Shown here piece by piece: positions 1-64,000 of a DNA stretch of 64,000 bases. Source of the DNA: Candidatus Atabeyarchaeum deiterrae (lineage in GTDB: Archaea > Asgardarchaeota > Atabeyarchaeia > Atabeyarchaeales > Atabeyarchaeaceae); assembly GCA_037310415.1 (NCBI GenBank), contig CP147780.1, positions 1,120,001 through 1,184,000 of the forward strand, in the 5' to 3' direction. How positions within the stretch are numbered: position 1 is the first letter of the stretch; every line of letters begins with the position of its first letter. The translations under genes were made by a program, and so were the position numbers. Below the pieces are notes generated by a model, which was given only the letters and a program-made list of their open reading frames with translations, was not told where the DNA came from and did no database searches.

Positions 1-445
1 TTGCGAAGGCCATGTCGGTTATTTCACGAATCGATGACGGAACATAGGGTATGTCATAATACTGATCCGATGTGCAGGACAAAAGTACCACATCAGAATT
101 CTCGGGATACCTGAAGAGGGAGCCATCAAACATTCCTTCAACAGTGTCTACCCTTCCTTCGGGCGGAACGTACCACAGGCGGTCTGCAGGCATGTCGTAT
201 TTAGCCATTCCGAATGCCAGAGCAGACGTCTCCTGAGCCAAGTCAGCCAATAGCCTCTTTGACTCTTGGTCACGGATGACAATCCATTTCCACGGTTGAA
301 TGTTTTCTGGAGAAGGTGCTTGTCTCCCTGCATCTATTACTCTTTCCACCATTGCGTCAGGAACTTTTTCACCTTTCTTAAAGTGCCTTATAGTTCTCCT
401 AGTGTACATCGCTTCAAAAACATCCAAAGGCTTTGACACCTCCAT
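1..445 (-). CDS. Nitroreductase family protein (runs off the window start)
   Basis: Manual translation from ATG at 445: MEVSKPLDVFEAMYTRRTIRHFKK...AGRQAPSPENIQPWKWIVIRD, matching RRSxR and APSxxNxQPW motifs. Confidence 0.85.
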   Translation of the reverse strand, partial: MEVSKPLDVFEAMYTRRTIRHFKKGEKVPDAMVERVIDAGRQAPSPENIQPWKWIVIRDQESKRLLADLAQETSALAFGMAKYDMPADRLWYVPPEGRVDTVEGMFDGSLFRYPENSDVVLLSCTSDQYYDIPYVPSSIREITDMAFA

Positions 446-811
446 GTTGACTAAGTCGCCTTTATTTCGTAATGAGTTTAAAAGCATATTGGGCGACTCA
501 TATGTGCCTGCAGGAGAAGGAAGAAGACTAATCCACTCAAACATAGGACCCCTCTTGCGGAGTCCAGGTGAGCGCAAATGCGTTAGGCTATGGTATTCAG
601 AGGAAATCGGACTTAATGCAATACATTTCTTACAGTTGTCGATATTACTGTTGTTAATTTGCTCCTGAAGATTTATGGCGAGGCAAATCGTCTCTCTCCG
701 AACGCATCTTAATCGGTTGATCGTCACTTATATAAGGGTGAAGAAACGAAACACATTTCAGACAAGTACAGTATAAGGAATTGAAAAAAAGAGAGCGAGA
801 GAGGATAGACT

Positions 812-1087
812 TTGGGTTTTGACCAAATGATAAAGAAGGGCATCACGAAAGCAACATTCATGGGCGGAGTACTCGTAATGATACTCACTTTAGTCATAGG
901 GCTTGTACTTGAAATCATTTTTCTACCCGTTCTGTTTTCGAGCATGACGTATCTTTTGCTCGACATCGTAGGCTTGGCAATAACTGGTTTCATAGCGGGC
1001 GCCATAACTGTATACATAATCATGAAGCAAACAATAAAGCAATTCATGCCGCTCATTCAGTCGTTGCTTCCCAAGCCCAAGAAGTAG
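812..1087 (+). CDS. Small two-TM membrane protein, unknown function
   Basis: 91 aa, two hydrophobic helices, basic C-terminus, purine-rich RBS before TTG. Confidence 0.7.
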   Translation: MGFDQMIKKGITKATFMGGVLVMILTLVIGLVLEIIFLPVLFSSMTYLLLDIVGLAITGFIAGAITVYIIMKQTIKQFMPLIQSLLPKPKK

Positions 1088-1244
1088 CTGAAGGGAAGAG
1101 GCAAGGTAGGATAAAGCCGACCTGTCGAATAGTAGAAGCGAGATACGCCCGGGGTTAGATCTTCGGGGAGGGAGGCATATAGAGCTCTCCCTTGTTTTAT
1201 TTCTCAAATTCGCACCTGATTTACCTACTACACCAGTTTTCGAC

Positions 1245-2321
1245 GTGGTGATGCAAATGCCCAGGAACAGATCAAGTGATTTATCTCCATTTGACAGAGT
1301 TCGTTCAGCAATTGAGCTTCGAGAAACTGATAGAGTGCCTGTAGTTCCCGAGATAACCTATACTTGTGGCAGACTTGTTCACTTGAAGTTCTCGGAAGCT
1401 TTGAAGAGCGCAGAGAAGATGGCAAAAGCATTGGTGACAGGGTACAAGGAATTCGGTTACGACGGTATTTATGCAGGATGGGAAGGATCTTTTACTGTCA
1501 CGGCTGAAGCAATGGGCTCGAAGCTGAAAATACCCGATGATGGGATTCCAAGCGTGGACGGAGCTCTGGTGAACCAGGAAACGGATCTCGACAAAATTAG
1601 GATTCCGGATCCAAAAAGAGATGGCAGGCTGCCTCTACACCTGCAATCGATCAAGCTAATCAGAGAATCTGTAGGAGATAAGGTTCCTATCTTCAGCTAC
1701 GTTCCTGGCCCGCTGACGCTTTCGGGTCTACTTCGCAAGACGGATGTGTTAATGTTGGACCTAATCAGAAACCCCAAAATGGTTCATTCCATGAACAGGC
1801 TCACCATGGAAGCTTCGAAAGCATTCGCGTTGGCTAAGATAGAGAGTGGAGCAGACGTCATAGTAGTGGCAGATCCAAGTGCATCAACAACCATGATCTC
1901 TCCAAAGATGTTCGAAGGCTATTCCTTGCCATACCTCAAGGAGATTCTGAACCAAATATCAAAAGCTGGTGCTATTCCATCCCTGCATATTTGTGGCCAG
2001 ACCACACCGATTCTTGAGGGAATGGTTGAAAGCGGAGCGAAGATTCTCGAACTTGACTCCCAGGTCAACTTGAAGGAGGCCAAACACAGGGTAGGGGCCA
2101 AGATATGTATTCAAGGGAACGTAAACCCGACAGGGATCCTGATGCAAGGTAGCGTTGATGATGTCATTAGAGAAGCAAGAAGATGCATTGAAGACGCTGC
2201 GAAGGGAGGAGGCTTCATCCTCAGCAGTGGATGCGAAGTACCATATGAAGCGAAGATAGCAAACATCAAATCGCTTGTCGAGGCCGCCCTCAAATTCGGT
2301 AAATATGGAAGCATTCACTAA
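1245..2321 (+). CDS. MtaA/CmuA (URO-D family) methylcobamide methyltransferase
   Basis: DRVPVVP N-terminus; Zn ligands LHICG and ILSSGCE; GNVNP motif. Confidence 0.88.
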   Translation: MVMQMPRNRSSDLSPFDRVRSAIELRETDRVPVVPEITYTCGRLVHLKFSEALKSAEKMAKALVTGYKEFGYDGIYAGWEGSFTVTAEAMGSKLKIPDDGIPSVDGALVNQETDLDKIRIPDPKRDGRLPLHLQSIKLIRESVGDKVPIFSYVPGPLTLSGLLRKTDVLMLDLIRNPKMVHSMNRLTMEASKAFALAKIESGADVIVVADPSASTTMISPKMFEGYSLPYLKEILNQISKAGAIPSLHICGQTTPILEGMVESGAKILELDSQVNLKEAKHRVGAKICIQGNVNPTGILMQGSVDDVIREARRCIEDAAKGGGFILSSGCEVPYEAKIANIKSLVEAALKFGKYGSIH

Positions 2322-2463
2322 CAAATACTATTTAAGTCATAGATCAGTAGAGTAATCGTAAGGAACTAGGACGTTTGAAACCTGTTCCGACGAGTAGAGC
2401 TTTTTGCCCGAATGCTTGGGAAGATACATTTCGAAGCAATCAAGTGTTCAGAGGGAGATACCA

Positions 2464-2805
2464 ATGTTAGTTAAAGTCAGAATTACACGAGTGACTAGCT
2501 TCAAGTCTCCTGACGGGAAACTCGGGAGGCAGATCGACTTTGCCGAAGAGCAGAAGATCAGGCAGCCAATCTTCGCGTCAGCAGAACATGACCAGAATTC
2601 TATGGGAGTGGATGTGGCGGCTCTCATGGGACCACTCATGAAAGGCTTCCAAGGAATGTTTCCAATGGCTGTGCCTAGAATGAGCGTCTGGCTCCTAGAA
2701 GAGGAAATAGAAGAGCTTGGAATACCGATCGAGGTTAATAGGATCTACAACATGGAGATCGTAGGTGGACAGATAAATCTCAAGCCCTTAGAGAATGAAG
2801 ATTAA
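2464..2805 (+). CDS. Arcadin-1-like protein
   Basis: Pattern VRITRV..SPDGK..IDFAEE...VPRMSVWLLEEEIEELG..IEV..IYNMEI..GQI resembles Pyrobaculum arcadin-1 as recalled. Confidence 0.7.
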   Translation: MLVKVRITRVTSFKSPDGKLGRQIDFAEEQKIRQPIFASAEHDQNSMGVDVAALMGPLMKGFQGMFPMAVPRMSVWLLEEEIEELGIPIEVNRIYNMEIVGGQINLKPLENED

Positions 2806-2841
2806 CATTAGTGATGTGGGTCATGTGGTTGTGTCTTTTAG

Positions 2842-3306
2842 ATGAGAGTCATAGGTATTGTTCTGGAAAAGCTTGAGGCAGAGCGAAACATAGGATTTGA
2901 AGAGCAATTTCCACCTGTCAAGAGTGTAGGAAACAACGTCAGGGTCAAGTCTGTCCAGAATGCTTCTCTGCCAACTCCATCAGGAAATTTCGAGGCTTTG
3001 CGAGTTGGATTTGCGTTCCAGTGCATTTACGACCCTAATGTCGCATCAATCCGCATCGAGGGACAGGCAATCTGTCAGGTCTCGAAAAGTGAAGAGGACA
3101 AGATGCTGTCTTCTTGGAGAAGTCGCGCTGATCTGCCACCAGACCTCATGCCTCTCATAGTTGGTCCGATCATAATGAAATGCCTGGTTAAGGCAGCAGG
3201 ATTATCTGATGACCTCCAGGTTCCGCCACCAATTCCACCGCCGCCTATGCCGAGTCCTCAAACGAGGAAGAAGGATGAGAAAGAGGGCGAAAGTTATATC
3301 GCATAA
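2842..3306 (+). CDS. Conserved archaeal protein, probable SecB-like fold
   Basis: Beta-rich N-terminus (F..IY.P....I.IEG), helical region, then LQVPPPIP and a YIA C-terminus typical of this family. Confidence 0.6.
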   Translation: MRVIGIVLEKLEAERNIGFEEQFPPVKSVGNNVRVKSVQNASLPTPSGNFEALRVGFAFQCIYDPNVASIRIEGQAICQVSKSEEDKMLSSWRSRADLPPDLMPLIVGPIIMKCLVKAAGLSDDLQVPPPIPPPPMPSPQTRKKDEKEGESYIA

Positions 3307-3321
3307 CGACAATGACTTTCG

Positions 3322-4236
3322 CTAGTTGTGTATATTGTTCCCATGTTTTGATGTAATGACTCTAGAGTAGTAATCTACCTTGCCTACTTGCTTGAACCCT
3401 ACTTCGTCTAGAGCTCCTTTTACAGGAGAATTTTCTTCAACATCGCTGACAATGTAATCACATTGATTGCGCCTGGCAGATTGCATGACATTGGTTAGCA
3501 GTGCCTTCGCAAGATCTAAGCTGTCCCCGCGACTTGGCAAGATACTCATCTTATCGACATACTCAATGTTTCTGCAAATTGTATAGCCAATGGTACCGAC
3601 CATCAGAGTCCCATCATACACTATTAACCTGACCAAGTCATCGTCTTCCAAGGTTCCAACGGGTGTCTCGGAGTGAACCTGTTTCACAGTATCTTCGAAT
3701 GGTCGTGAAGTGGTGGCCGATATGAATAGTGCTCTCCAGTCAAGAGCAGATCCTGCCTTCTTGACCTTGAACCTGCTATCGGGAGATTCTTTTATTCTCC
3801 TTAAGCGGGCAACTTCCAAGAGATACCTGTCTTCAGCTTTTCTGCTGAACTTGTTTTCTTCCATTGCCATCCTAAACTTAGGAGAGTTGATAGGCACAAC
3901 ATACTTGGCTTCTAGATCAGGCGCTCTCCTAGATCCAAGGAGCGATAAAACCTCAGCTAATAGGGCTAGAAGAACCTCTTTTTCGCTTCGGATAGCATGC
4001 ATGAAAAGTATCTCTGTTCTCATCGGCTCCGGAGATGACGCCAGTATGCATGAACCAGCGGCTCCCTTATCATCGACCGCCAGCGAGAATCTTACTTCCC
4101 TACCGACGACACACGACAGCTTCTCCTCTGGAAAAATGACATCGGCAAATGGGATGACGAGTTCTCGGGGAACCGCTCTTCGGAAGTTTTGAATCACACT
4201 ATGACAGGAATGCAGATTAGATTGTATTACCTTCAC
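3322..4236 (-). CDS. Tandem GNAT-fold protein
   Basis: C-terminal VGTIGY...MSILPSRG...LAKALL...LDEVGFKQVG GNAT-like pattern; degenerate N-terminal copy. Confidence 0.55.
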   Translation of the reverse strand: MKVIQSNLHSCHSVIQNFRRAVPRELVIPFADVIFPEEKLSCVVGREVRFSLAVDDKGAAGSCILASSPEPMRTEILFMHAIRSEKEVLLALLAEVLSLLGSRRAPDLEAKYVVPINSPKFRMAMEENKFSRKAEDRYLLEVARLRRIKESPDSRFKVKKAGSALDWRALFISATTSRPFEDTVKQVHSETPVGTLEDDDLVRLIVYDGTLMVGTIGYTICRNIEYVDKMSILPSRGDSLDLAKALLTNVMQSARRNQCDYIVSDVEENSPVKGALDEVGFKQVGKVDYYSRVITSKHGNNIHN

Positions 4237-4446
4237 AGTCCACTCTAACCGCCCGATATATTGATTCTAAAGAGGACGCTCAGGAGCGTGTAACATCAGT
4301 GACTCAGAAGTTCACAGCGTACTGATAGATAACTTCATATTCTATCCAATAGACTATAAAAACATGTTCCAATATCTCAAAGCGAACTGAGGAGAGAGGA
4401 CTGAAAGAATAACCCCTGAGACTAATGATTCAGAAGCCTTCTGGAT

Positions 4447-4956
4447 TTGGGTTCCGAGGATGAAACGACCATGTCGCGCTCTTCTAAGACTGAACGCTGG
4501 GAGATAGTCAAGCAAACACCTCCAATTGATAAGAAGATCGCCATATTGGTCGACGGACCGAACATGCTCCGCAAGGAGTTTAATGTGAAACTTGAATACA
4601 TCAGGGAGCCCGTGGAGCGGCTTGGCAACATAGTAATAGCCAAGGTTTTCTTGAACACTTTTGCAACTGACAGGCTGCTGGAGGCAATAGCAAATAGTGG
4701 GTTCACGCCTGTGGTGACTGCTATCGACATCTATACCACCATGGCTGTTGAAGCAATCGATGCGATAGAAAGCCACAAGATCAATACAATTGCACTAGCG
4801 AGCCGACATGCGAGATGCGCCCCTATCTTGCGAAAAGTCAAGGAAAAGGGTGTTGAAAGTGTCTCAATAGGTTTTGAGCCGGGATTCAGCACAGCTCTGC
4901 AAAACGCCTCTGATTATGTCATTAAAATCGTTACAGGAAATAGCGTTGGCAAGTGA
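4447..4956 (+). CDS. NYN/LabA-DUF88 (TIGR00288-like) PIN-domain protein
   Basis: ILVDGPNMLRKEF and GFEPGFSTALQNASDYVI signatures. Confidence 0.85.
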   Translation: MGSEDETTMSRSSKTERWEIVKQTPPIDKKIAILVDGPNMLRKEFNVKLEYIREPVERLGNIVIAKVFLNTFATDRLLEAIANSGFTPVVTAIDIYTTMAVEAIDAIESHKINTIALASRHARCAPILRKVKEKGVESVSIGFEPGFSTALQNASDYVIKIVTGNSVGK

Positions 4957-5079
4957 TTGTTCTAGATCGCTGTTTCTTGTCAGGAGGTGGGGAGCATAGA
5001 GTCCTGTGTCTTGCGGATCCACTAGGAACGCCCAGAACTCGAGATAAAGTGATCCATACATTCAAAAAAGGAATCTTCC

Positions 5080-5799
5080 CTACTTCTTCGACTTATCGAC
5101 GTAGATCTTTATCTCAGCTCTACCCAGTTTCATGTATTTCTTCTCCACAGCCGAGATGTAAGCAATCTCAATCTTGTCCGGTGGCAAAGTTTCTCTTATG
5201 CCTGCTGCCAACGCCTTCAAACCAAGTACTATACCATCTTCTCTTGAGAGGTCAGGATTATAGTTCTTCTCAAAGTACTCTCTGGTTGCATCTGTCCCTC
5301 TTCCTATTGCCGAAGCTTTCCAGTTCCAGTAACTCCCACTTGGAAACGTTGTGAATAACTCTGGCCCCAAGTCATCGATCCCTGCTAACATGAGTGCCAC
5401 GCCAAAGGGTCTGACTCCAGCTTGCTGAGTATATTGCTGCATCAAATCACACAGACGCCTAGTCAGATTCTCAACGGATATTGGCTCATCATAGGTTAAT
5501 CTGTTGACCTGAGCCTGCACTCTGGCATAATCAATCAGCCGCCTGGCGTCAGATTGAAGGCCCGCAATTGAAGCCATTATGTGAGTGTCGATAGGAAGTA
5601 TCTTTGTGTTGTCTTCGGGCTCCATCAACTGCTCAAGTCTGTTCTCTGCGATCATAATAACATCGTTCTTAACCTTCACACCAACGACTATCGCGCCACG
5701 ACGGATAGCTTCCATAGCATACTCTACTTGGAAAAGTCTTCCGTCAGGGCTAAATACGGTTATGGCACTGTCGTAGCCAACTCCAGGAGGTCCAAACAT
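5080..5799 (-). CDS. psmA: Proteasome subunit alpha
   Basis: YDSAITVFSPDGRLFQVEYA signature; YTQQAGVRPFGV. Confidence 0.97.
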   Translation of the reverse strand: MFGPPGVGYDSAITVFSPDGRLFQVEYAMEAIRRGAIVVGVKVKNDVIMIAENRLEQLMEPEDNTKILPIDTHIMASIAGLQSDARRLIDYARVQAQVNRLTYDEPISVENLTRRLCDLMQQYTQQAGVRPFGVALMLAGIDDLGPELFTTFPSGSYWNWKASAIGRGTDATREYFEKNYNPDLSREDGIVLGLKALAAGIRETLPPDKIEIAYISAVEKKYMKLGRAEIKIYVDKSKK

Positions 5800-6016
5800 T
5801 TCACAACACCTTGCTTTGGTTCAAAGCATACATCTTGCGAATGAATTCAGTGATGACACCTGAGGTGCCAGTCAGAAGTTACATTTGGTTCTTAAGAGAG
5901 AGCATCCATTTAAATCTAATGGTATCGTACTGTATCAACTGAGAATCCACTCTGGTAAACTGCGAAGTGAAACTCTTAAATTCAAAGAATGTAATACATT
6001 TGTCAGGCTGATCGAT

Positions 6017-6673
6017 ATGAAATATCACATTTATACGTGGGATGAATGTTACAAGCAATGCAAGGAAGTTGCAAGGCTGATCAGGAAGAGCAAATTCTTC
6101 CCTGACGTGATTGTGGCGTTGGCGAGAAGTGGCTTTGTTCCTGGGAGAGTCCTATCAGATCTTCTCATGGTTGATGAGCTATTTGGCCTGCAAGTCCATC
6201 ACGTGATGACAGGAGAGGTACCTGACATGGCTGAGGCTGATGTTGAAGAAGAATACGAAGCAGTAATTCCGTTCAAGGCACCTCTTAACGTGAAGGGTGT
6301 GAGAGTGCTGACAGTGGACGACATCGCTGGCACAGGCAAAAGCATGACTGCAGCCATTCAATACTTGGAGAGCTTGGGACCAAAAGAGTTGAAGACAGCC
6401 ACTTTAGGTTACTCAACCGAATCTATAATAAGACCAGACTTTCATTCTGCTACAGTTGGAGAATCTGATTGGGTCCTCTATCCTTGGAACTATTTTGAAG
6501 ACTTTTCAGAGCTGATACTCAAGGCTAAACACAAACTTAGACAGCACGATGCCAGTGCAGAAATCCTAGTTAAGGCAATAGAGGAGAACTTTGGCGTACG
6601 TGTGCCGCTGGAGGAATTGAAATACGTTCTAGAGTCAACCAAGGAACCTCCCGCCCCCAGGAGTTCTAAGTGA
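6017..6673 (+). CDS. Type I phosphoribosyltransferase (purine PRT-like)
   Basis: PDVIVALARSG, PRPP loop VLTVDDIAGTG, WVLYPW; start moved to ATG 6017. Confidence 0.85.
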   Translation: MKYHIYTWDECYKQCKEVARLIRKSKFFPDVIVALARSGFVPGRVLSDLLMVDELFGLQVHHVMTGEVPDMAEADVEEEYEAVIPFKAPLNVKGVRVLTVDDIAGTGKSMTAAIQYLESLGPKELKTATLGYSTESIIRPDFHSATVGESDWVLYPWNYFEDFSELILKAKHKLRQHDASAEILVKAIEENFGVRVPLEELKYVLESTKEPPAPRSSK

Positions 6674-6749
6674 AGTTTGGTTTTCCACAATTGCTGGCAG
6701 CTACCTTGGAATTCTTCGTTTTTTCCTTTTCTTTGAGACAGTTGCGGAG

Positions 6750-7532
6750 GTGTCTGCATTGGACCTTAGAGAGCTAACCAAAGGTCTGCCAAAGACAGAT
6801 CTCCTATATTGGAAAGACTCATACGCCAGGAGTTTTGAATCCAACGTCGTGAGAGTTGCTCGTGACGGAAAGAGAAAGGCATACATGATCACACGAGCGT
6901 CTGCCTTTCATCCCAAAGGTGGCGGTCAGCCATCAGATACTGGAACAATAGCAACGAAGTCAGGGGTAGGTCTAGTAGTCAAGAAAGTGATGATTGTAGA
7001 TGGTGTAATAGTGCACTACGGCGAAGTGACTGAAGGAGCATCTGACCAGCTTCAAGTTGGATTGAATGTGCATGGTGAAATCGATTGGAATGAACGATAC
7101 GCAGCAATGAGAAAGCATACCGCTGGTCACCTCCTTGATCATTGTCTTGAGACTGCAACTGGGAGGCCCTCCAAGACTGTTGACTCGTGGCTCGGTGAGC
7201 CTAGTTATGTAACGTATGCTGGTGAGGCTCCCGATAAGAACCAATTACGTAGAGCAAGAGAGCTTGAAATCGAAGGGATAATGAAGGCCCTGCCTGTAAG
7301 AGTCGATTTTGTCTCATATGAGAGAATGTTGAAGATCGCTGGTGATGCTCCGAATATAGAAAGGTTGCCCAAGTCTGACTTGATGAGGATTGTCACGATC
7401 GAAGGTTACAAGCCCATACCCTGCGGTGGGACGCATGTGAAGAACACAAGTGAAATCGGTGAATTCGAGTTACTGAATGTTGAGACGGTCGAAGGTGGCA
7501 AGGATTTCAAGGTGTATTATACTGCCAAATAG
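6750..7532 (+). CDS. alaXM: Alanyl-tRNA editing protein AlaX-M
   Basis: FHPKGGGQPSDTG, HTAGH and CGGTH Zn motifs. Confidence 0.9.
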   Translation: MSALDLRELTKGLPKTDLLYWKDSYARSFESNVVRVARDGKRKAYMITRASAFHPKGGGQPSDTGTIATKSGVGLVVKKVMIVDGVIVHYGEVTEGASDQLQVGLNVHGEIDWNERYAAMRKHTAGHLLDHCLETATGRPSKTVDSWLGEPSYVTYAGEAPDKNQLRRARELEIEGIMKALPVRVDFVSYERMLKIAGDAPNIERLPKSDLMRIVTIEGYKPIPCGGTHVKNTSEIGEFELLNVETVEGGKDFKVYYTAK

Positions 7533-7601
7533 GAACCACGTTCTTCTCTCGACACAAGGGGCGTAGATTAAAGTGGTATCATTAAGAGGCTTGGTCCAGA
7601 A

Positions 7602-8327
7602 TTGAGATCAGTGGATGTCTCCTTGGTTGGAGTTTTCGGGGCGTTAATAGCCCTCTCATATTTCATACCATTGAGCGTAGTGATCGGTGTCACAGAAGTA
7701 TTTCGCCTAGTTTGGGTTATTCAAACGCTTACAGGAATTCTGCTTGGTCCATATCTTGGTGGAGGAGCAGCTGCGATAGGTGGAATTGTAGGCAACTTGA
7801 TCAGCCCATCAGTTTTTGGTCCGATAGCCGTTATTCTCCCGGTATTGGCAGCTCTTCAAGCGGGTCTGATAACCTGGGGATACTGGCATATCGCGACACT
7901 TCCACTAGGTCTCCTGATTGTTGTATGGTTTATTCTACCAGTTGGCCTAGCTGCCTGGCCCATGGCGATCTACCACGTTCTTGGTCTCATCATTATTGTC
8001 GTTACAGGCAAAATGCTGCCTCTTATGATTAGAGAGCCGAAAGACCACAAACGCATCTTCGTAGGCTGGGTTATGATAGCTTATTGTGCCGACATTACCA
8101 GACATATGCTCGGGAATATCTTCACAGCTCTGATTCTCCCATTCCCAGCCGCCTTGGTTGCGTTTTGGGGCGCATTGCCTATGACTGCGGTTGAACAGAT
8201 ATTGTTTGCTGTGGCATCAGCGTTAATAGGCGTTCCAACTCTCTTAGCCATCAGAGGTAGCAGACTCGAGATCCCTCTCACTCGCCTAGGAAGAGAACAG
8301 ACTGTTAACAAAGGCAAGGTTCATTAG
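7602..8327 (+). CDS. ECF transporter S component
   Basis: Multiple TMs; GILLGPYLG...AIGG S-component motif. Confidence 0.7.
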   Translation: MRSVDVSLVGVFGALIALSYFIPLSVVIGVTEVFRLVWVIQTLTGILLGPYLGGGAAAIGGIVGNLISPSVFGPIAVILPVLAALQAGLITWGYWHIATLPLGLLIVVWFILPVGLAAWPMAIYHVLGLIIIVVTGKMLPLMIREPKDHKRIFVGWVMIAYCADITRHMLGNIFTALILPFPAALVAFWGALPMTAVEQILFAVASALIGVPTLLAIRGSRLEIPLTRLGREQTVNKGKVH

Positions 8328-8435
8328 CTTTTTCTTCGATCCAGTTCTATCAAATAAACTCAGCAAAGAAATAAAACACAGCTATCTTCAGTAAAGACCG
8401 TGATCATTGAAATATGCAACTTAAGGGGATTGAAC

Positions 8436-8699
8436 ATGCCAGGCAAGTTCCGTGAGACACTTCGAGACCTGAAGCGTACGAAGTCAGCATCGAAGACAAT
8501 CCGAATCTGCCCAGTGTGCAATAGACCTACACTGAGAATGGCAGATAGCATATCAGGTTGGATGACTGCTGAAACATACAAATGTGATGCCTGCGGGTAC
8601 CGTGGACAAGTCTATCTTGAAGTAGATGCAGACGAGTACGAAAAATGGATACTGAAAGAGCGCCGTGATTCTAAACGTGACAAAGATGATAACGCGTAA
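8436..8699 (+). CDS. Small zinc-ribbon protein
   Basis: CPVC...GWM...YKCDACGYRG. Confidence 0.75.
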   Translation: MPGKFRETLRDLKRTKSASKTIRICPVCNRPTLRMADSISGWMTAETYKCDACGYRGQVYLEVDADEYEKWILKERRDSKRDKDDNA

Positions 8700-8837
8700 C
8701 GAACTTCTCACGGCAACATCCTCTGCACTAGTTACGACCACGTTATAAAAGCAGATCATGAGAATCTCTATCCGAATTGAGAAGATAACCCGCAACAACG
8801 GGCGAAGATGAAAAGAAAAGAAAGAGGAAGCGGCAAA

Positions 8838-9398
8838 TCAAACGATCTCATATGTGGATCCGTCCGTTGAAGTTGGTCTCATCTTGTTGACATTAGATGA
8901 TAGCAGGAATTTGATCGAAAGCTGCACCTTCTCCTTTTCCTCTGCGGGAAGATACTTGTAGGGCTTGCCGAGCAAGTGCAAAGCAAAGAAATCCAATGTA
9001 ACATTCCTCCGTCCAAGCTCCTTTAGCCTTTGAACAACTCTCTCAGCCTCAGCCCTTCCGCTTGCAGGCAAGTCTCTTCGCAATTCTCCTCCTCCAATAT
9101 TGATGGGGGACGACTCTCTTTCACCTTTTATCCACATTGCGTTGCGTATCTTCTCAAATGACTGTTCAACTGTTCTGATCGCACTTACCAAGTAGTCGAC
9201 TGTCTGTCTCAGGGTTACTCCGTCGTACTTCTGATCGGCGATAAACGTGAGTTTATCCATTATTGTGTCTATGTCCATTTTCCAGCGATCAGACATTTCT
9301 CTCACGACGTCAAGAACACAACTCATGCATGTGGGGCAATCCTCTTCGTTGACCCACTTTGCGCGCTTGATACAGTACTTTTTCTTGTCTATGCTCAA
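8838..9398 (-). CDS. Hypothetical protein with N-terminal 4-Cys cluster
   Basis: 186-aa ORF with GGGGGA RBS; C-x11-CPTCMSC. Confidence 0.7.
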   Translation of the reverse strand: MSIDKKKYCIKRAKWVNEEDCPTCMSCVLDVVREMSDRWKMDIDTIMDKLTFIADQKYDGVTLRQTVDYLVSAIRTVEQSFEKIRNAMWIKGERESSPINIGGGELRRDLPASGRAEAERVVQRLKELGRRNVTLDFFALHLLGKPYKYLPAEEKEKVQLSIKFLLSSNVNKMRPTSTDGSTYEIV

Positions 9399-9801
9399 GG
9401 CGAGTCCCCCAACTAATCCTTAGTACTATGGTGCTCAGTAATCCAATACAGAATCCCGAAGCGTTTTTTAATCTTTCTTCGGCTTCCTTCAGAAGAGTGA
9501 TTTCTTTGCGACAACCGCAAATCATCTCACAATATTCCCAGCCCAGAAATCGTCTACGCAGCCAGAATCTTGTCGTCACGTTACTATTCAAAGACCACGG
9601 AGAAGTGACAGGAGGATGAGAGGTTTTTTTCAACAAAAGCACTGGATCGCACGCGTGTGAAACAATTAAAAAGCCAACTCCTTAATGTATTCAGCAAGAA
9701 TAGGGCCGCAATAGTGATTCAAGAGATCGGTCATGTCACTCTTAGATTGACCTACTGGGACTGGTTTTTTTCGCAGTCTATCATTTGGAGCGTGCAGAGC
9801 A

Positions 9802-10473
9802 ATGCGGAAGCTCGTGGCAGGAATAGATGAAGCAGGCAGAGGTCCAGTATTGGGTCCACTGGTCTTGGCAGGTGTCCTCATCGAAGAGGAGAAAACTGAG
9901 GATCTTGTCAGAATCGGCGTGAAAGACTCGAAGCTGCTCACGCCAAAGCGAAGAGTGGATCTCTCAAGAATAATCGAAGGCTTGGCATTGAAGCTTCTCC
10001 AAGTGGAAATTTCTCCCGAACAAATCGATAACAGGATCAAACGAGGGATCAGCCTAAACAGGCTTGAGGCTGAGAAAATCGCATCCTTGATCAACAGACT
10101 CTGTCCAGACAAGGTCTACATCGATTGCCCTGACACGAACCCCGATCGATTCGCTCAATGGTTAAGGAACCATGTAAAACCAAAAAGGATTGAGATACTC
10201 GCGATGCATCATGCCGACGAGAACATACCCGTAGTGTCAGCCGCCTCAATAATGGCAAAGGTTAGAAGAGATCAACGAATCAGAGAACTGAAGGAAAAAC
10301 TGGGAGAGATAGGAAGCGGATACACAAGCGATGGAAAAACGCGGCAATACATAGCGCATATTCTTAGGGAAAATGACTCATCAGATAATATGCCGAACTT
10401 TGTAAGAAAGACTTGGAAAACCATAAAAAACATCAGAAGCTCTATTAATAGTAGTAATGATGATTCAACCTAA
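9802..10473 (+). CDS. rnhB: Ribonuclease HII
   Basis: GIDEAGRGPVLGP, VKDSK, VSAASIMAKV, GSGY. Confidence 0.96.
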   Translation: MRKLVAGIDEAGRGPVLGPLVLAGVLIEEEKTEDLVRIGVKDSKLLTPKRRVDLSRIIEGLALKLLQVEISPEQIDNRIKRGISLNRLEAEKIASLINRLCPDKVYIDCPDTNPDRFAQWLRNHVKPKRIEILAMHHADENIPVVSAASIMAKVRRDQRIRELKEKLGEIGSGYTSDGKTRQYIAHILRENDSSDNMPNFVRKTWKTIKNIRSSINSSNDDST

Positions 10474-10494
10474 TTAGAGAGTCGGTCGGAAGAT

Positions 10495-12156
10495 TTGAGC
10501 TTAGCTGAACTCACCAAGTTGCTGGAAGTCGGGGAGAACAGGCGCATTGAATTCAAGAGGCAACTAACATCGAATGATTTGGTGAATGAGGCGAGGAAGC
10601 AGAAACTCATTGCCCAACTGAAGTACATCACAGCTGAAGATGAAGGCATATTCTTAGTTGGGGTTGAGGACTTTCATGGAGAATCGTGGAAAGTTCATGG
10701 ATTAACGCAGAGTGAAATTTCCACAGCCGAAGAGGTCCTTAACATTCTGTGCAAGGAAGCCGCACTTGAGATCGCAGAAAAGGAGTTTTTCAAGACAAAA
10801 GATGGGCTTGTAGAAAAGTTCATTCTAGTCAAGAGACCGATTTTCGCAGAGTCACAAGAAACCATAGGGATCAATATTGCCGGTAGAGTCAACGCTGGCA
10901 AGAGTACTCTGATTGGAGTGTTAACTGGGGGAGAACTCGACGATGGAAGAGGCAGCGCTCGATCATCACTACTCAAGCACCCTCAGGAGATTGAAGGCGG
11001 CCAGACAACTGACCTTCACGTGACTTTTCTTGGGTTCAACAGTAAGGACGAGCCAATTCTGAGAAAGAGGCCTACAGACATCGAGGAAATTGCCAGAATA
11101 CTGGAACAATCCAAGAGACTTGTGGTGTTCTACGACGCCCCGGGTCACTCAATCTATGTTAAGACAATGATACGCAGCATATTAGGCGCTGATGCTCAAT
11201 TCGCGATGGTACTGATACCAGCGTTGGACGAATACGAGCTAATACTGAGCGAGGAACTTAAGACCAAATTGACTAGGTTAGATGACAATACCCGCGAACA
11301 CCTGCTTCTGCTTGCCGGTCAATGCATACCCTTCATGATTGTTATCTCGAGAGGGGACCTAGCAACTGGCGAACAAAAAGAGAAAGTAATCCAAGTCACT
11401 AAGGATACATTGAAGTCAATGGGGCGCGTTCCTCTCCTAGTGAAGGATGACGTTGGTCTTGAAGTTGCTTGCAGGGAGATGTCTCGAAACATACTTGTTC
11501 CCGTATTAGAAGTTAGTGCTGTCACAGGAGAAGGAATAGACGAATTGCGCAAGACGTTAAGCATGCTGCCTACGAGGATCTCGGATGAAGTATTCTCAAG
11601 GCCAGCACTTGCATACATTGACAAGATCTATCGCGGAATTAGAGGAACAAATGTAGTTGTGACAGGTTCAGTTAGACAGGGCATATTCAAGCCAGGGCAA
11701 AAGGTAAAGGTTGGGCCCGATACTCAGGGGAAGTTTGTTGAGGGAAGAATAGCTACCGTAGAGATCTTCAAAAGCAGGGTTCAACGCGTCAAAGCAGGAG
11801 ACAGCTTTGGTTTTGACATAAAGAGGGTCAGTCCAGCCGCTGTTCGAAGAGGCCAAGTCATAAGCGACATCGACGCCGATCTTAATGCCAAGTGGTGCTT
11901 TGAAGCGGATGTACTAGTCACGAGACATCCCACAAGAATAGCCGAAGGATACTCGCCTGTGCTGCAATGTAACACAATCCACCAGACAGTTATTTTCGAG
12001 AGAATATATGACAAGAGATATCTGGTTGTTGGAGACGCCGCAAAAGTCCGCTTGCGTTTCACCAGACGACCCGAGTATTTAATTTCAGGAGATAGGATCG
12101 TTACAAGAGAAGCGAGTACAAGGACTATTGGTACAATTACCAAAATAGTCGAGTAG
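10495..12156 (+). CDS. GTPBP1/2-like translational GTPase with N-terminal AlbA/Schlafen-like domain
   Basis: GENRRIEFK; G1 GRVNAGKST; DDGRG..R; G3 DAPGH; EF-Tu domains II and III. Confidence 0.9.
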   Translation: MSLAELTKLLEVGENRRIEFKRQLTSNDLVNEARKQKLIAQLKYITAEDEGIFLVGVEDFHGESWKVHGLTQSEISTAEEVLNILCKEAALEIAEKEFFKTKDGLVEKFILVKRPIFAESQETIGINIAGRVNAGKSTLIGVLTGGELDDGRGSARSSLLKHPQEIEGGQTTDLHVTFLGFNSKDEPILRKRPTDIEEIARILEQSKRLVVFYDAPGHSIYVKTMIRSILGADAQFAMVLIPALDEYELILSEELKTKLTRLDDNTREHLLLLAGQCIPFMIVISRGDLATGEQKEKVIQVTKDTLKSMGRVPLLVKDDVGLEVACREMSRNILVPVLEVSAVTGEGIDELRKTLSMLPTRISDEVFSRPALAYIDKIYRGIRGTNVVVTGSVRQGIFKPGQKVKVGPDTQGKFVEGRIATVEIFKSRVQRVKAGDSFGFDIKRVSPAAVRRGQVISDIDADLNAKWCFEADVLVTRHPTRIAEGYSPVLQCNTIHQTVIFERIYDKRYLVVGDAAKVRLRFTRRPEYLISGDRIVTREASTRTIGTITKIVE

Positions 12157-12192
12157 CATTATCACAAGATCAACAGGGAGGCAGATGAATTA

Positions 12193-12474
12193 ATGGTGTA
12201 CTACGAAGCATGGCTGGGAACAAGAAAGGTCAAAGCTGACGACGGAGAGCACAGAGAATACAGAGTGGAAATCGCCACCCCGGCTGAGAAAGCAGCCCCG
12301 CCGGACTACGAGCCCCTAGATCAAAAAACAGAGAAAGATGGCAAAAAAGTATACATTTCAAAATGGTTGCAGACAATTGAATCAGCAAGAAATGAGTTAA
12401 TGAGCGTTACTAGACTCATTGAAAGCAAAGCCTGCAAAATAGTCGTTTTTTTTGAAATCAGAGGACCATGCTGA
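12193..12474 (+). CDS. Hypothetical protein
   Basis: 93-aa ORF with GGGAGG RBS, follows the GTPase gene. Confidence 0.7.
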   Translation: MVYYEAWLGTRKVKADDGEHREYRVEIATPAEKAAPPDYEPLDQKTEKDGKKVYISKWLQTIESARNELMSVTRLIESKACKIVVFFEIRGPC

Positions 12475-12507
12475 AGGTAATGGCCGAAGCAGTCTTTCAG
12501 AGAAACA

Positions 12508-13110
12508 TTACCAGCTCCACCAGTCTTCTACTCTTTCACCATCAGTTCTTCTCACTTTTCTCACTCTTGACCTCGAGACAGGTCTGCGCCGCATTCTCCA
12601 ATTTCGCCAACGTTTCCAACTTTTCCAAGCTGTTTTGACATATTTCTCTCTATTTGTGAGGTCCTCATGGATCCATCTTAGTTGAGCATAAAACCTGTCT
12701 CTGCAAGGTTCAAGTGGAACTGAACCCTCTTCAACCCCCATCTTCTCAAGTCTATCAACGAAGGCAGCCTCAACTTTCACCTGCAATTCACCAACTATCT
12801 TTGCTGGTGTGACCTTATAACCCTCATCTGCTAGCGTCTTCCTAACCTTTTCCAACACAGGCGCCGTGCATATTCGGATCTCTTCGCTCTTTTTGGTTTT
12901 CAGCTCTTTAAGTGCTTCGTGTGCGAGTTTCGCTGCCTCGTCCAAATAGAGTTTTTCGGCGAAAAACGGTTTGTGGAAGAACTTCACATCTATGACCTTG
13001 ACCAGAAACGCACTGTCTTCCACCCTGAGAAAACCGAGCACGACTCCATCCAACAAGTCCCCCCATCCAGCGTCATCTACCTCCAGCAAGTTACCGTCCA
13101 CCACTAACAA
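12508..13110 (-). CDS. Uncharacterised RNase H-like fold protein
   Basis: EVDDAGWG...GVVLG resembles the DEAGRG motif of RNase HII; Arg/Trp-rich tail. Confidence 0.6.
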   Translation of the reverse strand: MLVVDGNLLEVDDAGWGDLLDGVVLGFLRVEDSAFLVKVIDVKFFHKPFFAEKLYLDEAAKLAHEALKELKTKKSEEIRICTAPVLEKVRKTLADEGYKVTPAKIVGELQVKVEAAFVDRLEKMGVEEGSVPLEPCRDRFYAQLRWIHEDLTNREKYVKTAWKSWKRWRNWRMRRRPVSRSRVRKVRRTDGERVEDWWSW

Positions 13111-13305
13111 CTAACTAATGATACCATAAATCAATGCTACATGACACATAACCCAAAATCATGAACGTACCATGATACTGTCCTGATAGCTACGAGACCA
13201 AAAAAATAAGTAAAGGGGTTACCGGTCAAAAACAATTCACACAGTATCCCTTTTCCTTACAATCTGCGTAGAGTTTCTCTCACAAATCGTCAACGATTGG
13301 AGAGC

Positions 13306-13638
13306 TTACTCAATCTCTTCAGTCTCGGTTTCCTCGGATTGCTCTTCTTCTCCTTCTTCGCCTGATGCTTTTCCAGCACCTACTGGTTCGGCGATAGCGA
13401 AACGCGCTCCGACTCTGGTGATCTTAGCCTTCAGCTTCTGACCGGGCTTTGCACCTGGAATGAAGACTACCAGACCCTCAAACTTTGCAACACCCTCGCC
13501 ACGCTTGCTTGTGTCAGTGACTTCGAGATCGTAGATCTTTCCAACTTCGACTGGCTTAGGAGCAAAGGATCTTCGTGGACCGCCACCACCGTAGCCGCCA
13601 CCACCGTGGAAACCACTGCCGCCTCTTCTGTACGACAT
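13306..13638 (-). CDS. Single TRAM-domain RNA-binding protein (archaeal cold-shock/RNA chaperone type)
   Basis: PKPVEVGKIYDLEV...GEGVAKFEGLVVFIPGAKPG; Gly-rich N-terminus, acidic C-terminus. Confidence 0.92.
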   Translation of the reverse strand: MSYRRGGSGFHGGGGYGGGGPRRSFAPKPVEVGKIYDLEVTDTSKRGEGVAKFEGLVVFIPGAKPGQKLKAKITRVGARFAIAEPVGAGKASGEEGEEEQSEETETEEIE

Positions 13639-13673
13639 TTTCTTCTTCACACCTTACTTGCTTTAGTTCATTA

Positions 13674-13772
13674 TGCTGCAGAAGACACCTTCTTCTCAAA
13701 AAGAGCCTCAAAAAACCTCCGCAGTTTACCGCAAAGTTTCCGAGCCTTCCTGGAAAAAGAATACCTTCAGCA
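13674..13772 (-). promoter_or_regulatory. Long G.U-rich hairpin in the probable 5' leader of the TRAM gene
   Basis: Minus-strand arms UGCUG/CAGCA, AAGGUAU/GUGUCUU, UCUUUUU/GAGAAGA, CUCGGAAA/UUUUUGAG, CUUUGCGG/CUGCGGAG; TATA-like CTTAAATA at about 13800-13807. Confidence 0.55.
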
Positions 13773-13860
13773 ACTGTAGCCCTTAGAGAAGGTTACCGAT
13801 ATTTAAGCATATCTGCCAATATTTCGAAACACTACATGAGAAGAAATTCGGAAACTCCTG

Positions 13861-14715
13861 TTACGCCATCTGCCTCCTTCTAATCAGAAGAGCACTCACG
13901 ATCAGGCTCACAACTAAATAGAACAGTATTATGATGATTCCTTCTTCCACTGTCGGCGTGAATGTCGTAATATTCAGATAAATGCCTGCGGCTCCTATGG
14001 GATACGTTACTTGATGTGCGGGATACGGATTCATTAGAATGTCTGTAATTATGTCCGAACCGTAGTTGAGGAACATGAATGGTTCGATTCCTCCAAACAT
14101 CATCATCGCCATTATTATCGGAAACCCAAAGAACAGAAGTATGAACGGAAGCACCGACGCGCCCATGGCACCTTTAAACAATGAGCTGAATACGAGAGTC
14201 AGCGCAACAACGCTGCAAACATATAGCAGTGAAAAGAGATAAGAGACAATGAGCTGAACTGGTAGCTCGCCGTACATGATCGCAACCCCAACAGATATGA
14301 TAAGATACGGCATTGAGATTACGAGAGCGGCCGCGATGCAACAAGACACATACTTACCTATCAGTAAAGTAAACCTCTTGATCGGATTAGGAAAGATCAA
14401 GTAACCAGTCTTCTGTTCAAATTCGCTTGACACTGAATCTCCTGAGAACGCGACCGCGGCAATCAACCCAAAGAGAGAAACCTCGCCCATCCCGACTGCA
14501 TATTGACTAAAACCTAGGGCGTTCATCGTACCGATCATGGGCACCGTGGGAAGCAAGACCGCGCCAATCACCATTGCCACGGCTGTAATCGCTGAACCTA
14601 GAAACAGGAGACCAGTAAGTCGGCGACGTCTAACCTGCTTCAGCGTCTCATATCTCACCACTATGGGTAACTTCGAGATCTCTTCCCTGAAATTTATCGG
14701 CACCTTTAGTTTCAC
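13861..14715 (-). CDS. ABC-2 type transporter permease
   Basis: Six TMs; DSVSSEFEQKTGYLIFPNPIKR...GK motif. Confidence 0.88.
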   Translation of the reverse strand: MKLKVPINFREEISKLPIVVRYETLKQVRRRRLTGLLFLGSAITAVAMVIGAVLLPTVPMIGTMNALGFSQYAVGMGEVSLFGLIAAVAFSGDSVSSEFEQKTGYLIFPNPIKRFTLLIGKYVSCCIAAALVISMPYLIISVGVAIMYGELPVQLIVSYLFSLLYVCSVVALTLVFSSLFKGAMGASVLPFILLFFGFPIIMAMMMFGGIEPFMFLNYGSDIITDILMNPYPAHQVTYPIGAAGIYLNITTFTPTVEEGIIIILFYLVVSLIVSALLIRRRQMA

Positions 14716-15662
14716 TCCTTGACGATCCGCATGTATACTTCCTCTAGTGATCCTAACGCCGGTCTAAATGACGCAATTTTGACCCCCATTTCTACGAGTT
14801 CCTCGAGGATTTTTGCTTGCATCTCCTTGCCACCCTTAAAATCTATGAACATGAGGTTCCCCGATGCAGTGACTTTCTTGACACCCTGAATCCTCTCTAT
14901 AGACTCCAGCTTACCTGTTTCAAGTGGCATGAGAACCTCAACTTGGATTCTCTCAGAGGCGAAGACATTTTCAAGCTTGTCAAGGGAGTCGAAAGCTAGA
15001 AGTTTTCCTCTGTCTATGAGAGCAACCTTGTCACAAGTTTCGTTAATCTCGAAGAGGAGATGAGAAGCTATGAAGATAGTCTTCTCGCGTTTCAATTCCT
15101 TGATGAGTTCTCTCATCTCAGACATTCCGCGCGGATCTAAGCCCAAGTTTGGCTCATCCAGAATAAGTATAGGAGGGTCATGAAGAATAGCTTGCGCAAT
15201 AGCTAGCCTCTGCTTCATTCCCTTAGAGAACTTACCCACCCTTACATTAGCCCACTCAGTAAGTTTGACTTTGATCAATGACTGCTTTATAGCTTTTGGC
15301 AGATCGGATTTGCCCATCCCTCTCAATCGGCCCAAATAAGACAATGTTTCGACTGGCGTGAGAAATGGATAAAACTCCGGGGTCTCAATCATTGCACCGA
15401 CGTTCTTTAGCGCCCTGGAACTCTCTTTGATTGCGTCGATGCCATTGATGTAGGCACGTCCACGCGTCGGCTTTATGATGTTGCAGAAGATCTTCATGGT
15501 AGTAGTCTTACCAGCACCATTCGGTCCCAGTAACCCAACAGATTCTCCCTTAGCGATCTTCAAGTTAAGGTCTTCAAGGCCCTTAATTATGCCATAAAAT
15601 TTCGTAAGCCCTTCTGCAACTAACGCTTCATTTGGCACTTGGTTCCTCACTCCCTGCACCAA
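14712..15662 (-). CDS. ABC transporter ATP-binding protein
   Basis: GPNGAGKTT, FSKGMKQR, ILDEP. Confidence 0.95.
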   Translation of the reverse strand: MVQGVRNQVPNEALVAEGLTKFYGIIKGLEDLNLKIAKGESVGLLGPNGAGKTTTMKIFCNIIKPTRGRAYINGIDAIKESSRALKNVGAMIETPEFYPFLTPVETLSYLGRLRGMGKSDLPKAIKQSLIKVKLTEWANVRVGKFSKGMKQRLAIAQAILHDPPILILDEPNLGLDPRGMSEMRELIKELKREKTIFIASHLLFEINETCDKVALIDRGKLLAFDSLDKLENVFASERIQVEVLMPLETGKLESIERIQGVKKVTASGNLMFIDFKGGKEMQAKILEELVEMGVKIASFRPALGSLEEVYMRIVKE

Positions 15663-15958
15663 TAAGGGGTCTGTCTTTGAGGTTGTGCTCCAAACAGATC
15701 TTCACTGTATCAGTTGATTTCCAAGAGAGATGCCATTGGCATATAAGCATTACGATTATGGTAATCGATTACAAACCTCGATGAAGCGTTTTTGGACTGG
15801 TTCGTTCCGAATGACAACAACGTAGTATAGAAAACGTCCTCCTGTTCGTAAAGAAATACCCACGGAAACTTGGGACTATGATGCCCGTGTCATCTGAGAA
15901 GAAAAAGGATTTAAAAAAAGGAAGTCTGTCGATGAAAAATCTAGTCTGTCTTTCAAGA

Positions 15959-16384
15959 TTACTCTGTTGGGACAAAGACGTATTTCATCCCGATTTCTGG
16001 TGACTCGACAAACTCCACCTTCAACTTCATTCCAACTTTGACTTCTTCGGGCTTAATGTCCTTCAACCATGTCATTAATGCAGGCCCTTCGCTTAACTTC
16101 ACGATGCCAATGATGTAGGTGCCATATTTGGAGAAGCTTTCTGGAGGGGTCGTGTTCACCGTGTAGGTGACAAGTTCACCCTCGCCCCCATATGTTACCC
16201 ACTCCATGTCCTCATTAAGATCCTTGGGGCAGTCTACCCGTGGAGGGAAGTAGTTTGTTCCACACTTGCCACACTTTGTACCCATAAGCTTATTTCGTCT
16301 CAAACCTTCGAAGAATTTGCCAGCTTTCGTTTGGAATGGTTGAGTAGGTTGTTGCCCTGCAGCTTGCGCTTTAGATGATGACAT
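15959..16384 (-). CDS. DUF35 Zn-ribbon/OB-fold thiolase partner
   Basis: KCGKCG..YFPPR.DC, GELVTYT; adjacent to thiolase. Confidence 0.92.
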   Translation of the reverse strand: MSSSKAQAAGQQPTQPFQTKAGKFFEGLRRNKLMGTKCGKCGTNYFPPRVDCPKDLNEDMEWVTYGGEGELVTYTVNTTPPESFSKYGTYIIGIVKLSEGPALMTWLKDIKPEEVKVGMKLKVEFVESPEIGMKYVFVPTE

Positions 16385-16398
16385 TTTTTCTTTTCACC

Positions 16399-17586
16399 TC
16401 ACCTTGTGTAGATATGCACATAGGCATACTGTCCTGTTGCCCCAACATTGTGGGTCAGTCCCATTTCAGCCTTCGGAACTTGTCTTCCTTGATCGGCTTC
16501 TCCACGGAGTTGTTTAGTGATCTCGCCAGCCATGCTTACACCTGTTGCGCCGATTGGATGTCCCTTTGCTTTGAGCCCGCCATCAACGTTAGTTGGTATT
16601 CTTCCGCCTACGTAGCATTGGTCTTCTTCCACCAGTTTTCCACCTTCGCCTTTCTTCGCAAACCCAAGATCTTCTAGCGCCATAATCTCGGCTATTGTAA
16701 AGCAATCGTGAACATCTGCTACGTTGATGTCCTTTAACTCAGCCTTGGCCATCTTGAAAGCTTGTCTTCCAGCTTCTACAGCGGAATTGACTCCGACGTA
16801 ACTTGGCTTAGCGGCAAAGTATTCACCCTCACTTGCACATCCAAGACCGGTTAGCCACACTGGTGTATCAGATATCTTCTTGGCCATGTCGGCTGAAGCC
16901 ATGATAACAGCGGCAGCTCCATCAGTAATCAAAGAACAATCGTAGAGTTTCAGAGGAGACGCTATCACTCTGGACTTCATGACTTCATCGAGTGTGACAG
17001 CTTTCTGCATGTGAGCGTATGGATTCATGGCGCCGTACTTGTGGCTTTTGACGGCAACTTTCGCCATTTGTTCCTCAGTTGTTCCGAATTGATTCATGTG
17101 TCTTGTCGCCATGAGAGCGTAGTATGATGGGAACGTCGTGCCCCAAAAGGCAAACTCCCATTGAGCATCTCCGCCTCGTCCGAGAGCCTCGACAGCCTTA
17201 CCTGTTGGCACTTCATTCATCTTCTCGTAACCCAGCACCATGACTACGTCAGCCATACCTGAAACGATGGTTGTATAAGCGACCCTGATTGCAGCACTGC
17301 CAGTTGCACATGCAGCCTCGACTCTCATCGACCCCTGTGGATTCAACCCAACATAGTCAGCGGCTGGAGCACCAGGGGCAAGTTGACCCAGCAAAAGCTC
17401 GGCGCCAGCGACTCCTATCACTGAGTACTGAATGTCCTTCGGCGTTAATCCACTGTCATCGAAAGCTTTCTTGGTTGCCTCGAAGCAAAGTTCACGGGAT
17501 GAAGCATCCATTCTCCTACCGAACTTCGATTGACCAACACCGACAATTGCGACCTTCTTTTCACCTTTAGCCAATACTTGGTTCAC
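16399..17586 (-). CDS. Acetyl-CoA acetyltransferase (archaeal/SCP2-type thiolase)
   Basis: EAACATG, HDCF, GHPIGATG, HNVG. Confidence 0.95.
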   Translation of the reverse strand: MNQVLAKGEKKVAIVGVGQSKFGRRMDASSRELCFEATKKAFDDSGLTPKDIQYSVIGVAGAELLLGQLAPGAPAADYVGLNPQGSMRVEAACATGSAAIRVAYTTIVSGMADVVMVLGYEKMNEVPTGKAVEALGRGGDAQWEFAFWGTTFPSYYALMATRHMNQFGTTEEQMAKVAVKSHKYGAMNPYAHMQKAVTLDEVMKSRVIASPLKLYDCSLITDGAAAVIMASADMAKKISDTPVWLTGLGCASEGEYFAAKPSYVGVNSAVEAGRQAFKMAKAELKDINVADVHDCFTIAEIMALEDLGFAKKGEGGKLVEEDQCYVGGRIPTNVDGGLKAKGHPIGATGVSMAGEITKQLRGEADQGRQVPKAEMGLTHNVGATGQYAYVHIYTR

Positions 17587-17916
17587 CTACCACAAAGATT
17601 TCATACTGCTAGAGGAGAACCAGAACCCACGTATATATTTCTTGATATTTCGAAAAGAGCAGAATCGATCAGCTATTCAGAAGATGATTGACCTATGACC
17701 CTCTGTCATTTCTTGTCTCTTCAGCGCGAAATTCTTCTTCCAACCACGTTTCTTCACCATATCAACATTCTGACCGCACGAAAAAATGCACTTAGAAGGC
17801 TCGAGCCTGCCCGTCAAGACTTAAATACAGATACAACGCTCTAAGTTTCAATTGGAATGGAAGGCACATACCGATACTAAGTCAGATTGCTGAATGGTAA
17901 GTTGGTGAATATAGTT

Positions 17917-18786
17917 ATGAAAGCTAATGAGGTTAGGAAGGTTGCCGTTCTTGGCGCTGGTCTAATGGGCGCTGGCATTGTCGAAGTGTGCGCCCAATCT
18001 AGGATCAACGTGTCTATGCGGGATATTAAGGATGAGTTTATTGAAAAAGGATTCAAAGGAATTAAGGACTTCTTGGAGAAAGGAGTGGCAAAAGGAAAGA
18101 TAAAGCGCGAGGAAGCTGATGGCACAATCTCAAGAATAGAAACAACGATTGATATTGCCAAAGCCGTCAGCGGTGCAGATGTCGTCATTGAGGCAATCCC
18201 AGAAGAAATGAAACTGAAAAAGGAAGTCTACAAAGAAGTATCGAAGTATACATCTGAAAATACAATAGTGGCTTCCAACACGTCGACACTCAGTGTGTCG
18301 GAGATGGCTACTGCTGTTAATCATCCAGAGAACTTCCTCGGATTGCACTTCTTTAATCCTGCGCCTTTGATGAGGCTAGTCGAAGTCATCAGGGGAAAGA
18401 AGACCGTGGATGAGACGGTAACATTCGGAAAGGAGTTTGCAGCAAGACTCGGAAAGACACCTGTGGTCTGTATTGACAGTCCTGGCTTCATCGCGAACAG
18501 GATCGCCATACCTTTAATGAACGAAGCTATCATAGCATTGGACGAGGGAATAGCAACAAAGGAAGATATTGACACAGCCATGAAGCTCGGATACAACCAT
18601 CCGATGGGTCCATTTGAACTAGCGGATCTGATTGGCTTGGACACGCTTCTGCACTCGATGAAAGCTGTCAATGACAGATTGAGGTCGCCACGATGGAAAC
18701 CAGCGGCGTTACTTGAGAAAATGGTGAAAGAAGGGAGACTGGGGCGCAAGACCGGTAAAGGATTCTACGATTATCAGCAAAAATAG
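17917..18786 (+). CDS. 3-hydroxyacyl-CoA dehydrogenase
   Basis: GAGLMG, SNTS, HFFNP, PMGPFELADLIGLD. Confidence 0.95.
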   Translation: MKANEVRKVAVLGAGLMGAGIVEVCAQSRINVSMRDIKDEFIEKGFKGIKDFLEKGVAKGKIKREEADGTISRIETTIDIAKAVSGADVVIEAIPEEMKLKKEVYKEVSKYTSENTIVASNTSTLSVSEMATAVNHPENFLGLHFFNPAPLMRLVEVIRGKKTVDETVTFGKEFAARLGKTPVVCIDSPGFIANRIAIPLMNEAIIALDEGIATKEDIDTAMKLGYNHPMGPFELADLIGLDTLLHSMKAVNDRLRSPRWKPAALLEKMVKEGRLGRKTGKGFYDYQQK

Positions 18787-18822
18787 ACAATGAAGGTCCA
18801 AAAAAGAAAAGGGAGGTTTGAT

Positions 18823-19623
18823 TTGAGATTGTCCTCGAAAACCTACAGCAACATACTCTTCGAGAAGAAGGAAGGCATTGCCAGACTAACAGTCAATAGA
18901 CCTAACGTCTACAACGCCTTAAACCCTGACACTATGAAAGAGATCGCGGACGCCATTGCTGATGTTGGGAAGGATAACTCTGTGAATGTTCTCGTAATCA
19001 CTGGCGCAGGGGAGAAAGCATTCATTGCTGGCGCTGACATAAGCACATTCCCAACTCTCACTCCGAAGCAAGCAAGATCCTTTGCCAAGTTAGGGCAGCT
19101 AGAGATTACTAGAGCGTTGGAATCACTTGGCAAACCCGTGATAGCAGCTGTCAATGGCGTGGCAATGGGGGGAGGATGCGAAATCGTCCTAGCATGTGAT
19201 TTCGTAATAGCGTCAGAGAATGCGAAATTTGGACAACCTGAAATAAACTTGGCCATCCTGCCAGGGTGGGGAGGAACCCAAAGACTGCCAAGGGTCGTCG
19301 GAACGTTCAAAGCCAAAGAACTGTGCATGCTTGGTGAACCAATCGACGCCAAAGAAGCAGAGAGAATCGGAATAGTGTACAAGGTTGTTCCATCAGCAAA
19401 GCTAAATGAAGTCGTGGACGAGTTAGCCAAAAAACTAATGGCCAAAAGTTCATTTGCATTGCGCCTAGCGAAACAGGCCGTGGATAAGGCACTTGATGTG
19501 GACATTGACACTGGACTAGCATTTGAAAGTGACCAGTTCGCAGCAGCATTTACGTCAGAAGACCATATCGAGGGAGCAAAGGCATTCCTGGAGAAGAGGA
19601 AGCCGACATTCAAAGGAAAGTAA
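18823..19623 (+). CDS. Enoyl-CoA hydratase (crotonase)
   Basis: [26 protein letters not shown]; TTG start chosen after GGAGG. Confidence 0.93.
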
Positions 19624-19727
19624 GAAGGGGAGCTGTACCGCAGACTAAGATAGGGTGATGAAATCACGCGATCCAGTTCCCTTTTCCTCTTTTAGAGCGA
19701 ACAAAGCAATTGAGGTGTGGTACCAAC

Positions 19728-20939
19728 ATGATCCAAGATATTGATAAGGAACTATCGAGATTGAAAGCGGACACGGTTGTAATTATTGGCGATTCAACAT
19801 TTGGAAATCCATCCCTCGCATACGTTGTTGGGGCGACAGCTACTAGGGGTGGAATCTACATGAAACATGTCGGAAGCAAACCCATGCTTCTTGTATCCGA
19901 GATAGATGTGGGCAGCGCCAAGAAAGGAATCATTCAAGACATCAGGTCCTACTCCGAGTTTGGCTATTTGGAGCTATCCAAGAGGATGGGAGAAACCAAA
20001 GCGAAGATAGAGGTCTGTACCAAGGTCCTGAAGGAAATGAATATAGAAGGGAATATTTGCCTCGGCGGAAAAGTTGAAGCAGGGTTGGCTCTGAGCTGGG
20101 CTGAGGGATTGAAAGGTAAAGGGTTTGGTATCACAATTGACGAGAGTCTTATTGACAGAGTCAGAATGACGAAGGACGACGTCGAAATCGAAAAGGTAAG
20201 GAATGTGGGAAAGAAGACGGAAAAAGTAGTCGCCGCGACAATCAAGATGCTTCAGGAGTGTATGATCGGAAAGGATGGAAAACTGAAATCACAGGAAGGA
20301 AAACCTCTCACAGTCGCAGATGTCAAAGCATTCATACGTATGAGGTTAGCGGAGGAAAATCTCATCGCTTCGGAAGACACGATTTTTGCGGTGGGGCCCG
20401 AAGCTGCTGACCCCCACAATAATGGCGGCGAGAGGACTGTCATACCAACAAACACGCCACTCGTATACGACATATTTCCACAAGAAGTGGGAGCATACTG
20501 TTTCGATATGACAAGAACAATAGTAATTGGAAAAGCTTCAAATGAAGTCAGAAAAGCGTACACAGACGTGCTTGAATCCCAGTTACTCGCATTGGACACC
20601 ATCAGGAGTGGAGTGCCAGCTAAGGAAGTCATGAGAAAAGTCTGTGAATTTCTTCAGTCAAGAGGACATAGAACGCCAATCTACTACGTCGAGAAGAATA
20701 TTCCGATGACAGATGGATTAATCCATGGCCTCGGACACGGTGTGGGGCTAACAATAGGCGAGCCTCCGTATCTGCGATTAACGTCAGAAGACACCTTGGC
20801 GGAAGGTGCTCTGACAACAGTCGAGCCCGGCGTATACTACCCAGGCAGGTTCGGAGTGAGAGTGGAAGACATCGTGGTCGTAAGAAAGAACAAGCCGGAA
20901 AATCTCTCAACTTTCTCCAAAGAACTGGAGGCAGTCTGA
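19728..20939 (+). CDS. Xaa-Pro peptidase family (M24)
   Basis: DIFP, DMTRT, HGLGHGVG, TVEPG, GVRVED metal ligands. Confidence 0.92.
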   Translation: MIQDIDKELSRLKADTVVIIGDSTFGNPSLAYVVGATATRGGIYMKHVGSKPMLLVSEIDVGSAKKGIIQDIRSYSEFGYLELSKRMGETKAKIEVCTKVLKEMNIEGNICLGGKVEAGLALSWAEGLKGKGFGITIDESLIDRVRMTKDDVEIEKVRNVGKKTEKVVAATIKMLQECMIGKDGKLKSQEGKPLTVADVKAFIRMRLAEENLIASEDTIFAVGPEAADPHNNGGERTVIPTNTPLVYDIFPQEVGAYCFDMTRTIVIGKASNEVRKAYTDVLESQLLALDTIRSGVPAKEVMRKVCEFLQSRGHRTPIYYVEKNIPMTDGLIHGLGHGVGLTIGEPPYLRLTSEDTLAEGALTTVEPGVYYPGRFGVRVEDIVVVRKNKPENLSTFSKELEAV

Positions 20940-20948
20940 AGGCAAGGA

Positions 20949-22061
20949 TTACTTCCTATATGCCCCATATTTCTTTGCAGTATCAATCATGGCTTTGATG
21001 TTCTCAAGTTTCGCATCTACAGGAACAGAGCACCCAGAACTGAGAATGAAACCTCCTCCCTCGCCAACCTCTTTGATCAGTCTTATGCAGTACTTCTCTA
21101 CTTCGTTGGTTGTTCCCAAACGGAAGAATGGTGCTGGAACGTCACCCATAATGCACATGTGGTCACCCAAGACTTTCTTAGCTTTGAAGATGTCAGTCTG
21201 ACCATCCAGTTCAAGTGTGCATGATGCCTTGGGTAGCTGGAGCAGGTATTCCAGCATAAGTGTCCAGTTGCAATCAAAGTGAAGAAGCGTATGGAAGCCA
21301 TCTTTGTGAAGATTCTCAACTATCTTCTTGAGCGAAGGTAGAGTGAGTTGCTCAAACATCTTCGGTGAAACGAAAGAACATGAAGTTCTCTGTGCTCCAA
21401 CGAAGACAGTCTTCACTCCGGAAACCAGACAAGTGCTCTTAGCCAGACCTATTTCTTCATTGATTACGGCATTGCTAGCCTTGATGATCTTGTCCGGGTA
21501 ACGATGCATGTCAAGCAGGATTTTCTGGACAGACCTGTAGAACGAGAAGAGCTCTACTGGCACAAAACAAAGTGCACCGCAGCTAATCGGTATGCCCAGT
21601 TTGTCCCAAGTTGTTCTAAGACTCTTTATGACGTTTCCAAGACCAAGTATTCTAGCGGCACTGTCTTTGTTTCCAACCCTATTCAGAAGTTCAAGGAGAG
21701 ACGCCGTGAACCCTTTCTTGACCATTAGATCGTAGTCATCCAGCTTCATTATCTCTTCGTCACAGACTTGAAGCAAAGCGTCATCTGGAAGATCTCTCCC
21801 TGGTGCTTTCGACTTAAGTGAGAATGCCGACATTGTAATTATCTGAGGCGGAAAGATTTCGTCCCACCCTCCAAGCTTCTCAAAGGTTACTTGAATGGCC
21901 TTGTTCGCAACCTCATCATTGAAGATGAAGTCGCTCATCTTGACTCCCGCTATCTTAGGTGCAACAAAGTCGATGAGAGGAACGACCGGAACTCTGTCAG
22001 GAACCTTAAGACTCTTGACTGCCTCAATTCTCTCTCTAGGAGACATAGCTTCCTCAGTCAT
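20949..22061 (-). CDS. URO-D family (MtaA-like) methyltransferase
   Basis: PDRVPV, LHFD, ILSSGC; abuts a corrinoid protein gene. Confidence 0.87.
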   Translation of the reverse strand: MTEEAMSPRERIEAVKSLKVPDRVPVVPLIDFVAPKIAGVKMSDFIFNDEVANKAIQVTFEKLGGWDEIFPPQIITMSAFSLKSKAPGRDLPDDALLQVCDEEIMKLDDYDLMVKKGFTASLLELLNRVGNKDSAARILGLGNVIKSLRTTWDKLGIPISCGALCFVPVELFSFYRSVQKILLDMHRYPDKIIKASNAVINEEIGLAKSTCLVSGVKTVFVGAQRTSCSFVSPKMFEQLTLPSLKKIVENLHKDGFHTLLHFDCNWTLMLEYLLQLPKASCTLELDGQTDIFKAKKVLGDHMCIMGDVPAPFFRLGTTNEVEKYCIRLIKEVGEGGGFILSSGCSVPVDAKLENIKAMIDTAKKYGAYRK

Positions 22062-22685
22062 TTACTTCTCACTCCATTCTATGGCAAGTTTAACTGCATC
22101 TACAGTTGTCTTACCCAACGCATCGGCACCGACGAACTTGACTACGCTATCATTTGTGGTGCCTCCCCCAATCATTATCTTCACTTTGCTCTTCAGACCA
22201 GCAATCTTCAATTCTTCGACTGTCTCTTTCATTGCATCCCAAGCTATGGTCAACAGACCGGACATGGCAACTATGTTGGATCCCGTTCCTTTCACCTTGT
22301 CCACGAATGCCTTCGGTGGGACATCAACTCCCAGGTCATAAACTTCAAACCCGTTCATTCTGAGAAGCATGGCGACCAGATTCTTACCCATATCGTGAAT
22401 GTCCCCTTGTACTGTGCCAAGAACCACTTTTCCGCGGATTTGTGCCTTGCGTCCCTTCAATTTGGGTGCAATCATGTCAGTGATTTTCTGGAAAATATCT
22501 GCTGCAAGCACCAATTGGCTCAGAAAGTACTCCATCGCTTCATATCGTTGCCCAACTACATCGAGTCCCTTCCTGCACAGATCAACGATCTTGAGCGGGT
22601 CCTCTCCTTTCTGAAGCATTTCTCTTACAAGTTTTGTTGCTGCTTCTTCATCAAGGTCAGCAATTGCCTTGACAAGTTCTTCCAT
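22062..22685 (-). CDS. Cobalamin-binding corrinoid protein (MtaC/MtbC-like)
   Basis: GDIHDMGKN B12 motif, SGLL, IGGG; GGAGG RBS before ATG 22685. Confidence 0.93.
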   Translation of the reverse strand: MEELVKAIADLDEEAATKLVREMLQKGEDPLKIVDLCRKGLDVVGQRYEAMEYFLSQLVLAADIFQKITDMIAPKLKGRKAQIRGKVVLGTVQGDIHDMGKNLVAMLLRMNGFEVYDLGVDVPPKAFVDKVKGTGSNIVAMSGLLTIAWDAMKETVEELKIAGLKSKVKIMIGGGTTNDSVVKFVGADALGKTTVDAVKLAIEWSEK

Positions 22686-22809
22686 TACTATTCCTCCGCA
22701 AGCCGGGTTCAAGTTTATTCTGTTAAGACTGCCATCCGTTTTCAAGAGCGATAAGAGAAAGGGAGAGACCCACTTCAGTTATTTGTAGTACAAGCCAAAA
22801 CCGTACAGT

Positions 22810-23319
22810 CTAAGGCTTGACAGATACATCGTAGCTGTTCTTTGAGAAGAGTGTTTCGATACTCTTCCGAGTCTTCGGTCCAGGTTTCGCGTCTGGTACT
22901 CCAAGCGCAAGAATTCCGCCGACGACCTTGTCCTTCGGTATGCCCAATGCTCCTTTCACTTGTCCTTCGTCGAACGCTCCAATAAAGACGCCGCCGAGAC
23001 CAACCTCGTAGGCCGCAAGTAGAATGTGTGTCAAAGCGATTGTTGTGTCGATCAGGTGCCAGGTTGGCGATTTGTCTGGGTCAGATACTCCAACCACAAG
23101 TAACGGGGCTTTCGCAAGATAGGGCTGAGCTGCCGCCTTAGAGATTATTCTCCGTCTTTCGGGGTCGTCAACAAGTACGAAGCGATATGGTTGCCAGTTC
23201 ACGGCGGAGGGTGCATCTTGCGCTGCTTTCATCAAGATATCCAGTTTTGTCTTGTCGACAGGTTGGTCCTTCCACTTTCTCACACTCCTCCTAGACCTTA
23301 TAACATCCATCACGCCCAT
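22810..23319 (-). CDS. Nitroreductase family protein
   Basis: RRSVRK, APSAVNWQP, GLG..FIG. Confidence 0.92.
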   Translation of the reverse strand: MGVMDVIRSRRSVRKWKDQPVDKTKLDILMKAAQDAPSAVNWQPYRFVLVDDPERRRIISKAAAQPYLAKAPLLVVGVSDPDKSPTWHLIDTTIALTHILLAAYEVGLGGVFIGAFDEGQVKGALGIPKDKVVGGILALGVPDAKPGPKTRKSIETLFSKNSYDVSVKP

Positions 23320-23419
23320 TCAAAACATCCCACCATTAGATTTGCCCATGCGAGAAGAATGATTTTTCCTACAAGCTGTGGGCTCACATGATTGATGCTT
23401 TCGATAGAGAAGAAGGAAC

Positions 23420-24358
23420 CTATGGCTTTGGAATGGCGAGGTCACTAGTTCCTCTTTCGGACAGTTTTCCTTCAGGGTAATCCTTCTCGATTATCCCCCT
23501 GATGATCTCAGCAAATTTCACTTTTTCTCTAGCTTGGAAAGCTAAGGCGTCAGGGCTGACCCAAGGTCTGTACATCGAGCCCACACTGGAACCAGGTTCA
23601 ATCTTGAAGTATGCCGGGCTACATGTCCGCACTATCTCTGGGCAATCGTAGAACCTGTTGAACCCGCCAAAGGAATCAAATAGCATCACGTGAACGTCAA
23701 GCGGAATACTGCATGCGGCCCTGAGGGAAGCGAGTTGAGGCAATGACAAGTCTGCGAGGGGGTTGAATGTATCAGCGCCAAGAAACTCAAGCAGTTTCGC
23801 ACTCGCCGGTGAGGCATGCCCAGCGAAGACTGAAATCTTGAACTTCACCTCTCTTGGAATCTCACCAATTTTCTTCATTTCTTTGAGAAGCCAAAGAAGT
23901 CCCTCGTCGATGACTAAGAAACCTCTAAATCCCATTTCTATCAGTCTCTTTATGTCGTAGACAACATATGAGAGTTGGTCGGCACCCCTGAACCTCATAC
24001 CGGATAGGACTCCCTCGGGAGTAGCTATCTGTCTTCCAGTATCCCAGAGCGACCTAGGGCCAGGAGTCGCTATGACTTCTATCTTAGCTGAAGCTGCAAG
24101 CTCAGCGTACTCCTTGAGTTCTTTCTCTGAAAGGAGCGTGGCACCCATAACCATACCTATGACCCTATGAACTGGAACATCTCTCTTCTCTGACTCGTCT
24201 ATCAGTGCCTGCAGCGTGGATGGGCGCTCAATTCCACTGATCTCGATCCGGTAATTGCATCCATCGGGGAAGTGTTTCTCACTAGTAGGGAGATTGTATA
24301 AGTCTCTCCCAGGTATGCCAAGTTTCTGAAAGGCTTTGCGAACATCCTCTATATCCAA
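23420..24358 (-). CDS. Uncharacterised TIM-barrel protein (usually labelled U32 peptidase-like)
   Basis: PTSEKHFPDG.NYRIE, GFRGFLVIDEG, KISV, GADTFNP. Confidence 0.6.
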   Translation of the reverse strand: MDIEDVRKAFQKLGIPGRDLYNLPTSEKHFPDGCNYRIEISGIERPSTLQALIDESEKRDVPVHRVIGMVMGATLLSEKELKEYAELAASAKIEVIATPGPRSLWDTGRQIATPEGVLSGMRFRGADQLSYVVYDIKRLIEMGFRGFLVIDEGLLWLLKEMKKIGEIPREVKFKISVFAGHASPASAKLLEFLGADTFNPLADLSLPQLASLRAACSIPLDVHVMLFDSFGGFNRFYDCPEIVRTCSPAYFKIEPGSSVGSMYRPWVSPDALAFQAREKVKFAEIIRGIIEKDYPEGKLSERGTSDLAIPKP

Positions 24359-24489
24359 TTGTTTTGGCCCCCAATATTCTGAGTCAGTATCTATAGAGCC
24401 CTTCTATTTCTATCTTTCTAGATAGCAGAAAAAGAACCCCGACTATCTTCGCACTGATAGAATTTCTTACATGATCCCAAGTTCGGGAT

Positions 24490-25335
24490 CTACAACACTT
24501 TTGCATTTTCTTGCCAGTCTTTTCTGACTGCCATCCCAATACCCACGAAAGAATGTCCTGTTCTCTTGATCACACTCTTATACTGCTCCACGTATTCAAA
24601 GAAGTCGTACTCATCTAGATGGCTAGCTTTCACTTCATTCCATACTTTGCCGACACCTGGGCAGATGTCACTTTTTATGTCGTGGAAGACAACTATGTTG
24701 GCCTTCTTTCTCACATTTTCGAAATCATTTCTGCAAGCATTTTCCTCGTGACTTCCATCGATGAGGACCAGATCATAACGACCATTGATCCTTATGAACT
24801 CCTTAAACTGAAGAGATTGGCTGTCCATTTGTATGAACTCTGCCCTAGGGTTGATCTTGGTGTATCTGGCCAGAGATGGGGAATGGCAGATATCGACACC
24901 CACTGCTTTCCTAAGTGGATGAAATCTATTCAAGTACTCAACTGTTGCAACAAACGTGCCGCCATGTCGAACACCGATCTCCAAGTAAGTATAAATCTGA
25001 AATCTTGAGAGTGTAACCAGATATTTGCTAAACTGGTTCGGATACTGCCAAGATAGCAGCCCCTGGCCGCAATAACCGTACAGTTCTTCGGGAAACTCAT
25101 ACAACCGTTCATTGTTGAAGCCCAAGTGGGGCAACAAATCCAACTCGAGACGTCTGTAGTCAGATAGGAAGTCAAGGCTCTTCTCTCTAATCAAACCCAA
25201 ACGCGAAAAGTCGATCAGATTCATTTCTCGTTTTCTATCCATCAGTCTCATAATTCTAGGCATTCTTCTTATTAAGCCCCAAGTAATAGCCGACAAAAAC
25301 CTATAGAGAGTCTTGTTCTTCATTACAGCTTCCAT
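24490..25335 (-). CDS. Class I SAM-dependent methyltransferase (Methyltransf_24-like)
   Basis: YLEIGVRHGG, DLVLIDGSH, VFHDI. Confidence 0.85.
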   Translation of the reverse strand: MEAVMKNKTLYRFLSAITWGLIRRMPRIMRLMDRKREMNLIDFSRLGLIREKSLDFLSDYRRLELDLLPHLGFNNERLYEFPEELYGYCGQGLLSWQYPNQFSKYLVTLSRFQIYTYLEIGVRHGGTFVATVEYLNRFHPLRKAVGVDICHSPSLARYTKINPRAEFIQMDSQSLQFKEFIRINGRYDLVLIDGSHEENACRNDFENVRKKANIVVFHDIKSDICPGVGKVWNEVKASHLDEYDFFEYVEQYKSVIKRTGHSFVGIGMAVRKDWQENAKVL

Positions 25336-25592
25336 GGACAGTCGCCTAGTACCACAGTTCCAGATTCTTCCTCAATATGAATGAATCAGCCTTAAATACG
25401 TTGTTTTAAACGGCTCCAGAGAAAGAAAACGTTGGGACAATCGCTACCGCAGTGGCGCATTGTTTCCCAATATGTTTATGAAGCATCTCCAAGAAATGAA
25501 TAAGTAAAGCATTAGAAAGCTAGCGGATCTTTCTCTAATCCAAGAGGAACAAGAATTCATCGATAAGTCCTTTTTCCGAGGTGCCAAGTTGT

Positions 25593-27086
25593 ATGAGTAA
25601 GAGTTTCAAGCTTTCTGGCGTCTTGCCGGCCCTAGTCACTCCTTTCAGGAAAGAGGACGAGGCGATTGACAAAGAGGCGTTCAAGACACTTATTGACTTT
25701 GTCATCGAGAAAGGAGTGACAGGAGTGGTCCCCTGTGGCACCACTGGAGAGTTCACCTCCATGTCTGAGGAGGAGAAGAAAGGCATTCTTCAAATTACCG
25801 TCGATCATGTGAATGGCAAGGTTCCAGTTGTAGCAGGAACCGGATGCGCTGCAACAAAAGAAACGATTGAGATGACAAAATTCGCCAAAGATGTCGGAGC
25901 GGACGCAGCGCTGGTCGTGACACCCTTCTACCTCAAGCCTTCGGACAGAGGAATCTACGAGCACTACAGACGGGTTGCCGATGCTGTTGACGGTTTTCCC
26001 ATTATCATGTATAACATTCCACAAGTCACGGGAGTTACCCTCGCATGGCCTTTGGTGGAGGACCTGGTTGAAATAGACAATATCGTCGGATTGAAAGACA
26101 GCAGTGGGCAGCTTCCCTACACTATGGCCGTGCTGGAGAAAGTGAGAGACAAGATCTTTGTAATGTGTGGACATGACGAGGTCGTACTTCCAGCCTTAGC
26201 TGGGGGCGCAAATGGAGTCATCTTGGCTTCAGCCAATGTCATTCCTGATATATGGCTTAGGGTTGTGAATGCGGTTAAAGACGGTAAACTCGACGAGGCC
26301 CGCAAAATCCAGATGCAGATCCAGAAATTCGCAAGAATAATCGTAGGAAGTGGAGCTGTGGGCGTCAAGGAATCACTCAAATGTATGGGGCTTGACGTAG
26401 GTGTTCCTCGGTGGCCGCTATCAGTCGGAGGGGAATTGTCGTTTGAGAACAGGGAAGAGATCAGAATAGAACTGGAGAAGCTGGGTAAGATAGAGAAGAA
26501 GGTCGTGGAATTTGAAGTTGTGCCTGGCGTTCCTCTGGAAGATAGGTTTGCAGCTGTAGACCTAACTCCCAAGGTTATCAGAGATTTCTCATTGAAAGTA
26601 GGAGAAGCACTAATTGCATCAGGTTCTGAGGTTGCTCATATCGATGTAATGATTGGCAGAAAGGATGGACCAGTAGGTGAAGCATTTGCCAAAGCCAAGG
26701 CAAACCCGGTGCCAGGACATGAAGCCCTCCTCGCGGTGTTGGAGCCGAATCTGGTTGTTAAACCATCGACGCTAATCATACCCACAGTTACAATCAAGAA
26801 CCTCAGACAAAGCCAAATGATTTTCGGGCCTGCTCAAGCTGGTGTGGCTAAAGGTGTTGCAGATTGCGTAACTGACGGAATTATTCCAAGGGGCGCCCTG
26901 GATGAACTGGCCATCATAGCCAATGTGTTTGTTCATCCGTCAGCAGTTGACAGACATCGAATATTCATAAACAACTGGAAAGCCATGAGACAAGCCATAC
27001 GGAGAGCTATAGAGGGAAGACCAACTGCAGAGGAGCTTGAGCGTGACAAGGAGGCCGCCAGGCATCCCTTCAAACACACACCTTGA
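25593..27086 (+). CDS. Fusion: DapA/NAL-family class I aldolase + formaldehyde-activating enzyme (Fae)
   Basis: N-terminal GTTGE, PFY, YNIP, GLKDS; from about 26592 VGEAL...EVAHIDVMIG..GPVG...PNL.VKP.T...FGPAQAGVAK.V.D...HPF typical of Fae; continuous frame. Confidence 0.93.
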   Translation: MSKSFKLSGVLPALVTPFRKEDEAIDKEAFKTLIDFVIEKGVTGVVPCGTTGEFTSMSEEEKKGILQITVDHVNGKVPVVAGTGCAATKETIEMTKFAKDVGADAALVVTPFYLKPSDRGIYEHYRRVADAVDGFPIIMYNIPQVTGVTLAWPLVEDLVEIDNIVGLKDSSGQLPYTMAVLEKVRDKIFVMCGHDEVVLPALAGGANGVILASANVIPDIWLRVVNAVKDGKLDEARKIQMQIQKFARIIVGSGAVGVKESLKCMGLDVGVPRWPLSVGGELSFENREEIRIELEKLGKIEKKVVEFEVVPGVPLEDRFAAVDLTPKVIRDFSLKVGEALIASGSEVAHIDVMIGRKDGPVGEAFAKAKANPVPGHEALLAVLEPNLVVKPSTLIIPTVTIKNLRQSQMIFGPAQAGVAKGVADCVTDGIIPRGALDELAIIANVFVHPSAVDRHRIFINNWKAMRQAIRRAIEGRPTAEELERDKEAARHPFKHTP

Positions 27087-27246
27087 AGATTTTCAACCCA
27101 GAAAGTCGGACATCGGGAAAAATGAAAACGGTTTCTGTTGTAACAGTCGCTAGTAAGCTAGGTTCACCCCTTCGGGACTGTCTCGACCCCCAAAACTCCG
27201 ACCGCTGACGCTATCTCAGCCGTAGGGATTGCTTCCCCTTCTCATA

Positions 27247-27555
27247 TTATTCTATGAGATTCTGCTCTGCAACTTCGATTATCAGGATATGTCTTCTCGC
27301 GGGATCGGTCGTGAATTCATCCGAGAAACTAACCTCATGGGTGATCATGTTTAGCACTACATACCTTTTCTTCACTGGCGGAGCCTCAACGTAAACGACG
27401 AGGGGTTCACCCATTACTGGGATAGGCGCGAAGTAAATGTGTTTTCCTCCCTTTTCAACGTGACAAAGGAACGATGCAGCCATCGGTGAACTTACCATCA
27501 TCACGAGGTCTTCAAACCTCTTCAACTTCATGCGGAGAATCTCTTCCTCAGGCAA
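27247..27555 (-). CDS. Small conserved archaeal hypothetical protein
   Basis: 102 aa; ..FEDLV...HIYF.....IIEV pattern; GGGAAGGAG RBS. Confidence 0.65.
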   Translation of the reverse strand: MPEEEILRMKLKRFEDLVMMVSSPMAASFLCHVEKGGKHIYFAPIPVMGEPLVVYVEAPPVKKRYVVLNMITHEVSFSDEFTTDPARRHILIIEVAEQNLIE

Positions 27556-27709
27556 AACAGATCAGATCTCCTTCTCCCTTCTTCCAAAAAGATCGCGGGC
27601 AATTCGCTTAGCGCATTCGCCTAATGGATTAGGATGACACGTTCATTAACTTATCGGGTGAGGTTCTGCAATGCCTAGTTGTATAACGATGAAGCGGTCC
27701 TACTTCCCC

Positions 27710-29113
27710 TCATAGTGCTACTATTACCATTATGTCATTAACATTGGTACCAGTCGGTCCAGTGATTATTATTCCATCGCCAAGTTTCTTGAAGAACGTA
27801 TTAGAGTCATTTCGCGAGAGATAGTCAAGAGGGTCGATGCCTTTCAGCCGCGCGTTCGTTAGAATGTGGCTGTCCACGATACCACCTGCGGCATCAGTTG
27901 GTCCATCGACGCCATCGGTTCCCATTGATCCTATTACTACGCCTTCCAATCCTTCAATTGACTTTGAAGCACTCAAAGCGAGTTCTTGGTTTCTTCCCCC
28001 TCTTCCAGTTCCAAGTACGGTGACTGTGGTTTCCCCGCCCATGATCACAGCAGCTGGTTTGTTGATTGGTGATCCATGTGTTGCCAATTCTTTTGCCACC
28101 GCCGCGATGAATTTGCCGACTTCTTTGGCTTCGCCTTCAACCATCGTCGATAGTACGATGCTATTCAGGTCTAATTCGCGAGCTTTTGTGTACGCGGCGT
28201 TGCAGGCTTGCCTGCAACTACCTATGATGTAATTGTGAACATGGCTGAAGACGCTTGACTCACTCTTAGGAGTTTCAGGTATCTCCCCATTGAATCCTTT
28301 CAGTAGATGTTGTCTGGCGCTTTCTGGCATATCGTTCCAGAGGTTCCGGCGCTTCAATACTTCGATTGCGTCCTTGTATCTTGTAGAATCAGGAGCGGTA
28401 GGACCACTCGCTATCACATCAAGAGGGTCTCCAACAACATCGCTTACCACAAGTGTTACCATAGTGCAGCCTCTCGAAGTAGCCTTCTCGGCGAGTCTTC
28501 CTCCTTTGACTTGCGAGAGATGCTTCCGAACGGTATTCAATTCGTTGATGTTGGTTCCCAGCTTCTGGAGCGATCGGATGACTGTCTCAAGGTCTTCCAA
28601 AGGAACTTCATCGGGTGGGAGGCACAGGAGTGCAGATCCACCGCCGGATATCAGACATATGATCAAATCGCTTGGCCCAGCTGTATCCAGGATAGATAGA
28701 ATCCTCTTCGTCGCTTCGAGGCTATCTGAATTAGGTATAGGGTGGTTTGACTCGTGAAGCTCTATTCGCTCCGTATTGAACATGCTGCGGGTTCCACGAA
28801 GGATACTTACACATCCTTCAGAAATCATGTCTCCAAGGAGCTTCTCCATCTCTTCGGCCATAGCGCCACTAGCTTTCCCTGCTCCAACAACAAAAACTCT
28901 ACCAGACTTCTCAAGGTTGAAGGTTGCATTGCCTACTGCTAAGCTCTTTCTATTTTTGGAAAGCTTGACGCATCTGCGCACCGCTATTCTAGGATCAGAT
29001 GCCTTGACGGCCTCCTCGAGCAGTGTCAAAGCTACACTTCTGGCTTTTCTGTCAACCTCATCAAAAGCATTTCCTATCAACTCGTTGAAATTCTTCACGA
29101 GGTGGTCGACCAT
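27710..29113 (-). CDS. Glycerate 2-kinase (MOFRL/TtuD family)
   Basis: GAGKA, ISGGGSAL, RKHLSQVKGG, GGETTV, GGRNQE, TDGVDG, TGTNVND; start set at ATG 29113. Confidence 0.93.
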   Translation of the reverse strand: MVDHLVKNFNELIGNAFDEVDRKARSVALTLLEEAVKASDPRIAVRRCVKLSKNRKSLAVGNATFNLEKSGRVFVVGAGKASGAMAEEMEKLLGDMISEGCVSILRGTRSMFNTERIELHESNHPIPNSDSLEATKRILSILDTAGPSDLIICLISGGGSALLCLPPDEVPLEDLETVIRSLQKLGTNINELNTVRKHLSQVKGGRLAEKATSRGCTMVTLVVSDVVGDPLDVIASGPTAPDSTRYKDAIEVLKRRNLWNDMPESARQHLLKGFNGEIPETPKSESSVFSHVHNYIIGSCRQACNAAYTKARELDLNSIVLSTMVEGEAKEVGKFIAAVAKELATHGSPINKPAAVIMGGETTVTVLGTGRGGRNQELALSASKSIEGLEGVVIGSMGTDGVDGPTDAAGGIVDSHILTNARLKGIDPLDYLSRNDSNTFFKKLGDGIIITGPTGTNVNDIMVIVAL

Positions 29114-29125
29114 TCTTGAAAGCGC

Positions 29126-29146
29126 CTCTCTCTCTCTCTCTCTCTC
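29126..29146. repeat. (CT)10 dinucleotide microsatellite
   Basis: ctctctctctctctctctctc just upstream of the glycerate kinase ATG. Confidence 0.9.
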
Positions 29147-29236
29147 CGAAAGTAGGGTTTGGAGAGTTTCATAAGCATTACGGCGGGAAGGCCAAAGGGA
29201 AAAGGGCAAGATACTTGTCTTATGCTAGGATCTAGC

Positions 29237-30526
29237 CTAAGCCTTTTCTCTGCTGATTAGCTTCATTAGTTTGGGCATGAGTTCTGTTCCTTTTGACAGG
29301 ATTCCTAAGCTTCCTTTGGCGCATTCCCTTTCACCGAATTTTTCAGCACCATCTCCCCTGATCTTGTCACCTGCTATCAAAAGTGGAACTGGATCATCAC
29401 TATGACCTTTCAATGAACATGGAGTTGAGTGGTCAGCTGTAACACAGACGACTGAATTGGACAAATCAATTATCTTGAGCAACTTGCTGAAGAATAGAGC
29501 GTCAATCTTCTCAATTATCTCCTTTTTCAGTTTCACATCCCCGTCATGTCCAGGTTCATCAGGGCCCTTTATGTGAATGTAGAAACAATTGTGCGATCTC
29601 ATGGCCTCCTTCAGCCTAGCTATTCTCAGTTCCAGATCTGCTTGAATGTTCTTTGAAGGCGGAGGCAACTCGAAGACATCCATTCCAGAGAGTTTCCCTA
29701 TGCCTATTTCTACAGGCATGTCTGCTAGACAGGCGAATCTCACACCATATTTCTTATTGATGCTAAAGAGTTTGGGCACGTGGTCACCTGCGTCCCGCGA
29801 AAGTATGACATTTGCTGGTTTCTTGCCATCCTCAACTCGCGACTTGTTCACAGGGTGATCCTTCAAAACATTGATGCTCTTCTCTGTAAACTCATTTACT
29901 AGTTCAGCTGCAATCTTGGAAGTCTTTTTCTTGTCGAGCGGTTCACACTGCATTAATCTGCTCTCTGTGCCCGCTTTAGCTACACCAAGACCTTTAACTC
30001 GAGCATAAGCAGAGTCCGTGTTTGAGACGTTTCCTGAAAGTGGACTCTCTTCACTTCTTATGACCAGCACGCATCTATGGGCTACAGTGTTCTTGAACTC
30101 AAATGTAGCGCGATGAGATTCAAGTTTCACAGCCTCATTTATCGATTTGCTGAGGCCTTTCGCCTCATCGTTGTCTAGGTTCCTTCCTGCTCGTCTGTCG
30201 AGTATTGCGTTTCCTTTTCCGAGCGTGGCGAAGTTACATCTTAGGGCTAGATCGCCTTCGTTGATTGTGAGTCCTGAGCCGAAGGATTCTATCGGTCCTC
30301 TGCCAGAGTGATACTTGAAAGGATCGTATCCGAGTATCGAAATAACGGCCACGTCACTTTCAGGGGCGACGCCTTTCTTAACAGTATACATCAGGCCGGT
30401 ACTACCATTCTTGGCCAACTGATCCAAGTTGGGGGTGGAAGCTGCTTCGAGTGGAGTTCTTCCGCCCAGTTCTTCTACAGGGCGGTCACCCATACCATCT
30501 ATACAGACATAGAACAAATTCATCAT
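29237..30526 (-). CDS. apgM: 2,3-bisphosphoglycerate-independent phosphoglycerate mutase, archaeal type
   Basis: DGMGD, TPLEAA.TP.LD, PESD, KGPDEPGHDG, TADHSTP, HSDDPVP. Confidence 0.92.
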   Translation of the reverse strand: MMNLFYVCIDGMGDRPVEELGGRTPLEAASTPNLDQLAKNGSTGLMYTVKKGVAPESDVAVISILGYDPFKYHSGRGPIESFGSGLTINEGDLALRCNFATLGKGNAILDRRAGRNLDNDEAKGLSKSINEAVKLESHRATFEFKNTVAHRCVLVIRSEESPLSGNVSNTDSAYARVKGLGVAKAGTESRLMQCEPLDKKKTSKIAAELVNEFTEKSINVLKDHPVNKSRVEDGKKPANVILSRDAGDHVPKLFSINKKYGVRFACLADMPVEIGIGKLSGMDVFELPPPSKNIQADLELRIARLKEAMRSHNCFYIHIKGPDEPGHDGDVKLKKEIIEKIDALFFSKLLKIIDLSNSVVCVTADHSTPCSLKGHSDDPVPLLIAGDKIRGDGAEKFGERECAKGSLGILSKGTELMPKLMKLISREKA

Positions 30527-30678
30527 AAGCAGTCTGAACGCCTCCAAGACATTTCTTCAGTATCTTATGGAAAGATTGGAGCGATAATCGGGCAATTGTC
30601 ATGGCATCCTAATTGCATTTGAAGAAAGCTTTCACTTACTACTCTGAAAAACGAATATGAGTTTTGTGCAGCGCTACT

Positions 30679-32001
30679 TCACTGGTTTTTTTCGCCTAGT
30701 TTTAGGGTGAATTTGCAGTGGTCATGACCAGTACCGTAGCATTCAACTTCCCGGACGGTTGTTTCGACCCCAAGTTTAGCTTCGAATATGCCCTCAATTA
30801 GCCCTTCATCCAGCGTGCAGAGAGTGTCTCCGACATTCGGAGAATCCTTGCACTCTAGGCAATCGTTCACAACAATTGTCAATCCACTCTTATCTTCGTC
30901 TTTAACCGTTAACTTACCTAGACCGCGAGTGCTCCAATATTCAGCCAACTCAGTCACTAAGCGGCTTTGACTCTTCGACTTGAATGTGTGCCCCACGTCC
31001 AGCCCTATTTGTTTACCTACGTTTCTAAACTGTTCTCTTAGGTTTATGCCAAGGAAGTCTAGAGCATGAATTATAGACTCTATTCTGGGTGCGAATCTCA
31101 GCTGTTCTTCTCCGATATGGTTCACGAGTTTGGAAAGTTTCTCGTAGAGCTGATTCTGAGTCAGACTTATCTGAATGCGTTCAACAGGTTTGCCTGTTTC
31201 AATCTCATCGAATCTACCCTTAGCGTCGATCGCGACGCTCCACATTAACTCAAAAAACTCCTTATGAGACAAGACAAAATCCTTACTATCAGCCCACAAC
31301 GCAGCATCACGGTCTGCTGGAAGCCCAATAGAACTACCCAAAACCAGTAGAGTCACAACCTCCTTGTCATCAACCACAACGAAGCTTATGGGATTCTCAA
31401 GTTTCAAGTGCCTAACTTCAGCAAACTCCATAAACCTCTTAACGGAGCCAATGTTAGCCTTGTCAATCTCACAGATAATCCTTACCTTAGTCTTCTGCTT
31501 CTCCACAAGTTCTTCAAGGGCGTCGTCAACACCATTTAGCACAGCGAGAACAGCGCCCCGTTTCGTCGTAGCCATACAGACATTTTTTCTGGGTTCTTGG
31601 AAGATTTCAACAAAAACGTTGTAAATTCGCTGCGCACTGTGAACTAACCTGAATGTCGGCTGTGTCTCGACTTTTCCAGGAGGAATAGTCTTCCAAGTTT
31701 CTAACACAATTTCCTTGCTTCGTTCTATCTTTGATATCTTGCTTTTCTGTTCTTCTATCAGTATATCAAATCCTTTGTTCAGGGCGACTGCGACAAACCT
31801 CATTGGCTTCTCAAGAGTCCTCTTCACAAGATTCCTCTGCTCGAGTTTCTCAAGTGTACGATAAGCATCCATCCTATCGAATTTCAGGGAATCAGCAACA
31901 GCGCTGGCCTTACTGGGCCCTAATCTATTTAATTCAAGGTATATCTGCGCCTCTTTCTCTGTTAGACCCGTTTCCACCAGTTCCTTTATGATTGATTCCA
32001 T
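30679..32001 (-). CDS. TrmB-family transcriptional regulator with C-terminal V4R domain
   Basis: GLTEKEAQIY..L HTH; PLD-like effector domain (FVVVDDKE); V4R GLG, DCLEC, C...G.IEG, E.EC...G..HC. Confidence 0.88.
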   Translation of the reverse strand: MESIIKELVETGLTEKEAQIYLELNRLGPSKASAVADSLKFDRMDAYRTLEKLEQRNLVKRTLEKPMRFVAVALNKGFDILIEEQKSKISKIERSKEIVLETWKTIPPGKVETQPTFRLVHSAQRIYNVFVEIFQEPRKNVCMATTKRGAVLAVLNGVDDALEELVEKQKTKVRIICEIDKANIGSVKRFMEFAEVRHLKLENPISFVVVDDKEVVTLLVLGSSIGLPADRDAALWADSKDFVLSHKEFFELMWSVAIDAKGRFDEIETGKPVERIQISLTQNQLYEKLSKLVNHIGEEQLRFAPRIESIIHALDFLGINLREQFRNVGKQIGLDVGHTFKSKSQSRLVTELAEYWSTRGLGKLTVKDEDKSGLTIVVNDCLECKDSPNVGDTLCTLDEGLIEGIFEAKLGVETTVREVECYGTGHDHCKFTLKLGEKNQ

Positions 32002-32196
32002 ACGGGGCTTCCTCCGTTCCTACCAAAGAAGTGGAAAATTACCTCGCCTATAAAAAGCTTTTTTGTTCAGACAAGAGCATAATAGAATATGCTACAAGCC
32101 AAGATCGTTATGCAGTTATTTGGTTCCCTTGCATTAACTACATGTAGTCTATCCAAACAACTATTAAATACTATAGCTCCTTTGAAAGATGGTATC

Positions 32197-32712
32197 ATGG
32201 GGAGCGCACAGAAAATGACACACAGCCAAAGCGATCTTACACTGGAGTCAGTGCAATCAGGTAAAGAACTCAGCGAAATTAGCAGACTCGCACTAGAGAC
32301 GGGAAGCGAAGAAGATGAGATCAATGAAACAATCAAGCGTGACAAGATCTTTGTGGCAAAGAGAAAAGGAAAAGTTGTTGGCTTCCTCTCCTTGATGATG
32401 TGTAACGATGAAAAGACCGTAGAAGTAAGCGGGCTAGCGGTGAAAGCGGGGGAGAGAAGGAGAGGCGTCGCCAAACTGCTCATCAGGCACGCTGAGAAGT
32501 ACGCTATCGACAGAAATGCAAGGAAGCTGGTTGTCAGAACAAGCAATGACAATATCCCTGCCCTCACATTATATCAGAAGGAAAGATTCAAGATGACTGG
32601 AGTCAAGATAGGGAAAATGGTTGAGCATCATGGCGCAGAGTTAACGGGCTGGCAAGGCATACCTGTTAGAGACGAAATAGTTTTGGAAAAGCAAGTTAGC
32701 CAAAATGGATGA
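32197..32712 (+). CDS. GNAT N-acetyltransferase
   Basis: LAV...RRRGVA..L, TSNDNIPAL.LYQK. Confidence 0.88.
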   Translation: MGSAQKMTHSQSDLTLESVQSGKELSEISRLALETGSEEDEINETIKRDKIFVAKRKGKVVGFLSLMMCNDEKTVEVSGLAVKAGERRRGVAKLLIRHAEKYAIDRNARKLVVRTSNDNIPALTLYQKERFKMTGVKIGKMVEHHGAELTGWQGIPVRDEIVLEKQVSQNG

Positions 32713-32762
32713 GAACGCCACAGTTTGATGTTTGGGTACTTCCTGGGAAGTGAGTGTGAAGA

Positions 32763-33557
32763 TTGCCGAAGATCGAGATTAACGGAGTGAAGCTACACTA
32801 CGAAGAATCTGGCAAAGGTGATCCATTGGTCATGGTGCATGGCCTTGGTGGAACCATTTTTGACTGGACTATGCAGATCCCATACTTCTCCAAGACACAC
32901 CACGTTGTTGCAGTTGAAATGCGCGATCATGGAGAATCAGACAAGTATACAGGGTCTTACGATATCAAGATGTTCTCTGAAGATGTGGCGGAACTTGCAA
33001 GGAGGCTTCGCCTCGGCAAAGCGGTCTTCTTTGGTATCTCTATGGGCGGAATGATAGTGCTGGACCTTGCGCTTGACCATCCGGCTATTGTTGAGGCTTT
33101 GGTTCTGGCTGATACGCAACCAGGTCTAAGCGAGGAAACCATAAAGGCGGGGCTAGAGATGGTCTCAATGAGCCAGAAGATGACGGGGGAGGAACTAGCC
33201 AAGGCGACAATGAGTTTCAATTTCAGTCCCGAATTTATCGATACTCATCCAGATGTCGTTGAGCAGGCGATCAAGATATCAGACGCAAGAGATCCATCAT
33301 CAACTTTTCGCGCCGCTGAGGGGCTCGTCAAATTCGATGTCAAGAAAAGGTTGAAGGAAATCAAGGTTCCGACACTCATCGCTAATGGTGAAGATGACCA
33401 AGTGATACCATTGAATGTGGCAAAGCGCCTTAGAGACAGCATCAAAGGCGCGAAGCTTGTTGTTCTACACAAGGGAAGACATATGGCGATTATTGAAAAG
33501 GCGGACGAATTCAACTCGGCAGTCTCGAGTTTCCTTAGAGAAATCAAGAAGAGGTAG
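32763..33557 (+). CDS. Alpha/beta hydrolase (enol-lactonase-like)
   Basis: HGLGG, GISMGG, GEDD, GRH triad. Confidence 0.9.
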   Translation: MPKIEINGVKLHYEESGKGDPLVMVHGLGGTIFDWTMQIPYFSKTHHVVAVEMRDHGESDKYTGSYDIKMFSEDVAELARRLRLGKAVFFGISMGGMIVLDLALDHPAIVEALVLADTQPGLSEETIKAGLEMVSMSQKMTGEELAKATMSFNFSPEFIDTHPDVVEQAIKISDARDPSSTFRAAEGLVKFDVKKRLKEIKVPTLIANGEDDQVIPLNVAKRLRDSIKGAKLVVLHKGRHMAIIEKADEFNSAVSSFLREIKKR

Positions 33558-33626
33558 GACTGTTCAATGTCCTGATAAGATCTCTGTTTAGCAAGAGAAG
33601 ACGCTTTTGGAGAAGGACCTGGCGTT

Positions 33627-34541
33627 TTACTCTCTTTTGATTCCGTAGTACTCGTAGAATCCCCCTTTACTTCCAACTTTGACTCTGGGGTTTCCCAGAA
33701 AACCAGATTTTACAAGCTTCTTAAGAGTCAGAGGTGGAGCATAGTGAGGGTCACCCAATTCGGCGAACAAATAGCTGGATATGTGTAGAAGCGTGTCAAG
33801 CCCGATGAAATCAGACAGTTCAAAAGGTCCCATCGGCCAATTGAAAGCCATTTTCGACATGGCATCGATTTCCTTGATATTGGCCACTCCTTGCTCGAAG
33901 AGTCTCACCGCTTCGATGATCCAACTCGCTATGTATCTGGTTGTGAAGAAACCTGGTCCATCATTTGCAGGGATAGGAGTCTTTCCTAGTTTCTTGCTTA
34001 GATCCATCACTATGCCGTAAGTCTCGTCTGATGTGAGCGCTCCTCTTACAATTTCAATTAGCTTCATTACTGGAGGTGGATTGAACCAGTGCATCCCGAT
34101 TACTTTGTCAGGTCTATTTGTTACTGATGCTATGTCTGTCACCATTATTCCTGACGTGTTTGATGCGAGAATTGTCTGTGCTGGACACAGTCCGTCGAGC
34201 TGTTTGAAGATTCTCTTTTTGAGCTCGAGATCCTCCGGCGTAGCTTCGACTACGAGATCTGTGTCTTTCACAGCCTCTCTCATGTCTGTTGTGGTCTTGA
34301 TGCTTGAGAATGTGGCTTCGAGTTTCTCCTTGGTTATTTTTCCTTTGTCGAGTGCCCTGCTTAGGCTTAATTTGATCTTTTCAAGCCCCTTGGTTACAAG
34401 CTCGTTTGTCAAGTCGGTCATGTATACCTTATAGCCTTCCCTGGCGCATACCTCTACAATTCCAGCACCCATTATTCCTGCGCCCAGAACTGTGATCTTC
34501 TTCAAGTCTTCAAGTCTCAATTCCAAATCAACCTTCCACAA
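33627..34541 (-). CDS. 3-hydroxyacyl-CoA dehydrogenase
   Basis: GAGIMG, SNTS, HWFNP, PMGPFELSDFIGLD. Confidence 0.93.
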   Translation of the reverse strand: MWKVDLELRLEDLKKITVLGAGIMGAGIVEVCAREGYKVYMTDLTNELVTKGLEKIKLSLSRALDKGKITKEKLEATFSSIKTTTDMREAVKDTDLVVEATPEDLELKKRIFKQLDGLCPAQTILASNTSGIMVTDIASVTNRPDKVIGMHWFNPPPVMKLIEIVRGALTSDETYGIVMDLSKKLGKTPIPANDGPGFFTTRYIASWIIEAVRLFEQGVANIKEIDAMSKMAFNWPMGPFELSDFIGLDTLLHISSYLFAELGDPHYAPPLTLKKLVKSGFLGNPRVKVGSKGGFYEYYGIKRE

Positions 34542-34666
34542 TCGACTCGCATCTTACACTGAAACTTCGCACACGACGGGGTTACTTCTTGACGATTAAT
34601 GGTCACGGGTCCCTCCTATTTAAGGAATGACAAGAACATCAGTTGCAAGCGACAACGAAATGCCTA

Positions 34667-35464
34667 CTATGCAATTCCTACTACTCTCCCGATCTGCTTC
34701 TCATCGATTCCAGCAATTATTTCATGCAGCCAGTCAGTTGCTTCTTGGTATTTCTTCTGCAAATCGTTTTCATCCTTGACGAAGTAAAGATGCATTAGCT
34801 TCTCGATAATGTCAGAAGGAAGCTCATAATGAATGTAGCGCATCACAAAGTCATGGTGGAAAGGATTGTACTTCATTCTAAGAATCTCAGTCAGAGTGCT
34901 CAACGTGATTCTAAAATAGTAGTCAAAGGCTTCCAGATAGTTACTTCTGTTAATCTCCTTCGGCACGTAATTGTTGAAGAGATCGACCCTTGCTTTGAGT
35001 CTCTCCAGTCTTTCGCCCAGTATCTTCAGTAATGCATCCTTGTTCAAAGTCGGAATATTGATCTGGTCGGATTTATTGAAGTGGAATACAACCTTGCCAT
35101 GTATCTGTGGCTCGAGGAACTTGTCGGGGCAACTTCTCTGTAGAATGGCAAGATCGATAAGGAGATACTCACTCACTTCCTTCAATCTATAGAATGCTTG
35201 GTAGACTCCTGGTCCATGCAAAAAAGGTGGCACATACTTGCGTTCTATAGGTGACAAGGATTCTAGGACACTTTCGACAACAAGAAAAGTATCCTCTGCC
35301 TTCTTGTCATCAACCACCAAATACAGATCGATATCAGACCACTTGTCCACACGCCCAAAGGCTGCTGCGCCACCTTCCCAAAATGCCTGCACGAATTTGA
35401 GTGGTTCTACAGCATCAACAAGGGTTTTGATTATTGTCTCCCGGCTCAACTTTTCTCCATTCAT
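34667..35464 (-). CDS. Pol-beta-superfamily nucleotidyltransferase (antibiotic NTase-like)
   Basis: GG.A.G..DKWSDID, third Asp IDL, helical C-terminal domain. Confidence 0.75.
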   Translation of the reverse strand: MNGEKLSRETIIKTLVDAVEPLKFVQAFWEGGAAAFGRVDKWSDIDLYLVVDDKKAEDTFLVVESVLESLSPIERKYVPPFLHGPGVYQAFYRLKEVSEYLLIDLAILQRSCPDKFLEPQIHGKVVFHFNKSDQINIPTLNKDALLKILGERLERLKARVDLFNNYVPKEINRSNYLEAFDYYFRITLSTLTEILRMKYNPFHHDFVMRYIHYELPSDIIEKLMHLYFVKDENDLQKKYQEATDWLHEIIAGIDEKQIGRVVGIA

Positions 35465-35685
35465 AGCTGTTCACCCAAAGACAGTTTCACTTTCTCCTTG
35501 CCAAAATCACTCTTATTAACATTCAAAGCTCCGTCTGAATAGCAGATTCGAGACATTAGTGAAGCTAATAACGGTCACATCTTAATAATACTAGACAAGT
35601 AGAAGAAGGCGAACTGCAAGAAATTCGATTATACTTTTCGAGAGTTAGAACAGTAGTTGTTGGCGAGATGAGGAAGGGATAAAAA

Positions 35686-36609
35686 ATGACGGATTATAAG
35701 GAATTAGTCTACGAAAAGAAAAACATGACTGTTAGGGTAACGATAAACCGACCCGAAGTCTATAACGCTTACAGTACAAACACCTTGAAGGAACTGGCAC
35801 AAGCTTTTGATGGCATTTCTGACGATGACTCGGTTGGAGTTGCAGTCCTAACTGGGGCAGGTGAGAGAGCCTTCTGCACAGGCGGAGATGTTAAAGAGTA
35901 CGCCAACGTCTATCAGAAGGCACCTCATCGCTACTGGAATTATATGGTGACTTTCGACAAAGCTGTGTCAAGCATAAAAAACTGTAGGGTTCCAGTTATA
36001 GCAAGAATCAATGGCATTGCAGCGGGCGGGGGCAATGAACTCCATCAGGCATGTGATCTCTCAATAGCCTCTGAGAACTCAAAGTTTCTACAAGTAGGTG
36101 TTAGAGTCGGAAGCGTAGCAGCTGGAGGAGCAACCCAGTGGCTTCCGATCTTAATTGGGGACCGAAGAGCAAGGTGGATGCTGTATACAACTGATGAGGT
36201 CGACGCGAAAACTGCGGAACAATGGGGGCTAGTCAATAAGGTTGTCCCCTACAAAGAGCTTGATGCAGCCGTCGAGGATGTTTGCAGCAAAATACTCAAC
36301 AAATTCCCAGAATGCTTGAGGTACACGAAGGTGCAAACGAACTTCTGGAAAGATCTGGCCTGGAACAATACTGTTCAACACGCTAGAGACTGGCTTGCAT
36401 TGCACATGGGATCGGCTGAAGCTATCGAAGGAATGCAGGCGTTCGTCGAGAAAAGGCCAGCAAACTACATGAAGCTCAGAGAGAAGCTCGCCAAAGGAGA
36501 GCCTGCCGAGTTTCCATGGGGTTCGCTAACATCATCATGTCCGAAGTGCGGCGCAAAGAATCTGCCTCAGCAATTCAAGTTCTGTGGTGTATGCGGTGGG
36601 AAACTGTAA
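35686..36609 (+). CDS. Crotonase-family ring-opening hydrolase (Oah/BamA-like) with C-terminal zinc ribbon
   Basis: FCTGGDVKEY...Y..YM, GGGNE, Q.G...GS.A.GGAT..LP; CPKCG...FCGVCG tail. Confidence 0.78.
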   Translation: MTDYKELVYEKKNMTVRVTINRPEVYNAYSTNTLKELAQAFDGISDDDSVGVAVLTGAGERAFCTGGDVKEYANVYQKAPHRYWNYMVTFDKAVSSIKNCRVPVIARINGIAAGGGNELHQACDLSIASENSKFLQVGVRVGSVAAGGATQWLPILIGDRRARWMLYTTDEVDAKTAEQWGLVNKVVPYKELDAAVEDVCSKILNKFPECLRYTKVQTNFWKDLAWNNTVQHARDWLALHMGSAEAIEGMQAFVEKRPANYMKLREKLAKGEPAEFPWGSLTSSCPKCGAKNLPQQFKFCGVCGGKL

Positions 36610-36860
36610 TTTCGTCCATCAACACATCTAACTTTTTTGAGTCATCCTGTTCGCATAGACAAAAGGTGGATCTCGAAAGACATCAGTGAGAAAGAGTGAT
36701 CACATCCAACTCTCAATGCGGTGAGGCGCGTTGATTTCAGCAGATGAGTAAATAAACTTTTTGTTTCTCCTCGAAGTTTTCGCTAATCGATCTCTCTCTG
36801 TGTGGCTGTTTTTAGAAAGTCTTAAAAGAAACAAAATGAAAGAGCATTGATTGACCGAAG

Positions 36861-38363
36861 ATGTTTGCGAAGCAACTCAAGTGTATCTACTGCGGAGAAG
36901 AGTATGACATTCCGCGGAACGGGGAAGATCCGAGACTGAACAATAAGTTAATGTGTCCTAAATGTGCGAACATTCACAAATGGACCTACGGGTCACTAGA
37001 TGTAGTCTATGATTATGATGAGATCCGCGACAAAGTTGACCTAGACAAAATCTTCGACTTTGATACCCCTGTGGACACAATGTGGGGATTCAAAGATCTT
37101 CTTCCGATTTGGTCGCAACCCGTTTGCTTGGGCGAAGGTGACACACCATTCTACACATGCCAGAGGGTATGTGAAGAGCTCGACGTATCCAACCTTTACT
37201 TGAAATATGAAGGAGCTAACCCAACAGGATCCTTCAAGGATAGAGAATCATCTGTCTGTGTTTCGCGTGCTCTTGAAATAGGAGCTAAGGGCGTCACTTG
37301 CATATCGTCTGGCAACGCGGCAGGTTCATTAGCTGCATATGCTTCAAGAGCTGGAGTGAAATGCTTGGTGTTCACTCCAAGCAGCGCTTCTCCTGAGAAA
37401 ATGACCCAGATAGGTATATTCGACGCTGAACTGATCGCCGTAGATGGTATCTTTGAGGACGTATGGGAACTCATTAACCGAAACGCAGCCAATACTGGAG
37501 ACGATCAAATCTCAAAGCTAGCAAACCTTACGTACCAATACTACTATGACTGCAATGCGGCTCTTAACCCGTATCGAGTCGAGGGAGACAAGACCGAGGC
37601 ATATGAGATATACCGCAATTTGCAGAATATACCTGACTGGGTTGTAGTTCCAACAGGGAATGGCAGCAACCTTGCAGGCATCTGGAAGGGCTTCAAGGAG
37701 ATGTTCAATCTCGGGATCATAAACAGATTACCTAAACTTATATGTGTCCAGGTGAAGGGAGGCGACCCGATAGCCAAAGCATTCGAGCAGAAAAAAGACT
37801 CCTCTGTTAGGGTGGAGAATCCACCAGATTCCATAGCAGAAGGAATAGTTGCAAGGGACTGCTACGATGCCACCAAAGCTCTTCGCGCGTTAAGGGAATC
37901 AGGTGGTGTAACAGTCGCCGTTGACGACCTCGAGGTTATCGAGTATATGGAGTTGCTTGCAGGAAAAGAAGGCGTATTTGTTGAACCAACGTCAGCGACA
38001 ACGCTGGCTGCTGTTGGAAAACTAAGGGAGACGTACGCTATAGAGAAAAGCGACAAGATTGTTTGCGTACTTACTGGCTCAGGGCTGAAAGCAACCAAGG
38101 AAGTAATGGTCAAGTGCAAGAAAGAAGTGAGGCCAGTAGACAAAGTCAAGAAATCGGACTACATTACGCTAATCAAAGACATCGCAAAAGTCGCTAAGAA
38201 GCAATTCCCAACGATAACGATACCTTTAGCAAGCGACTTGCTGGGACCACCAGAGGCTGCTGCAAAGCCAACCAATGGGAACGCAGGGAAGGGGGGCTCA
38301 GCGAATAGCTCATCAAATCATTCCAAGCAGAAAGAGAACAATAGCAATAAGACCAACTCCTAG
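36861..38363 (+). CDS. thrC: Threonine synthase (PLP fold II)
   Basis: GEGDTP, NPTGSFKDR, SSGN, PTGNG, EPTSA, LTGSGLK. Confidence 0.85.
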   Translation: MFAKQLKCIYCGEEYDIPRNGEDPRLNNKLMCPKCANIHKWTYGSLDVVYDYDEIRDKVDLDKIFDFDTPVDTMWGFKDLLPIWSQPVCLGEGDTPFYTCQRVCEELDVSNLYLKYEGANPTGSFKDRESSVCVSRALEIGAKGVTCISSGNAAGSLAAYASRAGVKCLVFTPSSASPEKMTQIGIFDAELIAVDGIFEDVWELINRNAANTGDDQISKLANLTYQYYYDCNAALNPYRVEGDKTEAYEIYRNLQNIPDWVVVPTGNGSNLAGIWKGFKEMFNLGIINRLPKLICVQVKGGDPIAKAFEQKKDSSVRVENPPDSIAEGIVARDCYDATKALRALRESGGVTVAVDDLEVIEYMELLAGKEGVFVEPTSATTLAAVGKLRETYAIEKSDKIVCVLTGSGLKATKEVMVKCKKEVRPVDKVKKSDYITLIKDIAKVAKKQFPTITIPLASDLLGPPEAAAKPTNGNAGKGGSANSSSNHSKQKENNSNKTNS

Positions 38364-38411
38364 TTACGAATGAAACAGATCGCTCGTCGCGTTGTCTCCC
38401 CGATATTGGCT

Positions 38412-39953
38412 TCAGTAAGTTGGTCTATCTGGACCTTTTTCGGGAAAGACTTCTTTCACACAAGATTCATGAATATTCTCTGTTTGCTGCAAAAGAGTTT
38501 CGCCCTTACAACTGTACGAAGGTGCCAAAGGAAGCATATTGTAGTGGCTGGCAAGAGCTTGTTGATAGGCGCCCACATCAAGTACCATGAGAACATCACC
38601 TTTGTCGGTTCTCGGTAGCATCCTAGGTCCCGTTCGGTCGCGTCCCCATGCAAACACATCCCCGGAGTCACAGGCTATTCCACCTATATTGTACCAGTCC
38701 CTAAGGGGTTCACTTATCTTTGACGCGTTGAGCACCTCAAACCACTGCTGCAAGAGCACAATATCATGCGCATCCGTCATAGCACTTCCGTCTGTGATGA
38801 TCCACTTGTTTGACCCCTTCAACGATCCTTTGTACTTATTTTGCACGTCAAACACATCTGTTACGGACAGCAGGAGCGCAGTGGAGTTAGCTGTCAGCCA
38901 CCTTCCGGGCTCGATACATAACGTAGGGTAGTCATACCCTTTCTCTTCACAGTTCTCCCTGAATGCAGTAATTACTTTCAATCCGTACTGTTCGACATTA
39001 TAGTTTGACCAGAACTCTCCATACGCCTTCTTATCCAGCGGTCGGGTCTTAACGTACTTGACTGCAATTCCCCCACCTATGTTCACCTGATCAATGTGAA
39101 CGTTCAGTCTTCTCTCTAGTTCAATTAGGTTTGATAACAAGACAGGGACCTCGCCCCTTGTTTTGCTATTGCTTCGAGTTCCTGCGACTGCATTTATGTC
39201 AGATATCTGTGATCCTATGTGGCAATGTAGCTGGCGTATCTTCATCGGACTGTTGAAGTCTCTGATCTCTTTGACAACCGTCTCGAGTTGACCGAGAGGG
39301 ACGCCAAACCTTGAGTAGCCAGCTCCTGTTGCCAAATCCTCGGACGTCTTAGGTGTAATGCCAGGGTTGACTCGAACACCGACACTCAGATCTCCTCCCA
39401 TTCTCTGCGCGATCTTGGCCGCGAATCTAACCTCCTCAATCGAGGACAAGTTTACAATTACATCATACCCCTCTCTGGATTGGAGACCAAATGCGGCTTC
39501 GATCAGCGACTCTTTGTATGGGCGCTGAGCGTAATGTTTAGAGACACCGTTACAGACAATGCGGATAAGAGGATTCTTGCCACCCTTCTCCTTGAGTACG
39601 TTCAGTGCGAAGAAGAGTTCATGAATGTTAGTTACTTCAATGCCGTAACCTTGACCAACAATGCTGCCGACTACTGCATGAAGGAAGTTCGCTTTAGTTG
39701 CATAGAATGGATGAAATTTCCCGGGATAAGTCTTGAATGATTCAACGAGACGCTTAGCGTTCCTTACAATCTGGTCAAGATCGACGATGTAACATCTGGT
39801 ACGATGCTCATGAGCAAAGTCAAGTACATTCGAACCACCAAAAGCTAAAGTTCCACTGGAGGTGACTCGGCAATTATCACTCAGATCCTGTTTGCCAACG
39901 TAATTCGACGGGTTGACACTGCAAACTGGATCAATGGAAATACCTCGCGCCAA
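38412..39953 (-). CDS. PLP fold-III decarboxylase (diaminopimelate decarboxylase-like)
   Basis: FYATKAN, RVNP, HCHIGSQ, NIGGG, EPGR, CDSGD, GAY. Confidence 0.85.
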   Translation of the reverse strand: MARGISIDPVCSVNPSNYVGKQDLSDNCRVTSSGTLAFGGSNVLDFAHEHRTRCYIVDLDQIVRNAKRLVESFKTYPGKFHPFYATKANFLHAVVGSIVGQGYGIEVTNIHELFFALNVLKEKGGKNPLIRIVCNGVSKHYAQRPYKESLIEAAFGLQSREGYDVIVNLSSIEEVRFAAKIAQRMGGDLSVGVRVNPGITPKTSEDLATGAGYSRFGVPLGQLETVVKEIRDFNSPMKIRQLHCHIGSQISDINAVAGTRSNSKTRGEVPVLLSNLIELERRLNVHIDQVNIGGGIAVKYVKTRPLDKKAYGEFWSNYNVEQYGLKVITAFRENCEEKGYDYPTLCIEPGRWLTANSTALLLSVTDVFDVQNKYKGSLKGSNKWIITDGSAMTDAHDIVLLQQWFEVLNASKISEPLRDWYNIGGIACDSGDVFAWGRDRTGPRMLPRTDKGDVLMVLDVGAYQQALASHYNMLPLAPSYSCKGETLLQQTENIHESCVKEVFPEKGPDRPTY

Positions 39954-40102
39954 ATTGGTGCCATTCCCCCAGTCTCATGTTTGAGCGCTACAATTATTAC
40001 ATGCCGTATGAAACAATAGAAGATGGCTACTACCTTATAAGAAGAAGAGTGGCAGACCAGTGGGTTTCCCCTTGCTCATAGCACGTGGGAGGTTTCCAGC
40101 TA

Positions 40103-40834
40103 ATGAGAGTCATACCAGTCATGGATCTTCTTGGAGGGAAGGTCGTACACGCCAGAAAAGGTGAGAGAGAGAAGTACCAGCCTGTTAAGAGTATACTGGC
40201 TTCGACCGCAGATCCAGTTGAGGTAGCCACCGCATTTCACAGGCAGTTCAAATTCAAGGAACTCTACATAGCAGACCTGGACGCAATTCAGGGAGGGAAG
40301 GTTGCCATCGAGGGCATAAAGGCGATTAGTAAATCCACCTCAATGGAACTAATGGTAGATGCGGGGGTCAACAACCCTGATTCCGCTCACGTAGTCAGAG
40401 AGGCTGGAGCATCAAGAGTAATTGTAGCAACTGAAACTCTGATAAGTCTCAACGCGCTGACGGTGATGATTGAAGCGGTTGGAAGAGGGCGGATAATATC
40501 AAGTCTTGACGTAAAGCAAGGAAAGGTTCTTGGCAAGTCCCCTCAGATTAGAGAATTATCTCCAGTGAAGGCAGCTAGAGTCCTTGAGAAGATAGGAGTC
40601 ACCCAACTCATAGTTCTTGAGTTGACAAAAGTCGGGAGCGAATCAGGTGTAGACAGGAGTTTGGTGGAGTCGATCATCAGTGCTGTCAGAATACCCATCA
40701 TAACGGGTGGCGGCGTCAGAAACATCGACGATTTGATTGAACTCAAGGAGATTGGAGTTGACGGAGCACTTGTTGCGACATCGCTTCACAATGGATCTTT
40801 AAGTCCTGAAAATGTTCGATCTCTACTCCTATAG
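40103..40834 (+). CDS. HisA/HisF-related TIM-barrel protein (type associated with H4MPT/methanofuran C1 metabolism)
   Basis: IPVMDL.GG.VVHA..G.R..Y.P, LYIADLDAI, DAG, GGGVR. Confidence 0.85.
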   Translation: MRVIPVMDLLGGKVVHARKGEREKYQPVKSILASTADPVEVATAFHRQFKFKELYIADLDAIQGGKVAIEGIKAISKSTSMELMVDAGVNNPDSAHVVREAGASRVIVATETLISLNALTVMIEAVGRGRIISSLDVKQGKVLGKSPQIRELSPVKAARVLEKIGVTQLIVLELTKVGSESGVDRSLVESIISAVRIPIITGGGVRNIDDLIELKEIGVDGALVATSLHNGSLSPENVRSLLL

Positions 40835-40980
40835 CCGAACCTCTTTTCGAATGAAATCACTTCGAGTTGAGCGGTGATAGCAGACCATCCACTTCTTCCA
40901 GCGAGTGGTGACTATTTATGTGGCTTCAACTTAGAATCAGGCTATAACCACATTAGAACACAGGAATCAAAGGGAATGAT

Positions 40981-41604
40981 GTGGAGGTTGAAGGCACGAA
41001 AGGACCAAGAGTATTCTCTATAACGGGAGTACACGGATCGGGCAAGACCACAGTCTACAATTCTCTGAGGAACATATACGGTGACAAACGCAACTGGATC
41101 TTCATGCCTGAGAGAACAGGTCGTCCGCCCTACTCTTTTGGATCCAAGGATCCTGAGGTAGCCTTCAGAGCGGAACTCTGGTACTTCAATCAGATGCTGA
41201 GGAGAAATGAGCTGATTCGAAGCTATAATGAGAATGAATTGACTATTGTCTGCGACAGGAGTCCGATTTGCGTCTTGGCGTACTCCTATGCTCTCTGCTC
41301 AAGCGAAGACTTCAAGACCATCCGTAACCTGTACTCAGCCGTGGATTGGCACGAAAACGTAGTATTCTATCTTGAAATGAATCTGGAGAGCGCAGAAAAG
41401 AGACTCACATCGGGGCGAAGGAGAAATCTCGAAAAGTGGAATGAAAAAGATCGAGTCTATATACTAAAGGTCTTGGATGGCTACGAACGGGCGTTCAAAG
41501 AGATCAGGCAGACCAGATCACTAGACTTGATTAGAATACCCAACGGAAATGTTTCACCGAAAGAAACAATTCATCGCATGAACATGGAGATTCTTGCACC
41601 ATAG
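40981..41604 (+). CDS. P-loop nucleoside/nucleotide kinase (dNK/TMK-like)
   Basis: GVHGSGKTT, PE, CDRS. Confidence 0.8.
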   Translation: MEVEGTKGPRVFSITGVHGSGKTTVYNSLRNIYGDKRNWIFMPERTGRPPYSFGSKDPEVAFRAELWYFNQMLRRNELIRSYNENELTIVCDRSPICVLAYSYALCSSEDFKTIRNLYSAVDWHENVVFYLEMNLESAEKRLTSGRRRNLEKWNEKDRVYILKVLDGYERAFKEIRQTRSLDLIRIPNGNVSPKETIHRMNMEILAP

Positions 41605-41748
41605 CGAAAACCCTTAAAAGTTAGGAACGGAGAGAGGAACTTAGGATTAGGGTCAACACCAGACTTCTTAAAATCAACGCGATTGGAACTCCGATTACTG
41701 ACCTCAACAAGAAACAAAGGGATGGAATGAAATGGGGGTAAGAAGTTA

Positions 41749-41943
41749 ATGGCCAAGATCAAGAGATATGTCCGATGCCCTGAATGCGATGAGCTTCTCC
41801 TTCTGACAATAGACGATAAAGTTAGAACTGACAGGTGGCCTCTGAAATTAGAAGGTACGCATAAGGAGCATGGCTACGTCGTCTATCTTGACTCGCAATA
41901 CGCCATCACAGAGGTCAAAAAGAAAACCGGCAAAACCCAATAA
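41749..41943 (+). CDS. Small Zn-binding protein (CxxC...H..H)
   Basis: RCPEC...RWP....THKEH..VVYLD; pattern recalled as common in Asgard genomes. Confidence 0.7.
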   Translation: MAKIKRYVRCPECDELLLLTIDDKVRTDRWPLKLEGTHKEHGYVVYLDSQYAITEVKKKTGKTQ

Positions 41944-42015
41944 TCGTTAGCCAGTTCACACTGCGATTTGCAGTGATCAGATCTGACTTCCTGCTTCCGA
42001 AAGGTTTTTATTGCA

Positions 42016-42044
42016 TTTCGTGATATTACGAAAGCTTTTTTAAT
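42016..42044 (+). promoter_or_regulatory. Palindromic operator plus BRE/TATA promoter
   Basis: TTTCGTGATATTACGAAA (8 of 9 pairs) abutting GAAAGC-TTTTTTAAT. Confidence 0.55.
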
Positions 42045-42067
42045 GGGTGTTCTGACATCTATAATCA

Positions 42068-42318
42068 GTGGAGTGCAGGGATGAAGGGATAGGCTGGAGG
42101 CGGCGATTGACCTCGTGTTTTTTCTCCCCTAATGGGTTTTTCAGCAGATAGATACTACCTCCCCCATTTCCGCGCGAGGTCCGCTAAAACCTCCAGCAAG
42201 CATGTATGACTTTTCTCCTTTGCTAGGCCATTATCGAATGAGGGGGCAGACTGATCCATTTGCCTTACGTGTGGGCATGGCTCGTTTTTGCGCATGTATG
42301 TTTCTGGCAGGTTTTTAC
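42068..42318 (+). ncRNA. Candidate structured ncRNA with BHB/BHL motif (ends approximate)
   Basis: GCTGGAGG/CCTCCAGC, GGCG/CGCT and GACCTCGTG/CGCGAGGTC helices with ATT and AAA(A) bulges; no plausible ORF; upstream promoter and downstream T-runs. Confidence 0.55.
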
Positions 42319-42419
42319 TTGAGATCATGGTTTAAATAGTAGAACCATGGAGAAATCATTTTATCTCCCGGATGATTACGTTGATAGCTGTGATGGCATC
42401 TCAATCTGGTGGTGATCCC

Positions 42420-42863
42420 ATGGCTTTCAAGAATATTCTAGTCGCCGTAGACGGATCTAGGGAATCGGACAAAGCAATCGAGGTAATAGTCGAGCTTGCA
42501 GCGAAACTGGGCGCGAAGGTAACGTTTCTGCATGTTGTGAACACGCCTGACTTGGGCGATACTTCTCTATTGAGTGAGAAACCTGAGAAAGCTCTTCGCG
42601 ATTCATTAGTGGAAGCGGGAAAGAAGATCTTAGCGAAGGCCTCAGAAACTGCTAAGCGAAAAGGAGTCTCGGCAACCGAGAAGATAAGTTATGGATATCC
42701 GTCGGATACAATTGTGAGAGAAGCTTCCAGTTTGAACGTTGATTTGATCGCTATGGGCTCGAGAGGAAGAACCGGGGTAACGAGAATCGTGCTCGGAAGC
42801 ACTGCAGAGAAGGTCCTGCGATGGTCAAGTGTCCCCGTTCTTATAATGAAGGATCAGACGTAA
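42420..42863 (+). CDS. Universal stress protein
   Basis: ILVAVDGS, MGSRG.TG...LGSTAEKV. Confidence 0.93.
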   Translation: MAFKNILVAVDGSRESDKAIEVIVELAAKLGAKVTFLHVVNTPDLGDTSLLSEKPEKALRDSLVEAGKKILAKASETAKRKGVSATEKISYGYPSDTIVREASSLNVDLIAMGSRGRTGVTRIVLGSTAEKVLRWSSVPVLIMKDQT

Positions 42864-42942
42864 GTCAGAGAGTCATAATTACCAACATAGAAAAGATGCA
42901 AGGGGTATGTGAGCAACAGCAAATTCTTGTAAGGAGTGCGAG

Positions 42943-43644
42943 TTGGAAATGACACCAGCTGACAAGAGTAGTGCAGTGGAAAAAGTTGCTAATGCGGTTG
43001 CCAACCTTGACCTTGAACATGTTAAGAGCATTGTCCAGGAAGCATTGGACGCAGGCATACCGCCTTACGAGATAGCCGCAAAGGGTCTCGGCAAGGGAAT
43101 GGATATTGTTGGAAAAAGGTACGAGAACCATGAATACTTCTTGCCTGAACTTGTTGTAGCAGGCGAAGTTATGTACGCAGGATTGGATGTGGTCAAGCCG
43201 CTCCTGAAAGGAAAGAAGGATGAGAGTAGAGGCGTAATAGTGGCTGGGACAGTTGAGGGGGACATCCACGACATAGGCAAAAACCTCTTTGTCACCCTCG
43301 CCACTGCGGCGGGCTTCGAAGTGTACGACCTAGGAAGCGACGTATCACCAAAGAAATTCGTCGAAAAAGTCAAGGAAGTCAACGCAAACGTCCTAGGTGT
43401 ATCAGCTCTCATAACAACAACGATGGATAAGATGAAAAACGTGATAGATGAACTGGAGAAGATAGGCATCCGAGACAAAGTCAAAGTAATCGTTGGAGGC
43501 GCCCCCCTGACTGAAGGTTTTGCCAAGAAAATAGGGGCAGATGCTTTTGCTCCCGACGCACTCGACGGAGTTAGACTATGCAGACAATGGATCGAACAGA
43601 AGACAAAGTCAAAGGAGAAGGCGGGAGCGTCCAAGAAGAAATAG
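42943..43644 (+). CDS. Methyltransferase cognate corrinoid protein
   Basis: GTVEGDIHDIGKN, SALITTT, VGGAP. Confidence 0.93.
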   Translation: MEMTPADKSSAVEKVANAVANLDLEHVKSIVQEALDAGIPPYEIAAKGLGKGMDIVGKRYENHEYFLPELVVAGEVMYAGLDVVKPLLKGKKDESRGVIVAGTVEGDIHDIGKNLFVTLATAAGFEVYDLGSDVSPKKFVEKVKEVNANVLGVSALITTTMDKMKNVIDELEKIGIRDKVKVIVGGAPLTEGFAKKIGADAFAPDALDGVRLCRQWIEQKTKSKEKAGASKKK

Positions 43645-43675
43645 TTAAAGAGACCATCGCAAGTCTAGTTGGTTT

Positions 43676-44455
43676 GTGATGAAAAACATCCGCCGCACGA
43701 AAATAGTGAGAATTAAGGAAGGCAACCCATCTGTTGTTGACGACGAGGTTATAGTTGACACTTTTCTAAGCGTCTCACTGAACGGGAAGCATATTACCTC
43801 TTTTATCTGCTCTTCAGGATTTGAAGAAGAAGCTGCCATAGGATACCTGTTCTCAACCGGTATCTTGTCTTCATTCAGCCTCGTAAAGAAGACATCCCAC
43901 AAGGGCTACGACGTAGACGTGCAGACAATGGAACCTGTCTCAGTACCTGACTTAAACGCAACCTTGATAACTAGTGCATGTGGTGTACCTGAAGAGTGGC
44001 TGAAACTCAAGAAAGGATTCAAGCTTCCCAAAGTCGAATCCGACCTGAGGGTGAAATCAACAGCGATTCTATCGGCGATGAGACAACTGAACGAATCGAG
44101 CGAGATTTTCAGAAAAACAGGGGGAACTCATGCTGCTGCGCTCTTCAAGCAGGACGCAACACTAATCTTCAGCGTCGAAGACGTCAACAGGCATGTAGCC
44201 ATAGATAAGGTAATAGGCAAAGCATTAATGATGAAAACTGATCTGCTAAACAGCTTCTTAGCAAGCACAGGGAGACTAGCAAGTGACATGGTTGTCAAAG
44301 CCGTGTACGCAAGCATACCAGTAGTCGCATCAATAGCTGCGCCTTTTATCTCGGGAATACAACTGGCTGAAACAACAGGCATAACTCTCATAGGATTCGT
44401 GAGAGGAGAGAGAATGAACGTATACTCTCATCCAGAGAGAATCACACCTGACTGA
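43676..44455 (+). CDS. fdhD: Formate dehydrogenase accessory sulfurtransferase FdhD
   Basis: SACG, TGGTHAAAL, EDVNRH.A.DK..G, TGR, GFVRG.R.NVY. Confidence 0.9.
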   Translation: MMKNIRRTKIVRIKEGNPSVVDDEVIVDTFLSVSLNGKHITSFICSSGFEEEAAIGYLFSTGILSSFSLVKKTSHKGYDVDVQTMEPVSVPDLNATLITSACGVPEEWLKLKKGFKLPKVESDLRVKSTAILSAMRQLNESSEIFRKTGGTHAAALFKQDATLIFSVEDVNRHVAIDKVIGKALMMKTDLLNSFLASTGRLASDMVVKAVYASIPVVASIAAPFISGIQLAETTGITLIGFVRGERMNVYSHPERITPD

Positions 44456-44487
44456 TTAGAAGACGCTCATGCTGGAGGCGGTTATTT

Positions 44488-45444
44488 CTGAGGGAAGATA
44501 TCCTCCATGAAACCTTTGATGGAACATTCCCGTTCGAACCCCATTTCAAGATGATTAATGGATTCAGGATGCACTATGCAGACGAGGGCAAAGGCGAGCC
44601 GATAGTCTGCCTCCACGGCGAACCAACTTGGGGGTACATATATCGCAAATTCATTCCACCCCTTTCGGAAACCAACCGAGTAATCGTGCCAGATCACATG
44701 GGGTTTGGCAAGAGTGATGTCCCACAAAATAAACCCTACACACTGGCACAGCACATAGACAATCTAACGAAGCTACTTCTCGAACTCGATCTAGAAGACA
44801 TAACGCTCGTAGGGCAGGATTGGGGCGGCCCGATCATGTTCGGGTTCGCTGTGAACTATCCCGATAGAGTGAAGCGACTCGTAATAATGAACACTGGGGT
44901 CGGGGTTTACCCGGAAGGTACAAAAACATGGGTTAGCGACATGATAGAGAAGGGAACATATGAGAAGATATTGGGAAACCTAAAGAAGAGCCTCCCCAGT
45001 TTGCTCGCAAGGGGAGTAAGCAAGGGGACAAAGATCACAGAAACCATGATCAAAGCTTACACAGCACCTTTTCCCAACAGAGCCTCCTGCAAGGGCGCCA
45101 TGGCGTTTCCTCTAGATATTCCAGTTGGGAAGAGCCATCCAAGTGCTGGCCTTATGCACAGCATTGTCGAGAGACTTAACCTCCTACGTGATAAGGATAA
45201 GGTCATAATCTGGGGACTACAAGACCCAGTCATTCACAAAATGATTCTCGAGTGGTGGCGTACTACTTTTCCTGGAAGCGAGGTTCACGAGTTGCCCGAG
45301 GCAAGCCATTTCTTGGAAGAAGATGCGCCAGAAAAGATAGCTAAAATCATACAAAAGTTCCTGTTAAAGCTGGATACCCCTACGAAAAGCCTCCAGCTGA
45401 AGACTGGCAACAAACCAGCAAAACAAAGCAAGAGAAAAAGATGA
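44488..45444 (+). CDS. Haloalkane dehalogenase-like alpha/beta hydrolase
   Basis: LHGEPTW, QDWGG nucleophile, ASHFLEED; family-like ETFDGTFPFEPH lies in frame upstream of ATG 44551, implying a CTG start. Confidence 0.8.
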   Translation: MREDILHETFDGTFPFEPHFKMINGFRMHYADEGKGEPIVCLHGEPTWGYIYRKFIPPLSETNRVIVPDHMGFGKSDVPQNKPYTLAQHIDNLTKLLLELDLEDITLVGQDWGGPIMFGFAVNYPDRVKRLVIMNTGVGVYPEGTKTWVSDMIEKGTYEKILGNLKKSLPSLLARGVSKGTKITETMIKAYTAPFPNRASCKGAMAFPLDIPVGKSHPSAGLMHSIVERLNLLRDKDKVIIWGLQDPVIHKMILEWWRTTFPGSEVHELPEASHFLEEDAPEKIAKIIQKFLLKLDTPTKSLQLKTGNKPAKQSKRKR

Positions 45445-45489
45445 TCCCTAGTATGGATCCTGTCGAGTTGGTAATGTGAGCAGATAGAG

Positions 45490-46305
45490 GTGAGCGGAAA
45501 AATGAACTATAATACCATTACCTTAGAAGAGAAAGACCAGGTAGCAAAGATCACTTTCAATAGACCAGAGAAGCTGAACGCGATCAGCCCAGAAGTCATA
45601 TCGGAAGTCAAAGATGCGCTTGAGAAGATAAGGAAAAGCTCATCGCGGGTTGTCATAATCACTGGCGCCGAGATGGAGGGAAAGAGAAAGATGTTCTCTG
45701 CTGGAGCCGACCTTACGAAGAGCGGGATAGACCCATTCTCGCCAAAGTCTGACACGATACGCGAATCGTCACTCCGAGGGCAGGAGATGTGCAATATTAT
45801 CGCAGAGTTCGAGAAACCAGTCATAGCCATGGTAAACGGTCTCGCCTTGGGGGGCGGATGCGAAACACTCCTAGCATGCGACATAGTCATAGCCTCAGAA
45901 ACCGCAGAGATAGGTCTGCCAGAAATAGGTTTAGGCATCATACCTGGATGGGGAGGAACCCAAAGGCTACCCAGAAAAATCAGTCCATCAAAAGCCAAAC
46001 AAATAATCTTCACGGGTGAGAGGATTTCAGCAACGGAGGCCGAGAAGATCGGACTGGTGGATGTTGTAGCTCCGGCAGATAGACTCGAAGACGCAACCAT
46101 GGAGGTCGCAAAGAAGTTGGCTGCTAAGAGCCCTATAATACTGCGGCTTGCCAAAAGAGCAGTGAACCAAGGGCTTGAGACGAGCTTGAAGAGTGGATTG
46201 AAGATCGAGAATGACGCATTTGTCGAATGCTTCTCCACAGAGGACGTGAAGGAAGGAATGCAAGCATTTTTCGAGAAACGCCAACCCAAATTCAAAGGCG
46301 AATAG
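45490..46305 (+). CDS. Enoyl-CoA hydratase
   Basis: [25 protein letters not shown]. Confidence 0.93.
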   Translation: MSGKMNYNTITLEEKDQVAKITFNRPEKLNAISPEVISEVKDALEKIRKSSSRVVIITGAEMEGKRKMFSAGADLTKSGIDPFSPKSDTIRESSLRGQEMCNIIAEFEKPVIAMVNGLALGGGCETLLACDIVIASETAEIGLPEIGLGIIPGWGGTQRLPRKISPSKAKQIIFTGERISATEAEKIGLVDVVAPADRLEDATMEVAKKLAAKSPIILRLAKRAVNQGLETSLKSGLKIENDAFVECFSTEDVKEGMQAFFEKRQPKFKGE

Positions 46306-46405
46306 GGGCTTGTCAGTGATTCTCAGAAAGGTATTTATCTTTTCGGACAATTCAATGAATTTACGTTTTGTCTAATGCTTTGGGGATGGAGGGGCTAACA
46401 GGCAG

Positions 46406-47902
46406 TTGAGCCGGAAAGACTCGGTTCTAAGCAAATCAAGCAATCAGGAACTCTTGGGGCTTGCCGAAATAGCGTCGGGAATTCCGATCGGCGGCAAAAC
46501 TAGCAGGGAGACTCTGATTAAGATAATCAAGTACTCCATGAGTATCGAAGAAATAAAGAAGAGAACCAGAGAAATCGGAACGAGATCGCGACATTCTGCA
46601 AATCTGAGGGGCAGAAAACTTCTAGCAGTCTTCTTTGTATCAGCGATTGTGTATAGTAGCCTCTTTATTGGTGCAACTCTGATTTTCAGCGATCTGAGTC
46701 TGAAATATGCAGTAGTGACACCAGCTGAAGAGGAGTGGAGCATTGCATTCGGAAGGACCTACGTATTCTCGGCAGTCACTGCACAGCAGGCTCATGACGG
46801 TGGATTCGTCGTAACCGGAACCGTGAGGAATGAGGAAGGATCAACTGATGCTTTTCTTTTAAGGTTGAATTCGATCGGCGCTGTCCAGTTGAACAAGACA
46901 TATGGAGGACACGATTTCGTCGGCGGATCATTCGCCAAGGAGACATCTGACGGCGGTTATCTCGTAGGAGGTTACACAAATTCCCTCTATGGCAATTGCA
47001 GTCGTGCCTGGCTTGTGAAGACAGACTCAGGAGGGAACATCCGTTGGAATGTGACACTTGGCACAGGAGAAGAATACTATACCAAGTACGCCACTGAGAC
47101 GTCTGACGGCGGGTACGTCGCGATAGGATATGGGTTCGCGTATGGAACAGGAGACATTAGCAATCGCAGTCGCGTCTGGTTTGCCGAGATAAATGCAACT
47201 GGAGAATACCAGTGGGGTCGCTCTTATAGAGTAACCTATGGGGTGCATTCCGCAATGCAGACGTCGGATGGGGGATACATAATCGTCGGAACGGAAATGG
47301 ACGGTCCCTGTCTTCTAAAAATAGATACTGGTGGCAACGTCGAACTCAACATGATATACGCCAACGTCGGATACGAGATATACTCGGTTCATCAAACTTA
47401 TGATGGAGGATACGTCCTTGCAGGAGCCACATTGTCCCAGGCTTGGATTGTCAAAACGGATCCACATGGAAACATTCAATGGGGCAAAACATATGGGGCG
47501 AGTGGAACTGCGCGGGCTCTCTCTGCACTACAAACATTTGATGGAGGATACATCATGGCTGGACACATACACTCGCAGGGTGATGCCGGGAATAGCGCGT
47601 TGCTTATCAAGATGGATCCAGATGGAAACATTCAGTGGAGCAAGACGTATGGGGGAAGTGGAACTGCGTGGGCTTCCTCTGTTCTGCAGATTTCCACCAA
47701 TAGATACGTCGTGGCGGGCGGAGCGGAATCGTCCGATGGAAACACCACTGTATGGATCGCCGAGCTAGCAGTACAGTCACAACCAGTCGGCGCGGCCATG
47801 TTCCTCGTCGTATTTGGTTGCATAACTACACTGTTTGCCAGCTCTCTTATACTTTTGTGGAGAAGAGCGCACATGAAGCAATTCAAAAGAAAGGCTTATT
47901 GA
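46406..47902 (+). CDS. Membrane protein: small helical N-domain, TM, 7-repeat TxDGGY beta-propeller, TM
   Basis: Seven W.KTYG...QTxDGGY...W..K.D..G repeats between two hydrophobic helices. Confidence 0.8.
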   Translation: MSRKDSVLSKSSNQELLGLAEIASGIPIGGKTSRETLIKIIKYSMSIEEIKKRTREIGTRSRHSANLRGRKLLAVFFVSAIVYSSLFIGATLIFSDLSLKYAVVTPAEEEWSIAFGRTYVFSAVTAQQAHDGGFVVTGTVRNEEGSTDAFLLRLNSIGAVQLNKTYGGHDFVGGSFAKETSDGGYLVGGYTNSLYGNCSRAWLVKTDSGGNIRWNVTLGTGEEYYTKYATETSDGGYVAIGYGFAYGTGDISNRSRVWFAEINATGEYQWGRSYRVTYGVHSAMQTSDGGYIIVGTEMDGPCLLKIDTGGNVELNMIYANVGYEIYSVHQTYDGGYVLAGATLSQAWIVKTDPHGNIQWGKTYGASGTARALSALQTFDGGYIMAGHIHSQGDAGNSALLIKMDPDGNIQWSKTYGGSGTAWASSVLQISTNRYVVAGGAESSDGNTTVWIAELAVQSQPVGAAMFLVVFGCITTLFASSLILLWRRAHMKQFKRKAY

Positions 47903-47977
47903 AGAGCATTTTCCGATAGGATTTAGTACAGCTGTCTTGTTGAAGTCTTCCTGCAACTTTTTCGATCCAGCAAACGA

Positions 47978-48742
47978 TCAGGATCCGATGAACATCAGAA
48001 TCACATTGTTGAAATGCTCTGGCTTTTCGAGCATATTCACATGCCCCGCATCAGGAATGATTTCGAGCTTCGATCCCTTGATGTTCTCGTGCAGGAAATC
48101 TGCCATTGACTGAGTGATGAGTAAATCGTCGGCCCCCCGAATTATCAACGTTGGAATCTTTATGTTCTTTAGTTTTGCACTGAAGTCTACTCCACTCACT
48201 GCTTCATAATCTTGGGCGCCAACCTTAGGATCAGTCTCCAAGTCCTGCTCAACATGCAACTTCACTACGACAGGATTGGCTTTGACAGTCTTTTTGGAGA
48301 ACGACATCGGGGTAAGTTGCTTGACGGCAAACTCATACTGATTACGGTAGAGATCCAGCGCTACCTGAGGGACAAGAATCTTAGCCGCGCTATCGACTAC
48401 AACCAGCTTTTCCAGGAGTTCTGGGTGCTTTAGGCACAACTGTTGAACTACAAGTCCGCCCATCGAGATGCCCACCAGAGTGGCTTTGTCAAGTCCGATT
48501 ACCTTCATGAAACTGGCAACATGGTCAGCGAAACGCTCAATGGTTTGCCTACCTTCAAGTTGCTCTGACTTCCCGTGTCCAGGCAGATCGAGCACTATCA
48601 CCCTGAGTCTATTCGAAAGTCCGGAAAGCTGATTGTCCCATATGCGACGGTCACTCCCTGCACCATGGACGAAGAGCACCGGTTTGCCTTTTCCTTTTGA
48701 ATCGTAATAGGTTTTCAATCCATCAACGTCTGCGAAGGGCAT
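47978..48742 (-). CDS. Alpha/beta hydrolase
   Basis: HGAG, DLPGHG, GISMGG, AGH. Confidence 0.9.
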   Translation of the reverse strand: MPFADVDGLKTYYDSKGKGKPVLFVHGAGSDRRIWDNQLSGLSNRLRVIVLDLPGHGKSEQLEGRQTIERFADHVASFMKVIGLDKATLVGISMGGLVVQQLCLKHPELLEKLVVVDSAAKILVPQVALDLYRNQYEFAVKQLTPMSFSKKTVKANPVVVKLHVEQDLETDPKVGAQDYEAVSGVDFSAKLKNIKIPTLIIRGADDLLITQSMADFLHENIKGSKLEIIPDAGHVNMLEKPEHFNNVILMFIGS

Positions 48743-48876
48743 TTTCAACTCACATCTCAAATTCAATTGGAATTATCTAGTCAATCACTCTGCTCTTAAT
48801 CCTAACTGTTCTCTGCAATGGTTCCTGTGCTAGATGTCTGCACCAACTCAGCACTATGAGCTAGGAAGCTTGCAGA

Positions 48877-50052
48877 TCATTTGAACAGTTTCTCCACTTT
48901 CTCTTTGAAGGTTGTAGGGCAGTTTTCCTCTCTGTATAGGATTTGAAGAAGTTGCTCGATTTTTCCTGCTTCCTTGGCGCGTTTCCATGCATCGGAAATC
49001 AGTCTCTCACCCTCGTAGTAGGTGAACAGGTATGCCCGTAAGAGCGGATCCAGTACAAAACGCATACCTAGCTCTGATTCCTTTTTCTCGTAAGCCCCTT
49101 CCTCTGTGAAGTACTCCTTGGTTTGCTCTAAATCGAGTCGTTTGTCATAGACCATTAACGCAGTATTGACTCTGACTGCACGCCTGAACTTCATTTCAAG
49201 GTCTTCTATCCTATCTTCAGCCATCGATGGTTCCCCAAGAATGAATTTTCTCGAGGTTTCAGCCAATCCTTCAGACATGGTGCATTCAGGAGTGTTGACG
49301 AGAAGAATTGATGATTCCAATTGCTTCTTGCCTAAGTAGAGTTCCATTTCCTTGAGAACGTGCTCGGTATGGTGCCCTGGATATGATTGATGTGTAACAT
49401 GAAGTGGCAACGATGACGAAGTGACAGGCATCTGAATGTTCAGTTCTACGAGTGATTTGTAGTTCCCTAGATATCTGTTGTCTGAGGTCCACGGTCTGTC
49501 TTTGAGTATGCTTAGCTCGACTCGTTCACCAGCAGGAAGATTGAACGATTTCATAGTTTCGTATCGGGCTTCAGTAAGCAAGTTATAGAACAGGTCAACC
49601 AGTCTCTCTCCTGAGATCAGCCTTTTCTTCTTGGATTCGAGAAGCATCTCAGTCAGATTGCCGTGGTACCCCTTCTTCTTTAGCAGAGTCTCCAGCTGTG
49701 TTCTAAGTTCAGATATCTCCTGCTCTTTCACGTCCTTTGGCTCGATATCGAGAGTGCTGCTCACATACTCGCGGTATGGAGCTGTGACACCCATTTTCTC
49801 TCTTGTTGTTGCCTGCAGCGCTTTTACCTGTTTCAACAGAAAAGTTTTCCTCATCTCGTCTATCTGAGCCGAAACAATCTCTTTCTTGAGCTCTTCGAAA
49901 TCTAGGAAGATTTCACCAAGCGGTCGCGAGTGCTCTTTATCCACTTTTTCAATCAATTCCATTGGACCGTAGTAGGAGTCGACAAGATCATTCACATGTC
50001 TGCCAAGTCTCAGACACGCGATCAGATATTTCGAAGAGAAATCGACCGACAA
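48877..50052 (-). CDS. DUF885-like gluzincin-fold protein
   Basis: VDSYYGP, HQSYPGHH, SEGLA, Y.FTY..G. Confidence 0.7.
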   Translation of the reverse strand: MSVDFSSKYLIACLRLGRHVNDLVDSYYGPMELIEKVDKEHSRPLGEIFLDFEELKKEIVSAQIDEMRKTFLLKQVKALQATTREKMGVTAPYREYVSSTLDIEPKDVKEQEISELRTQLETLLKKKGYHGNLTEMLLESKKKRLISGERLVDLFYNLLTEARYETMKSFNLPAGERVELSILKDRPWTSDNRYLGNYKSLVELNIQMPVTSSSLPLHVTHQSYPGHHTEHVLKEMELYLGKKQLESSILLVNTPECTMSEGLAETSRKFILGEPSMAEDRIEDLEMKFRRAVRVNTALMVYDKRLDLEQTKEYFTEEGAYEKKESELGMRFVLDPLLRAYLFTYYEGERLISDAWKRAKEAGKIEQLLQILYREENCPTTFKEKVEKLFK

Positions 50053-50307
50053 AGCCCCTTGCACCTTCGGCAAGATCAAGGGGGTGAAGAGCATACGTCT
50101 CTATATAAGAACTCTTCCCAATGCAATGGCGTTCTTTCCATAATTCGTCGATATAATACCTAGCTTTTCAAATTGTGGTTCAAAGTTGGTCAACGTCTCA
50201 TAATCCTTAATAGTTCAGGGATGAGGATCTTAAACAGTCACTACGACGTATGCTCAAAGTCTGCGATTCTCAGTTCTGTGGGTAAAAGTAGAAAGGAAGT
50301 AAGATTC

Positions 50308-52788
50308 ATGCCGAGTAAAACCCCTGATGAGAATCAGGTGGCCAGACTCAGCGTTGTGGCGGATGGAGTCATTGAGGCTTCAAACAGTTGGGAAGTCCTA
50401 AAATTCGATCTTACCACAGGAAAGTTCAGCCTCTATCTGAAGGGTAGAAAGTCTGTTCATGTGCGAGGTGCTTTTGCACGCCTGATCCTGCGTGATGGTG
50501 ATCGGATACAAACAATTGACAAGTGGGCTGAGCGAACATGGGAGAAAGTTGAAAGTGCCAATAGCAGGAGGAGAGGAAAAGAAGCTAGTTTCACTGTCAT
50601 CTGCAAGGGCTCGGCCAACAAGAAGTTGGGGGACTCCATGCTCAAGCTTTCAGTAGAGGTCTTTGCTGACACGCCGATAGTTCTCCTTCGACTTGAGCTC
50701 GAGAATGGCAGCGGCAAACCACTAAACATAAGGGAATTCCAACCCTTAGTCATCCAAAGTGAAACGGGGGGTTCCTGGGATCTGGGTTCAGGCATCAAGA
50801 ACTGGCGGTTACTGAAAAACGGCTACCAGACCTCCAGTCCCTGTTACTCTCTCACTCTCACCGAGCTAGACAAGACGTGTTCAGTCGAACTCTTCAGAAC
50901 CAACTACAACCCTCGCTCAAAATACAACGCCGTTAATGGCGAGTTTGACAGTGAGTGGATGACCGCTTTCAGGGATAACACAACAGGGAATTCTGCAGTA
51001 ATCGGCTTTGTTACCATGAAAGATAATATGAGTCAAATTGACTTCAAGGTGGACGAAAAGGAGACCAAGATAATTGGTCTGCAGGCAAGGTCAGTCTCCG
51101 ACAACATCCTCTGCGACAATGACAAGAGCATTCAGTCCGAGAAACTGCTCCTGGACCTGCAAGGTCCATTATCCGATGGACTTGATCGCTACGCTGACTG
51201 GGTAGCGTCAGAAATGGATGCTATACCCTGGAAGAAAGTTCTAACAGGATGGTGTTCCTGGTACGAATTCTTTGAGAAGATCTCCGAAGAACTGATCTTG
51301 AACGTAATAGACTATTATCGCAAAAATCGCGACAGATATCCAATCGACTACATCCAAGTAGATGATGGCTACTTTAATCACAGGGGCGATTGGACAATTC
51401 CCAGCGACTTGTTCCCACATGGAATGAAATTCATCGCCGACAAAATCAAGGAAGCAGGATTCAAGCCTGGCATATGGCTATCTCCATTCCAGATAAGCGG
51501 AGGATCCAAGATCTTTCAGCAACATCCTGACTGGACTATTAGAGACGAGAAAGGCAATCCCATTGGACATGAATTTGATAGCTCGTTGAAGTACAGTTAC
51601 TACGGCTTGGACTGTACGAACCCTGCTGTCATTGACTGGGTCAAGTCTCTCTTTCGAACAATAACCAAAGAATGGGGTTACGAGTATGTCAAGATCGATT
51701 TCCTCTTCGCAGCAACATTCGATGGTCTGAGGCATGACAAGAACGCCACGAGAGCCCAGGCTTTGAGAAGAGGCTTGGAGGCGATTAGAGAGGCGGTCGG
51801 AGCCAAGGTCCCTGTACTGGGGTGCCTCGCGCCACTTGGACAAGCTATTGGGTTGGTCAACTCGTACCGCGTCTCACCTGACACAGCAACAAGATGGAAA
51901 GCCCCGTGGCCATATGAATGCGGTCCAGCCATGCGTGACACAATGAGAAACACAATTCTTCGATATTTTATGCACAACAGATTTTGGGCAAACGACCCTG
52001 ACTGCGTTATTGCTAGGAGAGGGAAAGATAGATCAGAGTTTTCAAAAGCGGCCGAAATAGAATATCTGTCCAAGGGTGGGACAATAAGCGAAGATGAAGT
52101 CAAGTTCGAAATGACTGTGCTAGCTCTTCTGGGTGGTCCGCTCATCTACTCAGATGATCCTATTCACCTATCACCCGAAAGAGAGAGATATCTGCCCCTG
52201 ATTCTCCCACCATGCCAAGGTAAGGCTAGAATTATCGACCTACTTGAATCAGCTTTACCAAGAATCCTTAACTTGAAGTTTCATGAAGACTACGATAGCT
52301 GGGATCTTGTGGGTCTGCTAAACTGGGATGATTCTCCCGAAGATGCTCAAGTTGATTTCTCAAGGCTGGGATTAAAGAAAGGTGAATACTATCATGTTTA
52401 CAGTTTCTGGGATGAAAAGTACCTTGGCAAAATCAAAGACGTAGTCACAGTGGAGAAGATCCCTGCTCACTCAGCAAGCTTACTCTCAATTCGAAAAGTG
52501 CAGAACAGACCTCAACTCGTTTCCTCAACCATGCACACGACACAAGGAGCAGCCGAAGTTGAAAACGTTACATGGAAAGACAAGGAGAAAACACTTGAGA
52601 TCAAACTGAGACATCCTGGAACAAGAAGCGGAAAGCTCATTGTGCACTTCCCTTCACCATTCAAGTTCAACTCAGTTCTTACCAAGGATGCTAAAGCAAA
52701 TATCAACAGGACCAGCATCGATGGCCCAATATTGACCATCGACTTGACTTTCAAACAATCAGCCGTTGTAATAGTCGGATTCAATTAG
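50308..52788 (+). CDS. Alpha-galactosidase, glycoside hydrolase family 36
   Basis: GWCSWY, QVDDGY, FP.GMK, GIWLSP, YVKIDF nucleophile, RVSPD acid/base, NDPD. Confidence 0.9.
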   Translation: MPSKTPDENQVARLSVVADGVIEASNSWEVLKFDLTTGKFSLYLKGRKSVHVRGAFARLILRDGDRIQTIDKWAERTWEKVESANSRRRGKEASFTVICKGSANKKLGDSMLKLSVEVFADTPIVLLRLELENGSGKPLNIREFQPLVIQSETGGSWDLGSGIKNWRLLKNGYQTSSPCYSLTLTELDKTCSVELFRTNYNPRSKYNAVNGEFDSEWMTAFRDNTTGNSAVIGFVTMKDNMSQIDFKVDEKETKIIGLQARSVSDNILCDNDKSIQSEKLLLDLQGPLSDGLDRYADWVASEMDAIPWKKVLTGWCSWYEFFEKISEELILNVIDYYRKNRDRYPIDYIQVDDGYFNHRGDWTIPSDLFPHGMKFIADKIKEAGFKPGIWLSPFQISGGSKIFQQHPDWTIRDEKGNPIGHEFDSSLKYSYYGLDCTNPAVIDWVKSLFRTITKEWGYEYVKIDFLFAATFDGLRHDKNATRAQALRRGLEAIREAVGAKVPVLGCLAPLGQAIGLVNSYRVSPDTATRWKAPWPYECGPAMRDTMRNTILRYFMHNRFWANDPDCVIARRGKDRSEFSKAAEIEYLSKGGTISEDEVKFEMTVLALLGGPLIYSDDPIHLSPERERYLPLILPPCQGKARIIDLLESALPRILNLKFHEDYDSWDLVGLLNWDDSPEDAQVDFSRLGLKKGEYYHVYSFWDEKYLGKIKDVVTVEKIPAHSASLLSIRKVQNRPQLVSSTMHTTQGAAEVENVTWKDKEKTLEIKLRHPGTRSGKLIVHFPSPFKFNSVLTKDAKANINRTSIDGPILTIDLTFKQSAVVIVGFN

Positions 52789-52843
52789 ACATATCCATCG
52801 AGAGTCGTGAACTGCAAGTCGTCCAGAGTCGCGCTTCGCTAGG

Positions 52844-54169
52844 TTGATGGTCAACGTGGTAAACTCTTTCAATCGGACTCGCTCTATATTCGCTGCGTCC
52901 GCACCTGGAAGAGCTGACTTCCTAAACACACATCAAGATTACAAGGGGCTACCAGTCGTTCCTGTAGCCTTAGATCTTCGGACTTATATTGTCGCCTCGA
53001 GAACCAACTCACCCGGCATCGTCGAAGTTGTCTCAATGAACCTCAAAGAGAGAGGGGAGAGATTTGAAGACACGTTTGCAATCCAGGATCCTCAGTACTC
53101 CAGGAAGGGATTCTTCGGAAACTATCTCAGAGCGGTAGCAAAAGTAGCCTTATCTTCCGGAAACGGGAAAAGGGCAGTTCAAGAAAAGAACTTTGGTCTG
53201 CACGTCACGATAGAAAGTGAGGTTCCTTTATCCGCGGGATTGGCCAGTAGTGCGGCTCTTGAAGTTGCATTCGCCAAGTTACTGGATACCATCTACCGCA
53301 TTGGACTTGACAAAAAAAGTGTAGCTGAGGCTGCTTACAGGGCTGAGAACGTCGAGCTCGGCATACCATGTGGGCGGCTCGATCAATACGGCTCATCTTT
53401 TGGCGGGATAATACTCCTCGAATGCAAGTTCCCCTACAGAGTCAAACCCATCCCGTTCAAGAGACTATGCTTTGTTGTGGCCGATTCGGGCATAAGACAC
53501 TCGACTGCGGAGATACATCCTCTGAGGCAGTCCGACCTGAACCGTGGATTAGAGCAACTCGTGGAGAACAAATCAGTTCCAAAGAAACTGAAGGCGAATC
53601 TCGGGTTGCACTACAGCGAGGCAAATTGGATAAGACTTTCAGAGGAAGAACTTACACCTTACATCTCAACAATAGAAGAGGTGGCTAAAAAGCGCATCCT
53701 ATTCACTCTTAGAATGCAGAGATCAACAGAGATAGCGTTGAAAGCGATGAAGAAACAACTGAGAGTGAAAAGCATTCTTGAAGAGGCTGAAAAGGTTCCT
53801 GGGATTTCCGAGTTTCTCTCAGGGACAATTGCTGGTAGGTCTAACTCGAGGCTGAAAATACTAGGGCAAGTAATGAACTACCAGCATTCTCTACTTCGAG
53901 ATCTCTATGATGTTAGTCTTCCTGAACTTGAAAAGACCAAGGACGCAATGTTGAAAAATGGGGCTTATGGAGCAAAAATCTCAGGTGCAGGTCTGGGAGG
54001 GAGTCTGATAGGTTTGGTCGACGACAGCAAAAGTGGTCAACGAACGCTCAACGCTGCCCTAGATGCAGGCGCAAAACAGGGATGGGTATCAAGTGTCGGC
54101 GAAGGAGCAAGAATTGAAAATGCCAATCGCAGCAAAATCCGAAAGATCATCAAACTGGAATCAAACTAG
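52844..54169 (+). CDS. Galactokinase-family GHMP kinase
   Basis: APGR.DFLNTHQDY, P.SAGLASSAA, CGRLDQ, KISGAGLGG; follows GH36. Confidence 0.87.
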   Translation: MMVNVVNSFNRTRSIFAASAPGRADFLNTHQDYKGLPVVPVALDLRTYIVASRTNSPGIVEVVSMNLKERGERFEDTFAIQDPQYSRKGFFGNYLRAVAKVALSSGNGKRAVQEKNFGLHVTIESEVPLSAGLASSAALEVAFAKLLDTIYRIGLDKKSVAEAAYRAENVELGIPCGRLDQYGSSFGGIILLECKFPYRVKPIPFKRLCFVVADSGIRHSTAEIHPLRQSDLNRGLEQLVENKSVPKKLKANLGLHYSEANWIRLSEEELTPYISTIEEVAKKRILFTLRMQRSTEIALKAMKKQLRVKSILEEAEKVPGISEFLSGTIAGRSNSRLKILGQVMNYQHSLLRDLYDVSLPELEKTKDAMLKNGAYGAKISGAGLGGSLIGLVDDSKSGQRTLNAALDAGAKQGWVSSVGEGARIENANRSKIRKIIKLESN

Positions 54170-54443
54170 TTCCCCCCCCTCATAACCGTCCCATCCAAGT
54201 AGACAAACACCATCATTTGCATCGTGTATCTACAAGAAGCATGGAGCATCTTTTCACCCTTGGGAAGCCAAGTGCATTTTAGGAGTCCGCGCCAAGACTA
54301 TCCAGAGGAGGGAAACAGTCAGGAAGATCCATGTGGCTCGAACCGCAGAAGGCTGGAGGCAGGCCCCGGGATCTGAGGCGAGGAGTCTGCTTGGAACAAG
54401 GGAAGAAGGGACGACGATCGTATACACCAGATGCGTCTATTCT

Positions 54444-54599
54444 TCAACTCCTTCGCATCTCCTCCGCGGTGAGAATGACTCTCACGTAGAGTACTCCTCC
54501 GCAGTCAGGACAGCTGTGAACCAACTTCCCAAAGTGGTCCCCTCTGCTCCATGCCCACCCATCCACAAGCTCACAAACAAAACACTCAACAGAACTCAC
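54444..54599 (-). CDS. 51-aa zinc-finger microprotein
   Basis: GTG start; CFVC...CPDCGG.LYV. Confidence 0.45.
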   Translation of the reverse strand: MSSVECFVCELVDGWAWSRGDHFGKLVHSCPDCGGVLYVRVILTAEEMRRS

Positions 54600-54833
54600 C
54601 GTCTCAACCCGACCTTCTTTGCATAATTTAGCTATCAAAGAACCCCTAAATCCAACAGAACAACTTCTTAGACAACGCCACGGAAATATAGGGGTACAAG
54701 ACGAAATAGCAAAAAACAAGTCTTCCAATATACTTTTATATCGCTCTTGTCCCAGTAAAGAGTTGCAGTTGAGGAAGGATGTGAGGAGGGAACTGCCTTA
54801 GGTCCCCTTTCAAAGGGGAAACCATGTTTTGGA

Positions 54834-57164
54834 ATGAAAAGTCCGATCGGCACTCAAAGGATTTTGCGCCATCACCTCATATGCGTATGCCTGATCATGA
54901 CTTTCATTATCACATCTTCGCAATATGCCGTTGCCTCAATGCATTCTACTACCCCGACAATCAACACTCCAATCGACAAGAATTCCCCTACTTCCGCCTA
55001 CGGCACTAGCTTCCCCTCACAACAACACCCGGAATCAGTTTGCCCGTCGCCACCCGACGCTCAATATCAGCATATTCGAAGCGCTGACTGGGACGAGTGG
55101 AGATACAACAACGGGACACGCGTGAGGAACATCTACCTCGCACCACGCTACGTCTTCAACCCTCTGAACAACTCCTGGTGCGACTGGCTCCTAGCAAGAA
55201 ACGGGACAGGAATCAGCGTAGCCACAAGTAGAGTGTGCGCATACATAGAGCCAGATGCGATCACCCTCTACACGCAAGACTACGCAGAAGCCGTTGCGAC
55301 GGCACAGCTAGACTGGCCAGCACTTACCTTGTCCAGCAACCCATCTTTATCTGTGAAGCAGAACTCCTCAGGCGTGTATGTAACCGAGAGTTATCCCTCG
55401 TCAAGTGAAGTGAGGGCATCTGTCAACGTCACCTATAGCTTTCTCCCAGGTTCCCCCTTGAAAATAGGATTCCTCGTTAGATGGATGAGCGACACTCCTT
55501 GTAGTGGGCTTCAGATCAATTGGAGAATCTCGTTAGCCAGAGATGGCTACTACACATACGGGGGAAACCTGGCAGGCATCGCCTCTCAAACAAGCGAGGT
55601 GAAGCAACTACTCGCACCGTCAACCAGAACAAATAGCTACCTCGCAATACAATTCTACGACTATAATTGCAGCCAAAGTGATGGTGCCAACAGAAACCTG
55701 TCTAAGTACTTCCTGATGGGAGTGGATTGGAGTGACGCGAAGGGTTCCACCATTCAAGCAGCATTGAACCCAATGGATAGGAGCTTCAAACTAACGTTTG
55801 GAAACTTCACCCTCAACAGAGGCGAAATTACGCTCATAGATCCCACGGTGACGACCCTCCTCGGTTCAGGCGGTGATTCCACTATAGACTCAAGTTCTCC
55901 TGACAGTAATAACGGCTTCGGTTCATCTGCGAGCATCATGGCTTTGCTAACCCGTGATGATTACTACACAGCTAAAATAATCATTTGTAGATTTTACATG
56001 AAGTTTTCGCTGCAAAGTCTCCCCCTGTACTCATCAATATCCTCTGCAAAGATATGCTTGTTTCTCTACGCGACATCGAGTACTGCAAGGTACATCGCTG
56101 CCCACAATGTTCAGAACAATAATTGGAACGAGAATTCAATATATTGGAATGATTGCAACGATCCAGGGGACCCGTATTACTACAATTCCACACCCACATC
56201 AACAATTTCAGTGGGCACAGCAACGCAAAAGTACTACAATTGGAGCGTAACCAGCGATGCCAGGAACGGGTTACTATATGATCAAGGGAAGGCGTTCAGT
56301 GAGTGTTTCAAATACACAGACGAGTCTAATGCTCCAGTTGCACCCAACAGCATCCACAAAAACTTCATAAGCAAAGATGGCGGCTCCCATCTGCCGATCC
56401 TGAGTGTGACCTACACCTACAAGGCGTACGCCGTGCTGATAGGCTCAGGTGGAGACGCGTTAGGCAATTATGCTCGGTTCTATAATGACCTCATGTTTAT
56501 GTACGACACACTCAAGAGCTACTGCTCGTATACTGATTCAGAAATCTACGTTCTATACGCGGACGGCAACACTCCCAGCAGCAATAACTGTTATGATCCA
56601 GGCAATGCGGTTCCTCACGTGAACGTGATAGACTACAATGCGACGAAGGCGGCTCTGCGAACAGTCTTCGCAGACCTAGCTTCGAAATCGGATAACCAGA
56701 CCTTCATTCTAATCTTCATGACGGGACACGGAGACCACACGGAACAAGAATCCTACACAGTAAGCTTCTCGACTTGGGGACAATATATCTGGGATTATGA
56801 ATTTGCAAATGCCACCTACCTCGGCAGGATCACATCGTACGACGCAGAGTGCATCGTCATGGAGCAATGCTACAGCGGAGGGTTCACAATCGACCTCCAG
56901 AATGGCAAGAGGATAATATACACGGCAGTAGATCACAAATCTCCGTCCCATTCCGGTTCTCACAATGGGCACGAGTATGATGAGTTTGCCTACTGGTTCA
57001 CGGATGGTCTGATTCACGGGGACAGGCCCCCCTACGACGGGATCATTAAACTTCATGAAGCGTGGGATTACGCCAACTCTAACGACACACTCGATCGTCC
57101 TGGACCACTGTTTTGGCCACAGAATGGTTTCGACCTTCTCTTCACAGCATGCGGGAGAATCTAA
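54834..57164 (+). CDS. Secreted multidomain protein: DNRLRE-like domain + clan CD (legumain/caspase-like) peptidase
   Basis: Signal/TM segment; DSTI....PDSN.G, FYMKF.L, WNE.SI.WN; YAVLI, TGHG (His), EQCYSGGF (Cys). Confidence 0.78.
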   Translation: MKSPIGTQRILRHHLICVCLIMTFIITSSQYAVASMHSTTPTINTPIDKNSPTSAYGTSFPSQQHPESVCPSPPDAQYQHIRSADWDEWRYNNGTRVRNIYLAPRYVFNPLNNSWCDWLLARNGTGISVATSRVCAYIEPDAITLYTQDYAEAVATAQLDWPALTLSSNPSLSVKQNSSGVYVTESYPSSSEVRASVNVTYSFLPGSPLKIGFLVRWMSDTPCSGLQINWRISLARDGYYTYGGNLAGIASQTSEVKQLLAPSTRTNSYLAIQFYDYNCSQSDGANRNLSKYFLMGVDWSDAKGSTIQAALNPMDRSFKLTFGNFTLNRGEITLIDPTVTTLLGSGGDSTIDSSSPDSNNGFGSSASIMALLTRDDYYTAKIIICRFYMKFSLQSLPLYSSISSAKICLFLYATSSTARYIAAHNVQNNNWNENSIYWNDCNDPGDPYYYNSTPTSTISVGTATQKYYNWSVTSDARNGLLYDQGKAFSECFKYTDESNAPVAPNSIHKNFISKDGGSHLPILSVTYTYKAYAVLIGSGGDALGNYARFYNDLMFMYDTLKSYCSYTDSEIYVLYADGNTPSSNNCYDPGNAVPHVNVIDYNATKAALRTVFADLASKSDNQTFILIFMTGHGDHTEQESYTVSFSTWGQYIWDYEFANATYLGRITSYDAECIVMEQCYSGGFTIDLQNGKRIIYTAVDHKSPSHSGSHNGHEYDEFAYWFTDGLIHGDRPPYDGIIKLHEAWDYANSNDTLDRPGPLFWPQNGFDLLFTACGRI

Positions 57165-57747
57165 CATTTTCTTGCTAGGAAACAGTCGAGACAATATGAT
57201 GTATGTCCAATGACCTTGTCCTTTCAAGTGCAGAGGAAACGAGTAGGAGGCATGAATCACTGGTTGCCACGAGCCAAAGATATCGTAGCCAGTGACCATA
57301 AGGCAATGAGTCAAATCGATTTCACTAACAATCTCAAGAATACAAGGATCCTAATGCTGATAATTCAACGCGCTGATTTTCTACTCTCCGCTTTGCCCAT
57401 GGTGCAGTGCGTCCGAGATGAGCGTAGTCCAAGCTCAAGGCAGTCAATAATGCTTGGCATGTGAACATGGTTGAGAAGCCTAAGACCCTCGATGAAGTGA
57501 CTCTTGGATTTGCTGGAGTCTGATAATCTGCTATGGCGTCCCAAGGAAAGCTGTATCATCCAGCTTCGAACAGCGCACGAGTTCCAATCTTGCTGACTCA
57601 TGAGACATGGCATTTCCTCTTGCGTCCGAGAGAACCCGATAATGAAAACATGACGTTGTGCTTCCCATGCAACAAGATATTTGTATACGTTCACCTAAAG
57701 TCTACTCAGAATGACCAATATGCTTGGTTGGACGGGGGAAAGCTTGA

Positions 57748-59001
57748 GTGGGTCGAAAAGAGCAGTTCCTGAGAAAACTGGAGGACGATGAACTCCTCGA
57801 GTTAGCCAAGATCGCATCACAGACACCAGTCACAGACCGAACGAGCAGAAAAGACCTGCTCAAAATAGTCAAATCATCATTCAGCATAGACGAAATGAAG
57901 GGGAAGACCTGGCAGGCGAGGGAAGCGATCTGGAACCGCCGCAGGCAAAGAAAATCCATCGAGCTTACTCTCACCAAAACTGAGACATCCAGCAAAGTCG
58001 ACGGCAGGAATCTCCCAAGATTAGCTGGCTCGACTTCAGAGATCCCTCCCGGCGGCAGAACAGGTAGGAGTGTGGTGTCGGGGATCGCTGAGCGGTCCCT
58101 CAGCATTGAGGAGAGAAATTCGAAAGCTAAGCAGATTCGCGCAAGAGAGAATAGAAGAACGAAGACGGTAAACCCGTTCCGCACCAGACGACCATTGCTG
58201 ATCTCTGTTGCAGCAATCACAATTGCAGCCACGCTCTTCATGAGTTGGCTGGCGGCTACAATGCCCCCACCACAAGCAGCCTGGAACAAGACGTATGGTG
58301 GAACTGGATACGATGCTGCGCGTTCCGTTCAGCAGACTTCAGATGGCGGGTATATCCTGGCGGGTTACACGTCTTCCTTTGGCGCCGGTGGCTATGACTT
58401 TTGGCTTGTGAAGACTGATGGTAGCGGGAACCAGCAGTGGAACAAAACGTATGGTGGAGCCAGCGATGACGGGGCGCGTTCCGTTCAGCAGACTTCAGAT
58501 GGCGGGTACGTCGTGGCGGGTTACACAACTTCCTTTGGCGCCGGTGGCTATGACTTTTGGCTTGTGAAGACTGATGGTAGCGGGAACCAGCAGTGGAACA
58601 AAACGTATGGTGGAACCGGATACGATTCAGCGCAATCCGTTCAGCAGACTTCAGATGGCGGGTATGTCATGGCAGGAGGCACATTTCTCTCTGGTGCCAG
58701 CTTCGCCGATTTCTGCCTTGTGAAGACTGATGGTAGCGGGAACCAGCAGTGGAATAAGACGTATGGCGGAGCCGTTCACGATTCAGCGTATTCCGTTCAG
58801 CAGACCAGTGATGGCGGGTACATTGTGGCGGGGCTCACGTGGTCCTTCGGTGCTGGTGGTGATGACTTCTGGCTTGTGAAGACTTACGGAGAGAACGGAG
58901 CTGTAGAAAGGACCGCGGTGATTTTCGTCGTAGGCACGGTTGCAGCGGCGGCTTGCATCATTCTCGGTGCTTGGTGGGATGATAAGCAGCGGGCAATATG
59001 A
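57748..59001 (+). CDS. Paralog of 46406: two helical N-domains, TM, four TxDGGY repeats, TM
   Basis: N-terminus aligns with the 46406 protein; WNKTYGG...QQTSDGGY repeats. Confidence 0.82.
   Translation: MGRKEQFLRKLEDDELLELAKIASQTPVTDRTSRKDLLKIVKSSFSIDEMKGKTWQAREAIWNRRRQRKSIELTLTKTETSSKVDGRNLPRLAGSTSEIPPGGRTGRSVVSGIAERSLSIEERNSKAKQIRARENRRTKTVNPFRTRRPLLISVAAITIAATLFMSWLAATMPPPQAAWNKTYGGTGYDAARSVQQTSDGGYILAGYTSSFGAGGYDFWLVKTDGSGNQQWNKTYGGASDDGARSVQQTSDGGYVVAGYTTSFGAGGYDFWLVKTDGSGNQQWNKTYGGTGYDSAQSVQQTSDGGYVMAGGTFLSGASFADFCLVKTDGSGNQQWNKTYGGAVHDSAYSVQQTSDGGYIVAGLTWSFGAGGDDFWLVKTYGENGAVERTAVIFVVGTVAAAACIILGAWWDDKQRAI
58282..58884 (+). repeat. Intragenic tandem repeat, 156-bp unit, about 3.9 copies
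   Basis: TGGAA(C/T)AA(G/A)ACGTATGG recurs at 58282, 58438, 58594, 58750 with long identical stretches. Confidence 0.92.
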
Positions 59002-59334
59002 TGGATCATACTTGCGGTAGATATCCCCATGAGTGCATCGTGCATCAATGCTCGATAATGGGTCGTTGACAAATGGAATGTTGAGTCAAACCTTCTACCG
59101 ATACTTCTCTGACCGACACTTCTGATTCCGCGCAGGTTATCGAGATCCAGGCGTAGACTGCGCTTCCTAACACGGTTGCGAACTCAGGTTCTTGACCCCC
59201 ATTGCTATGAAGTTCTCATATGAGTTTTCACCCTGACAGGAGTGAAACCCAATGAAGAGCTCCTAATGTACTCGCGAGAGAGACGGTGATGATGAAACCC
59301 AAGAACTACAAATGTCCACCTATGACTGCGTAAC

Positions 59335-60240
59335 TCAGGGCCCTGAATCCTCTGGCTCGCAAAGCAGCTTGACTTTATCCTCCGGAGCAGTTAATGAACC
59401 AGAGAATATTAGTTGGAGTGTGAATCTATCGATGGACTTCGGCTTTCTGCTTAGACAATTATCTATGTAAAGAAGAGCCACGTGAAGTCTCCCCAGATCA
59501 GGGATCGTATTCGATTTCTGAATTGCCTCCATCAAGAACTTAACCCAGTCTGAGAAGTGTTGATGGAGAAACCGCTTAAACAGTACGCTTATTGACACCT
59601 TTCTATCAGATGAAAACTCTTCAACAGGATACCCTGGATCTTTCTTCTCATCAAACCCTATCAAGGACTTCCCATTGACGGTAACATTAATAGCTCTAAT
59701 GTAGTTTAGATCATCCGAGTAGCCACGCGGAAGAGTTCGTGTCTTTTCTATGGCATCCTCTTCTCTCTTCACCTGTTTGCGGACTGTCTCCTGTTCAGAC
59801 TTGATCAAGCTATCTAGAACCAACTCGAAGTTCCTGAAATCTATCGTTGAAGCGGTTTTGTCATTCTTAGCTCGCTCCCCATACATTGCTCTGAAAACTT
59901 CACTAATTCTTCTCAACGTTCTGTCCATCACTTTTTCATCATCACTCTTGTCTCCCGCCAGAACGAAAATGAGGTTCCCAAACTCTCGGACCTGCAGCTT
60001 CACATCCTCAGTTGAAAGAGAATACGAAGAACCTATGCGCGCAATCTTCTTGAATTCTCCACTGCTTGTACTTAGCTCTCCCAGAAATGATGTCAGGGCG
60101 CTCATGTAACCAGAGAAGAGCTCATTGCCAACATCGTGTTCTCTATAGTAGCTAAAGACTGACATCCCTGAGTCCCTTGCAATGACCCATAATCCACGGA
60201 TATGGTGCTGGGATTGGGTTGTTTCGGTTGGGCTGGGCAT
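59335..60240 (-). CDS. Longin-like domain protein (eukaryotic-signature type)
   Basis: I..LWVI...SG..VF......LFSG..SAL..F..E...LIFVL...D......L..I...F...Y......F..F. Confidence 0.7.
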   Translation of the reverse strand: MPSPTETTQSQHHIRGLWVIARDSGMSVFSYYREHDVGNELFSGYMSALTSFLGELSTSSGEFKKIARIGSSYSLSTEDVKLQVREFGNLIFVLAGDKSDDEKVMDRTLRRISEVFRAMYGERAKNDKTASTIDFRNFELVLDSLIKSEQETVRKQVKREEDAIEKTRTLPRGYSDDLNYIRAINVTVNGKSLIGFDEKKDPGYPVEEFSSDRKVSISVLFKRFLHQHFSDWVKFLMEAIQKSNTIPDLGRLHVALLYIDNCLSRKPKSIDRFTLQLIFSGSLTAPEDKVKLLCEPEDSGP

Positions 60241-60475
60241 TTTCCTGCCTCAAATTTGTTTTTCTGTATTTCTTACGGTCTTTCTCTAAGGGTAGAGCGT
60301 ATGGTTTTAGACGTGATATATAAAGTCTGCGTGAGACATTTTACTTTTTTTGGTTTGCATTTTCCTGTTATTGATGCATGTTTCGTGGATTTCAGTGTTA
60401 GCGTTACAGTCTCGGGATTGAACCGAACGAAGCCTGGAAGCTCTCTGGTCATTTTGTCGCATGCGGGCAATTGGT

Positions 60476-62887
60476 CTATGTGTCTCGTCGGTACTCGTGC
60501 GCTAAAGCTACTCTCTTCACATAATCCTTTGGAAGCATCATAAGTGCTGCCAGCGCCAACACTACTATTACTAGTTGAACCGGTATTGGCGTCAAGACGT
60601 TTTGTATGCCAAAAATACACAGAATAGTAGCGAAACACAAATCCAGGAGAAGTGCAGCGAGAAGCGTTTTGCTTGGCTTCGAGTTCCAGAATCTTCTCCT
60701 TTCACGTACTATGAATACGTCCGTTACACCAGTCACCATAAGCATATAGAACACGAAAGTGTGCAGCTGATCAATGCCAAGACTGAAAAACCCAAGGGCT
60801 AGAAACAATCCCGCGAACATCTCAACCAGCACTACTGAGGTTATGGCCAGCGCTGCTTTGGTCATCTTATCAATCTCCCACTTGTCAGGTTGGCGTGATG
60901 AAGTAACGTTGTCTGTGGCAAGTGAAATTGTTATGAAGTCAGTCAGAAATAGCAGTAGTATAAGCTGAGGAGTCGTGGTGACAAGTATCCCGAGAATGAA
61001 GAATGCTGTTGAGAGGAAGACAGACAGTTGAAAGGTCTTAACTATCTTATTGATTATCCATGTGTACATTCTCTGGAATGCTTCTCTCCCAGTCTTAACG
61101 AGATCAACTATCCCTGACAAGCCTTCCTTGGTCAAGACAACACTAGCCGCTGCTCTTGCAGCATCTGTTGCATTCTTAACTGCTGTGCCTACCTCAGCTT
61201 GCTTGAGCGCTGGCGCATCGTTGACGCCGTCGCCCGTCATCCCCACTATGTGCCCATTTGACTGTAGACTCTTCACTATTGTTAGCTTATCCTCTGGGTA
61301 AACTTCAGCAAAAACGTCGCATTTGTCAATCTCTTTTCTGATGCCTTTGCGAACTTTCCCCGTTCGGCACGCCTGCCCACCTATTTTAACTTCATCCGCT
61401 ATGGCGGTTGCTATCGGCGCAATGTCTCCTGTCAACATCTTAACATTTATCCCGAGCGACCTCAGCTCAGCGACAAGTTTACGTGAGTCTCTCCGGGGTC
61501 TATCTGTGATCGGTACAAACCCAGCGATCCTTGTTCGACCTTGCTCCTCGACGGCGACCGCTATTACTCTAAGGCCTCCAGCTGAGAGTTCTTCAACTTT
61601 TCGCCAGTAGATTTTCTTCGTTTCATCATCCACCCCAGCAAGATCCAAGAGTATACGTGGAGCACCCTTCATGACCCGAAATATGTCACCATTTGACTTC
61701 TCCGCTGTCGCCTCGGTTCTCCTCGTCGAGGGATCAAAGGAAGTGAACTTGGTGACTCTGTATCCCTTTCCATCAAGACCTAGGGATCTAGCGTATTTTA
61801 TGATTGCGACATCGATGGGATCCTGTGAAGCCTCTTCGGAGGCCAGCATTGCCAGCAACGCAACCTGACCTCGGTCGAACCCTTTCATTGGAGCTGGTTC
61901 CACGACGGATAACTTGTTCTCAGTTATCGTTCCTGTCTTATCAGTGCACACAGTTGTCATTGTTGCTGCATCCTCTACAGCGGTCATCCTAGTCACAAGA
62001 ACGCCACTTCGAAAGAGTTTCAGGGCACCTACTGCCATTGTAACGGTAAACATCGCTGGTAGGGCTATGGGCACTGAAGAAACAAGTAACATTAGGACGA
62101 AGCTTAGGATCTCTGGAAAACTCAATTCTATGAAGATTGAATAGACCACCACGCAGACTGTTATGACGAAGACTACCAATAATATGTACTTGACGACATT
62201 GGCTATTAGGCTTTCAACATGAGACTTCGCTTTCGCCATCTTCACAAGGGTAATTGTTTTTCCATAGTACGTTCTCGAACCAGTTGAGAATACGAGACCT
62301 TTAGCCTCATTTCTCTTCACAATGGATCCTGCGTAGACAACTCCGCCGGCTCCCTTGTCTGATGGTATTGATTCGCCGGTCAGGGACGACTGATCAACCA
62401 AGATTCGACCTTCGGTGAGTTTCATGTCAGCGGGTATTATGTCGCCATTTCTGAGGCTGACGATGTCTCCGGGCACGATTTCCCTTGTTGGCTTCACAGT
62501 CCATTTTCCATCCCTTAGGACTTTCACGTATGCGACGAGCCTACTTTTCAAGATTTCAACTGCCTGTTCAGATCTCGACTCCTGAGAAAAACCTATGATC
62601 GCGTTCAGAATAAGCAATGCGACAACCAGGAGCATGTTGATTGTCTGGTTGAGAAAGTAGCTCATTGCCGCCACAGCTTCAAGCATCCATGCAGTAGGGC
62701 CCCAAAACCTCCTCAGGAAGGTAATGACGCGGCTTGCCTTTTTTTCTTCTACTTCATTGTAACCATAACTAAAGATCCTTTGGTAAGCCTCTTTACTTGT
62801 CAGTCCTCTCGACGAAGATCTCAGCGTCTTGAATGCTGTTTCGGCGCTAATTGATTCAAGTTTCCTTATGTCACGCTTCATAGTCAA
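60476..62887 (-). CDS. P-type ATPase, type IIIA plasma-membrane H+ pump
   Basis: LTGES, PIALP, DKTGT, KGAP, MLTGD, GDGVNDAPALK, TM6 LTDF. Confidence 0.92.
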   Translation of the reverse strand: MTMKRDIRKLESISAETAFKTLRSSSRGLTSKEAYQRIFSYGYNEVEEKKASRVITFLRRFWGPTAWMLEAVAAMSYFLNQTINMLLVVALLILNAIIGFSQESRSEQAVEILKSRLVAYVKVLRDGKWTVKPTREIVPGDIVSLRNGDIIPADMKLTEGRILVDQSSLTGESIPSDKGAGGVVYAGSIVKRNEAKGLVFSTGSRTYYGKTITLVKMAKAKSHVESLIANVVKYILLVVFVITVCVVVYSIFIELSFPEILSFVLMLLVSSVPIALPAMFTVTMAVGALKLFRSGVLVTRMTAVEDAATMTTVCTDKTGTITENKLSVVEPAPMKGFDRGQVALLAMLASEEASQDPIDVAIIKYARSLGLDGKGYRVTKFTSFDPSTRRTEATAEKSNGDIFRVMKGAPRILLDLAGVDDETKKIYWRKVEELSAGGLRVIAVAVEEQGRTRIAGFVPITDRPRRDSRKLVAELRSLGINVKMLTGDIAPIATAIADEVKIGGQACRTGKVRKGIRKEIDKCDVFAEVYPEDKLTIVKSLQSNGHIVGMTGDGVNDAPALKQAEVGTAVKNATDAARAAASVVLTKEGLSGIVDLVKTGREAFQRMYTWIINKIVKTFQLSVFLSTAFFILGILVTTTPQLILLLFLTDFITISLATDNVTSSRQPDKWEIDKMTKAALAITSVVLVEMFAGLFLALGFFSLGIDQLHTFVFYMLMVTGVTDVFIVRERRRFWNSKPSKTLLAALLLDLCFATILCIFGIQNVLTPIPVQLVIVVLALAALMMLPKDYVKRVALAHEYRRDT

Positions 62888-63066
62888 ATTGCACTCTTTC
62901 TTGACGATGGTGTAACATTACCCGAGTAGCCCAGTATATAAGCAAAGACCTCGGAAAGTTCTTAAAACATCTGCAAGATAACCAACATGAAGATAAGAAA
63001 ACTATCTTCGAATTCATGCCACAGTGGAAGCACGTGCGTAACGATGAAAATGGAGTGTGAAAAAAA

Positions 63067-64000
63067 GTGAGTGAAGATATCGCCCTTTTTGCACTCGACC
63101 GCGCTCAGAAGAAGGATGGCGTCACCTACGCAGAGGTAAGAGCTGAGAAGAGAGTCGGAAATGCAGTCGTGATCAAGAATGCCATGATCGATGCGATAGA
63201 ATATGAGGAAGAAGAAGGTCTGTGTGTCAGGATGCTTACAAACCAAGGCATAGGCTTCGCATCGACAAATACCCTAGCGAAAGATGAAGTCGGAGATCTG
63301 GTTGACACCGCTTTCAAAATGGCGCGGTCATCACGTAGAAAGAACCCAATAGTATTCGCAAAGGAGCAGGGCATCGAAACGAAGTGGGCAATGGAGCAGA
63401 AGATTAAGTTGGCTGATGTTTCAGCCGAGCAGCGTGTGAAAGACATAATTGAGATAGACAACTACTTGCTTTCGATTGGCGTTAACATTCCTGGCAGAAT
63501 CATCCAACTCGCTGATACTGTATCTGAAAAATACATCTGCACCACCGAGGGATCCAGAATATCCTCAGTTCTACCTAGAATCTTTGCAGTTGCATACGTA
63601 ACCATTGAAGAGGACGGGCAAAATGAGATGGCTTACCGAGACTACGGTTACACTGGCGGATGGGAGGGTCTTGAGCAACTAGACATCGGCGAAACACTGG
63701 GAAAAGATGCACTGTCACTTAAGAAAACGATACGAGAAGGAAAGAAGTTACAGGAGGGAAAAATGGATCTCATCTGCGGCCCAGAGGTAACGGGGATAGC
63801 ATCCCATGAATCCTGCGGTCACCCCATGGAAGCAGACAGGATAATCGGACGAGAAATGAGCCAAGCGGGAAAGTCCTTTGTCTCCAAGGATCTACTTGGT
63901 CAGCGGATAGGCTCCGATGTGGTGACAATAATAGATGACCCTACGATTCCTCACAGCTCAGGTTACTACTTGTATGACGACGAGGGCGTGAAGGCAAGGC
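63067..64000 (+). CDS. tldD: TldD/PmbA family metalloprotease (runs off the window end)
   Basis: Manual translation from GTG 63067: YAEVR...G..VR....G.GFASTN...HESCGHPMEADR...DDPT...G.Y.YDDEG. Confidence 0.9.
   Translation, partial: MSEDIALFALDRAQKKDGVTYAEVRAEKRVGNAVVIKNAMIDAIEYEEEEGLCVRMLTNQGIGFASTNTLAKDEVGDLVDTAFKMARSSRRKNPIVFAKEQGIETKWAMEQKIKLADVSAEQRVKDIIEIDNYLLSIGVNIPGRIIQLADTVSEKYICTTEGSRISSVLPRIFAVAYVTIEEDGQNEMAYRDYGYTGGWEGLEQLDIGETLGKDALSLKKTIREGKKLQEGKMDLICGPEVTGIASHESCGHPMEADRIIGREMSQAGKSFVSKDLLGQRIGSDVVTIIDDPTIPHSSGYYLYDDEGVKAR

Follow-up and report, generated by a model that had tools for sequence, protein, structure and literature searches.

An Aldolase–Fae Fusion of Asgard Archaea and Bathyarchaeia: A Candidate Link between Pyruvate, H4MPT-Bound C1 Units, and the Homoserine Family of Amino Acids

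Introduction

Among described systems, the Fae-Hps fusion of methanogens (NF009833) resembles the gene analyzed here in that Fae is joined to an aldolase-type barrel, in which a C–C bond to formaldehyde is formed or cleaved, and in that its hosts are archaea containing H4MPT. There, Fae is N-terminal and its partner Hps is a metal-dependent barrel of the OMP-decarboxylase type acting on ribulose 5-phosphate, whereas the present protein carries Fae at its C-terminus, behind a putative DapA-family pyruvate aldolase of the Schiff-base type. DapA enzymes themselves (TIGR00674; 1dhp, 2yxg) share with this partner the barrel fold, the Schiff-base lysine, the catalytic Tyr and Thr residues, and GTTGE as the motif for pyruvate binding.

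The chemistry that we propose has counterparts as well. In the designed homoserine cycle, pyruvate and formaldehyde are joined to 4-hydroxy-2-oxobutanoate (HOB) by a HOB aldolase, the promiscuous E. coli RhmA, and HOB is carried on through homoserine to threonine by HOB aminotransferase (a transamination), homoserine kinase and threonine synthase; the aldol and transamination steps work in vivo with promiscuous enzymes (PMC8879981). It is a synthetic route that relies on a class II aldolase and on formaldehyde in its free form, and HOB is called a non-native metabolite (PMC8879981), whereas the fusion would be a dedicated, natural class I enzyme taking its C1 unit from H4MPT. PanB (PF02548) is similar in outcome, since it takes a hydroxymethyl group from a methylene-pterin and places it on C3 of a 2-oxoacid, which yields a 4-hydroxy-2-oxoacid; the net reaction proposed here is of this type. 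Its donor and acceptor are methylene-folate and 2-oxoisovalerate, but its fold and its metal-dependent, folate-based mechanism are unrelated to those of the fusion.

We found no description of an aldolase–Fae architecture in the literature searched, as the first-pass annotation of this DNA had supposed. The genome paper on Atabeyarchaeia mentions Fae-Hps alone, and a survey of Bathyarchaeia counts 'fae' without remarking on a fusion. The window considered here is the whole stretch of 64,000 nucleotides from Candidatus Atabeyarchaeum deiterrae, and its relevant features are collected in Table 1.

Table 1. Location of the fusion gene, its parts and associated genes in the window.
Feature	Position	Strand	Basis
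Aldolase–Fae fusion gene, 497 aa	25593..27086	+	Open frame; PF00701 + PF08714
DHDPS/NAL-family class I aldolase barrel (putative), residues 7–290	25611..26462	+	PF00701, E 6.8e-82; span recovered in genome search too
Inter-domain linker, ~45 residues (291–335)	26463..26597	+	Gap between both Pfam matches
Fae domain, residues 336–493	26598..27071	+	PF08714, TIGR03126, gap-free alignment to 1y5y
Codon of Val145, position of E. coli DapA Arg138	26025..26027	+	Alignment to 2yxg
Codon of Lys168, Schiff-base lysine in GLKDS	26094..26096	+	Lys in 130/132 fusion proteins
Threonine-synthase homologue, 500 aa	36861..38363	+	TIGR00260, 197–198 bits vs cut-off 167
Protein A, 312-aa uncharacterized TIM barrel	23420..24358	-	Two genes upstream of fusion, opposite strand here

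Architecture of the Fusion Protein

The gene is translated as a single protein without internal stop, and a GTG at 25581 is a possible alternative start. Both domains are complete, as had been read from the frame at first sight, and the motifs named then (GTTGE, PFY, YNIPQVT, GLKDS, VAHID) are all found in the translation. The Fae domain (PF08714, E 7.7e-61) covers profile positions 1–158 of 159, scores 209.5 bits against the curated TIGR03126 cut-off of 118.05, and aligns end to end with M. extorquens Fae (1y5y, E 1.7e-38). The Fae-Hps profile NF009833 matches this Fae part only, over positions 2–161 of 392 and with a score of 174.7 bits where the cut-off is 274; an Hps domain is lacking. A true Fae-Hps is encoded elsewhere in the same genome, in a frame of 420 aa. 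The linker is real, although it is some ten residues longer than the earlier figure of about 35 and Fae starts near 26598; among relatives it varies in sequence and length, with a gapped and poorly conserved alignment.

The barrel has the profile match, the Schiff-base lysine, the catalytic tyrosine and the GTTGE motif that characterize a class I pyruvate aldolase of PF00701. In the explanation that we tentatively prefer as a whole, the gene would thus encode a bifunctional enzyme made of a class I (Schiff-base) pyruvate aldolase and an intact Fae.

Active Site and Ancestry of the Barrel

By overall similarity the barrel looks like DapA. It reaches 247.5 bits against the curated equivalog cut-off of 206.15 for TIGR00674, its best solved relatives are DHDPS enzymes, and the closest is M. 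jannaschii DHDPS (2yxg, E 2e-56). The pyruvate-binding residues of DapA-family enzymes are kept, every one of them, and Lys168 is accompanied in its conservation among the 132 fusion proteins by Thr50, Thr51, Tyr113 and Tyr140.

The second substrate site is another matter. Arg138 of E. coli DapA, which binds the carboxylate of aspartate semialdehyde, corresponds to the Arg of the YNVPSRT motif of the M. jannaschii enzyme, and it is this residue that Val145 faces in the alignment. In the fusion proteins the column holds Cys in 106, Val in 19, Leu in 2, Ile in 2, Thr in 1, Tyr in 1 and Arg in none. Relative to DapA enzymes that have the Arg, three further pocket positions are changed (N to L114, S to L211, N to G254), and a GG insertion is present. 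In a phylogeny of the aldolase domain the fusion barrels form a single clade (SH-aLRT 98), which is separate from DapA and has as its nearest sister branches standalone proteins that also lack the Arg.

The host genome, which is complete and in a single contig, has no match to dapB (TIGR00036), no Asd-type domain (PF02774) and no lysA above cut-off, lysA-like matches lying below it. The absence of the DapA arginine from YNIPQVT and the view that this is not a lysine enzyme, both put forward by the first-pass annotation, are therefore borne out by relatives and genome alike. As part of the same tentative explanation, the barrel would descend from the DapA lineage and have lost its aspartate-semialdehyde-binding residues.

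Distribution and H4MPT Context

The fusion occurs widely among Asgard archaea and Bathyarchaeia. PF00701 and PF08714 are found together in over 120 database clusters, and a hand count gives a match at fusion strength (E < 1e-100) in about 150 of the 301 genomes from the same phylum; every listed match that does not abut a contig end is full length. Thus, the gene is not an artefact of this assembly, a possibility that had been named as fatal to the idea. Orthologues are 85–89% identical in other Atabeyarchaeia and 62–65% in Bathyarchaeia. Related loci were gathered with an alignment of seven sequences, and the genome counts given here include related genomes, so that kinship makes them look more independent than they are.

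The hosts have the carrier that Fae needs. Mtd (PF01993, E 7e-117), an H4MPT enzyme, is present in this genome. The H4MPT marker Mch occurs in 40/41 genomes of the fusion-bearing family f6, and in 0/25 and 0/21 genomes of f4 and f21, both of which lack the fusion.

Gene Linkage and Homoserine Genes

Two uncharacterized proteins, here called A and B, accompany the fusion. One or the other is present in every fusion-bearing family sampled and lies directly upstream in most of the sampled loci. Of 84 Bathyarchaeia-dominated loci, A or B adjoins the fusion in 66 and the two are never found together, A and the longer B (~430 aa) being mutually exclusive. Within the phylum of the present genome, 20 loci from 10 families were compared: A or B is near the fusion in 15, and in 13 it lies immediately upstream in the same orientation. 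Protein A is almost confined to fusion-bearing families; the copy in the window shares 66% identity with a Bathyarchaeon homologue whose gene immediately precedes the fusion, and homologues hold that position on the same strand in families f12, f8 and f17 of the phylum. In the window itself A and the fusion are not co-oriented, which we count against our main reading.

Protein B gives a first connection with homoserine. In f4 and f21, B heads an operon with an aminotransferase, a homoserine dehydrogenase and an aldehyde:ferredoxin oxidoreductase (AOR). The aminotransferase follows B in all seven loci examined; homoserine dehydrogenase and AOR come next in five and beyond an intervening gene in a sixth, and they were not found at the remaining locus, L134. 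The homoserine dehydrogenase scores 424 bits against a cut-off of 373, and no Asd-type domain was found in 5 of 5 of the f4/f21 genomes searched for it. Since the fusion and Mch are both missing from these families, the operon looks like a homoserine-centered module in the place where aldolase–Fae stands elsewhere.

A second connection comes from phyletic patterns. Homoserine dehydrogenase was counted by hand in about 23 of 150 fusion-bearing genomes vs about 93 of 151 others, and by family it is found in 3/76 (f6), 0/19 (f12), 0/11 (f27) and 0/3 (f1); it was not found in the complete genome studied here. The two genes occur together in 16 of 44 fusion-bearing f9 genomes (hand count) and also in f8 and f15, which means that the fusion does not strictly replace the dehydrogenase. 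ThrB was found in no genome of any fusion-bearing family, and Asd in 8/41 genomes of f6. Threonine-synthase homologues are nevertheless kept in 41/41 genomes of f6, with two in the present genome, and they often stand beside B, at 1–2.5 kb in at least 15 f6 genomes. Their linkage to the fusion itself is looser: 3.4 kb in Bathyarchaeon L006 and 10 kb in the window, which is a weak link. Fusion operons have no linked aminotransferase, another point against our main reading. Moreover, the fusion, A/B and ThrB are jointly absent from several families, so that missing genes may also mean auxotrophy in these peptide-fermenting archaea. ArgC-type and lysine-pathway genes, too, were not found in the present genome.

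Proposed Reaction and Alternatives

We propose that, acting together, the two domains exchange a C1 unit between methylene-H4MPT and the C3 carbon of pyruvate. The Fae domain would interconvert methylene-H4MPT with formaldehyde and H4MPT, HOB would be the C4 compound, and the net direction would be mainly pyruvate + methylene-H4MPT to HOB. HOB would then be converted to homoserine or its phosphate, and on to threonine by threonine synthase, in a route independent of aspartate; protein A, or B as its alternative, would catalyze a neighboring step, possibly the one that belongs to ThrB elsewhere. Synthesis is favored over cleavage because the enzymes that make homoserine are missing from this genome and from most fusion-bearing families, yet threonine synthase is kept in this genome and in f6, where it was looked for. 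A point against it is that formaldehyde release from methylene-H4MPT is thermodynamically uphill, and the aldol step would have to pull it.

We think that this is the best explanation available, although we hold it at somewhat less than even confidence: the fusion would be a HOB-forming pyruvate aldolase–Fae at the entry to the homoserine-family amino acids, its substrates and direction and the role of A/B being suggested by genomic context. We are a little less confident of the wider proposition that many Asgard archaea and Bathyarchaeia make these amino acids from pyruvate and C1 units of the H4MPT pool rather than from aspartate, with A or B taking over the step of ThrB or Hom. The first-pass annotation had already connected the fusion with HOB and homoserine. 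The operon of B with homoserine dehydrogenase and aminotransferase, and the anticorrelation of the fusion with homoserine dehydrogenase, agree with that connection in a circumstantial way; of the two directions it had considered, HOB synthesis, its second option, now appears preferable to HOB cleavage, its first.

If the proposal is right, it has several consequences. It would provide a dedicated natural enzyme for a reaction that engineers had to build from promiscuous ones, tied to the H4MPT carrier of the archaeal Wood–Ljungdahl pathway. It would thereby give the synthetic homoserine cycle a natural counterpart and join the methyl branch of that pathway directly to amino-acid synthesis. It would also close the gap in f6, and possibly in other Asgard archaea and Bathyarchaeia, between a universal threonine synthase and the scarce Asd, homoserine dehydrogenase and ThrB. 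Finally, it would mend a systematic misannotation, as hundreds of database entries say DapA, and supply a catalyst for C1 bioconversion.

The alternative that survives best, which we nonetheless regard as unlikely, is catabolic. HOB, or a different 2-oxo-4-hydroxy acid ending in CH2OH, would be cleaved to pyruvate and formaldehyde, the aldehyde would be trapped at once by Fae as methylene-H4MPT, and A/B would provide the substrate, for instance through dehydration of a C4 sugar acid. The Fae reaction favors condensation, and Fae-Hps, whose profile matches the protein in part, is a precedent for trapping released formaldehyde. The setting is fermentative, with beta-oxidation-like genes flanking the fusion here and in Bathyarchaeia, and AOR, which belongs to the B operon of f4 and f21, is usually an aldehyde oxidizer. 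However, without homoserine dehydrogenase, in this genome and in most fusion-bearing families, aspartate-derived homoserine cannot supply HOB, and neither a sugar-acid dehydratase nor a transporter is linked to the fusion. In addition, B has threonine synthase as its recurring neighbor, and this enzyme is biosynthetic and irreversible.

It is rather improbable that the carbon skeleton is another one, either because the acceptor is a 2-oxoacid besides pyruvate or because the aldehyde is not formaldehyde. This idea arose from the present genome, in which PanB was not found and the archaeal phosphopantothenate synthetase (PPS) is present, so that the fusion might turn 2-oxoisovalerate into ketopantoate as a substitute for PanB. 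As a general function this role is ruled out, since PanB and the fusion occur together in most fusion-bearing lineages (f6 67/76, f12 18/19, f27 11/11, g10 20/22, g31 24/27). The intact pyruvate-binding residues speak against other acceptors and, to our knowledge, formaldehyde is the only substrate of Fae.

Slightly less probable still is that one half is non-catalytic, with the pentameric Fae or the barrel serving as a regulatory module or as a scaffold for oligomerization, and with no relation between the two activities. In the engineered chain 8ub7 the Fae pentamer is employed as a scaffold, and the Schiff-base lysine is lost in two divergent relatives, P0250 (Ala) and P0254 (Leu). Against this, both sets of catalytic residues are intact here and in about 130 of the 132 relatives, both domains are strongly conserved, and the fusion occurs where the H4MPT marker occurs. 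Finally, a genuine 4-hydroxy-tetrahydrodipicolinate synthase with an incidental Fae domain, as the database name, the TIGR00674 score and the solved relatives would have it, is hardly credible, given that the arginine is missing from all 132 relatives and that, with no dapB, Asd or above-cut-off lysA, the genome contains neither the DapA substrate nor the next enzyme.

Proteins A and B and Other Neighbors

Should the HOB-forming reaction be confirmed, it would offer the first functional handle on two very large and highly conserved unannotated families, that of protein B comprising at least 8000 sequence clusters. Protein A has no Pfam or NCBIfam match. Its AF2 model is a TIM barrel (pLDDT 79) whose top fold matches are the class II aldolases YdjI and FBA (Foldseek E 4e-9, TM 0.45–0.5; VIA Z 15.5). 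These matches are hardly above those to unrelated TIM barrels (Z 13–14; U32 peptidase Mk0906, Z 13.2), and therefore we draw no function from them. A feature search of the Atlas with protein A led to clusters of which 23–36% carry PF01136, which we mention as a lead. Protein B has no match in the Atlas, and its AF2 model (pLDDT 37.7) is too low in confidence for use. An hhalign comparison of A with B (61% probability, E 8e-5) is suggestive of homology between them.

Complex prediction for the fusion with protein A gave a score of 0.00, which, as controls were not run, counts neither for nor against binding. At 18 archaeal PanB loci, neither A nor B was found at a distance of up to 8 kb. The listed homologues of both proteins are all archaeal wherever the source names the organism.

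Two other neighbors were considered and set aside. The convergent unit of TrmB-V4R, ApgM and glycerate-kinase-like genes is conserved only in the family of the present genome (f1). A TrmI-like methyltransferase follows the fusion in 58 Bathyarchaeia loci; its homologue in this genome is located elsewhere and not at the fusion locus, so the arrangement is probably housekeeping synteny.

Architecture of the fusion protein

The fusion gene is a single open frame, and both Pfam domains that it encodes are complete: a DHDPS-family barrel at residues 7–290 (E 6.8e-82) and a Fae domain at residues 336–493, covering profile positions 1–158 of 159 (E 7.7e-61). The one-frame aldolase–Fae fusion claimed in the first-pass annotation is thereby borne out; every motif named there was found, and the linker, put there at about 35 residues, is present with a length of about 45. 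The Fae part scores 209.5 against a cut-off of 118 for TIGR03126 (NCBIfam), and its alignment to M. extorquens Fae (1y5y) is gap-free. The barrel exceeds the NCBIfam dapA equivalog cut-off (247.5 vs 206), for which reason sources label the fusion 4-hydroxy-tetrahydrodipicolinate synthase, and its best structural match is a true DHDPS (M. jannaschii 2yxg, E 2e-56). Schiff-base Lys168, Tyr140, Tyr113 and Thr50/Thr51 are all kept in the alignment to DHDPS structures, and Val145 occupies, in the 2yxg alignment, the site of the Arg that binds aspartate semialdehyde in DHDPS.

Fae forms pentamers, and DapA-type barrels form dimers or tetramers. Since the natural fusion joins the two, an unusual large assembly is possible. 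Moreover, tandem fusion pairs occur in the three genomes listed in the table and in other genomes of families f6, f8 and f20; one copy covers the full profile (1–496), and the other stops near position 470, without the C-terminal end of Fae, which suggests a hetero-oligomer. Residues 126–287 of PDB 8ub7 chain B, named Avd, are the entire M. extorquens Fae sequence; this chain is probably an engineered fusion with Fae serving as a pentameric scaffold.

Positions of the fusion, its partners and other genes (window positions unless a contig or locus is named)
Feature	Position	Strand	Size or extent	Basis
Fusion gene, single open frame	25593-27086	+	497 codons	translation
Protein A	23420-24358	-	~312 aa	neighbour clustering
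Protein B			~430 aa	neighbour clustering
B-aminotransferase-homoserine dehydrogenase-AOR operon	L133-L139 (G003, G132, G044, G258, G129, G138, G210)		complete in 5/7
Tandem fusion pairs	G005:C33:27430-30305; G007:C65:11305-14187; G052:C135:11103-14004
Nitroreductase-family gene, corrinoid (B12-binding) protein, URO-D/MtaA-like methyltransferase	20949-23319	-
102-aa ORF, DUF4147+MOFRL glycerate-2-kinase-like gene, ApgM-type phosphoglycerate mutase, TrmB-V4R regulator	27247-32001	-
Beta-oxidation-like sets (thiolase, two 3-hydroxyacyl-CoA dehydrogenases, two enoyl-CoA hydratases)	16399-19623 and 33627-36609
Threonine synthase homologue	36861-38363
Orn/DAP/Arg decarboxylase-fold gene	38412-39953	-	513 aa
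Archaeal phosphopantothenate synthetase	own genome, C1:994178-994714
Standalone DapA-family gene, outside the window	G000:C1:2117222-2118079 (L002 1480-2367)	-	295 aa

Distribution

The search for the two-domain architecture that had been proposed revealed it to be widespread, and so not confined to a single assembly: both domains occur together in more than 120 database clusters, and about 15 fusion clusters are distinct at the 50%-identity level. Identity is 84–89% in Atabeyarchaeia-like archaea and 62–65% in Bathyarchaeia, and the closest named relative comes from an Atabeyarchaeia (Asgard) genome. A scan with the aldolase motifs matched 586 species genomes, the best 80 of the 586 being 1 Asgard and 79 Bathyarchaeia. 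Of 301 genomes sampled from the own phylum, about 150 by hand count have a fusion-strength match (E < 1e-100); they belong to families f1 (the own family), f6, f8, f9, f12, f15, f17, f20, f23 and f27.

No published description of the fusion was found in the literature searched; the Atabeyarchaeia genome paper mentions Fae-Hps and not the fusion gene. Fae-Hps is a precedent for a fusion of Fae, and both halves of the present one likewise come from known families. We consider the fusion to be real, conserved, misannotated and unstudied, a bifunctional enzyme as predicted from its sequence.

Partner proteins

De novo clustering of neighbour genes across 84 fusion loci gave two proteins, A and B, of which one or the other adjoins the fusion (A in 9 loci, B in 57), never both together. 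No family annotation was found for either, and they have a local motif in common (hhalign probability 61%). A, 66% identical between the own Asgard genome and a Bathyarchaeon, is modelled as a TIM barrel (pLDDT 79) whose structural matches single out no function; B comprises at least 8000 sequence clusters. Among 20 own-phylum neighbourhoods from 10 families, the gene directly upstream on the same strand is B in f9 (6/6), f23 and f27, and A in f12, f8 and f17. A is divergent from the fusion in f20 and two genes upstream in f1; in f6 the fusion genes stand in tandem, with B elsewhere in the genome. According to family tallies, A or B is present in every fusion-bearing family, and A is nearly confined to such families.

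B is also present in f4 and f21, where the fusion is absent. In all seven loci examined in these two families, the gene after B encodes a class I/II aminotransferase, and homoserine dehydrogenase (NF004912, 424 vs a cut-off of 373 bits) and aldehyde:ferredoxin oxidoreductase (AOR) come directly next in five; at L135 they lie beyond an intervening gene pair, and at L134 neither was found. Five such genomes were tested for an Asd-type domain and none has one, so AOR may convert aspartate to its semialdehyde and back, and may take the place of aspartate-semialdehyde dehydrogenase; this route, if true, would itself be undescribed. The H4MPT marker Mch occurs in 0/25 and 0/21 genomes of f4 and f21 and in 40/41 of fusion-bearing f6; Mtd is present in the own genome. 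Beside B there is, then, aldolase–Fae in H4MPT-using lineages and a homoserine-centred module in lineages without H4MPT. The compound within reach of both modules is homoserine or the corresponding keto acid, 4-hydroxy-2-oxobutanoate (HOB).

The homoserine and threonine pathway

Homoserine dehydrogenase, Asd and ThrB were not found in the own genome, yet two homologues of threonine synthase score above cut-off there, a pathway gap that the fusion would fill. Homoserine dehydrogenase occurs in 3/76 genomes of f6, 0/19 of f12, 0/11 of f27, 0/3 of f20 and 0/3 of f1, all fusion-bearing, vs most fusion-less families (f2 4/4, f7 5/5, f18 5/6, f4 21/29, f21 17/21) and fusion-less genera of f9 (g17 4/4). 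Over the phylum sample this amounts by hand count to about 23/150 fusion-bearing vs about 93/151 other genomes, counts that overstate independence because the sampled genomes are kin. ThrB occurs in 17/301 genomes, none of them in fusion-bearing families. In f6, Asd is present in 8/41 genomes and threonine synthase homologues in 41/41; in at least 15 genomes, which represent at least 10 genera, the latter include a 500-aa form 1–2.5 kb away from B. One Bathyarchaeon has a threonine synthase gene 3.4 kb from the fusion.

Proposed function and alternatives

DapA-family barrels combine a pyruvate enamine with an aldehyde, and Fae carries formaldehyde to and from methylene-H4MPT; from what is established about the two families, HOB is the simplest common product of both chemistries. 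Gene-context and phyletic data connect the fusion system with homoserine and threonine metabolism, and they favour the synthetic direction. We tentatively propose, at somewhat below an even chance, that the fusion would convert pyruvate and methylene-H4MPT into HOB, which would be transaminated and then pass through a reaction of A or B and through threonine synthase, to give threonine. No aminotransferase gene for the HOB step was found linked to the fusion. Against this synthesis speak the co-occurrence of fusion and homoserine dehydrogenase in f8, f15 and some genomes of f9, and several lineages without any of the routes, which may therefore be auxotrophs. The proposed route mirrors the designed homoserine cycle, in which HOB counts as a non-native metabolite (PMC8879981). 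The implied pathway, if true, would be new to natural metabolism.

The first-pass annotation had put the cleavage of HOB first and its synthesis, as the reverse reaction, second. The link to HOB gains from the homoserine/threonine context; cleavage, the catabolic direction, is less supported by the same gene-context and phyletic data, and we think it unlikely.

That the fusion builds another carbon skeleton, including ketopantoate, seems to us quite improbable. The own genome has phosphopantothenate synthetase, with a GHMP-kinase match beside it, and PanB was not found there, so the fusion was considered as its replacement; nor was PanB found in the sampled genomes of f1, f2, f15, f19 and genera g17 and g25. 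As a general PanB substitute the fusion was rejected on co-occurrence (f6 67/76, f12 18/19, f27 11/11, g10 20/22, g31 24/27).

One domain serving merely as a scaffold would agree with distant clusters P0250 and P0254, in which Ala or Leu replaces the Schiff-base Lys, indicating aldolase-dead barrels in some lineages; for the fusion we hold such a role to be very unlikely.

Finally, a true DapA is scarcely credible: among 132 fusion proteins the Arg138 position holds Arg in 0, Cys in 106, Val in 19 and other residues in a few, and neither dapB nor an Asd-type domain was found in the own genome (complete, single contig, 2.76 Mb), so that the substrate and the next enzyme are both missing. Compared with Arg-bearing DapA relatives, fusion barrels differ systematically at three further positions (N to L114, S to L211, N to G254) and carry an inserted GG at 279-280. 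A tree of 141 members of the family places them in a single clade (SH-aLRT 98); the branches closest to this clade are standalone proteins without the Arg, and the whole group lies apart from Arg-bearing ones. The earlier view that this is not a lysine enzyme thus holds; the lysA-like gene of the own genome is below cut-off only.

Other genes in the neighbourhood

The Orn/DAP/Arg decarboxylase-fold gene (202.9 vs the lysA cut-off of 297.9 bits) converges on the threonine synthase homologue, in a genome that lacks the DAP pathway. The standalone DapA-family protein keeps the YNxPxRxG Arg and groups with Arg-bearing DapA, despite the lack of dapB and asd; its gene neighbours a xylose-isomerase-like TIM-barrel gene.

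The genes upstream of A look like a methyl-transfer module, and the nitroreductase-like gene lies near the fusion in G012 too, with weak recurrence at two f9 loci. The unit convergent on the fusion is kept beside it only in the own family (G012). Beta-oxidation-like sets flank the region, and in Bathyarchaeia loci L006 and L008, ECH, 3HCDH, acyl-CoA dehydrogenase, ETF and AOR are near the fusion.
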